In this document: positions 1 to 26,204 of the stretch, in pieces | Position numbering within the stretch: position 1 is the first letter of the stretch | How the letters are laid out: each line of letters opens with the position of its first letter | Assembly (NCBI GenBank): GCA_964444995.1 | Contig: CAYUJH010000001.1 | Location: forward strand, 1-26,204 | DNA length: 26,204 nucleotides | DNA from: an uncultured Roseobacteraceae bacterium | GTDB lineage: Bacteria > Bacteroidota > Bacteroidia > Cytophagales > Flammeovirgaceae | Reading direction: 5' to 3' | Program-made: the position numbers and the translations under genes | Notes under the pieces: model-generated | Database searches by the model: none | What the model saw: the letters and a program-made list of their open reading frames with translations, nothing else | Told to the model about the DNA's origin: nothing

Positions 1-896
1 TTGGCTACTGCAACGCCTACGCGTGTGCGGCCGTAGAGGTGCGTGCTATCGCCCAAGGCGAGGTTCACCTGTGCGCCTTGTACGTTTTTGTAATACTGTA
101 AGAACTCCGAGGAGGACTGCTGAAAGACAAGGTCGCCGGCTTCAAGGCTGCCTTTTTCATGTTTTAGCCCGATATACACGCGGTCAAACGTTTGGATTTG
201 CTGCGTATTTCCTTCGGGCTGATAGGGCACTTGTTGGTCGGAAAGCACTGCTTCGATGCGCAGTGCTTCAGTAAGCTGTCCGCTGAGTTGTAAGTTAAGG
301 GCAGAATTGACAAACACATCCTGCGCCGAGCCGAACGAAACGGCTCTTGTCAGGCTGCCTGTTTTTTTCACTTCTGCGCCATTATCGAGATTTTCTGTGC
401 CCGAAATCGAAAAAAGGCCCTCGCGCTCTAGGCCCCATGCCCCTTCGCTGCGCGTGGGGACTGGCAGGCGGAGTTCGAGCGAGTCGCGCTCCTTAATTTG
501 GTTGGGTTCTCGCAGCCGAACCACGCCGGAAAACAGAAACGGAAATACGCGATAACATATCTCTATTGAATCGGGAGGAGCGAACGAACCCACAGGGGTA
601 AGCTGTAGGGTGTTTTGGGCGAAGTCGAAATGGGCGACGAGCAAACTATCGGGCAGGCTGCCCGGCCGTCGTGCCGTTTTCCAAAGTGCCCGAAGGCGAA
701 TGCTCTCCTCAGCGACCGAGAGCGTATCGAGCAAAAAGGGAGTTACAGACCATGCTACGCGCCTGCAACGCAAATTAGACACCTCGTCGGCACGTTCTTG
801 CGCGTACGCTTCACCGGCAGTCGCAAGCCAAATTGCAAGCCACATCCAGAGCAATCCTCGAAAGGCAAGGGAGAGGTGAAAAGTTGGAAAGGTCAT
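1..896 (-). CDS. Large exported/outer-membrane hypothetical protein of a conserved Bacteroidota family, 5' part (truncated at window start)
   Basis: Manual minus-strand translation from ATG at 896 is open through position 1: MTFPTFHLSLAFRGLLWMWLAIWLATAGEAYA-QE (signal peptide I, Gln start)...KTGSLTRAVSFGSAQDVFVNSALNLQLSGQL...LSDQQVPYQPEGNTQQIQTFDRVYIGL...AGDLVFQQSSSEFLQYYKNVQGAQ...VGVAVA. It is absent from the ORF track because no stop lies in the window. Family membership is from recalled similarity. Confidence 0.85.
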   Translation of the reverse strand, partial: MTFPTFHLSLAFRGLLWMWLAIWLATAGEAYAQERADEVSNLRCRRVAWSVTPFLLDTLSVAEESIRLRALWKTARRPGSLPDSLLVAHFDFAQNTLQLTPVGSFAPPDSIEICYRVFPFLFSGVVRLREPNQIKERDSLELRLPVPTRSEGAWGLEREGLFSISGTENLDNGAEVKKTGSLTRAVSFGSAQDVFVNSALNLQLSGQLTEALRIEAVLSDQQVPYQPEGNTQQIQTFDRVYIGLKHEKGSLEAGDLVFQQSSSEFLQYYKNVQGAQVNLALGDSTHLYGRTRVGVAVA

Positions 897-1217
897 AAAA
901 GAGTGCGGCCTCGAGAAAAAAGTTCTTGAGCGAGTGTATGTAAAGAATTGAAAAGAAGTAAGCGGCGTACTTGCTGGCTTTGTGTAGTATAACTACATGG
1001 GAGCGTTGCGCACTTGCCGTAAAAATAAACAACAACAAGTACGCAAAACTACGCAGTACCCAAACCGGTATTACCAGACAGTAAAAAGGGCTTATGTTCC
1101 CAAGGCTCTGCTACATAACGCATATTTGGCACTGAAAATCTTTTTGAGTTGTATGCTTATTTGATAAGAAGCCAATTACTTTCTCCGACTTGTTAACATT
1201 TAGAAGTAAAAAAATGA

Positions 1218-1225
1218 TATTTTTG
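1218..1225 (+). promoter_or_regulatory. Candidate Bacteroidota -7 promoter element (TATTTTTG) for glmM
   Basis: Matches TAnnTTTG 25 nt upstream of the TTG start; no well-spaced -33 TTTG. Confidence 0.5.
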
Positions 1226-1250
1226 CCGCCTAATCAAAGTTTTAAGCATT

Positions 1251-2651
1251 TTGACACTTATCAAATCAATTTCGGGAATACGAGGTACTATCGGTGGAGA
1301 AGCAGGCCAAAACCTGACCCCGCCCGATGTCGTGAAGTTTGTGAGCGCGTACGGCGCATGGATGCGTGCCAACGAACAGCTACCTAAGAAAGTAGTAGTT
1401 GGGCGCGACGCACGCATTTCGGGAAGCCTCATCGGCCAACTCGTTACCGCTACGCTCTGTAGCATGGGTATCGATGTGGTGGACATCGGCTTGGCTACTA
1501 CGCCTACCGTTGCGATGGCCGTGCCCGAAGTACAAGCAGGGGGAGGTATCATTGTTACTGCTAGCCATAACCCGGCAAACTGGAACGCACTCAAACTCCT
1601 AAACGCAGAGGGTGAATTTCTTGACGATGCCAACAGCAAACGCGTAGTAGAACTTGCCGAAGCAGGGAACTTTGTATATGCAACCAACCAAAAACTTGGT
1701 AAAATATATCCCGACACCACGCAGCTCGACACGCACATTGAAAAGATTTTGGCACTGCCACTTGTAGATACCCAGGCAATCGCCGCGAAAGGCTTTCGCA
1801 TTTTGGTCGATGGAGTCAATTCGGTGGGCGGCTTTGCCGTGCCAAAGCTACTCGAAGCCCTCGGCGTGCACGACGTACAAGTAATTTACGGAGAGCCTAC
1901 TGGCAAATTTGCGCACAATCCCGAACCGCTTCCGGAGCACCTCACCGAACTTTGCCACAAAATGGAGGTAGGCAACTACCACCTAGGCATCGCCGTGGAC
2001 CCCGACGTAGATAGACTCGCATTTGTTTCGGAAGACGGTACGCCTTTTGGCGAAGAATATACCCTCGTAGCGGTAAGCCACTACGTACTCACCCACACAG
2101 CTGGCAATACGGTCTCAAACCTTTCTTCCACCCGCGCCCTGCGCGACGTTACCGAGAAGGCGGGCGGCACACATTATGCCTCTCTCGTAGGAGAGGCCAA
2201 CGTAGTAGTCAAAATGAAGGAATGTCAGGCTATTATTGGCGGAGAAGGCAACGGCGGGGTTATCTACCCACCCCTGCACTACGGCCGCGACGCACTTGTA
2301 GGCATCGCGCTGTTTCTTTCGCATCTTGCCCATTTTAAGGGTACTGCCAAAATGTTGCGCAAAACCTATCCCGACTACTACATTGCCAAAAACAAGATAG
2401 AACTTACCCCGGAGATAGATGTAGACCACGTGCTCGAAAAAATGAAAGAGCGCTATCAAAACATGCCTATCAATACGGAAGACGGCGTAAAAATAGAGTT
2501 TGAGCAAGAATGGGTGCACCTTAGAAAGTCGAACACCGAACCGATTATTCGCATTTACTCCGAGTCCGACTCGCTTTCTACCTCCGAGCATCTGGCCAAT
2601 AAAATCATCGAAGATATCAAAGAAATCATAGCCTTTCGCGCCGAAGAGTAG
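1251..2651 (+). CDS. glmM: Phosphoglucosamine mutase (alpha-D-phosphohexomutase family)
   Basis: 466 aa, TTG start. N-terminus MTLIKSISGIRGTIGG, catalytic Ser motif VTASHNP, metal loop DPDVDR, sugar-binding GGEGNGG, C-terminal LRKSNTEPIIRIYSE. Confidence 0.93.
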   Translation: MTLIKSISGIRGTIGGEAGQNLTPPDVVKFVSAYGAWMRANEQLPKKVVVGRDARISGSLIGQLVTATLCSMGIDVVDIGLATTPTVAMAVPEVQAGGGIIVTASHNPANWNALKLLNAEGEFLDDANSKRVVELAEAGNFVYATNQKLGKIYPDTTQLDTHIEKILALPLVDTQAIAAKGFRILVDGVNSVGGFAVPKLLEALGVHDVQVIYGEPTGKFAHNPEPLPEHLTELCHKMEVGNYHLGIAVDPDVDRLAFVSEDGTPFGEEYTLVAVSHYVLTHTAGNTVSNLSSTRALRDVTEKAGGTHYASLVGEANVVVKMKECQAIIGGEGNGGVIYPPLHYGRDALVGIALFLSHLAHFKGTAKMLRKTYPDYYIAKNKIELTPEIDVDHVLEKMKERYQNMPINTEDGVKIEFEQEWVHLRKSNTEPIIRIYSESDSLSTSEHLANKIIEDIKEIIAFRAEE

Positions 2652-2704
2652 CGCGTAGGGTGCAGCACACAACGGATTACCTATCAGTTTAATACCTTAG
2701 TTCT

Positions 2705-3838
2705 ATGAGAGCCTACCTAGACAGCGCCGCTACTACCTCGCTCGCTCCCGAAGTACTCGAAGCAATGCTGCCCTTCCTGCGCGACGGGTTCGGCAATCCC
2801 TCCTCTACCCACTCCCACGGGCGCGAAGTCCGCAGTGCTGTAGAAAAAGCCCGCCGAACAATAGCCGAACAGCTCAATGCCTTCCCTTCTGAAATCTATT
2901 TCACCTCCGGAGGCACAGAGGCCGACAATACCTTTCTGCGAGGTACAGTTGCTACGCAAGGCACACAACACGTTATCAGCAGCCCTTTAGAGCACCACGC
3001 CGTATTGCATACCCTTGAAGACCTCGCACATAGAGGCACTATTCAGCTTCATTTTGTAGAGCACGACCAACAGGGTGTCTTCAACCTCGACCACCTCGCC
3101 GCCCTATTGGGTCAATATCCCCATGCCCTCGTTTCGCTCATGCACGGCAACAACGAATTGGGCAACCTCAATCCACTTGCCGCCATCGCCGAACTTTGCA
3201 AAGCACACGGCGCTACGTTTCATAGCGATACCGTGCAGACGATTGGCTATTATCCCCTCAATACCAAAGAGCTACACGCGCAGGGGCTGGTAGGTGCCGC
3301 CCACAAATTCCATGGGCCCAAAGGCGTAGGCTTCCTGTATCTGAAAAAAGGCTTTAAAGTATCGGCATTTGTTACCGGTGGTGGCCAAGAGCGCAACCTA
3401 CGCGGGGGCACTGAAAACACCTATGCCATCATAGGCATGGCAAAAGCCCTCGAACTCTCTTTGAGTACACGCGAAAAAGCCCTAGCCCACATGCGCCAGC
3501 TCAAAGCGCAAATGATAGCCCTTTTACACCAACATCTGCCGACTAACTCGTTTACGTTCCATGGTCTATCTGCCAACGAGGAGAGCAGTCTGCCTTCGGT
3601 GCTGAATGTAGGTATCTCGCACCCTGCAGCTGGTATGCTGCTCTTCAACCTCGACCTACAGGGCATCTCTGCTTCTGGGGGAAGTGCCTGTTCGAGCGGT
3701 TCGCAGGTAGGCTCTCACGTAATCAGCGCGTTAAATCTGCCTGTAGGCTATACACCGGTGCGCTTCTCGTTTAGCAAATACACCACCCTTGCCGAGGTAA
3801 AATATGCCGTAGAGCAACTGGCCAAACTACTCTCCTAA
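2705..3838 (+). CDS. iscS: Cysteine desulfurase, group I (IscS/NifS-like), PLP-dependent
   Basis: 377 aa. YLDSAATT, GNPSS, FTSGGTEADN, PLP-lysine motif AHKFHGPKG, GGGQERNLRGGTEN, catalytic Cys in SGGSACSSGS. Confidence 0.92.
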   Translation: MRAYLDSAATTSLAPEVLEAMLPFLRDGFGNPSSTHSHGREVRSAVEKARRTIAEQLNAFPSEIYFTSGGTEADNTFLRGTVATQGTQHVISSPLEHHAVLHTLEDLAHRGTIQLHFVEHDQQGVFNLDHLAALLGQYPHALVSLMHGNNELGNLNPLAAIAELCKAHGATFHSDTVQTIGYYPLNTKELHAQGLVGAAHKFHGPKGVGFLYLKKGFKVSAFVTGGGQERNLRGGTENTYAIIGMAKALELSLSTREKALAHMRQLKAQMIALLHQHLPTNSFTFHGLSANEESSLPSVLNVGISHPAAGMLLFNLDLQGISASGGSACSSGSQVGSHVISALNLPVGYTPVRFSFSKYTTLAEVKYAVEQLAKLLS

Positions 3839-3923
3839 GCAGGGCGTACACGCATACACCTGCGCATTTGTAGGCGTGCTCAACAGAAGTTGGTGATATT
3901 GAGAAGAAAAAGGTAAAATATTT

Positions 3924-3954
3924 TTTGTATTTTAAAAAAACAGTGCTACCTTTG
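3924..3954 (+). promoter_or_regulatory. Bacteroidota primary-sigma promoter (-33 TTTG / -7 TACCTTTG) driving the rplP-rplQ operon
   Basis: TTTG at 3924-3927, 19-nt spacer, TACCTTTG at 3947-3954 followed by CA. Matches the Bacteroidota consensus TTTG-N19-21-TAnnTTTG. Confidence 0.85.
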
Positions 3955-3959
3955 CACTC

Positions 3960-4107
3960 CCTTATGAGATACTATGCGTATTTAACATGCGCAAAAGTCT
4001 CGTTCCATTACGCATTCAACAATACTGTAGTATATAATCTGAAAAGAAACTCAGCCGTAATTTCGGTTGGGTGATGAGACGTTTTTCTACTTTAACAAGC
4101 ATCTGCT
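3960..4107 (+). promoter_or_regulatory. Structured 5' leader of rplP operon (putative cis-regulatory RNA)
   Basis: About 150 nt between promoter and rplP ATG, with complementary segments GAGAT(3966-70)/GTCTC(3997-4001), TGCGTA(3975-80)/TGCGCA(3988-93), CTCAGCCG(4050-57)/CGGTTGGG(4064-71). Confidence 0.4.
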
Positions 4108-4527
4108 ATGTTACAACCAAAAAGAGTAAAATTCAGAAAAAAGCAGAAGGGCAGGGTGCGCGGAGTCGCACAGCGTGGCCATACAATTTCCTTTGGTAGC
4201 TTTGGAATCAAGTCGCTAGAAGCTGGCTGGCTTACCTCGCGCCAAATTGAAGCTGCGCGTATAGCCCTAACCCGCTCTATGAAAAGAGAAGGTAAGGTAT
4301 GGATTCGCATCTTCCCCGATAAGCCTATCACCAAGAAGCCTGCCGAGGTACGTATGGGTAAAGGTAAAGGTGCTCCCGAGTACTGGGTAGCCACGATACG
4401 CCCGGGCACAATTCTTTTCGAGTCCGACGGTGTTGCCCTTGAAGTAGCAAAAGAGTCTATGCGTCTTGCTGCTCAGAAACTTCCCGTTAAAACAAAATTC
4501 GTTACACGCGTAGATTATAACGGTTAA
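4108..4527 (+). CDS. rplP: 50S ribosomal protein L16 (uL16)
   Basis: [16 protein letters not shown]...[23 protein letters not shown]. Confidence 0.99.
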
Positions 4528-4533
4528 TAAGCC

Positions 4534-4860
4534 ATGAAACAACAGGTAGTAGAATATAGAAACATGAGTGTTGCAGATTTGCACGGAAGCATAGCCGCAG
4601 AAGAGCGCGAGCTACAACGCCTAAAGTTTGCCCACGCCATCACTCCGTTGGCAGACCCCAGCCGCATCACGAAGACCCGCAAGGCTATTGCCACGATGAA
4701 AACCATCCTCAGCGAGCGCGTAGCCGAAAGTCTGAGCACAAAAATCGCAAGTGGTGAAATCACCCTAGAGAACATCTATGCTCACTTGGGTAAAGGAGAG
4801 TATCCTATCACATTAAGAAAATCGAGAGTTAAAAGCCTGTTTGCCCAACACGGTAAATAA
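4534..4860 (+). CDS. rpmC: 50S ribosomal protein L29 (uL29) with about 46-aa C-terminal extension
   Basis: Core aa 1-62 (ELQRLKFAHAITPLADPSRITKTRKAIATMKTILSER) in the syntenic slot between rplP and rpsQ; the ORF continues to 108 aa. Confidence 0.95.
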   Translation: MKQQVVEYRNMSVADLHGSIAAEERELQRLKFAHAITPLADPSRITKTRKAIATMKTILSERVAESLSTKIASGEITLENIYAHLGKGEYPITLRKSRVKSLFAQHGK

Positions 4861-4871
4861 AATAAACGAAG

Positions 4872-5129
4872 ATGGAAGAAAGGAAACGCAGAAAAGAAAG
4901 AATAGGCATGGTAGTAAGCAACAAGATGCAATCTTCGATTGTCGTTGTGGTGGAAAGAAAGCTCAAACACCCTATCTACGGGAAATTCACCAAAAAAACT
5001 ACCCGATTCATGGCTCACGATGAGCAGAACCAATGCCAAATCGGCGATAAAGTTCGCATCATGGAAACGCGCCCCTTGAGCAAAAATAAAAGATGGCGTC
5101 TTGTAGAAATCATAGAAAGAGCGCGCTAA
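4872..5129 (+). CDS. rpsQ: 30S ribosomal protein S17 (uS17)
   Basis: [14 protein letters not shown]...HPIYGKF...HDEQN...[14 protein letters not shown]. Confidence 0.99.
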
Positions 5130-5174
5130 TACCCACTATACACACAAAGGTTTCAAGTTCAAATTTGTTTAGAG

Positions 5175-5543
5175 ATGATACAGCAAGAATCAAGATTAAC
5201 CGTAGCCGATAATAGTGGTGCCAAAGAAGTGCTTTGTATCCGCGTACTCGGAGGTACAGGCAAACGCTATGCCTCTGTAGGAGATAAAATTGTAGTAACC
5301 GTTAAGTCGGCCATTTCTTCGAGCAACCTCAAGAAAGGAACAGTCTCTAAAGCTGTCATTGTGCGCACTAAGAAAGAAGTGAGAAGAAAAGACGGTTCGT
5401 ACATTCGCTTCGAAGACAACGCCGCCGTATTGCTCAACAACAACAATGAGCCACGTGGTACCCGCATCTTCGGGCCTGTTGCGCGCGAGTTGCGTGAAAA
5501 GCAATTCATGAAAATAGTTTCGTTAGCTCCTGAAGTATTGTAG
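5175..5543 (+). CDS. rplN: 50S ribosomal protein L14 (uL14)
   Basis: [17 protein letters not shown]...[10 protein letters not shown]...[13 protein letters not shown]. Confidence 0.99.
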
Positions 5544-5545
5544 CA

Positions 5546-5878
5546 ATGAGTAGTAAAGTAAAAATCAAAATAAAGAAAGGCGATAGCGTGCGTGTAATCG
5601 CAGGAAACCACAAAGGTAAAGAAGGAAAAGTCCTTAAAGTCCTGCAAGAAAAAGGCCGCGCCATTGTTGAAGACACCAACATTATCACAAAACACGTGAA
5701 GCCTTCGGCCAATAAGCCCGAAGGAGGTGTGCAGCGAACCGAAGCTCCTATCGAGTTAAGCAATCTTATGTTGCTCGACCCCAAGACAGGAGAACCTACA
5801 CGCGTAGGACGTAAGATTGACGAAAAGACTGGAAAGTTAAAAAGATACGCTAAGAAAACCGGAGAATTCATTGACTAA
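5546..5878 (+). CDS. rplX: 50S ribosomal protein L24 (uL24)
   Basis: KOW motif [24 protein letters not shown]...[11 protein letters not shown]. Confidence 0.99.
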
Positions 5879-6423
5879 TGGCGGCACCTAGATTAAAAAA
5901 GAAGTACCAGGAAGAGATTGCACCGATGCTTAAAGAAAAATTTGAGCTAAAAACGGTTATGCAAGTTCCCAAATTAGAGAAGATTTCCATCAACCGAGGC
6001 ATCGGCGAAGCAGTTGCCGATAAAAAGTTGGTAGATATTGGCCTAGAAGAGCTTACGATCATTGCAGGTCAGAAAGCTGTACCTACGATTGCCAAAAAAT
6101 CAGTCTCTAACTTTAAATTGCGCGAAGGAATGCCGATTGGAGCGCGCGTTACCTTGCGCGGAGACCGCATGTACGAGTTCTTAGACAGACTCGTAACGAT
6201 TGCCCTCCCGCGTGTGCGCGACTTTAAAGGCGTAAGCGACAAGAGCTTCGACGGACGAGGCAACTACACACTCGGCGTGAAAGAGCAAATCATTTTCCCT
6301 GAAATCTCGATTGATAAGGTGAAAAAAATTGCTGGTCTCGACATTACGTTCGTCGTCAAATCAGAGTCCGACGAGCAAAGTTATGAGTTGCTGAAAGCCC
6401 TCGGAATGCCTTTTAAAAAATAA
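5878..6423 (+). CDS. rplE: 50S ribosomal protein L5 (uL5)
   Basis: [14 protein letters not shown]...[13 protein letters not shown]...[10 protein letters not shown]...[10 protein letters not shown]; TAATG stop/start overlap with rplX. Confidence 0.99.
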
Positions 6424-6437
6424 AAATAACAAGAGAA

Positions 6438-6707
6438 ATGGCTAAAGAATCAATCAAAGCACGTGAGAGAAAGCGTGAAAAATTGGTGGCAAAGTATGCA
6501 AAAAAGCGTGCAGAGCTGAAAGAACAAGGGGATTATTTGGCGCTCGATAAATTGCCCAGAAATGCATCACCCGTGCGCCTGCACAACCGCTGTAAACTCA
6601 CCGGACGCCCCAAGGGCTACATGAGACGGTTTGGTATATCTAGGGTAACATTTCGGGAGTTAGCTTCACAGGGTAAGATTCCGGGAGTTACTAAGGCAAG
6701 TTGGTAG
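6438..6707 (+). CDS. rpsN: 30S ribosomal protein S14 (uS14), 89-aa zinc-independent form
   Basis: MAKES...[31 protein letters not shown]...PGVTKASW. Confidence 0.99.
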
Positions 6708-6760
6708 TGTACACACGCCAAGTTTCAAACTGCGATCGAAGAAATTAAATAGATAATGTA

Positions 6761-7159
6761 ATGACAGATCCAATAGCTGATTACTTAACGAGATTAAGAA
6801 ACGCCATTAAAGCTAATCATCGTATAGTCGAGATTCCAGCCTCCAATATCAAAAAAGAGATTACTAAAGTGCTCTACGATAAAGGCTACATACAAGGATA
6901 TAAGTTTGTGGACGGAGGAAACACACAGGGGATTATCAAAATCGCCCTGAAGTATAACCCCAAAACAAAACTTTCCGCTATGGTGCACCTAGAGCGTGCC
7001 AGCCGTCCTGGTTTGCGCAAATACTCAAGAGCCGACGGAATGCCACGTGTACTCAATGGCTTAGGCATCGCCATCGTATCCACTTCGCGTGGGGTCATGA
7101 CCGATAAAGAAGCGAGAAGCCTGCACGTAGGCGGCGAGGTGCTCTGCTATGTTTACTAA
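6761..7159 (+). CDS. rpsH: 30S ribosomal protein S8 (uS8)
   Basis: MTDPIADYLTRLRNA...SRPGLRKY...GLGIAIVSTSRGVMTDKEAR...GGEVLCYVY. Confidence 0.99.
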   Translation: MTDPIADYLTRLRNAIKANHRIVEIPASNIKKEITKVLYDKGYIQGYKFVDGGNTQGIIKIALKYNPKTKLSAMVHLERASRPGLRKYSRADGMPRVLNGLGIAIVSTSRGVMTDKEARSLHVGGEVLCYVY

Positions 7160-7176
7160 TATAAAAAGATAAAGTT

Positions 7177-7734
7177 ATGTCTCGAATAGGAAGTAGTCCC
7201 ATTAAAATACCCGCAAATGTTAAGGTAAATGTGGAACAAGGCGTAGTAACGGTAGAAGGCCCAAAAGGAAAACTCACACAGCACATCGCCGCCGATATTG
7301 AGTTTGCACTCGAAGATGGTCAGTTTACCCTCACACGTAAGTCGGATAGCAAACCCGATAAGGCTAAGCACGGTCTGTACCGCTCGCTAATTGCTAATAT
7401 GGTTACAGGCGTAACAGAAGGTTATAAACATACCCTCGAACTTGTGGGCGTAGGTTTTAAGGCCGAAGCGCGCAGTAAACAACTCTTGGAGATGAGCCTT
7501 GGGTATTCTCACAGCGTGTATTTCCAACTTCCCGACGGAGTATCCGCTGCTACAGAAACACTGAAAGGTAAAAGCCCTACGATTACGCTTGAAAGCATTG
7601 ATAAGCAACTTTTGGGGCAAATCTCTGCCAAACTCAAGTCGCTACGGAAAGTAGAACCGTACAAAGGAAAAGGTATCCGCTTCAAAGGCGAGCAAATTAG
7701 AAGAAAAGCAGGTAAGACTGGAGGTAAGAAATAA
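7177..7734 (+). CDS. rplF: 50S ribosomal protein L6 (uL6)
   Basis: MSRIG...VEGPKGKL...HGLYRSLIANMVTGV...EPYKGKGIRF. Confidence 0.99.
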   Translation: MSRIGSSPIKIPANVKVNVEQGVVTVEGPKGKLTQHIAADIEFALEDGQFTLTRKSDSKPDKAKHGLYRSLIANMVTGVTEGYKHTLELVGVGFKAEARSKQLLEMSLGYSHSVYFQLPDGVSAATETLKGKSPTITLESIDKQLLGQISAKLKSLRKVEPYKGKGIRFKGEQIRRKAGKTGGKK

Positions 7735-7743
7735 TCAATAACG

Positions 7744-8094
7744 ATGAAACAGACTAAAACTTTGAGAAGACTGCGCATCAAAAGAAGCATCCGAAGTAAA
7801 ATTTCGGGTACTGCTGCGCGTCCGCGTATGTCAGTCTTTAAAAGCAACACAGGCATTTACGTACAGCTCATTGACGACACAATAGGCAAGACACTTGTAT
7901 CTGCTTCTTCGCGCGAACTTTCCGATGCAAAGAGCGTGAACGTGGCAATTGCTAAGCACGTAGGCGAGAAAATAGCCGAAAGAGCAAAAGAGCAGGGCAT
8001 ACAGACCGTAGTGTTCGACCGTAACGGCTATTTGTATCACGGTAAAGTGAAAGCATTGGCCGATGGCGCACGAGAAGCAGGGTTACAATTTTAA
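7744..8094 (+). CDS. rplR: 50S ribosomal protein L18 (uL18)
   Basis: [10 protein letters not shown]...[27 protein letters not shown]. Confidence 0.99.
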
Positions 8095-8108
8095 AAATCA
8101 CCAGAAAC

Positions 8109-8627
8109 ATGAACGACAAATTCAATAAAAAAGTAAGGCCAACTGACACTGAGTTAAAAGAGCGTGTGGTAGCCATCAAAAGAGTCGCCAAGGTGGTAAA
8201 AGGTGGTAGAAGATTTAGCTTCTCTGCCATCGTTGTAGTGGGCAACGGCAATGGTACAGTAGGTTATGGCTTGGGTAAAGCCAACGAGGTAACCGATGCA
8301 ATTACAAAAGGTATCGACGACGCGAAGAAAAACCTCATCACCGTACCGGTGCTTAAAGGAACTATCCCTCATTCCATGGAAGGCAAATACAGTGGAGGCT
8401 TTGTGCTATTGAAACCCGCTTCGGCAGGTACAGGCGTAATTGCCGGTGGTGCAATGCGTGCCGTACTCGAGTCGGCAGGGATCAAAGACGTGCTTGCAAA
8501 ATCTAAAGGCTCGTCAAACCCTCACAACGTAGTAAAAGCTACTTTTGATGCACTTGCCAAGATGCGCGACCCTCGTTCCGTAGCAATTCAGCGAGGAATC
8601 TCCCTCAATAAAGTTTTTAATGGTTAA
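8109..8627 (+). CDS. rpsE: 30S ribosomal protein S5 (uS5)
   Basis: [21 protein letters not shown]...GTGVIAGG...[12 protein letters not shown]. Confidence 0.99.
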
Positions 8628-8640
8628 CTTTGCAGCCGAT

Positions 8641-8820
8641 ATGCCTAGATATAAGATTACACAAATCAGAAGTACTATCAAGCGTCCGGAAAACCAGAAG
8701 CGCACCATTAAGGCGCTAGGGCTTGGTAAGATTAACCGCACAGTGGAGCTAGAGGCTACCCCGCAGGTAGTGGGTATGGTTCAAAAAGTTATCCACTTGG
8801 TTAAAGTAGAGGAATTGTAA
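8641..8820 (+). CDS. rpmD: 50S ribosomal protein L30 (uL30)
   Basis: MPRYKITQIRSTIKRPENQKRTIKALGLGKINRTVE...GMVQKVIHLVKVEEL. Start re-called at ATG 8641 (59 aa, canonical length); the track's ATG 8620 overlaps rpsE. Confidence 0.95.
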   Translation: MPRYKITQIRSTIKRPENQKRTIKALGLGKINRTVELEATPQVVGMVQKVIHLVKVEEL

Positions 8821-8845
8821 ACGTTATTAAAAAATTAGTAGCACC

Positions 8846-9295
8846 ATGAATTTGCACAATTTAAAATCAGCCTCAGGTTCTACCAAGAACAGAAAGCGCG
8901 TAGGTAGAGGGCAAGGCTCCGGACGTGGAGGCACCTCAACCCGTGGGCATAAAGGCGCACGTTCTCGTTCGGGCTACAGCCAAAAGGCAGGCTTTGAAGG
9001 CGGTCAGATGCCTTTGCAGCGAAGAGTGCCTAAATTCGGCTTCAAAAACCCGAACCGCGTAGAGTATAAAGTACTTAATGTGGACTTTCTGCAAAAAATT
9101 GCGGAGGAAAAAGGGCTTACTCACTTCGACCTACAAGCTCTCACAGACCTCAACCTCATTGGCAAGCACGATAAAGTAAAAATATTAGCTAGAGGAGTGC
9201 TATCCAGTCCTATTTCTATTACGGCACATGCCTTTTCAGAAAAAGCGAAAAATATCATCGAAAATGCAGGTGGCACTGCTACAGTCTTAGCATAA
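8846..9295 (+). CDS. rplO: 50S ribosomal protein L15 (uL15)
   Basis: RVGRGQGSGRGGTSTRGHKG...GFEGGQMPLQRRVPKFGF...FSEKAKNIIENAGG. Confidence 0.99.
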   Translation: MNLHNLKSASGSTKNRKRVGRGQGSGRGGTSTRGHKGARSRSGYSQKAGFEGGQMPLQRRVPKFGFKNPNRVEYKVLNVDFLQKIAEEKGLTHFDLQALTDLNLIGKHDKVKILARGVLSSPISITAHAFSEKAKNIIENAGGTATVLA

Positions 9296-9310
9296 ACCTT
9301 ATTAAAAGGT

Positions 9311-10630
9311 ATGAAAAAATTCATCACAACCATCAAAAACATATTTTCCATCGAGGAATTGCGTAACCGAATCCTATACACATTAGGGTTGTTGGCTATC
9401 TTTCGCTTTGGTTCGTATGTAGTACTTCCCGGCGTGGACCCGAGCAAACTTGTTGAACAGGGAGGCATTTTCGGTATGCTTAATGTATTTTTAGGAGGTG
9501 CTTTTAGTAGAGCCTCCATCTTTGCGTTGGGCATCATGCCGTACATTTCTGCCTCTATCGTGATCCAATTACTTACAGTGGCAGTACCTTATTTTCAGAA
9601 GCTGCAAAAAGAAGGCGAGTCGGGGCGGAAAAAGATTAATCAAATTACCCGCTTTCTTACTATTGCCATCACGCTCGCGCAGTCTTCGGCCTACTTGAGT
9701 ACCACTATCCCTTCCGATGCTGTTCTTGTAGAGCAGTCGTTTTTTATTCTCTCTTCTATGGTAATTCTTACTTCAGGCACTATTTTCTGTATGTGGCTTG
9801 GGGAACGTATTACCGACAGAGGTATTGGAAACGGTATTTCTATGCTCATTATGATAGGCATTATTTCGGGTTTCCCCGGCGCAATCATTGAGGAAGTTGC
9901 TACACGTGGTACAGGAGGCTTCTTGCTCCTTGTCTTAGAGATGTTAGCCTTGTTCTTTATCGTGATGAGTGTGGTACTACTTACACAGGCTGTGCGTCGT
10001 GTACCTATTCAGTATGCCCGTCAGGTTACGAGTGGAAAGCAGACAGTGCGCGGTCAGCGTGCATACTTACCCTTAAAAGTGAACTCTGCCAACGTAATGC
10101 CTATCATTTTCGCACAGTCGCTCATGTTCTTGCCCTCTTTGTTGGCCGGTTTGTTTGCCCAAGACAACGATGCGGCACGCTACATAGCGCAAAGCTTCTC
10201 GGACTTTACTTCGTGGGAATACAATGTAACGTTCGCGATTTTGATTATTGTTTTCACGTTCTTCTACACGGCCATTACGATTAACCCTAATCAAATGGCA
10301 GAGGACATGAAACGTAGTGGTTCTTTTGTGCCCGGCGTGAAGCCCGGCGAGGAAACCTCGAACTATATCAGTTCAATTTTGGATAAAATCACCTTACCCG
10401 GTGCGCTCTTCTTGGCTGTAGTAGCGGTCTTACCTGCGTTTGCCAATGCTGCCGGCGTTAGTTTTAACTTTGCACAGTTTTACGGTGGCACCTCGCTGAT
10501 TATCATGGTGGGGGTAGTGCTCGATACTTTGCAACAAATAGAAGGCTATCTGCTAATGCGACACTACGAGGGTATGATGAAGTCAGGCAAGTTGCAGGGC
10601 AGGTCGTCTCAGAATGTAGCGGTAGTATAA
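9311..10630 (+). CDS. secY: Preprotein translocase subunit SecY
   Basis: 439 aa, multi-TM. SIFALGIMPYISASI, WLGERITDRGIGNGISMLI, LPLKVNSANVMPIIFA, GGTSLIIMVGV. Confidence 0.99.
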   Translation: MKKFITTIKNIFSIEELRNRILYTLGLLAIFRFGSYVVLPGVDPSKLVEQGGIFGMLNVFLGGAFSRASIFALGIMPYISASIVIQLLTVAVPYFQKLQKEGESGRKKINQITRFLTIAITLAQSSAYLSTTIPSDAVLVEQSFFILSSMVILTSGTIFCMWLGERITDRGIGNGISMLIMIGIISGFPGAIIEEVATRGTGGFLLLVLEMLALFFIVMSVVLLTQAVRRVPIQYARQVTSGKQTVRGQRAYLPLKVNSANVMPIIFAQSLMFLPSLLAGLFAQDNDAARYIAQSFSDFTSWEYNVTFAILIIVFTFFYTAITINPNQMAEDMKRSGSFVPGVKPGEETSNYISSILDKITLPGALFLAVVAVLPAFANAAGVSFNFAQFYGGTSLIIMVGVVLDTLQQIEGYLLMRHYEGMMKSGKLQGRSSQNVAVV

Positions 10631-10648
10631 CTTTAGTAAGCAAATAGC

Positions 10649-10867
10649 ATGTCGAAGCAACCCAATATTGAACAAGACGGAGTCATCGTAGAAGCACTTT
10701 CCAACGCGATGTTTCGCGTAGAGTTGGAGAACGGTCATCAGGTAATAGCACATATTTCTGGTAAGATGCGGATGCACTATATCAAGATTTTACCCGGCGA
10801 CAAAGTAAAGCTCGAAATGTCGCCTTACGACTTGACAAAAGGAAGAATTGTTTATCGCTATAAATAA
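10649..10867 (+). CDS. infA: Translation initiation factor IF-1
   Basis: MSKQ...[16 protein letters not shown]...[29 protein letters not shown]. Confidence 0.99.
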
Positions 10868-10875
10868 CAGAAACT

Positions 10876-10992
10876 ATGAAAGTACGAGCATCAATTAAGA
10901 AAAGAAGTGCTGACTGTAAAATCGTCAGACGCAAGGGGAAGGTGTATATCATCAACAAGAAAAACCCTAAGTACAAACAACGTCAAGGATAA
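10876..10992 (+). CDS. rpmJ: 50S ribosomal protein L36 (bL36, zinc-independent type)
   Basis: Below the ORF-track cutoff. Manual translation gives [38 protein letters not shown] (38 aa). Confidence 0.98.
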
Positions 10993-11012
10993 CTTAAACA
11001 AAATATTATACA

Positions 11013-11390
11013 ATGGCACGTATTGCAGGTGTAGATATTCCCGATAACAAGCGCGGCGAGGTAGCATTGACCTATATATTTGGTATAGGCAGACCCTCTG
11101 CACAGGCTATTCTCGATAAATCAGGAATTAGCAGCGACAAGAAGGTAAAAGATTGGACGGACGAAGAGGCGCAAAAAGTCCGCGACTTGATAGGTAGCGA
11201 ATACAGAATAGAAGGCGAGCTAAAGTCTGACATACAGTTGAGTATCAAACGTCTGATGGATATTGGCTGCTACCGTGGCCTTCGTCATAGAAGGGGCTTG
11301 CCTGTTCGCGGTCAGAGAACCAAAAACAACTCGAGAACGCGTAAGGGTAAACGTAAGACAGTTGCTAACAAGAAAAAAGCAACGAAGTAA
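11013..11390 (+). CDS. rpsM: 30S ribosomal protein S13 (uS13)
   Basis: [10 protein letters not shown]...ALTYIFGIG...[28 protein letters not shown]. Confidence 0.99.
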
Positions 11391-11427
11391 TAAGTGATTA
11401 GTTTTAATCTGTTTTGAATCTTCGATA

Positions 11428-11820
11428 ATGGCAGGAAAAAGAAAAGATAAAGCAAAGAAAAAAGTAGTTGTAGTTGATGCCCTCGGCGAGGCGCATATCA
11501 AAGCCTCTTTCAACAACATCATCATTTCTTTGACGAACAAAAATGGTCAGGTCATTTCATGGTCTTCGGCCGGTAAGATGGGCTTCCGTGGTTCGAAAAA
11601 GAATACGCCGTATGCCGCTCAAATGGCTGCGCAAGATTGTGCTAAAGTTGCCCATGACTTGGGCCTTCGCAAGGTGGAGGTATTTGTGAAAGGACCAGGG
11701 TCGGGACGTGAGTCTGCTATCCGAACTCTTCAGCAGGTAGGCATTGACGTACTCTCTATTCGCGACGTTACGCCGCTGCCACACAATGGCTGCCGCCCTC
11801 CGAAAAGAAGACGTGTTTGA
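11428..11820 (+). CDS. rpsK: 30S ribosomal protein S11 (uS11)
   Basis: [12 protein letters not shown]...[21 protein letters not shown]...GPGSGRESA...[18 protein letters not shown]. Confidence 0.99.
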
Positions 11821-11854
11821 TTGTGGTTGATAAAAATTGTAAAGACTAAGTTAG

Positions 11855-12472
11855 ATGGCAAGATATACAGGACCTACTACCAAAGTAGCAAGAAAATTTA
11901 ATGAGCCTATCTTCGGCTCTTCTCCGGCGAAGTCAAAAGCGCTGAAAGACAAGCCATTCCCTCCCGGCCAACACGGGCGAAACCGTCGCAAGAAGTCTTC
12001 GGAATACGCCGTGCAGCTTATGGAGAAGCAGAAGGCAAAATATACATATGGTATTCTTGAAAAGCAGTTCCGCAACTTGTTCGATAAAGCCGCAAGCAAG
12101 CAAGGTGTAACCGGTACGCTCTTACTGCAATTCTTGGAGGCTCGTCTCGATAATACGGTATATCGCTTGGGTATTGCTAAAACGCGTCGTGCTGCCCGTC
12201 AGCTCGTTTCGCACAAGCATATTACCGTGAACGGAAAAGTAGTAAATATTGCTTCTTTCTCGGTTCGGCCGGGCGATATTGTGGGCGTACGCGACAAGTC
12301 GCAAGGGCTTGGTGCTATTGCTGAAAGCCTAGGCAGCCAGCAGCGTTCCCGCTACCCGTGGCTAGAGTGGGATTCTTCTAAAATGCAGGGCAAGTTTATC
12401 ACTTTCCCAGAACGTGAAGAAATTCCCGAAAACATTCGCGAACAACTTATCGTCGAGTTGTATTCTAAGTAA
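11855..12472 (+). CDS. rpsD: 30S ribosomal protein S4 (uS4)
   Basis: MARYTGP...PPGQHG...[12 protein letters not shown]...[12 protein letters not shown]...[10 protein letters not shown]...IVELYSK. Confidence 0.99.
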
Positions 12473-12523
12473 TGTTCTTCCTCTATTACATCGAGTTGTA
12501 ATCTACTTTAAAGCAAAATACCT

Positions 12524-13513
12524 ATGTCAATATTAGCCTTTCAAATGCCCGATAACGTGGTGATGCAAAAAGCAGATAACTTCCACGGTCTCTTTGAGTT
12601 TAAACCGCTTGAAAGAGGATACGGCGTTACTATCGGAAATTCTCTGAGAAGAATTTTACTATCCTCCTTGGAAGGGTATGCGATTATAGGGGTAAAATTC
12701 CCGAACGTGCTTCACGAGTTCTCTTCCATTGACGGCGTGGTGGAAGACGTAACGGAGATTATCCTGAACCTAAAAACAATTCGTTTTAAAAAGGTTGGTG
12801 AAAATAACGCAACGCGCATCAACGTGCAGGTAAGCGGAAAAGATGTGTTCAAGGCCGAAGACATAGCCAACTTTACAAGCGACTTTAAGGTATTGAACCC
12901 CGAGGCGGTTATCTGCCACCTCGATCCTTCGGTTACACTTCAAGTAGAGCTTGTGCTCTCGAAAGGACGTGGCTACGTACCTGCTGAAGATAATAAAGAT
13001 ACAGAGCAAGCACTTGGATATATCCCTATCGACGCCATTTTTACCCCTATCAAAAACGTAAAGTACAGCGTGGAGAATACAAGGGTAGAACAGCGGACAG
13101 ACTACGAAAAGCTTCTCTTAGAAATTGAAACCGATGGTTCTATCCACCCAGAAGATGCCTTGAAGGGTGCGGCCAATATTTTGATACAGCATTTTATGCT
13201 CTTCTCTGACCAAACGATGACTTTCCAACACGAAGACAAGGCGGAGGAAGAACCTATTGACGAAGAATATCTACGTATGCGTAAGTTGCTCAAGAGTTCT
13301 TTGAGCGACCTTGACCTTTCGGTACGCGCCTTTAACTGTTTGAAAGCAGCCGATGTGCGCACATTGGGCGACCTAGTTAGCCTTGAGATTGCAGATATGA
13401 TGAAGTTCAGAAATTTTGGCAAAAAATCGCTCACAGAGCTTGAGCAGCTCGTTGCCGAAAAAAATCTAACGTTCGGACTCGACGTATCCAAGTATCGGTT
13501 AGATGAAGACTAG
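12524..13513 (+). CDS. rpoA: DNA-directed RNA polymerase subunit alpha
   Basis: [24 protein letters not shown]...IDAIFTPI...[10 protein letters not shown]...RNFGKKSL. Confidence 0.99.
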
Positions 13514-13552
13514 CCCCAGACCATTCGGCTTAAAAAAGAAGATAATAATACA

Positions 13553-14065
13553 ATGAGACACGGTAAGAAAATTAATCATTTAGGCAGAACTGCCTCTCAT
13601 CGGAAATCTATGCTTTCTAACATGGCGGTTTCCTTGATTATGCACAAGAGAATCTCCACAACGTTGGCTAAAGCTAAAGAACTTAGAAAGTATGTGGAAC
13701 CCCTCGTTACGAAGAGTAAGGATGACTCTACACATGCACGCAGAGTGGTGTTCGCTTACTTGCAAGACAACGCGGCCATCAACGAGCTGTTCAATAATGT
13801 ATCTAACAAGGTGGCAGACCGCCCTGGAGGATATACGCGTATCATCAAAACGGGCAACCGGTTGGGTGATAATGCTGAAACGTGCATCATCGAACTAGTA
13901 GATTTTAACGAGTTGTTACTTGCTAGCGACAGCGAAGGAAAAGCTACGAGAAGACGACGTAAGAAGAAGTCGAACGTAGAAGCAGCGCCTGCAACCGAGG
14001 CGGCCGTAGAAACTACAACGCCGCAAGAAGCCGACGACGCACCTGCTAAAGAAGAAAAAAAATAA
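13553..14065 (+). CDS. rplQ: 50S ribosomal protein L17 (bL17) with basic/Ala-Glu-rich C-terminal tail
   Basis: [20 protein letters not shown]...[10 protein letters not shown]...[10 protein letters not shown]...RLGDNA. Confidence 0.99.
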
Positions 14066-14095
14066 GCCAAAATGAAATAAATTTTGTGCGCTATG

Positions 14096-14129
14096 GGGAA
14101 ATGATTGTACAGTCATTTCCCTTTTTTTT
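14096..14129 (+). terminator. Rho-independent terminator of the ribosomal operon
   Basis: Perfect 9-bp stem GGGAAATGA (14096-14104)/TCATTTCCC (14113-14121) followed by T8 (14122-14129), 30 nt after the rplQ stop. Confidence 0.9.
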
Positions 14130-14292
14130 GAGCATACCACAGCTCACGGCAGGCCGAGTGCCTGTTCAAGAAGTTATAAGGCATATGCTTTTGTTTGTAC
14201 TTTTCGCTAAGGGTAAAAAAGCAAGCATTTGTCGGAATACTCGTGCAAATTCCCTTTATTTGAACCTAAATTTTAGTCCTACAATACGCTAA

Positions 14293-15387
14293 ATGATGAC
14301 TTCTAAACTTCAAGCAGGTAGATTATTGTTACAAGACGGCACATCGTTCGCCGGCAAGATGGTAGGCCACGACGGTCTTTCTAGTGGAGAAATTTGCTTC
14401 AATACTGGTATGACCGGCTACCAAGAAATTTATACCGACCCCTCTTACTATGGGCAAATTATCGTAACAACCAATGCACATATTGGCAACTACGGGGTGA
14501 TGAACATGGAGGTAGAGTCGGGGAGTGTGCAGGTGAGAGGCGTAGTGATTAATAGTTTTGCTCATATTTTTTCTCGCAGTAAGGCATTGGCTAGCCTGCA
14601 AAAATATCTTGCCGATAACCAAGTAGCCGGTATCTGTGAGGTGGACACGCGCAGTTTGGTGCGTCATATCCGTAAGTATGGTGCTATGAATGCCGTGCTT
14701 ACAGCTGAGACCCGCTTGGAAGAAGCGTGCAAAGTATTGGCCGATACACCTAGTATGGACGGGCTAGAACTAGCCTCGCAGGTGAGCACAAAACAGGTGT
14801 ACGATGTGGGTAGTGGAGAATATCGTGTGGCCGTGCTCGATTTGGGGGTCAAACTCAATATCTTGCGCAGCTTTGTCGCTCGAAATTGTACGCTGAAGGT
14901 ATTTCCTCACGATACGCCCTTAGCCGATATGCTTGCATGGGAGCCCGACGGCTTTTTTCTTTCCAACGGCCCGGGAGACCCTGCCGCCATGCCCGATACA
15001 ATTGCCTGCGTTGCTCAGATGATTGACACGCAAAAACCTGTATTTGGCATTTGTCTGGGGCATCAAATGATTGCCTCCTCTCAAGGGGTTGGTACATATA
15101 AAATGCACCACGGTCATCGGGGCTTAAATCACCCTATCAAAAACTTGCGCACAGGCTTGTGCGAGATTACCTCACAAAATCATGGTTTTACGGTAAGTGA
15201 AGAGGCTGTGCGTAAAAATACGGCCATAGAGGTTACGCACATTAACTTAAACGACCAGACCATTGAGGGAATTCGGTTGAAAGACCGCCCGGTATTTTCG
15301 GTGCAATATCATCCTGAGGCTTCGCCGGGTCCGCACGACTCACACTATCTGTTTGATGAGTTTGTCGCTTCATTGGCAAGCCGATAA
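14293..15387 (+). CDS. carA: Carbamoyl-phosphate synthase small (glutaminase) subunit
   Basis: GEICFNTGMTGYQEIYTDPSYYGQI, LSNGPGDP, catalytic Cys in FGICLGHQ, ITSQNHGF, VQYHPEASPGPHD. Tandem ATG at 14293/14296 makes the exact start ambiguous. Confidence 0.97.
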   Translation: MMTSKLQAGRLLLQDGTSFAGKMVGHDGLSSGEICFNTGMTGYQEIYTDPSYYGQIIVTTNAHIGNYGVMNMEVESGSVQVRGVVINSFAHIFSRSKALASLQKYLADNQVAGICEVDTRSLVRHIRKYGAMNAVLTAETRLEEACKVLADTPSMDGLELASQVSTKQVYDVGSGEYRVAVLDLGVKLNILRSFVARNCTLKVFPHDTPLADMLAWEPDGFFLSNGPGDPAAMPDTIACVAQMIDTQKPVFGICLGHQMIASSQGVGTYKMHHGHRGLNHPIKNLRTGLCEITSQNHGFTVSEEAVRKNTAIEVTHINLNDQTIEGIRLKDRPVFSVQYHPEASPGPHDSHYLFDEFVASLASR

Positions 15388-15402
15388 GTTAGGGGAGGGT
15401 AT

Positions 15403-16524
15403 ATGCGTATTGGGATTGTGGCAAATACAGCTTGGAACGTGGCAAACTTCCGCCGAAACTTATTAGAGGCGTTTCGCGAAGAGTGCCATGAGGTGTGGAT
15501 ATTTGCCCCTACCGATGCGCACGCAGCAAAACTTATTGCTGCAGGGGCATACTTTGTACACGTCCCTTTGCAAAATAAAGGTGCCAATCCTATCCGCGAC
15601 TTCTACTACGCATGGTCATTATATCGAAAGTATCGCCGGCATCGGCTCGATGTGGTACTACATTTTACGGTGAAACCCAATATTTATGGCACGTTGGCTG
15701 CTCGTTTAGCAGGCATACCTTGTATTAATAATGTTACAGGGCTGGGCACAGTGTTTTTACACGATAACCTCAAAACAAGCTTGGCTAAATGGCTGTACCG
15801 CTTTAGTTTTCGATTTCCGAAGCTCATCTTTTTCCAAAATGCCGACGACCGTGCCTTATTTGCCAAAGAACGCTTGCTTACATCGGGTGTGCCTACGGAA
15901 GTACTGCCCGGCTCGGGAGTGGACACTGCCTATTTTGCTCCGCAGCCGCGTACTGCAAAAGCGCGGAGATTTACCTTTTTGATGATTGCACGGCTACTGT
16001 TCGATAAGGGCGTGCGAGAATACGTAGAAGCTGCACGAAAGCTAAAGCCTATGAGCGAGGCGCTCTCGTTTCAGTTGTTGGGTACTTTGGAGACAGAGGC
16101 CGGACTTGGCCTGACTGCTGCGCAGGTAGCCCAATGGGAAGCAGATGGACTTGTTGAATACTTAGGCACAACCGACGACGTGCGCCCCTTTATTGCCGAT
16201 GCCGACTGCGTAGTGTTGCCTTCGTATCGTGAGGGGACGCCACGGGCATTGCTCGAGGCTGCTAGTATGGCGAAGCCTTTGATTGCCACCAACGTAGCTG
16301 GCTGTAAAGAGGTAGTGGCCGAAGGGGAGAATGGCTGGTTGTGTGCCCTAAAAGATGCGGACGATTTGGCAGAAAAAATGACTCGAATGTGGGTATGTAG
16401 CCCAGCAGAGCGCGACCGAATGGGCCAAAATAGCCGCGTGTTAGCCGTACAGCGTTTCGACCATACACTGGTTACCACCGCTTATCAAAGAGCGATTGCT
16501 CGCCTAGAAACAAAAGTTGTGTGA
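15403..16524 (+). CDS. Glycosyltransferase family 4 (GT-B fold, CapM/PglA-like)
   Basis: N-terminal IVANTAWNVANFRRNL, HFTVKPNIYG, FQNADD, PGSGVD, ARLLFDKGVREY, EX7E motif VLPSYREGTPRALLEAASM. Confidence 0.9.
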   Translation: MRIGIVANTAWNVANFRRNLLEAFREECHEVWIFAPTDAHAAKLIAAGAYFVHVPLQNKGANPIRDFYYAWSLYRKYRRHRLDVVLHFTVKPNIYGTLAARLAGIPCINNVTGLGTVFLHDNLKTSLAKWLYRFSFRFPKLIFFQNADDRALFAKERLLTSGVPTEVLPGSGVDTAYFAPQPRTAKARRFTFLMIARLLFDKGVREYVEAARKLKPMSEALSFQLLGTLETEAGLGLTAAQVAQWEADGLVEYLGTTDDVRPFIADADCVVLPSYREGTPRALLEAASMAKPLIATNVAGCKEVVAEGENGWLCALKDADDLAEKMTRMWVCSPAERDRMGQNSRVLAVQRFDHTLVTTAYQRAIARLETKVV

Positions 16525-16548
16525 AAAGTATATACAAACGATGGTAGT

Positions 16549-16995
16549 ATGAAGGATATTTTGATTTTAAATGGCCCTAACCTGAACTTGCTTGGCAAGC
16601 GCGAACCCGATATTTACGGCCGAGAAACTTTTGAGGACTACTTGGTTACCCTGAAAACACGTTTTGAACATAAAGCATTCTTGCACTACATACAATCGAA
16701 TCACGAGGGTGTATTGCTCGATACGCTGCACGCGCAGGGCTTTACTATCGGCGGAATCGTTTTCAATGCTGGCGGCTATACCCACACGTCCGTAGCGCTT
16801 GGCGATGCGATTGCCGCAATTGCTGCCCCGGTGGTAGAAGTCCATATTTCCAACGTATATGCTCGAGAAAACTTCCGCCACCACAGTTATTTGAGTAAGC
16901 ACTGCGCTGGGGTAATCGCCGGTTTTGGTTTTATCGGATACGCACTGGCTATCGAGTATTTGATAAGTTTAGGACAGCAGCAGGCTTCATATTAA
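16549..16995 (+). CDS. aroQ: Type II 3-dehydroquinate dehydratase
   Basis: LNGPNLNLLGKREPDIYG, QSNHEG, NAGGYTHTSVALGDA, EVHISNVYARE. Confidence 0.97.
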   Translation: MKDILILNGPNLNLLGKREPDIYGRETFEDYLVTLKTRFEHKAFLHYIQSNHEGVLLDTLHAQGFTIGGIVFNAGGYTHTSVALGDAIAAIAAPVVEVHISNVYARENFRHHSYLSKHCAGVIAGFGFIGYALAIEYLISLGQQQASY

Positions 16996-19019
16996 TCTTC
17001 CGAAGAGGTGTAGCGCACAATTTTTTCGTATAGTACGTGCTTATCGAAGGGCTTGAAGATGTAGTCGTCCATACCGGCGGCGTAACAGCGTTCGGCTTCG
17101 CCTTTTAGCGCAGAGGCCGTCATGGCGATGATAGGCACTTGGCTTTTGGCTACGTTGAGGTCTTTGCGGATAGCTTTTGTGGTGTCGTAGCCGTCGAGTT
17201 CGGGCATGTGCACATCCATTAGCACGAGGTCGTAATGTTTTTGTTTGAACATTTCGAGGGCTTTTTTTCCATCTTCTGCTACATCTACTTGGTAGTTCCA
17301 TTTTTTGAGAAAACTTACCACTACTTTTTGATTTACCTCGTTGTCTTCCGCTACTAGGATAGCTTTTGCCGTTCCTTGGCGGGGAATGAGCGGCACTTTG
17401 GTAGTAGGTTTGCCTACGAGCGACTCTTTATTTTTCTTGTAGGGGATATCGAACGAAAAAGTGCTTCCTTTTCCCATTTCGCTTTCCAAGAACATCTGTC
17501 CGTTTTGCAGCTCTACCAATTTGCGCGAGATGGTCAGTCCTAGCCCTGTACCGCCGTATTTGCGAGTCGTGGAGGTAGAGGCCTGTGTGAAACTGCTAAA
17601 AATGAGTTCGAACTTGTTGCGCGGGATGCCAATTCCGGTATCTTTTACAAAGAAGCGGAGCGTAACGGTATCCTCGTCTTCGCTGATGACTTTCGTGCCG
17701 AGCGTAATGCTGCCCTTGATGGTAAATTTAATAGCATTGCTAAGCAGATTAAGTAAAATTTGACCCAAGCGCACAGGGTCGCCAAGTACGGTTTTAGGAA
17801 TATCTGGTGCTAAATCTACGAGGACGGCTAGTTTTTTTTCTTCTAGGCGAGGTCTGCAGATTTCGATAGTAGTTTGTACGGTGGAAGCAGGGCGAAGGAC
17901 GGTTTCTTCAAAGACAAACTTGCCCGACTCTATTTTCGACACGTCGAGCACATCGTTGATAAGCACCATGAGATGCTCGGCAGAGTTTCTCATAATCTGA
18001 AAGAATTCATTTTGCTCTTTATTGAGTTCGGTTTCTTCCAGATGTTGCAGCGTGCCTACGATGCCGTTCATCGGCGTGCGTATTTCATGACTCATGTTAG
18101 CCAAAAATTCTTGCTTTGCTCTTGCCGAGCGTTCGGCAGCCTCTGCGGAAAGTTCGGCAGCTTTTGCCGAGCGTTCGGCGATTTCCTTGGCTTCTACGAG
18201 TTCTTTGTTTTGCTGCTCTATCTCGGCGAGTCTTTGCTCAATTTCTGCCAGCATCTGGTTAAATCCTTCGATAAGTATGCCGATTTCGTCGCTTCTATCT
18301 TGCTGAATTCGAATGGAGTAGTCGCGTTTGTTAGAGATTTGGTGGGTAATATGGCTTAGGTCAAGGATAGGCTTTGAAACAATTTTTTGCAGGTTGATAG
18401 AGAGCAAAAAGGTAAATACGGAGGTAATGAGCAAAATGGACAGCACCACTACGGCGTAGTTGAAATAGCGGTCGGCGAGCATATCGAGGTTAGCACGCAG
18501 ATAGACCGTGCTAATTTTTTCGTTTTCATCCTTGATAGGCACGTACACCTCTAGGTAGTTCTGAAATAGCTGAAAATTCACATCTTCTTCTACGAAAGGA
18601 GGGATGAAGCCTTGCAGAACGATGCCGGTAGTATCTTGCATGAGCAAGGCTGCTACGTTGCGTACACTGTCGGGGAGGTTGCTGACTACTTGCCGGTCGT
18701 AGAGGGCAAAGAGTTGGTTGTTGCCATCGAAAATACAGCCGTGGGTAATGCGGCCATCGTTATGAAGAATCCGCAGAAGACTCTCTACGGCCGATATTTG
18801 GTTGTTAAACCGTACCGTTACGTCATTTTGGTTGCCTACTATGGCGGCGGTCTGTTTTAGGTCTTCGATAGTCTGCTGCCGGGTGTTGAGAAAATCGAGC
18901 ACAAGGAAGGCTAAAAATGCAAATAGCAGCGAGAACACACTTGCTACCATTAAAAGCAAGGTTATTTTATTTTTGATAGACGACTTGCCGCCGAAGAAAA
19001 TAGGTTTACTTATTCCCAT
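16992..19019 (-). CDS. Membrane-bound hybrid sensor histidine kinase: TM1 - CHASE8-like periplasmic domain - TM2 - HAMP - HisKA - HATPase_c - REC
   Basis: H-box FLANMSHEIRTPMNG, N-box QILLNLLSNAIKFT, G1 VKDTGIGI, G2 GGTGLGLTIS; REC ILVAEDN...DLVLMDVHMP...AMTA...YIFKPF; HAMP PILDL...DYSIR...DEIGILIEGFNQML. The YfiN-like sensor assignment is from recalled similarity plus the adjacent YfiR. Confidence 0.93.
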   Translation of the reverse strand: MGISKPIFFGGKSSIKNKITLLLMVASVFSLLFAFLAFLVLDFLNTRQQTIEDLKQTAAIVGNQNDVTVRFNNQISAVESLLRILHNDGRITHGCIFDGNNQLFALYDRQVVSNLPDSVRNVAALLMQDTTGIVLQGFIPPFVEEDVNFQLFQNYLEVYVPIKDENEKISTVYLRANLDMLADRYFNYAVVVLSILLITSVFTFLLSINLQKIVSKPILDLSHITHQISNKRDYSIRIQQDRSDEIGILIEGFNQMLAEIEQRLAEIEQQNKELVEAKEIAERSAKAAELSAEAAERSARAKQEFLANMSHEIRTPMNGIVGTLQHLEETELNKEQNEFFQIMRNSAEHLMVLINDVLDVSKIESGKFVFEETVLRPASTVQTTIEICRPRLEEKKLAVLVDLAPDIPKTVLGDPVRLGQILLNLLSNAIKFTIKGSITLGTKVISEDEDTVTLRFFVKDTGIGIPRNKFELIFSSFTQASTSTTRKYGGTGLGLTISRKLVELQNGQMFLESEMGKGSTFSFDIPYKKNKESLVGKPTTKVPLIPRQGTAKAILVAEDNEVNQKVVVSFLKKWNYQVDVAEDGKKALEMFKQKHYDLVLMDVHMPELDGYDTTKAIRKDLNVAKSQVPIIAMTASALKGEAERCYAAGMDDYIFKPFDKHVLYEKIVRYTSSED
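18122..18184 (-). repeat. Three imperfect 21-nt tandem units (heptad duplications) in the kinase signalling helix
   Basis: ttgccgagcgttcggcagcct / ctgcggaaagttcggcagctt / ttgccgagcgttcggcgattt, encoding AERSAK-AAELSAE-AAERSAR. Confidence 0.75.
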
Positions 19020-19572
19020 ACGCCTCTATTGCTTTTGCCATTTGCCATAGCCGAGAATCTATGATTAGTCGAGCACTGTTGGCAGCATCGGAATTGATAG
19101 TGAACCGGTTGCGCATGTCTATGTTCATGATACCTCCGTTGGCACAAAAATCATCGATATCATCGCCTACCGTCAGGATACCTTGCCCCCGGTAGCGAAA
19201 ACTGTTAATTTCTGCTAATATTTCGCGTGCTTCGTATTCTTTGGATTTTGTAACAAAAATGATGTGGCTTCCTTTGAGGCCTGAAAGCGTATTGGCGCGT
19301 TTTATCTCCCACGTTTTGCCTCGGATTCTTCTGTTTTTTAGGGTGTTTTCGATGATGTCGCCGAAGGGGTCGTCGCCAAGAATACCTAGAACAATTTTAT
19401 CTTGACTGCTAATTTTTTCGGGCCAAGTTACAAAGCGTGCGAAGTTATAGAGCATCATGCCGCGTATCTCGTATGCGCTAAATTGAGCCTGTGCCTTTTG
19501 ACTGCCCACGCCGAGCGCAAGCAGCAGAAACAGTAAGAAAATTCTCAGGCTATTTTGGAAGACAGTTTTCAA
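19006..19572 (-). CDS. YfiR/HmsC-family (DUF4154) periplasmic protein
   Basis: 188 aa, TTG start, signal peptide ending AQA-Q. Family motifs EIRGMMLYNFARFVTWP, LGILGDDPFG, HIIFV, ILTVGD..DFCANGGIMNI, FTINSDAA. Overlaps the kinase start by 14 nt. Confidence 0.88.
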   Translation of the reverse strand: MKTVFQNSLRIFLLFLLLALGVGSQKAQAQFSAYEIRGMMLYNFARFVTWPEKISSQDKIVLGILGDDPFGDIIENTLKNRRIRGKTWEIKRANTLSGLKGSHIIFVTKSKEYEAREILAEINSFRYRGQGILTVGDDIDDFCANGGIMNIDMRNRFTINSDAANSARLIIDSRLWQMAKAIEAYGNK

Positions 19573-19597
19573 GCGTTATTCGGTTTAGAAGGCTTCA

Positions 19598-19605
19598 CAA
19601 ATATA
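19598..19605 (-). promoter_or_regulatory. Candidate -7 element (TATATTTG) upstream of the YfiR-family gene
   Basis: Reverse complement of CAAATATA; TTG at 19628-19630 is 22 nt upstream (slightly long spacer). Lies within an AT-rich inverted repeat CACAAA...TTTGTG. Confidence 0.45.
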
Positions 19606-19626
19606 TTTTTTTTGTGGATACGCGTC

Positions 19627-21951
19627 TCAATTATTTGTTACCCCGAATAGACTTACTTCAACAAGCAAACCAGAGTTGCCTTCCTTATTAGCTAAGGGTT
19701 GTAAATTCCCAAAGGAAATGCGCTCGGGCGATATGCCTCGGCGCTGGAAAAGTTGCTGAAGTTGGTCGAGCACTGAGTTGTAGGCTCCTTGCGAGGCAGG
19801 CAGGCCGTAGCCGTTTATTTTCAACGAAATTTGAGCATTGTTTTCTAAAAATGAACAAACCTCCTCAAAATCACTTAGCTGGTCATCGCTCAGTTTGCCT
19901 GTATTTTCCGAGAGCGCAAGCGTATGGGCAAGAAGCGTACGCCCTTCCTGACTGCCTACCATGCTTTGGGTAAATACCAGCTTATTAGAGGTGATAGGAT
20001 TCATCATATCGGTAAGTATTTCGGCGTTGCTTTTTTCGAAGGCCTCGCCGACCATATCAAACAGCTTGTTGTATCGTTGCATGTCGTCTTGTGCAAAGCG
20101 GGCGTCTTCGGGAAAAGCATTTCGGGGGTCTTCCAGCTCGTTGAGGCGTAACCAGCCCTCGGTGTCGGCGTTGTTTACTAAGTATTGCAGCAGCAAACCG
20201 AGCGCATCGTAGCGCAGTTCGGTCGTATCTTTGGGCATTTGCTCGAACAGTCTAATTGAAGATGCCTTGGTAATTGAGTTGGGAAGTTTTCCTACTACTT
20301 TGCCGAAGAGTTTGTACTCGTTGAGGTAGATTTCTTGGCTAAATTCGTAGCTGTATGTGTTCTCGGGTATATCGAGATCCACCGTGGCGATTTCTACCGG
20401 GCTTTTTCCCTCCCCAAGGCTGACCTCTACGGCGAGTCTGTAAGAGCGTGCCGGCCGCAAGATAGCCACATAGTTGCCCGATACCGTATCGGGGTCATAG
20501 ACATACCGCTCTATGGCGTTGGTGCCCAAATCGGTAACCTTTAAGTACGCTGGTAATTTTTTATCGCCCTGCTGTACTTTCATGCTGCCGGTGAGCATAG
20601 TAAGTGCAACTTCTTTGCGCGGCTTGAAAATACTAACGATGTCGTGCCCGCCGAGCGATTGTGTATTGTCGATTCGGTTAGACGACAGGTAGGAGTATTG
20701 TTCATCGGGTACTTGGGTGAAGTAGTCGTCGTCGAACACCGAGTTGATAGGATAGCCCAAGTTGCGGGGCAGGCTCCAGCTGCCATCATCTTCTCGGTCG
20801 CTCAAAAAAATATCCAGTCCGCCCATAGAGCCTTTCTGGTCGGAGCTAAAGTAGAGGCTACGCGTATCGGGATGCACAAAAGGATTAATTTCGTTTTGGG
20901 GAGAGTTGACCTGCGCTCCGAGGTTTTCAGGCTCGCCCCAATCTTTGCCTGCTCTTGTGCTTCGGTATAGATCGAAGCCACCTAAGCCGCCCGGCCGATT
21001 GCTCGCAAAATAAATTGCGTTGCCGGATTCTGAAAAACATGCGCCGCGTTCTTCGTATTTCGAGTTTATTTTGCCCGAAATTTTACGAGGATTCCCCCAT
21101 TTGCCGCGTTTGTGTTCGCTGATGTACAGGTCGCCATATTCTTGCCCCTCTTCGGCTATGCTCAAAAGCAGCATACTGTTATCCGACGAGAGGGAGAGCG
21201 TGGTGATTTTTCTGCCACGTAGCTCGCCGCTGAGTGGAAAGCCCCAGTCGAGGCCGCGCCGAAACGAAGTAAAGACCGATTCTTCTTCCTGCTGTGCGTC
21301 GGTGGGTAGTAGAAAGGCCTGCTCGTCGTTGAGGACAAGCTGAACGGTGTTGTCGGGCCGGTCGGAACTAAAGATAAGCATACGGCGGTCGTTGGAAATA
21401 AGGGGCGCGTACTCGCGGTACGAGGTGTTCACCGGGTAGTCGATTACCTGTACAAGGTACTGATTCTTAGGGCGTTTTAGGTATCTTTCGCCGTCTTCGC
21501 ACATTTCTATCCAGCGCTTTGTATCGCCGAAGGTATCGGGCAGATTTTTCTTATCGAGTTCGTCGATGTAGCGGTTAAAGGCGTTTATGGCATCGATGAA
21601 ACGATAGTCGCGGTGGTAACAACGTCCTAAGTAGTAGTGTACCTGCTCGGGGACTTGTCCGTTGTTGTGCCGTTGGGCTAGCTCGAAATATTCTCGAGCT
21701 TTGCGGCTGTTGTGGTTAGGAGAGTGAAAATAGCAAATCCCTATTTTGTAGAGCAGTAGAGGATCTTGAATTTCTTTAGAGAACAGAGTCATGTAAAGTT
21801 TCCACGCACTCGCATAGTCTGCTGCCTCCAAGTACTCGTCTGCGAGTTCCATATCGCTCGGTGCGTTGTCCTGCGCGACGCAAAAATTACCTACCGACAG
21901 CGTCAAGGGAGCACAAACCAATATGCGAAGAATATATTTTTTTAAACTCAT
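19627..21951 (-). CDS. PorE-like periplasmic protein: TPRs - PD40/TolB-like propeller - beta-sandwich - degenerate OmpA_C-like domain
   Basis: Start re-called at ATG 21951 (MSLKKYIL...CVA-Q, signal peptide I). TPRs LLYKIGICYF and VHYYLGRCYH; PD40 repeats EYAPLISNDRRMLIFSSDRP, ACFSESGNAIYFASNRPGGLGGFDLY, NPFVHPDTRSLYFSS..GSMGGLDIF; C-terminal LKINGY...LFQRRGISPERI. Confidence 0.85.
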   Translation of the reverse strand: MSLKKYILRILVCAPLTLSVGNFCVAQDNAPSDMELADEYLEAADYASAWKLYMTLFSKEIQDPLLLYKIGICYFHSPNHNSRKAREYFELAQRHNNGQVPEQVHYYLGRCYHRDYRFIDAINAFNRYIDELDKKNLPDTFGDTKRWIEMCEDGERYLKRPKNQYLVQVIDYPVNTSYREYAPLISNDRRMLIFSSDRPDNTVQLVLNDEQAFLLPTDAQQEEESVFTSFRRGLDWGFPLSGELRGRKITTLSLSSDNSMLLLSIAEEGQEYGDLYISEHKRGKWGNPRKISGKINSKYEERGACFSESGNAIYFASNRPGGLGGFDLYRSTRAGKDWGEPENLGAQVNSPQNEINPFVHPDTRSLYFSSDQKGSMGGLDIFLSDREDDGSWSLPRNLGYPINSVFDDDYFTQVPDEQYSYLSSNRIDNTQSLGGHDIVSIFKPRKEVALTMLTGSMKVQQGDKKLPAYLKVTDLGTNAIERYVYDPDTVSGNYVAILRPARSYRLAVEVSLGEGKSPVEIATVDLDIPENTYSYEFSQEIYLNEYKLFGKVVGKLPNSITKASSIRLFEQMPKDTTELRYDALGLLLQYLVNNADTEGWLRLNELEDPRNAFPEDARFAQDDMQRYNKLFDMVGEAFEKSNAEILTDMMNPITSNKLVFTQSMVGSQEGRTLLAHTLALSENTGKLSDDQLSDFEEVCSFLENNAQISLKINGYGLPASQGAYNSVLDQLQQLFQRRGISPERISFGNLQPLANKEGNSGLLVEVSLFGVTNN

Positions 21952-22093
21952 CGGATTACTTTCAATAAAACTAAACACCTAACGACACTTGGGGCCAATT
22001 ATTGAACAAAAAATGGAAGGTTTTACTCCTTTCACTTTCCTTTTTGCAGATGCGATGCCCAAGTGTGTGCAATGAGCTGTCCGAAACTTTTCC

Positions 22094-22101
22094 CAAATGT
22101 A
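22094..22101 (-). promoter_or_regulatory. Candidate -7 element (TACATTTG) upstream of the PorE-like gene
   Basis: Reverse complement of CAAATGTA in the intergenic region; no clear -33 element. Confidence 0.3.
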
Positions 22102-22197
22102 CGCGCTCAAACCATTCGCTTGGTGCATTTGCACGAAAAGATGAGAATATGCTAAAAAAGGAGGGCATTTTTGGGCAGCGAAGTGCTAGAATGCAAC

Positions 22198-22254
22198 AGC
22201 CCCCCTTTGCCAAGTTGCCGCGCTGAATAGCGGTGGCAGGCGCAAAGGGGGGCT
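22198..22254. repeat. Long GC-rich inverted repeat (57-nt hairpin) downstream of the beta-propeller gene
   Basis: AGCCCCCCTTTGC (22198-22210) is the exact reverse complement of GCAAAGGGGGGCT (22242-22254); inner stem TTGCCGCGCT/AGCGGTGGCAG with GAAT loop; no T-tract on either side. Confidence 0.8.
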
Positions 22255-22279
22255 ATGGAAAAACGAAGCCGTAAAGCGC

Positions 22280-23560
22280 CTATGTACCCGACTTGGATAC
22301 CTTTAGTACTAGGGCTTCGTAGCCACTTTCTGCATCGTTGAGCAGGCCTGCTGCTACAATGCCGTCATCGTCGGCTTCTACTACCGAAAAGGCACGCTGT
22401 TCACTGCCATCCCCCAACGATTTTTGCCACACCTCTTTGCCTGTTTTATCTACTTTTACAAGGAACACCTTGTAGTTCTCGGCGGTCGCACCGGTACCGT
22501 TTGTGCCCTCTTTTACCACCTGCGTATAGCCTGCCGCCACAAAGTTACCATCTCTTGTTTCTATCACGTCGTAGAGTTCGTCGGTGCTCATTCCTCCGAA
22601 GGCTTTGTTCCATTGCTCATTGCCTTCTTTATCGGTTTTGATGAGCCAGCCGTCGAGACTAGCCACGGCAAAGGAGTAGGTATAACCGGCTATAAGGTAG
22701 CCACCGTCGCTCGTTTGGATAAGGGAGTTACTCATTTCATTGTCGCCCCCGCCAAATGTGCGGCTCCAAGTTAGCTCGCCATTGGTATCTATGTGCAGAA
22801 GCCATATGTCCCACTTGCCGTTGCCTTCCGACTCGGTATGGCCTACGAGTGTGTACCCTCCTTCTACTTTTACAAGGGCAGCCCCCTCTTCGCTTTTATC
22901 GCCGCCGTAGGTCTTCTCCCATTGCCGCTCGCCTGTTTCGCTGATTTTTACAAGGAAAATATCGGACGACTCTTTTTCTAGGCTTAGGGTTGAGCCAAGG
23001 ACGAGAAAGCCGCCATCGTGTGCCGGTACGATACTCCGCGCCTCGTCGATGCTTACCTCCGAACCGCTGTGCGAATAGGTTTTATTCCATAGTTCGTTGC
23101 CTTGCGCATCCACGCGCACTACCCACATATCTTTCAGCCCAGGGCCGCCGCCGTACGAGTCGGAGTTGCCCACAATCACAAAGTCGCCGTTGGGCAATTC
23201 TATCCCACGCGTGGCTTCGTCGGACTCGTTGCCGCCAATTTTCTTTTCCCATACCACGCCCCCTTGTGCAGTAAGGCGCAGCAGATACATGTGCGTAGCG
23301 CCACTCGCCGTGGCTGTGCGCCCTATCACCAAAAAACCGCCGGAAGATACGTTGATAATATCTTGCGCGGCATCGTAGCCTTTACCGCCGAAGGTGAGCC
23401 AAAAGTTGCTATGAGGCTGGCCTACATGAGTTGCCGCAGGCGTAGAGACGTGCGCGAGGGGAGGCGATGCATGCAGCACCGGAAAAAGCGAAGGGCTTGC
23501 CATGGCTGTTTGAAGACCTAACAGTATTGCACCAAGTAGCCCACGTATTACACATTTCAT
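22280..23560 (-). CDS. Secreted/periplasmic seven-bladed beta-propeller repeat protein
   Basis: Start re-called at ATG 23560 (MKCVIRGLLGAILLGLQTAMA-S signal peptide). Seven repeats of about 50-60 aa, W-x-K-T-[YF]-G-G...D-[EA]...[TS]-x-D-G-G-[FY]-x-x-x-G...D-x-W-L-x-K-x-D-x-x-G. Confidence 0.88.
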   Translation of the reverse strand: MKCVIRGLLGAILLGLQTAMASPSLFPVLHASPPLAHVSTPAATHVGQPHSNFWLTFGGKGYDAAQDIINVSSGGFLVIGRTATASGATHMYLLRLTAQGGVVWEKKIGGNESDEATRGIELPNGDFVIVGNSDSYGGGPGLKDMWVVRVDAQGNELWNKTYSHSGSEVSIDEARSIVPAHDGGFLVLGSTLSLEKESSDIFLVKISETGERQWEKTYGGDKSEEGAALVKVEGGYTLVGHTESEGNGKWDIWLLHIDTNGELTWSRTFGGGDNEMSNSLIQTSDGGYLIAGYTYSFAVASLDGWLIKTDKEGNEQWNKAFGGMSTDELYDVIETRDGNFVAAGYTQVVKEGTNGTGATAENYKVFLVKVDKTGKEVWQKSLGDGSEQRAFSVVEADDDGIVAAGLLNDAESGYEALVLKVSKSGT

Positions 23561-23701
23561 AGAGTTATATTTGTTTAATTTTTGAGTCAAAGCAAGACAT
23601 TTCAACAACGCCAAAAACTTGAATTGTTGCTAAGTATGCACCTACACAACGGATACTTAACAAATTTTATTTTTCAATACGCGGCCTCTGTGCTTGCTGG
23701 C

Positions 23702-24385
23702 TTATAGCACTCGGCGTGCCTGTACGAATGTTTTGCGCCAATAGTCTGCAGCAAGGTCGTCCTCGCGAACGCCTTTGCTTGTAGAGGTGTGTATGAAGCG
23801 CACTTTCCCATTTTCTACACTGCTCACTACGCCCACATGATTGATTCTACGCGTATTTACGTGGGTAAAGAACAAAAGGTCGCCGCGCTCTACCTGTTTT
23901 ATATCTATTTTTTTACCTACTTTCGATTGCTCCTCCGAACTGCGAGGTAGGTTTACATTCACTTCCTTGAACGAGGTGAACACGAGTCCCGAGCAGTCTA
24001 TGCCGCGCCGCGACATGCCTCCGAGCCGATGCGGAGTGCCTAAGTACGAGCGAGCCGTGGAAAGTACAGTTTCTGCTTTTGCCACACGCGGTGCGCTGAC
24101 TGGCTTAGAAGAGGTAACGTCGGTAGGGGCTTCTACCTTCAGGACTTTGGTGGGTGAGACAGGTGAAACATCGTGCGTAGCGACACTTTGTGCCGTACCT
24201 GTTACGTCGCTAATTCGGACGGTTCGTCCTTTTTTTAGGTTTCTTTTTTCGATTTTCGAGACGGTACGGTCGAATTTGGCATTTGAAGGAGTGGTAGCAC
24301 AACTCGCTAATACCGCCAGATAGCTTGCTGCTAAAACAAGCACGGCGCTGCTATGAACGCAGCGCGGAAAGGTTAGATAAGTCAT
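23702..24385 (-). CDS. NlpC/P60 (C40) peptidoglycan endopeptidase lipoprotein
   Basis: Start re-called at ATG 24385. Lipobox LAS-C; ARSYLGTPHRLGG, catalytic GIDCSGLV, GDLLFF, NHVGVV, FIHTSTSKGV (Cys-His-His). Confidence 0.92.
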   Translation of the reverse strand: MTYLTFPRCVHSSAVLVLAASYLAVLASCATTPSNAKFDRTVSKIEKRNLKKGRTVRISDVTGTAQSVATHDVSPVSPTKVLKVEAPTDVTSSKPVSAPRVAKAETVLSTARSYLGTPHRLGGMSRRGIDCSGLVFTSFKEVNVNLPRSSEEQSKVGKKIDIKQVERGDLLFFTHVNTRRINHVGVVSSVENGKVRFIHTSTSKGVREDDLAADYWRKTFVQARRVL

Positions 24386-24447
24386 AGCGAATAGGGGGTT
24401 ATTTGGTGAATAATTGTTGGAAACACAGTGCGAAAAGCACTTTTTTA

Positions 24448-24455
24448 CAAATTTA
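24448..24455 (-). promoter_or_regulatory. Candidate -7 element (TAAATTTG) for the NlpC/P60 gene
   Basis: Reverse complement of CAAATTTA, about 60 nt upstream of ATG 24385; no clear -33 element. Confidence 0.4.
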
Positions 24456-24553
24456 CGGAAAGATTTTAAGTGCACGCCCGCCCGCACGGGGCATCTTAAA
24501 AAATAACTCAGGCGCACGGGCTATGAAAGTGCACCCAAAATTTGCGCCGAACT

Positions 24554-25594
24554 TTATAAAATGAAGCCTACCCCAATGTTAACGACGTAGCGAAACTGTA
24601 CGGCAGGCGCTCTTGTGCCGTCGTCGCGGCCGATGAGGATGTCCTCGTCGTAAATCATGCGCGAGGCGATGCGTGTGGTAAGAAATTTATTGACGCGCAT
24701 AACTATCTGCTGCTCCCAGTTCACGTCAACCGCCGTTAGGGTCATATAGTTGGCAAATAGATTTAGCTCGTTTTCAAACCGGACGTTTTGCATGACCGTT
24801 GTTTGGAACGAAGAATGCAGGTTTAGCCCCAACTCCGAGCGCATTTTTTCGCCAGCGGCTACTCCGAACGAGCCTTTTTTAGAGAGGGTATCGCTCAGCA
24901 CCGTGGTTAGCTTCCCCGCGATGGGCGAAAACATCCCCGAAAAAAGCGTTTTCTTTTCCGCCGATTTCACCCGGTACTCTACCCCGAAGGAGGAAGAAAA
25001 CAGCCCCGGCGAGAGGATATTGGATATCAGCGTAGCGCGGTCGCGGTCGGGCTCGTTGGGGTCTGGCGCGTAGTTGAACCCCTGCGAAACTTGCGTAGTA
25101 CAACGGGCAAAGCCCGAAACGTTCCACCGTTCGTGAAGGCGCGCACTGTATTGCGTATGCAACACCAAACGGTCGTCGGCCTTGCGAAATTCTTGCACGC
25201 TGCCTTGCCGTACGAAGCCGTAGTCGAACCGTATGCCGTTGAGCCACTGTGTTTTGCTTGTTTCGCGGTTTATGTTGTAGGTAAAATTTGTGCCGAGCGA
25301 GATGGCGCCTTCCCCACCTTCTGCCCAGTTTTCTAGGCCTACGGTCTGGAAAGTAAACGTAAGCGAGCCATCGGCTTTCCAAAACGAAAGTTTGGGTGCT
25401 TTTTTTACCTCCCACGCCTTGTAAGAAGTGTCGGGGGCGATGCGCGGGTCTTCAAGTCCCTGCTGAATAGGCGGCGGCGCAACGGGGTGCACACGCTCTT
25501 GCGCGCACGCAGTGCCTACGAATGCCGCCGCGACATACCAGAAAAAAAGAAAAACAAGGAAAAAAGTTATATGCCTATTAACAGAGTTAAACAT
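24554..25594 (-). CDS. DUF3078-type outer-membrane beta-barrel protein
   Basis: 346 aa, signal peptide ending ACA-Q. Recalled family motifs ENWAEGGE, W.NGIRFDYG, RKADDRL, TQVSQGFNY, LELFANY-like ELNLFANY, VNKFLTT, YDEDI; C-terminal alternating strand VNIGVGFIL. Confidence 0.85.
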   Translation of the reverse strand: MFNSVNRHITFFLVFLFFWYVAAAFVGTACAQERVHPVAPPPIQQGLEDPRIAPDTSYKAWEVKKAPKLSFWKADGSLTFTFQTVGLENWAEGGEGAISLGTNFTYNINRETSKTQWLNGIRFDYGFVRQGSVQEFRKADDRLVLHTQYSARLHERWNVSGFARCTTQVSQGFNYAPDPNEPDRDRATLISNILSPGLFSSSFGVEYRVKSAEKKTLFSGMFSPIAGKLTTVLSDTLSKKGSFGVAAGEKMRSELGLNLHSSFQTTVMQNVRFENELNLFANYMTLTAVDVNWEQQIVMRVNKFLTTRIASRMIYDEDILIGRDDGTRAPAVQFRYVVNIGVGFIL

Positions 25595-25598
25595 GTAG

Positions 25599-25606
25599 CA
25601 AAGTTA
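25599..25606 (-). promoter_or_regulatory. Candidate -7 element (TAACTTTG) only 4 nt upstream of the DUF3078 ATG
   Basis: Reverse complement of CAAAGTTA; the minus strand reads TAACTTTG-CTAC-ATG. Confidence 0.45.
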
Positions 25607-25894
25607 CTTGGATTCAACATGTCGTACCCCCAACGCATCGTTTTGGCAGAGGAGCGGCTTGCAACATATCAAAAATCAGGCAAACTAAACGCAAGAAAAT
25701 TCTTAAATTATCCTGTGATGTGTGTTTTTCTTGTGAATTTGTGAAAATCAAGCCAAATAAATTATACCAAATATTCATTTCATTTAAGGATTCATACGAT
25801 TTGATTTACTTGATTTTGAATGATTTATGAGGCCATTTCGCAAACTTCATACGTTTCGGTATAAAATATACCCCAAGAAAAAACCGCGCTATGC

Positions 25895-26204
25895 TCACAT
25901 TCGCCGAATTACCTCTCGCTTGCTTAGTAGCAGGCGCACTACGCCAAGTTGTCCACGGGCGGTGGTGTCGGTGAGGGGTAGGGGGGCGGAGTAGAGGAGT
26001 GTGTCGCCTTCGAGCGGCTGGAGGTTGTCTTCTAGGGCTTGCCCCGCTGCAAAACTGTATTGGTAGGCCTGCCATATGCGTTGCTCTTTCTCGTGGGCAT
26101 CGGCCGAAAGGGCGCATTCTAGGCTAATAGCCAAAATCGTAGGCGCAAGCGTAGCCGTATCGAGCGCGGGGCGGAGGTTTTGCCCACAGTTTTCGGGAGT
26201 CGCG
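25895..26204 (-). CDS. C-terminal part of a hypothetical protein (truncated at window end), weak resemblance to DUF3365/Tll0287-like domains
   Basis: The frame is open from the window end to the stop at 25895: ATPENCGQNLRPALDTATLAPTILAISLECALSADAHEKEQRIWQAYQYSFAAGQALEDNLQPLEGDTLLYSAPLPL...GQLGVVRLLLSKREVIRRM*. The track's TTG at 26134 is probably internal. Confidence 0.6.
   Translation of the reverse strand, partial: ATPENCGQNLRPALDTATLAPTILAISLECALSADAHEKEQRIWQAYQYSFAAGQALEDNLQPLEGDTLLYSAPLPLTDTTARGQLGVVRLLLSKREVIRRM

Follow-up and report, generated by a model that had tools for sequence, protein, structure and literature searches.

A conserved leader hairpin resembling the S8 site of 16S rRNA is a candidate S8 operator of the detached rplP operon in three families of Cytophagales

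In three families of Cytophagales, here coded f1, f2 and f5, the ribosomal protein gene rplP no longer lies next to rpsC, and the gene run that it heads is preceded by a conserved hairpin with the core of the S8-binding site of 16S rRNA. We propose, from comparative sequence analysis of a locus in a genome of family f1, that this leader is probably an S8 autoregulatory operator for its own operon, which would restart from a promoter of its own. The value of the locus lies in this S8 operator candidate, which is concrete and testable and belongs to Bacteroidota; the split itself is an ancient marker of the clade and is not particular to this genome.

The one S8 operator characterised so far, that of E. 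coli, overlaps the start of rplE and is narrowly gammaproteobacterial (Fu et al. 2013, PMC3616713). According to a review of 2024, regulation of the spc operon outside the Gammaproteobacteria is unknown, and the phylogenetic study of S8 autoregulation has not advanced (PMC10931766). In a survey that reported 20 new ribosomal leaders, rpsH, rplP and Cytophagales go unmentioned and the spc operon occurs in the reference list only (PMC7247131), and in the full-text literature we found no description of the split between rpsC and rplP or of the leader.

The rplP run and its putative promoter

The window, that is, the whole stretch of DNA analysed, is an entire contig of 26,204 bp (C1) from a MAG that is 60% complete and consists of 258 contigs and 1.85 Mb. 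An ORF of 298 aa on the minus strand (3-896; no Pfam match at E 0.001 or better) runs off the contig start and is followed, on the plus strand, by a phosphoglucomutase-family gene (1251-2651; Pfam and NCBIfam) and by a NifS/IscS-like class-V aminotransferase gene of the cysteine desulfurase family (2705-3838; Pfam Aminotran_5, E 3.5e-65); the top NCBIfam matches of the product of the latter are NifS, DndA and IscS, all under the equivalog cut-offs. An intergenic gap of 269 nt (3839-4107) separates the aminotransferase gene from rplP (uL16; 4108-4527, plus strand; Pfam Ribosomal_L16, E 1.5e-54), the first gene of the detached transcription unit. An earlier reading of this DNA, made from the sequence only, had described a cysteine desulfurase gene directly upstream of rplP and no rpsC remnant in the gap; the Pfam and NCBIfam searches agree with the former, and tblastn of the gap with the genome's own S3 as the query gave zero matches. 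Downstream of rplP, and also on the plus strand, Pfam identifies rpmC, rpsQ, rplN, rplX, rplE and rpsN (4534-6707), rpsH (uS8; 6761-7159; Pfam Ribosomal_S8, E 1.5e-47) and the genes after rpsH (7177-10630), so that the detached run extends from rplP through secY and beyond. We propose the product of rpsH as the ligand of the leader; this gene is the eighth in the run, on the same strand as rplP and with short gaps between the genes. The S8 encoded in the window has retained the S-T-S tripeptide, and its alignment with solved uS8 chains extends over the full length (best 9i5v, E 5e-58). At 108 aa, uL29 (4534-4860) extends about 46 aa past its Pfam domain (residues 7-62).

A Bacteroidota-type promoter-like site lies on the plus strand of the gap at 3924-3954, exactly where the sequence-only reading had placed a promoter, and comprises a -33 element, TTTG (3924-3927), a spacer of 19 nt and a -7 element, TACCTTTG (3947-3954), of the form TAnnTTTG. 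We take a -33 TTTG and a -7 TAnnTTTG to be the sigma-A consensus of Bacteroidota, as in Bacteroides and Flavobacterium. The site shares with such promoters both elements and the 19-nt spacer, in a position that is conserved across the clade, but differs from them in a conserved CA(N)TCC behind the -7 box. The pattern TTTG-N17-21-TANNTTTG has one match in the 26-kb window against a chance expectation of 0.66 per window, so the count alone is not significant and it is position and conservation that carry weight. In 18 of 22 f1 genomes and in one f5 genome (G028), a TTG-N17-22-TAnnTTTG site occurs 148-237 nt upstream of the rplP start codon; rplP thus has a promoter-like site of its own that is conserved in relatives. 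The CA(N)TCC motif directly follows the -7 box (3955-3960 here) in nearly all members of the clade, and may be the initiation region or belong to the leader, 5′ of the S8 helix.

The sequence-only reading had also argued that a unit uncoupled from the S10/L4-type control region needs new regulation. Control by L4 through the S10 leader is known from E. coli but, to our knowledge, has not been shown in Bacteroidota. The argument is sound, and the candidate regulator is the conserved S8-site mimic that follows the promoter.

A leader hairpin with covarying stems

When the regions upstream of rplP are set side by side, the block after the -7 box is far more conserved than the rest of the gap and has the pattern (G/A)(G/A)G-A(A/U)AC-U, a hairpin of 6-9 bp, and (N)AAGUC-(C/U)(C/U). 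In the window this block corresponds to a predicted hairpin at 3966-4001 on the plus strand, which begins about 12 nt past the -7 box and is recognized by a covariance model, by covariation and by its invariant core; G3966-G3968 pair with C3999-C4001 in the outer stem, and 3975-3981 pair with 3987-3993 in the inner hairpin. In an alignment of 21 leaders, 98.9% of the cells of the 13-bp structure are paired, and eight pairs have changes on both sides. The covariance model built from this alignment, R1, matches the window at 3953-4008 with 49 bits (E 6e-13), its only real match there. With 34 leaders from the three families, 98.2% of the cells are paired and double changes are seen in 9 of the 13 pairs (78 cells); 500 shuffles of these leaders never reached any of five measures, and slid controls fell to 30-42% paired. 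The 34-leader alignment was fitted to R1, which favours the structure, and a hand-independent MAFFT alignment showed the same picture. Rfam 15 gave no match in the window at gathering scores, and chance-level hits only between 3800 and 4150 at E values up to 10.

A second hairpin of the leader (4049-4072, plus strand) appears in both the MFE and the centroid folds, about 35 nt before the rplP start. Judged by eye, relatives have a hairpin at a similar position with a different sequence, mostly not terminator-like. The MFE fold of one leader (G000) pairs GUCUCGUU with the downstream GAUGAGAC, a pairing that is not conserved in relatives. When 12 leaders were folded under constraint, with the S8 helix forced, there was no consistent change in the predicted accessibility of the rplP start.

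The internal loop matches the S8 site of helix 21

The internal loop of the hairpin, taken together with the four pairs that show no variation, sets GA(N)ACU on the 5′ strand opposite AAGUC on the 3′ strand. In the numbering of 16S rRNA, positions 639 to 644 correspond to G3968, A3969, U3970, A3971, C3972 and U3973 of the window, and positions 595 to 599 to A3995, A3996, G3997, U3998 and C3999. The pairs U598-A640 and C599-G639 are presumably those of helix 21, an assignment that we take from general knowledge of this helix together with the rRNA sequence of relatives. The equivalents of G639, A640, A642, C643, U644, A596, G597, U598 and C599 are invariant in all 34 leaders and that of A595 is an A in 32 of them, whereas at the equivalent of 641 the leaders have either A (21) or U (13).

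The primary S8 site is a helix broken by seven conserved loop nucleotides, in which the triples (G597-C643)-U641 and A595-(A596-U644) are formed and the invariant A642 stacks on the S-T-S tripeptide of S8; position 641 is treated as N in natural S8 sites (PMC4176348). The leader has each of these features of the S8 core at the level of sequence and predicted pairing: G597-C643 with N641, the invariant A642, A595 with A596-U644, and flanking helices. In the 16S rRNA of two members of the family (G005 and G007), helix 21 reads UUAAGUCAG ... UUGAUACUG, with the core AAGUC / GAUAC. The core of the leader, GA(N)ACU opposite AAGUC, is thus identical to that of helix 21 and is likewise flanked by Watson-Crick stems. 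The leader and the rRNA differ in that the topology is permuted, the loop of the leader closing the end that in helix 21 leads to the long lower stem, and in the base at 641, for which most leaders have A and the rRNA of relatives has U. In the spc mRNA of E. coli, the equivalent of 644 is at +11 and those of 595 and 596 are at +80 and +81 (PMC4176348), so that the order of the strands is the same as in the leader.

The hairpin is confined to the families with the split

R1 was found exactly once in 28 of 31 f1 genomes, that is, of all f1 genomes in the collection searched; among the 21 f1 genomes in which the position of rplP is known, the match is on the same strand as this gene and about 60-200 nt upstream of it in 20. 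In the order-wide sample, R1 matched in f1 (9/9), f5 (8/9) and f2 (2/9), and nothing real was found in 19 other families. A looser pattern and reading by eye add the ninth f5 genome, one f2 genome (G025) and one f2 genus. The f2 genus g38 (L154, L159 and L186) has a longer hairpin, with an inner arm of 40-55 nt, about 500 nt upstream of rplP; the sequence of this long leader is very AT-rich. Neither the model nor the pattern found the motif at about 100 loci with an intact junction, and there was no real R1 hit in 150 genomes across the phylum. Two hits were rejected as chance: that in G125 is partial and lies on a contig other than that of rplP, and that in G248 has no r-protein gene nearby and is devoid of the core. 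The hairpin is present only in the clade with the split, at least two members of which do not have it (G014, with no R1 match, and G130, with no motif in the 700 nt upstream of rplP). Since it is confined to the split families, the split and the leader are coextensive.

One genome bears on the question of which gene the element belongs to. In G004 the cluster is broken again, with rplP to rplE on one contig and rpsN-rpsH-rplF on another (L146 and L147), and the sole match lies about 140 nt upstream of rpsN-rpsH, with none before rplP. With 35 bits and a poor inner stem, the match is a weak one, but its placement ties the element to the S8/S14/L6 fragment and not to uL16; the operator candidate, in other words, tracks rpsH through a second break. 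The genome of G004 has 3.2 Mb and a low GC content, its cluster is in at least three pieces, and non-ribosomal ORFs follow rplF.

A proposed feedback by S8 and its alternatives

In the course of events that we propose, the ancestor shared by f1, f2 and f5 would have undergone a single cut of the S10-spc-alpha cluster, between rpsC and rplP, and the downstream half, from rplP through secY and beyond, would have become a unit of its own, driven by a promoter of the Bacteroidota type. Its transcript would start with the hairpin whose internal loop copies the S8 core of 16S helix 21. Under a shortage of 16S rRNA, free S8 encoded by rpsH of the same operon would bind the leader, and the bound S8 would lower the expression of the operon, an autogenous feedback by molecular mimicry as in the spc operon of E. 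coli. Both the binding of S8 to the leader and the repression by that binding are what we infer from the comparisons described above.

The proposed site has in common with the spc operator of E. coli an mRNA helix with an internal loop that mimics the S8 site of helix 21, the placement of the 639-644 strand 5′ of the 595-599 strand, and its location in the operon that encodes S8. However, the E. coli site blocks translation of rplE, the third gene, whereas the site in these Bacteroidota is at the 5′ end of the predicted transcript, 100-500 nt before the first start codon. The S8-interacting RNA at the rplE start of the E. coli spc operon was reportedly the subject of work by Cerretti in 1988 and by Merianos in 2004. 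At the rplE start in the window neither R1 nor the pattern matched, and an overlap of the E. coli type was not found; nothing indicates common descent with the E. coli operator.

The hairpin lies about 107 nt before the rplP start here, about 500 nt before it in one f2 genus, and 1.9 kb before rplE. Because the site is far from any start codon, occlusion of an initiation region, as in E. coli, cannot apply as such. Bacteroidota are largely without Shine-Dalgarno-based initiation, and an operator at a distant 5′ end would therefore have to work differently from the textbook case; repression might run through attenuation, through decay of the mRNA from its 5′ end, or through a long-range effect on (Shine-Dalgarno-independent) initiation. 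More tentatively, the leader could represent a new class of S8-responsive leaders, a possibility to which we give rather less than even chances, that arose with the break between rpsC and rplP and controls at least 14 genes from the extreme 5′ end by a mechanism other than that of E. coli, for example premature termination or 5′-end decay. As the clade has cultured members, binding and reporter tests are feasible.

It is unlikely, though not negligibly so, that the hairpin is functional without being an S8 operator and that its resemblance to helix 21 is coincidental. Such a hairpin might bind S14, L6, an RNase or a transcription factor, or be a 5′ stabiliser: the site does not coincide with a start codon, the fragment with the motif in G004 encodes S14 and L6 too, and a stable 5′-terminal hairpin alone can protect an mRNA. 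However, S14 and L6 have other rRNA sites, and a stabiliser needs no invariant, asymmetric internal loop. Moreover, the ten invariant or nearly invariant positions are those of the S8 core, the sole free one, 641, is variable in natural sites as well, and the flanking stems vary freely.

We consider it improbable that the motif binds S8 but exerts no negative feedback, in which case it might serve the co-transcriptional recruitment or titration of S8 or be a signal for antitermination or processing of a long operon. Its extreme 5′ position, far from start codons and unlike that of the E. coli operator, would suit such a role, as would the failure of folding to detect a structural switch; yet all characterised rRNA mimics in r-protein mRNAs are negative feedback operators, and no positive case is known (PMC10931766). 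An S8 operator acting by negative feedback is the reading that we prefer for the leader.

Age of the split

We drew 151 genomes evenly from 22 families of Cytophagales and compared the coordinates of uL16 and uS3 searches. In all 28 genomes of the three families (10/10 in f1, to which the window's genome belongs, 9/9 in f2 and 9/9 in f5), rpsC and rplP either lay on different contigs or were separated by at least 50 kb. In the 19 other families (123 genomes), the two genes were adjacent in 121 of 121 genomes among the matches listed, and they were adjacent at 76 more Bacteroidota loci, which include Hymenobacteraceae, Cyclobacteriaceae, Spirosomataceae, Flavobacteriales, Chitinophagales and Bacteroidales. 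In a tree from the concatenated alignment of 13 proteins, those encoded from rplP to secY (46 rows and 1948 columns; four outgroups), f1, f2 and f5 form one clade with an SH-aLRT support of 100 under both LG+G4 and LG+C20+F+G4 PMSF (IQ-TREE), so that one ancestral split event suffices. FastTree attached the outgroup beside f1 with a support of 0.44, a weak disagreement that concerns the root only; for the root, and hence for a single event, we rely on the two IQ-TREE runs. The separation of rpsC from rplP is, then, an old and fixed character of a clade of three families, which it marks as a clean rare genomic change, and it illustrates that a highly conserved bacterial junction may be breakable given a terminator, a promoter and feedback control.

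The sequence-only reading had treated the split as an event of this genome and had called for a survey of related Cytophagales. The survey upholds the split as real, but it also finds it to be the norm in the wider lineage, the very outcome that the reading had named as speaking against its claim, and the view of a genome-particular event is not borne out. A recent split, specific to this genome and accompanied by a newly acquired promoter, as that reading implied, is accordingly very improbable. Flanking genes do vary among relatives, and neighbourhoods therefore keep changing: of 22 f1 genomes, only nine have a cysteine desulfurase gene before rplP, and sdhB is behind rpsC here alone. Nevertheless, with the split present throughout the three families and explained by one change on the tree, and with the promoter and leader conserved across the clade, a recent, genome-specific event is rejected.

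A single genome assigned to f1, G023 (a MAG that is 77% complete), has rpsC and rplP adjacent, on contig C231 (4991-6122). The proteins of this pair show 55-62% identity to the query, as against 72-93% for other f1 genomes, and we set C231 aside as a probable contaminant contig.

The two edges of the break

The sole S3 gene of the genome is on another contig, C207 (3.6 kb), in the gene order rplB-rpsS-rplV-rpsC; the sequence-only reading had suggested locating rpsC elsewhere in the genome, and it is there, with a terminator behind it. On the 3′ side of rpsC, a spacer of 98 nt contains a long A-tract/hairpin/T-tract terminator, beyond which lies the 3′ end of a convergent sdhB-like gene (succinate dehydrogenase Fe-S subunit). 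The S10 half of the cluster thus ends in an intrinsic terminator after rpsC (L032, about 443-404, minus strand), formed by a GC-rich hairpin (dG about -22 kcal/mol) and a T run. It was located by reading the sequence and with a script, a generic scan having missed it through its limit on loop size. A strong hairpin followed by a T run is present within about 50 nt after rpsC in 22 of the 23 split genomes examined, of which only this one has sdhB after rpsC. With the rpsC edge on C207 and the rplP edge on C1, both edges of the break have been seen independently.

The junction between the cysteine desulfurase gene and rplP is shared by both congeners and by six further genera of f1, and in finished or nearly finished relatives rpsC and rplP are on the same replicon at a distance of 50 kb to 3.5 Mb. 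Independent Logan contigs from three DNA runs, which belong to a single stromatolite-metagenome study and probably represent the source sample, cover 3452-3914, 3802-4134 and 3922-4079 with zero differences, the second of them reaching across the junction, whose spanning the sequence-only reading had asked to be checked; its view that the rearrangement is real and the contig not chimeric is upheld by the recurrence of the junction in relatives and by this bridging of the break. That the junction is an artefact of assembly or binning, with a chimeric contig and a cluster that is really intact, is therefore rejected in practice and has next to no probability: the MAG is fragmented (258 contigs, 60% complete) and the coverage in the public runs, themselves probably of the source sample, is only about 3-5x, but rpsC runs into a terminator and a convergent gene while rplP follows a cysteine desulfurase gene, the identical junction recurs in the two congeners and six genera mentioned above, the two genes are far apart on single replicons of relatives, and Logan contigs span 3802-4134.

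In one of the runs (X1), a Logan contig has a match to rplP from 4108 onward that is preceded by 17 unrelated letters; its probable source is a related organism that is present in the same sample and has another upstream region. In G008 (L057), a short ORF resembling bL28 (MAKMCDLTGK...), as judged by eye, follows rpsC and no terminator is seen. The uS3 of the window's genome (L001, 485-1303, minus strand, on C207) is a protein of 272 aa that ends in a C-terminal tail, about 50 aa long and with many G, N, K and R residues, and the length of this tail differs among relatives, in which S3 has 244-290 aa.

Follow-up and report, generated by a model that had tools for sequence, protein, structure and literature searches.

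Lineage-specific extensions of ribosomal proteins are widespread, and few of them have a known role. Extended forms of uL29 are known in mitochondria and in eukaryotic cytosolic ribosomes. Among bacteria, the uL29 of Mycoplasma pneumoniae is about 100 aa long and carries a C-terminal extension (PDB 7OOD; Xue et al. 2022, PMC9534751). This extension forms one long helix on peripheral rRNA, more than 30 Å away from the exit, and the same authors described ribosomal-protein extensions of such a kind as common across bacteria (PMC9534751). The extension of chloroplast uL29c overhangs the exit, forms a pocket for a Phe residue of uL23c, and may come into contact with nascent chains or factors; its helix is acidic, charged, and variable in length (bioRxiv 10.64898/2026.07.03.736309). 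In E. coli, uL29 itself is a docking site: SRP uses its N-terminal helix, which is clamped by the NG loops of Ffh, and the SRP NG domain also contacts the C-terminal tail of uL23 beside uL29 (PMC4737761). Loop 6/7 of E. coli SecY binds almost only uL29, at residues overlapping the SRP site (PMC4737761). Here, we describe an extended uL29 encoded in a stretch of DNA of 26,204 nucleotides (hereafter, the window) and compare it with these systems.

The long form of uL29 and its predicted fold

The rpmC gene occupies positions 4534..4860 on the forward strand of the window and encodes 108 aa plus a stop codon, as determined from the open reading frame list, the sequence itself, and matches to Pfam PF00831 and TIGR00012. 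The protein matched PF00831 with 60.5 bits (cut-off, 24.5; E = 1.6e-16) over aa 7-62 and TIGR00012 with 47.3 bits (cut-off, 22.6) over aa 8-62; a preliminary description of this DNA had placed the end of the core near aa 62, where both matches indeed stop. The canonical domain (aa 7-62; 4552..4719, +), delimited by Pfam and AlphaFold2 (AF2), consists of an N-terminal helix and a two-helix hairpin. Beyond the Pfam limit lies an extension of 46 residues (aa 63-108; 4720..4857, +), which includes the segment IASGEITLENIYAHLGK; its coordinates and the sequence of the open reading frame are the same as in the preliminary description, which had reported an extension of about 46 aa. The rpmC gene is placed between rplP (uL16; 4108..4527, +; PF00252, E = 1.5e-54) and rpsQ (uS17; 4872..5129, +; PF00366, E = 5.2e-33). 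The rpmC stop codon is at 4858-4860 and the rpsQ ATG is at 4872, so that the spacing read from the sequence is the 11 nt given earlier. The source genome, a 60%-complete MAG, contained a single uL29 match when searched with the window protein.

The structure of the protein was predicted by AF2 with an alignment of 19 uL29 loci from the family to which the window belongs. The model had a mean pLDDT of 85.9 and a pTM of 0.71, and contained helices at residues 2-9, 13-36, 43-73, 81-86, and 96-106. Over the tail, the block pLDDT values were 88, 85, 76, 79, and 80, which makes the predicted fold one of moderate to good confidence. When the tail was folded alone, the same three helical segments were obtained with a pLDDT of 74.8. 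The tail can be divided into four parts. The first (aa 63-73; 4720..4752, +) prolongs the second hairpin helix (AF2 43-73) and has L67, K70, and I71 as conserved residues. The second (aa 74-86; 4753..4791, +) comprises a G-x-hydrophobic-T turn with a helix N-cap (G74, I76, T77, and N80) followed by the short helix 81-86; column conservation here was 87% for T77, 77% for N80, and 83% for L85, and F or L occurs at positions 84-85 in most family members. The third (aa 87-95; 4792..4818, +) is a loop that was modeled as coil; its hydrophobic positions 90 and 94 are conserved, and Pro is frequent. The fourth (aa 96-108; 4819..4857, +), RKSRVKSLFAQHGK, is a basic amphipathic C-terminal helix (AF2 helix 96-106) in which I99, K100, L102, and I103 are conserved. 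The net charge from aa 90 onward is +5 in the window protein and +1 to +6 in every family member, and the first half of the extension is neutral to acidic across the family. In the predicted fold, the second hairpin helix would be prolonged by about 10 residues and followed by a Gly/Thr-capped turn, a short helix, a loop, and the basic amphipathic helix, and the conserved hydrophobic positions 67, 71, 76, 81, 84, 85, 90, 94, 99, 102, and 103 would together make up the core of a small helical module. The earlier proposal of a folded, lineage-specific appendage and not a disordered tail agrees with this prediction (tail pLDDT 76-88; pTM 0.71).

The core of the model superimposed on solved bacterial uL29 structures over about 60-65 residues at about 0.9 Å (Foldseek and VIA); for the T. 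thermophilus, A. baumannii, and P. gingivalis proteins, VIA gave Z scores of 9.8-11.4 at an rmsd of 0.8-1.3 Å. Structure matches that reached into the tail came from other extended uL29 proteins, and the aligned part was mostly the shared core. The tail itself resembled no known domain. A Pfam and NCBIfam search with the 46-aa extension, at E values up to 1, gave zero matches, and nothing significant was found in a sequence-profile search of the PDB. Weak matches to PDI, Hsp90, and LotA had only a G-x-[LI]-T-x-E-N helix-cap motif as a common feature. The non-uL29 profile matches were repeat proteins and were rejected as homologues, since they are explained by several copies of the G-x-[LI]-T-x-E-x-A cap motif that also occurs in the second part of the tail. 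With the tail alone, the best VIA match had a Z score of 4.0 and the matches were to generic three-helix units (RecBCD, RecX, and HTH-like); SAP domains, which were checked as a helix-extension-helix candidate, were absent from these matches, and the sequence match to the Ku70 SAP domain had an E value of 4.1. Two possible origins of the tail were also considered. An internal duplication of the uL29 hairpin may be the source but is not supported: hhalign aligned the tail with the core over 42 ungapped columns at a probability of 29%. Fusion with a small downstream gene was rejected, as rpmC and rpsQ are 14 nt apart, with no extra open reading frame, in Rhodoflexus caldus, the closest relative without the tail.

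Compared with the described extensions, the predicted module is similar in kind and different in architecture. The M. pneumoniae protein and the long form are both bacterial uL29 proteins with a length of about 100 aa, and in both the residues added at the C-terminus have secondary structure, predicted in the present case; the mention of mycoplasma long forms in the preliminary description is confirmed by the published structure (PMC9534751). However, the M. pneumoniae extension is a single helix, whereas the tail described here is predicted to have three helical segments and a hydrophobic core. VIA aligned only 67 residues of the model with M. pneumoniae uL29 (7ood_w), and the tail profile (see below) found no Mycoplasma uL29 among 1.84 billion representative proteins and the PDB sequences. 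The chloroplast uL29c extension, represented by PDB entries 5MLC and 5H1S, is likewise helical and C-terminal, and the matches reaching into the tail included 5mlc_Z and 28jw_X. In contrast to the acidic and variable chloroplast extension, the tail is constant in length and ends in a basic helix; the model matched uL29c over 75 residues at 3.7 Å, poorly beyond the core, and no uL29c was matched by the tail profile among the 1.84 billion representatives. The best match including the tail was a eukaryotic uL29 (RPL35), the microsporidian chain 6zu5_LHH (Z = 9.9, 83 residues, 2.5 Å). This alignment covers model residues 1-105 but consists mostly of the shared core, and 5xy3_h and 7qca_LHH behaved similarly; Foldseek global superposition on several eukaryotic uL29 chains gave an rmsd of about 15 Å. 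The tail has no sequence similarity to eukaryotic uL29, making convergence likelier. In the ESM Atlas, clusters annotated as uL29 from Planctomycetota (about 113 aa) and Myxococcota (about 106 aa) are of similar length, but their feature scores of 0.78-0.80 were at chance level and they were not recovered by the extension profile, and these extensions are therefore probably independent. By the sequence and model comparisons made here, the tail is without a detectable sequence relationship to the known uL29 extensions, and its predicted architecture differs from theirs.

Conservation and phyletic range of the extension

When 5.8 billion proteins were searched with a word index, five relatives of 106-108 aa with 61-66% identity were obtained, which had a lone one-residue gap and many invariant residues in the tail. 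In a set of 40 related genomes, the uL29 of the GTDB family to which the window belongs (f1), where found, lay in open frames of 105-123 aa and mostly aligned with the window protein to about residue 100, and the alignments of the other 16 Cytophagales families ended near residue 60-70. Exact look-ups of the long forms returned Flammeovirga pacifica, F. agarivorans, F. aprica, Limibacter armeniacum, Rapidithrix thailandica, Chondrinema litorale, Sediminitomix flava, and MAGs named 'Flammeovirgaceae bacterium'; f1 is thus the family Flammeovirgaceae. RefSeq names these proteins plainly as 50S ribosomal protein L29, and a literature search found no paper mentioning a Flammeovirgaceae uL29 extension. 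A phylum-wide survey of stop-to-stop frame lengths was uninformative because an upstream open frame inflates the lengths. Among 80 named Bacteroidota loci in a species-level genome collection, spanning Spirosomataceae, Hymenobacter, Cyclobacteriaceae, Cytophagaceae, Chitinophagaceae, and Flavobacteriaceae, uL29 was about 60-70 aa in 79. The lone long form in this set came from a MAG (L021, CAYMYI010000003.1) and is 64% identical to the window protein. That MAG, deposited as 'uncultured Roseobacteraceae bacterium', appears to belong to the Flammeovirgaceae genus of the window, and the deposited name is probably wrong.

Across 19 Flammeovirgaceae loci, uL29 was 104-110 aa long and the tail could be aligned almost without gaps, where a tail both unconserved and fully disordered, or a stop codon at about aa 63-66 in relatives together with a sequencing error, had been named as the finding that would speak against the extension. 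Among 30 long forms, the information per column was 2.29 bits in the extension versus 2.84 bits in the core; K70, T77, N80, F84, L85, and K100 were well conserved, and the hydrophobic positions of the tail recurred with helical periodicity. Substitution rates were estimated by the Nei-Gojobori method. In a close Flammeovirga pair, which was the sole unsaturated pair with enough substitutions, dN/dS amounted to 0.09 in the tail and 0.10 in the core. The tail dN/dS of another close pair was 0.90, a value resting on very few changes. Of four more distant pairs, three had a tail pN far lower than pS.

A tail-only profile was built from the aligned extensions and run over 401 Cytophagales genomes. 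It matched 27 of 30 Flammeovirgaceae genomes, 26 of them at E values of 1e-14 to 1e-21 and one at 1.5e-3. In the 370 other Cytophagales genomes, three matches with E values of about 0.007 were obtained, all to unrelated frames and at chance level; the 17 genomes of family f2 and the 19 of family f5 yielded nothing with this profile. Two of the three Flammeovirgaceae genomes that were missed are incomplete and lack any uL29 match, and the third (G008) has a diverged tail; strong divergence of the tail was seen in two genera of the family (G008 and G013). Against 1.84 billion representative proteins, the uL29 long forms recovered by the profile numbered only 14, with lengths of 103-109 aa (about 105 aa). 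On the strength of these genome and protein comparisons, the tail was shown to be translated in frame, of fixed length, under purifying selection, and restricted to Flammeovirgaceae. The lineage named earlier, Cytophagales, was thus too broad; the actual range, from the 27 of 30 genomes against the 370 others, is the family. A single origin in the Flammeovirgaceae ancestor is part of the explanation that we consider the most probable.

The operon split and its leader RNA

In the window, the S10 operon is split between rpsC and rplP (3839-4107), and gene neighbors at loci L001-L019 and L160 indicated that this split is common to f1, f2, and f5. None of the 19 Flammeovirgaceae loci had rpsC upstream of rplP, whereas one locus of another family did. 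In 10 of the 19, a class-V aminotransferase gene precedes the rplP promoter, an identification made from the C-terminal end of the upstream ORF, which resembles the Pfam-typed gene of the window. In f1, f2, and f5, rplW and rpmC were on different contigs or at least 47 kb apart; in every other family in which both were found, the distance between them was about 3 kb.

The region upstream of rplP (3924-4009, +) contains a promoter and a leader RNA. The promoter is of the Bacteroidota type (TTTG, about 19 nt, TAnnTTTG), with boxes at about 3924-3954, and the RNA element lies at about 3966-4001, within a covariance model hit at 3945-4009. The leader is conserved, follows the promoter directly, and combines a 4-bp stem (GRGA/UCYC) and a 7-bp hairpin with a conserved internal loop whose 5' side reads WACUN and whose 3' side ends in AAG. 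Of the 19 family loci, 17 have this element, which lies 78-162 nt ahead of the ATG of rplP. In the alignment, 99.5% of the cells were paired and 8 of the 11 pairs had compensatory changes; 0 of 500 shuffles reached the covariation score, slid controls gave 30-51% pairing, and RNAalifold independently produced the same structure. Window positions 3700-5300 had no match in Rfam 15 at E values up to 1, and a simple pattern search for the literal leader motif in 23S rRNA found none. Each genome with a match to the covariance model contained exactly one copy, located upstream of rplP wherever the position was checked (f1 and Rhodoflexus caldus).

The leader was present in 20 of 24 f1 genomes among the 40 relatives. 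In a 151-genome sample of the order, it was found in f1 (8/9), f2 (7/9), and f5 (8/9); all 123 genomes of 19 other families lacked it. R. caldus, a member of f5, has the split and the leader together with a uL29 of 64 aa. This pattern implies that the split and the leader belong to a three-family clade and that the uL29 tail came later, in Flammeovirgaceae only. Co-occurrence of the tail with the operon split, which had been suggested at the outset, was accordingly not borne out: a coupling of the tail to the split and leader is ruled out by their presence in three families and the presence of the tail in one. The RNA is a candidate ribosomal-protein leader, undescribed so far, of the split-off rplP-rpmC-rpsQ... 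operon. It may be a more valuable lead than the tail, being a candidate new autoregulatory element for ribosomal proteins that would have been created by the operon split.

Exit-site partners and the possible role of the tail

The molecules surrounding uL29 at the exit site were compared between Flammeovirgaceae and other Cytophagales. In 23S rRNA from five genomes of the family, four other Cytophagales genomes, and E. coli, no group-specific indel column was detected; only seven fixed substitutions were seen between the five and the four, and two of these, at positions 23 and 517 of E. coli, resemble a single compensated base pair. Given the lack of a family-specific 23S indel, the uL29 tail neither replaces nor matches a change in rRNA length. 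The length of uL23 was 95-97 aa both in the family and in other Cytophagales. At the uL23 C-terminus (loci L105-L129), Flammeovirgaceae have ...(D/E)-x-Y-(E/D)-(N/G)-... (YEN, YEG, or YDN), and most other Cytophagales families have ...D-F-Y-S-x-I. Compensation in uL23 was rejected, the length being constant and the C-terminal signature minor. No discriminating column was found in Ffh among 18 family and 12 other sequences. In one 77%-complete family assembly, a contig (G023:C231, locus L101) carried a uL23 gene and a SecY-like gene that look alphaproteobacterial, the latter being 38% identical to the window SecY, which suggests a contaminant contig.

The window secY gene lies at 9311..10630 (+), with loop 6/7 at codons 237-261 (10019..10093), as determined by alignment with E. 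coli SecY. The alignment comprised 19 Flammeovirgaceae and 9 other Cytophagales sequences together with E. coli. On it, the loop boundaries follow the E. coli numbering. R357 lies in loop 8/9 (PMC4737761). Seven positions (E. coli numbering: 65, 250, 259, 273, 350, 396, and 407) separated Flammeovirgaceae from the others; discrimination was complete at 259 and 273, both in loop 6/7, and at 396, and at least 80% at 65, 250, 350, and 407. Four of the seven are in ribosome-binding loops (250, 259, and 273 in loop 6/7 and 350 in loop 8/9), and these two loops make up about 15% of SecY. Position 273 is Gly in E. coli and in the 9 other families sampled and Asn in all 19 family members. At 259, Gly or Asp is replaced by Lys, Arg, Thr, or Gln, at 250 Lys by Arg, and at 350 Gly by Asn; R237, R247, and N261 of the window SecY correspond to E. 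coli positions 250, 259, and 273. The tip of loop 6/7 (codons 240-244 approximately; E. coli 255/256 approximately) also carries a Gly/Lys-rich insertion of 1-7 residues, common to f1, f2, and f5, that is, to the clade with the operon split and leader. This insertion predates the uL29 tail, as it is also found in f2 and f5, which lack the extension. Moreover, since one clade amounts to one evolutionary event, the SecY signal is only suggestive. An effect of the tail on factor docking or rRNA contacts, as raised in the preliminary description, therefore finds no counterpart in Ffh or in a 23S indel, and the part concerning docking is left with the suggestive substitutions in the SecY loops.

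We consider it probable that the uL29 tail serves the ribosome as a structural appendage, placed on its surface at the rim of the exit site. Given that uL29 folds as a helical hairpin, the tail would emerge beside the N-terminal helix, from the hairpin end that bears this helix, and would lie at the rim of the exit tunnel, on the 50S face turned to the solvent. This end of the hairpin holds the region used by SRP and SecY (PMC4737761), in keeping with the location near SRP and SecYEG assigned to uL29 before. The module would be permanent, with its basic last helix resting on the 23S rRNA backbone, a neighboring protein surface, or both, as its charge and the Mycoplasma and eukaryotic precedents suggest. 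In this position, the appendage would enlarge and reshape the platform that serves SecY loop 6/7 as well as other factors at the exit site. Judging from the SecY pattern and from the precedent of chloroplast uL29c, the bulk of the tail would alter the surface facing the translocon, and the tail may thereby reshape translocon docking.

Other explanations have to be weighed against this structural role. A tolerated tail without function, or an artefact of MAG assembly or annotation, might be suspected from the 60% completeness of the source genome and from the failure of known domains to match the extension. Such a reading is contradicted by the conservation data and is, in our judgment, highly improbable: the extension also occurs in cultured species whose genomes are complete and among RefSeq proteins, its alignment is nearly gap-free, dN/dS is about 0.1, and the hydrophobic and cap residues are conserved. 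It is also very unlikely that the tail is an RNA-binding module exerting autogenous control of the rplP-rpmC-rpsQ operon through the leader. The split, the leader hairpin, and the extension all occur in Flammeovirgaceae, and the last tail helix is basic, as such a module might be; however, the leader and the split are also found in f2 (7/9) and f5 (8/9), where the tail profile was blank in 17 and 19 genomes, respectively, R. caldus combines both with a 64-aa uL29, and two genera of the family (L010 and L019) keep the tail with no detectable leader.

The tail could instead serve chiefly as a docking adaptor for SecYEG, and perhaps for YidC or trigger factor, with the SecY loops co-adapted to it and bracing of the ribosome a secondary matter. 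We regard this as doubtful. In its favor, the contacts of SecY loop 6/7 are almost exclusively with uL29 and overlap the SRP site (PMC4737761), four of the seven signature positions fall within loops that make up about 15% of SecY, and the Gly to Asn change at 273 is found in 19 of 19 family members, with 259, 250, and 350 also altered. On the other hand, the SecY changes come from a single clade and not from independent events, Ffh has no matching change, the loop-tip insertion is older than the extension, as f2 and f5 possess it, and the M. pneumoniae uL29 extension lies more than 30 Å from the exit (PMC9534751). The further step, that Flammeovirgaceae rebuilt the ribosome-translocon interface, with the uL29 tail and the residues of SecY loops 6/7 and 8/9 forming a co-evolved docking surface, is in our view rather unlikely. 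The structural appendage is the reading that we prefer, and the interest of the tail would rise if the co-variation in SecY marks a real interface.

The tail can be used as a sequence marker for Flammeovirgaceae. As it is compact, of fixed length, predicted to be folded, and confined to one family that includes cultured species with complete genomes, and as it is part of a protein on which SecY and SRP dock, it provides a clean natural test case for the remodeling of the exit-site platform. If the ribosome-translocon interface has in fact been rebuilt in this family, a ribosome lacking the tail would couple poorly to its own SecYEG.

Follow-up and report, generated by a model that had tools for sequence, protein, structure and literature searches.

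We somewhat favor the reading that three neighboring genes in a 26,204-nucleotide stretch of DNA from a marine Cytophagales bacterium of the Flammeovirgaceae (hereafter the window) encode a lineage-specific variant of a widespread three-part envelope sensor, in which a large PorE-like partner would govern the free YfiR-like protein acting on a hybrid histidine kinase. The Cytophagales form of the triad, the degenerate OmpA domain of the partner and its partner-specific linker are new. The genes had been described as co-oriented, with a gap of 54 nt and an overlap of 14 nt between them, and the ORF coordinates in the window bear this out:

19627 to 21951, minus strand: PorE-like partner gene, 774 aa from an ATG or 783 aa from an upstream GTG
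19006 to 19572, minus strand: YfiR-like (DUF4154) gene, 188 aa, TTG start
16992 to 19019, minus strand: hybrid histidine kinase gene, 675 aa

The closest relatives of the YfiR-like protein and kinase are found in a trio catalogued in NCBIfam (NF053590 TOL_0244, NF053591 TOL_0243 and NF053592 "HK near YfiR-like") and not in YfiBNR, and the large protein thus fills the slot of a receptor rather than that of YfiB. The upstream genes in Acidobacteriota, Geobacter, FCPU426 and Pirellulales loci encode TonB-dependent receptors (5/5 tested), NF053590 being passed by the receptors of two such loci (L036, L043) and of one Cytophagales genome (L080), and the receptor trio is present in 2 of 400 sampled Bacteroidota. 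No NF053590 receptor is adjacent in the window, where the upstream gene encodes a TPR/PD40/OmpA-like protein. In the YfiR tree, the partner-linked YfiR-like proteins and those of pair-only loci (family f2 and genome G004) form one clade (97/83) beside the receptor-linked kinase type. The trio and the triad share homologous YfiR-like proteins, homologous kinase sensors of a probable CHASE8-HAMP type and the gene order outer partner, YfiR-like protein, kinase; however, the outer partner is a TonB-dependent barrel in the former and a predicted soluble TPR/propeller/OmpA-like protein in the latter, and many of the loci in other phyla have a stand-alone receiver gene after the kinase, which the window lacks. 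Both the YfiR-like protein (NF053591, 86.1 bits vs. 125) and the N-terminal domain of the kinase (NF053592, 171.2 bits, E 2.4e-50, vs. 194) also score below the curated cut-offs, and since NF053591 is the sole match of the YfiR-like protein, this sub-cut-off score marks it as a divergent relative. The earlier note had proposed a rewired YfiBNR with the large protein in the place of YfiB. Neither idea is supported, given that the nearest kin are the NF053590-92 trio and that the features of YfiB are absent, and the locus is better described as a partner swap within a catalogued module for which no published study was found. The literature searched likewise yielded no experimental work on YfiR-like/kinase modules, Bacteroidota included.

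To our knowledge, the only YfiR system that is understood is YfiBNR, through which proteobacteria regulate c-di-GMP and the persistence of biofilms. Like this system (TpbB/DgcN; P. aeruginosa and E. coli) and the Yersinia HmsCDE, the triad combines a periplasmic DUF4154 protein and an inner-membrane transducer, here with HAMP and a probable CHASE8-like domain, with one more envelope protein in which an OmpA-like fold occurs (for the YfiBNR mechanism see PMC4887326, PMC3375315). The gene order is not the same, however, and the output is GGDEF there whereas it is HisKA-HATPase-REC here. YfiB is a small outer-membrane lipoprotein, whereas the partner here is a 774-aa multidomain protein with neither a conserved lipobox nor a peptidoglycan pocket, and the loss of lipid anchor and peptidoglycan-binding residues removes both features behind YfiB sequestering.

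The assignment of the middle gene to the YfiR family is upheld by a Pfam DUF4154 (PF13689) match of 1.3e-28 over the full model, and its product has an N-terminal hydrophobic segment and a signal peptide. Similarity to P. aeruginosa YfiR is remote: a profile of the clade reached it in the PDB at E about 0.7 only, and a single-sequence phmmer search of the YfiR-like protein against PDB sequences returned nothing meaningful. P. aeruginosa YfiR has two disulfides, Cys71-Cys110 and Cys145-Cys152 (PMC4887326), whereas the window's protein is without these cysteines and has a single Cys, C143, which is invariant in the clade (alignment A1).

The kinase is laid out as TM1, periplasmic sensor, TM2, HAMP, coiled coil, HisKA, HATPase and REC, with hydrophobic segments at about aa 17-47 and 184-214 enclosing a periplasmic stretch of ~140 aa:

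18471 to 18878, minus strand: periplasmic CHASE8-like sensor, aa 48-183, CHASE8 at 23-25.5 bits vs. a cut-off of 27
17019 to 17360, minus strand: receiver domain, aa 554-667, with D602 in the motif DLVLMD, Pfam Response_reg 2.2e-29

Among the families for which the earlier note suggested an HMM scan, DUF4154 and PD40 were found, CHASE8 fell just below the Pfam cut-off and OmpA was not matched by Pfam. The sensor is probably CHASE8/YfiN-like, as the earlier note had it, CHASE8 being matched in 12 of 16 aligned relatives (best 7.7e-17), and it carries an insertion specific to Flammeovirgaceae (alignment A3). The proposed His-Asp output without GGDEF also holds, with Pfam matches to HAMP (8e-9), HisKA, HATPase_c and Response_reg, and the catalytic motifs are intact (H box SHEIRTP with H311, N box NLLSNAIKFT, G1 box DTGIGI, G2 box GGTGLGL, D602 and K656). 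GGDEF (PF00990) had no match in four Flammeovirgaceae genomes (G000, G001, G007 and G009, of which three are 97% complete or better), consistent with output by phosphorelay. There is no Hpt or response regulator gene within the window; stand-alone Hpt genes are located elsewhere in the searched Flammeovirgaceae genomes.

The large partner is built from TPR, PD40 propeller, beta-sandwich, helical linker and OmpA-like fold, in this order:

aa 1-27 of the 774-aa partner: N-terminal signal peptide, SPI type (...CVA/QD)
21475 to 21855, minus strand: TPR helical domain, aa 33-159, from AF2 helices 33-159 (pLDDT about 85-97) and a weak Pfam TPR_16 match
20626 to 21456, minus strand: PD40/TolB-like beta-propeller, aa 166-442, Pfam PD40 x3 (1e-18) and AF2 model
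20248 to 20601, minus strand: beta-sandwich, aa 451-568, from AF2 strands 451-568
19945 to 20232, minus strand: helical linker, aa 574-669, with motifs RYDAL...D and D.YYTPL... (alignment A6) and low pLDDT
19642 to 19938, minus strand: degenerate OmpA-like domain, aa 672-770, beta-alpha-beta-alpha-beta-beta fold

TPR families were matched by Pfam in 7 of 17 partner orthologues, and the propeller is the best conserved domain (41% mean pairwise identity by domain). The beta-sandwich appears to occupy the position of the carboxypeptidase-regulatory-like domain of PorE, judging from the PorE domain order (PMC7192894), the name of the fold being provisional. In the N-termini compared, the signal peptide is not followed by a conserved Cys that could form a lipobox, orthologues ending in ..AQ or ..GQ, and the Flammeovirgaceae partner is accordingly predicted to be a soluble protein exported by its signal peptide, with no lipid anchor. 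The two linker motifs are related to each other (alignment A6), and the linker profile matches 27 of 31 Flammeovirgaceae genomes and none of the 400 genomes of the phylum sample. An HMM of Flammeovirgaceae linkers only also matched the YfiR-linked partners of Bacteroidales and f5 (31, 29 and 18 bits), while paralogues reached at most 4 bits; going by these profile matches, the linker is a signature of YfiR-linked partner proteins. Separately, the linker was considered as a mimic of the N-terminal "LEDLMNIEVTS" region in the TonB-dependent receptors of the trio, and this was rejected (hhalign probability 0.1%).

A PorE/T9SS-associated architecture had been suggested for this protein, and the domain order is indeed that of PorE (PG1058, Porphyromonas gingivalis) and CHU_0125 (Cytophaga hutchinsonii), with homology across TPR and propeller (E 1e-39 to 7e-46) and a C-terminal fold that matches PorE structure 6TOP. 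It is, however, highly improbable that this protein serves the organism as its PorE and that the adjoining pair regulates type IX secretion. PorE is its second-best NCBIfam match, and the shared domain order (PMC7192894) speaks for such an identity, but NF052230 (PorE) scores 136.2 bits vs. a cut-off of 600 and is confined to aa 34-443, NF053607 (CHU_0125) scores 157.1 bits vs. 620, and the extra helical linker of 100 aa, the missing lipobox, the linkage to a sensor pair instead of T9SS genes, and the 10-30 paralogues of the same architecture in each genome all point elsewhere. Equivalents of the peptidoglycan-binding residues Asp576, Asn584 and Arg591 of PorE (PMC7192894) are also absent, although the OmpA_C-like domain is essential to PorE function (PMC12773672). 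By these sequence criteria the protein is a PorE paralogue and not PorE.

The OmpA-like nature of the C-terminal end emerged only from profile and structure comparisons. Pfam matched no OmpA domain in the window's 774-aa protein, and a single-sequence phmmer search of the PDB with aa 440-774 gave no meaningful match, but the partner family profile reached MotY (7.7e-8) and PorE 6TOP (1.6e-4) in the PDB, and hhalign gave 97.2% against the true OmpA domains of orthologues. Foldseek with the whole 774-aa model retrieved generic beta-propellers only from the PDB, and the C-terminal domain was therefore modelled alone with AF2, which matched OprF, PorE, Pal, MotB and YfiB at TM 0.57-0.66 (0.58-0.62 for YfiB). 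The peptidoglycan-binding residues, in contrast, are lost: D/N/R is replaced by L/gap/V in the window, none of the 22 Flammeovirgaceae orthologues keeps all three, and this domain is the fastest-evolving part of the partner (17.5% identity). In the Bacteroidales partners (loci L033 and L035) the OmpA domain is canonical (Pfam 1e-14 to 1e-16) and D/N/R is intact.

Conservation of the large gene beside the pair, on which the earlier note had staked its module, was found: 27 of 31 Flammeovirgaceae genomes have one copy of the partner gene, the YfiR-like gene comes directly after it in 26 of these 27 (13 genera), the CHASE8 sensor is then present in 24 of the 27, and the intergenic gaps range from overlap to about 140 nt. 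The same triad, with different flanks, occurs in two Bacteroidales MAGs, one of Salinivirgaceae and one other (L033, L035). The module is nonetheless not invariable, as family f2 has the YfiR-like/kinase pair without an adjacent partner gene (L050, L053) and G004 has the pair with the partner orthologue on another contig; the partner is thus dispensable in cis. These loci lend some weight to a signaling unit of YfiR-like protein and kinase only, the PorE-like gene encoding a co-transcribed envelope-integrity protein (Tol-Pal/CHU_0125-like) or a target of the system that makes no contact with the YfiR-like protein. Relatives of the large protein serve the outer membrane, CHU_0125 acting in its integrity (PMC5891637), paralogues of its architecture are numerous, and wider synteny (aroQ and the upstream 444-aa gene) is kept within Flammeovirgaceae, so that common descent could by itself explain some of the linkage there. 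We regard this as unlikely, if worth keeping in mind, since the triad is found again, differently flanked, in a second taxonomic order, the linker is confined to YfiR-linked copies, the partner is single-copy and, in all but one of the genomes carrying it, adjacent, and both the receptor trio and YfiBNR have an outer-envelope protein in this slot.

In the three-part sensor that we infer, down to its protein-protein contacts, sign of regulation, stimulus and downstream regulator, an outer partner, a periplasmic YfiR-like protein and an inner-membrane CHASE8-HAMP transducer would act together. If YfiBNR is a guide, the YfiR-like protein, once secreted, would bind the CHASE8-like domain of the kinase and set its activity, and the PorE-like paralogue, replacing the TonB-dependent receptor of other phyla, would control the amount of free YfiR-like protein. 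The signal would run from H311 to D602 and on to an unlinked Hpt and response regulator, this phosphorelay exit being proposed because these bacteria lack GGDEF enzymes in the four genomes searched. As the OmpA-like end lacks a peptidoglycan pocket, input probably comes through the TPR/propeller and linker rather than through cell-wall anchoring. The strong conservation of the propeller while the OmpA-like end decays, together with the family-specific insertion in the kinase sensor and the binding of small molecules by P. aeruginosa YfiR (PMC4887326), could also mean that the ligand is sensed primarily by the large protein, whose propeller/TPR part would bind a periplasmic or cell-wall-derived molecule and which would itself touch the kinase sensor, with the YfiR-like protein an adaptor or co-sensor for small molecules and not a sequestered inhibitor. 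This seems improbable to us; as is clear from pair-only loci, the kinase can operate with just the YfiR-like protein. More broadly, and tentatively, the partner-governed sensor may be one instance of YfiR-like proteins as general periplasmic adaptors, joining outer-envelope partners (YfiB, TonB-dependent receptors, PorE-like proteins) to inner-membrane transducers, with both sides interchangeable; here a soluble TolB-like protein would dock the YfiR-like protein via its two-helix linker and feed envelope status to a phosphorelay without peptidoglycan anchoring. If this holds, the mechanism would be distinct from the stretch-through-the-wall model of YfiB.

The genome data point to a much larger set of unstudied, kinase-driving YfiR-like sensors beyond YfiBNR. 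As this locus shows, the outer partner is swappable, from a TonB-dependent receptor to a PorE-like protein whose OmpA domain works and then to one whose domain is dead, and these swaps are natural variants for probing what the outer partner contributes. Flammeovirga and Flexithrix are culturable, which opens the module to experiment. For a phylum whose envelope signaling is poorly known, it is a candidate input for envelope stress, and the search of four genomes turned up no c-di-GMP synthase.

Transcription of the triad is probably bounded upstream by one further feature:

22196 to 22256, minus strand: strong RNA hairpin separating the triad from the upstream 444-aa gene, dG -39.8 kcal/mol, z -4.5

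None of 200 shuffles was equally stable, and the hairpin, the one element to stand out, is a likely transcript boundary. Scans for sigma-70 promoters and terminators gave sites no more numerous than in shuffles, the sigma-70 consensus being ill-suited to Bacteroidota promoters. The sequencing runs that contain this stretch are exclusively DNA runs of a stromatolite metagenome.

The partner, YfiR-like and hybrid kinase genes of the triad are tightly packed on the minus strand of the window, and their coordinates agree with the 54-nt gap and 14-nt overlap previously claimed:

19627-21951, minus: partner, a PorE-like protein (774 aa, from an ATG aligning with the start of its orthologues)
19006-19572, minus: YfiR-like protein (188 aa, TTG start)
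16992-19019, minus: hybrid histidine kinase (675 aa)

The window is one entire contig of a MAG (1.85 Mb, 60% complete), and the public runs containing this stretch are solely DNA runs from a stromatolite metagenome. The source genome belongs to the Flammeovirgaceae (Cytophagales), since the named relatives comprise Flammeovirga, Flexithrix, Algivirga and MAGs of that family. The two closest relatives (L022, L023; same genus, YfiR-like protein 64-66% identical) were deposited under the alphaproteobacterial name "uncultured Roseobacteraceae", which is probably a labelling error, since their gene content and all other relatives point to Flammeovirgaceae. Housekeeping genes occupy 12524-16995 on the plus strand (rpoA, rplQ (L17), carA, a GT4 glycosyltransferase and aroQ), with aroQ convergent with the kinase gene and the two gene ends overlapping by 4 nt (16992-16995), while NlpC/P60 and DUF3078 genes lie past the triad on the minus strand. 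Upstream, at 22280-23614 (minus), is the gene of a secreted 444-aa protein with repeated G-G..D.A...DGG...G.T motifs and a weak arylsulfotransferase-propeller match; in most loci of the Flammeovirgaceae it is conserved (38-59% identity) immediately before the partner gene, a position from which it is absent in Flexithrix and the Bacteroidales loci. Between it and the triad stands a strong hairpin (-39.8 kcal/mol, z -4.5).

With an alignment of the partner's helical linker (A6) as marker, the partner was found as one gene per genome in 27/31 Flammeovirgaceae genomes and 13/16 genera. The YfiR-like gene lies immediately 3' of it in 26 of these 27 genomes and a CHASE8 sensor was seen inside the 1.5-kb flank in 24, so the neighbourhood that the earlier note proposed to check is conserved in this family, with intergenic spacing ranging from overlaps up to about 140 nt. 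Wider synteny is also retained within the family (convergent aroQ by the kinase, the 444-aa repeat protein upstream), which weakens any argument drawn from this family alone. However, two Bacteroidales MAGs (L033, L035) carry the same triad between other flanks, their partner having a genuine Pfam OmpA domain. It is rather unlikely, in our estimate, that the YfiR-like/kinase pair signals alone and the large gene encodes a co-expressed envelope protein; bearing on this, loci of a further family, f2, hold the pair alone, and genome G004 has its partner orthologue (L012/L095, G004:C3) and its pair (L089, G004:C2, 5842-8453) on separate contigs. The G004 kinase is also divided between two ORFs, the kinase ORF of 499 aa and the receiver ORF of 159 aa.

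The assignment of the small protein to the YfiR family is borne out by a full-length Pfam DUF4154 (YfiR/HmsC-like) match (1.3e-28). Its sole NCBIfam match is NF053591, the "TOL_0243 family YfiR-like periplasmic protein" (86 bits, cut-off 125). A profile made from its clade reached no better than E about 0.7 against solved YfiR structures. The protein has a signal peptide and one cysteine, and therefore lacks both disulfides of P. aeruginosa YfiR (PMC4887326). In the kinase, two hydrophobic segments (about aa 17-47 and 184-214) bracket roughly 140 aa of periplasmic domain; after them come HAMP, a coiled coil, HisKA (H311), HATPase with intact N, G1 and G2 boxes, and REC (D602). The HisKA-HATPase-REC output claimed earlier, free of GGDEF, holds, and its catalytic residues are intact. 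The sensor scores 23-25.5 bits against CHASE8, slightly below the cut-off of 27, and 12 of 16 aligned relatives match CHASE8 (best 7.7e-17). The N-terminal part reaches 171 bits (cut-off 194) against NF053592, the model named "sensor histidine kinase, YfiR-like protein-associated". A search of four family genomes, of which three are at least 97% complete, gave no GGDEF domain, which fits a His-Asp output. Hpt genes are present in family genomes away from the locus, and no response regulator is encoded near the triad.

Pfam detects PD40 repeats and a weak TPR signal in the partner, and an AF2 model from 17 orthologues (pLDDT 77.8) gave the following domains, listed with mean pairwise identity:

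aa 33-159: TPR, 33%
aa 166-442: propeller, 41%
aa 451-568: beta-sandwich, 34%
aa 574-669: helical linker, poorly modelled, 27%
aa 672-770: beta-alpha-beta-alpha-beta-beta domain (OmpA-like), 17.5%, the quickest-evolving part

NCBIfam CHU_0125 (157 bits, cut-off 620) and PorE (136 bits, cut-off 600) match aa 34-443 only, and we consider it very improbable that this is the organism's true PorE. Although the window's partner has no OmpA match in Pfam, the OmpA-like fold claimed earlier stands on three independent lines. A Flammeovirgaceae-only C-terminus profile matched PDB sequences of MotY (7.7e-8), PorE 6TOP (1.6e-4), Pal and OmpA, and YfiB weakly; hhalign with the true OmpA domains of three out-of-family orthologues gave 97.2%; and aa 655-774, modelled separately (pLDDT 80.7), had OprF, PorE, A. 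baumannii OmpA, MotB, Pal and YfiB as best Foldseek matches (TM 0.57-0.66). In PorE and other OmpA-family proteins, diaminopimelate is held by Asp576, Asn584 and Arg591 (PMC7192894). Orthologues from a second Cytophagales family, a Salinivirgaceae MAG and another Bacteroidales MAG have these residues in canonical form. Among 22 Flammeovirgaceae orthologues not one has all three, and the NRRVEI motif is lost in 22/22; in the window's partner the three positions read Leu, a gap and Val. Additionally, no cysteine past the signal peptide is conserved among orthologues, so the partner looks, from its sequence, to be exported without a lipid anchor, unlike the lipid-anchored PorE and YfiB.

In YfiBNR, YfiR inhibits YfiN until activated, peptidoglycan-bound YfiB sequesters YfiR, and YfiB activation depends on peptidoglycan binding (PMC3375315, PMC4887326). 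By analogy, the YfiR-like protein would gate the kinase's periplasmic sensor, the partner would set the amount of available YfiR-like protein, and the output would be a phosphorelay; all protein contacts here are ones that we infer. The suggestion that the partner fills the YfiB slot keeps the OmpA-like fold but not the pocket residues or the lipid anchor, and because of these losses the YfiB mechanism is not simply transferable. Its working parts are likelier to be the conserved propeller/TPR and the linker specific to the partner. A scheme with the large protein as primary sensor and the YfiR-like protein as adaptor seems improbable.

The YfiR-like protein and the entire kinase, sensor included, have adjacent homologues in Acidobacteriota, Geobacter, Pirellulales and Verrucomicrobiota. 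The upstream genes tested (Acidobacteriota, Geobacter, FCPU426, Pirellulales) encode TonB-dependent receptors in 5/5 cases, and NF053590, the third member of the curated NCBIfam trio, is passed by the receptors of two tested loci and by one of a Cytophagales genome. In a sample of 400 Bacteroidota genomes (180 genera), none had the linker and two had close relatives of the window's YfiR-like clade, both in receptor trios. In a maximum-likelihood tree of 87 DUF4154 domains (midpoint-rooted for drawing only), the partner-linked YfiR-like proteins of both orders, the f2 pair-only proteins and that of G004 form one clade (97/83) beside the kinase type linked to receptors, and another large Cytophagales DUF4154 clade lacks the CHASE8 kinase. 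A Flammeovirgaceae-only linker HMM matched YfiR-linked partners (Salinivirgaceae 31, family f5 29, other Bacteroidales MAG 18 bits) and not unlinked paralogues (4 bits or less). The simplest reading is that, within Bacteroidota, a PorE-family paralogue that had gained a helical linker took over the outer-partner place from the receptor, with decay of the OmpA pocket in Flammeovirgaceae coming afterwards.

A literature search found no published work on YfiR-like/kinase modules, and the receptor trio is already modelled in NCBIfam. The Cytophagales form of the triad and its near-universal presence in Flammeovirgaceae appear to be new, as do the partner's lost peptidoglycan pocket and missing lipid anchor and the linker's role as a mark of partners linked to YfiR-like genes. 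With Flammeovirga and Flexithrix in culture, the triad is testable.

Other arrangements were also observed. In another Cytophagales family, L072 (G039:C3:515322-527741; 4342-8552, minus) has a 646-aa protein of canonical TPR-PD40-OmpA make-up, lacking the linker, upstream of a DUF4154 protein from the kinase-less subfamily and then a 540-aa GAF-domain protein, which looks like an independent PorE-like/YfiR-like pairing. In f2 genus g38, L051/L052 (G046, G064) have a same-clade YfiR-like gene (about 5860-6582) followed not by a kinase gene but by one for an alpha-2-macroglobulin-like protein of 1476 aa. At L055 (G096:C4:170253-182693; 4418-8066, plus), a short protein (435 aa; beta-sandwich, linker and true OmpA domain, but neither TPR nor propeller) comes before a clade YfiR-like gene and a 495-aa all-TPR protein, with no kinase. 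DUF4154 tandem pairs without CHASE8 kinase (L054, L058, L059, L073, L085) are common in other Cytophagales families, some adjoining TonB-dependent receptors. Finally, the 756-aa kinase of the Bacteroidales locus L035 is followed by a 115-aa STAS-domain protein (10810-11157, plus), which hints at a partner-switching output in that MAG; the window holds nothing like this gene.
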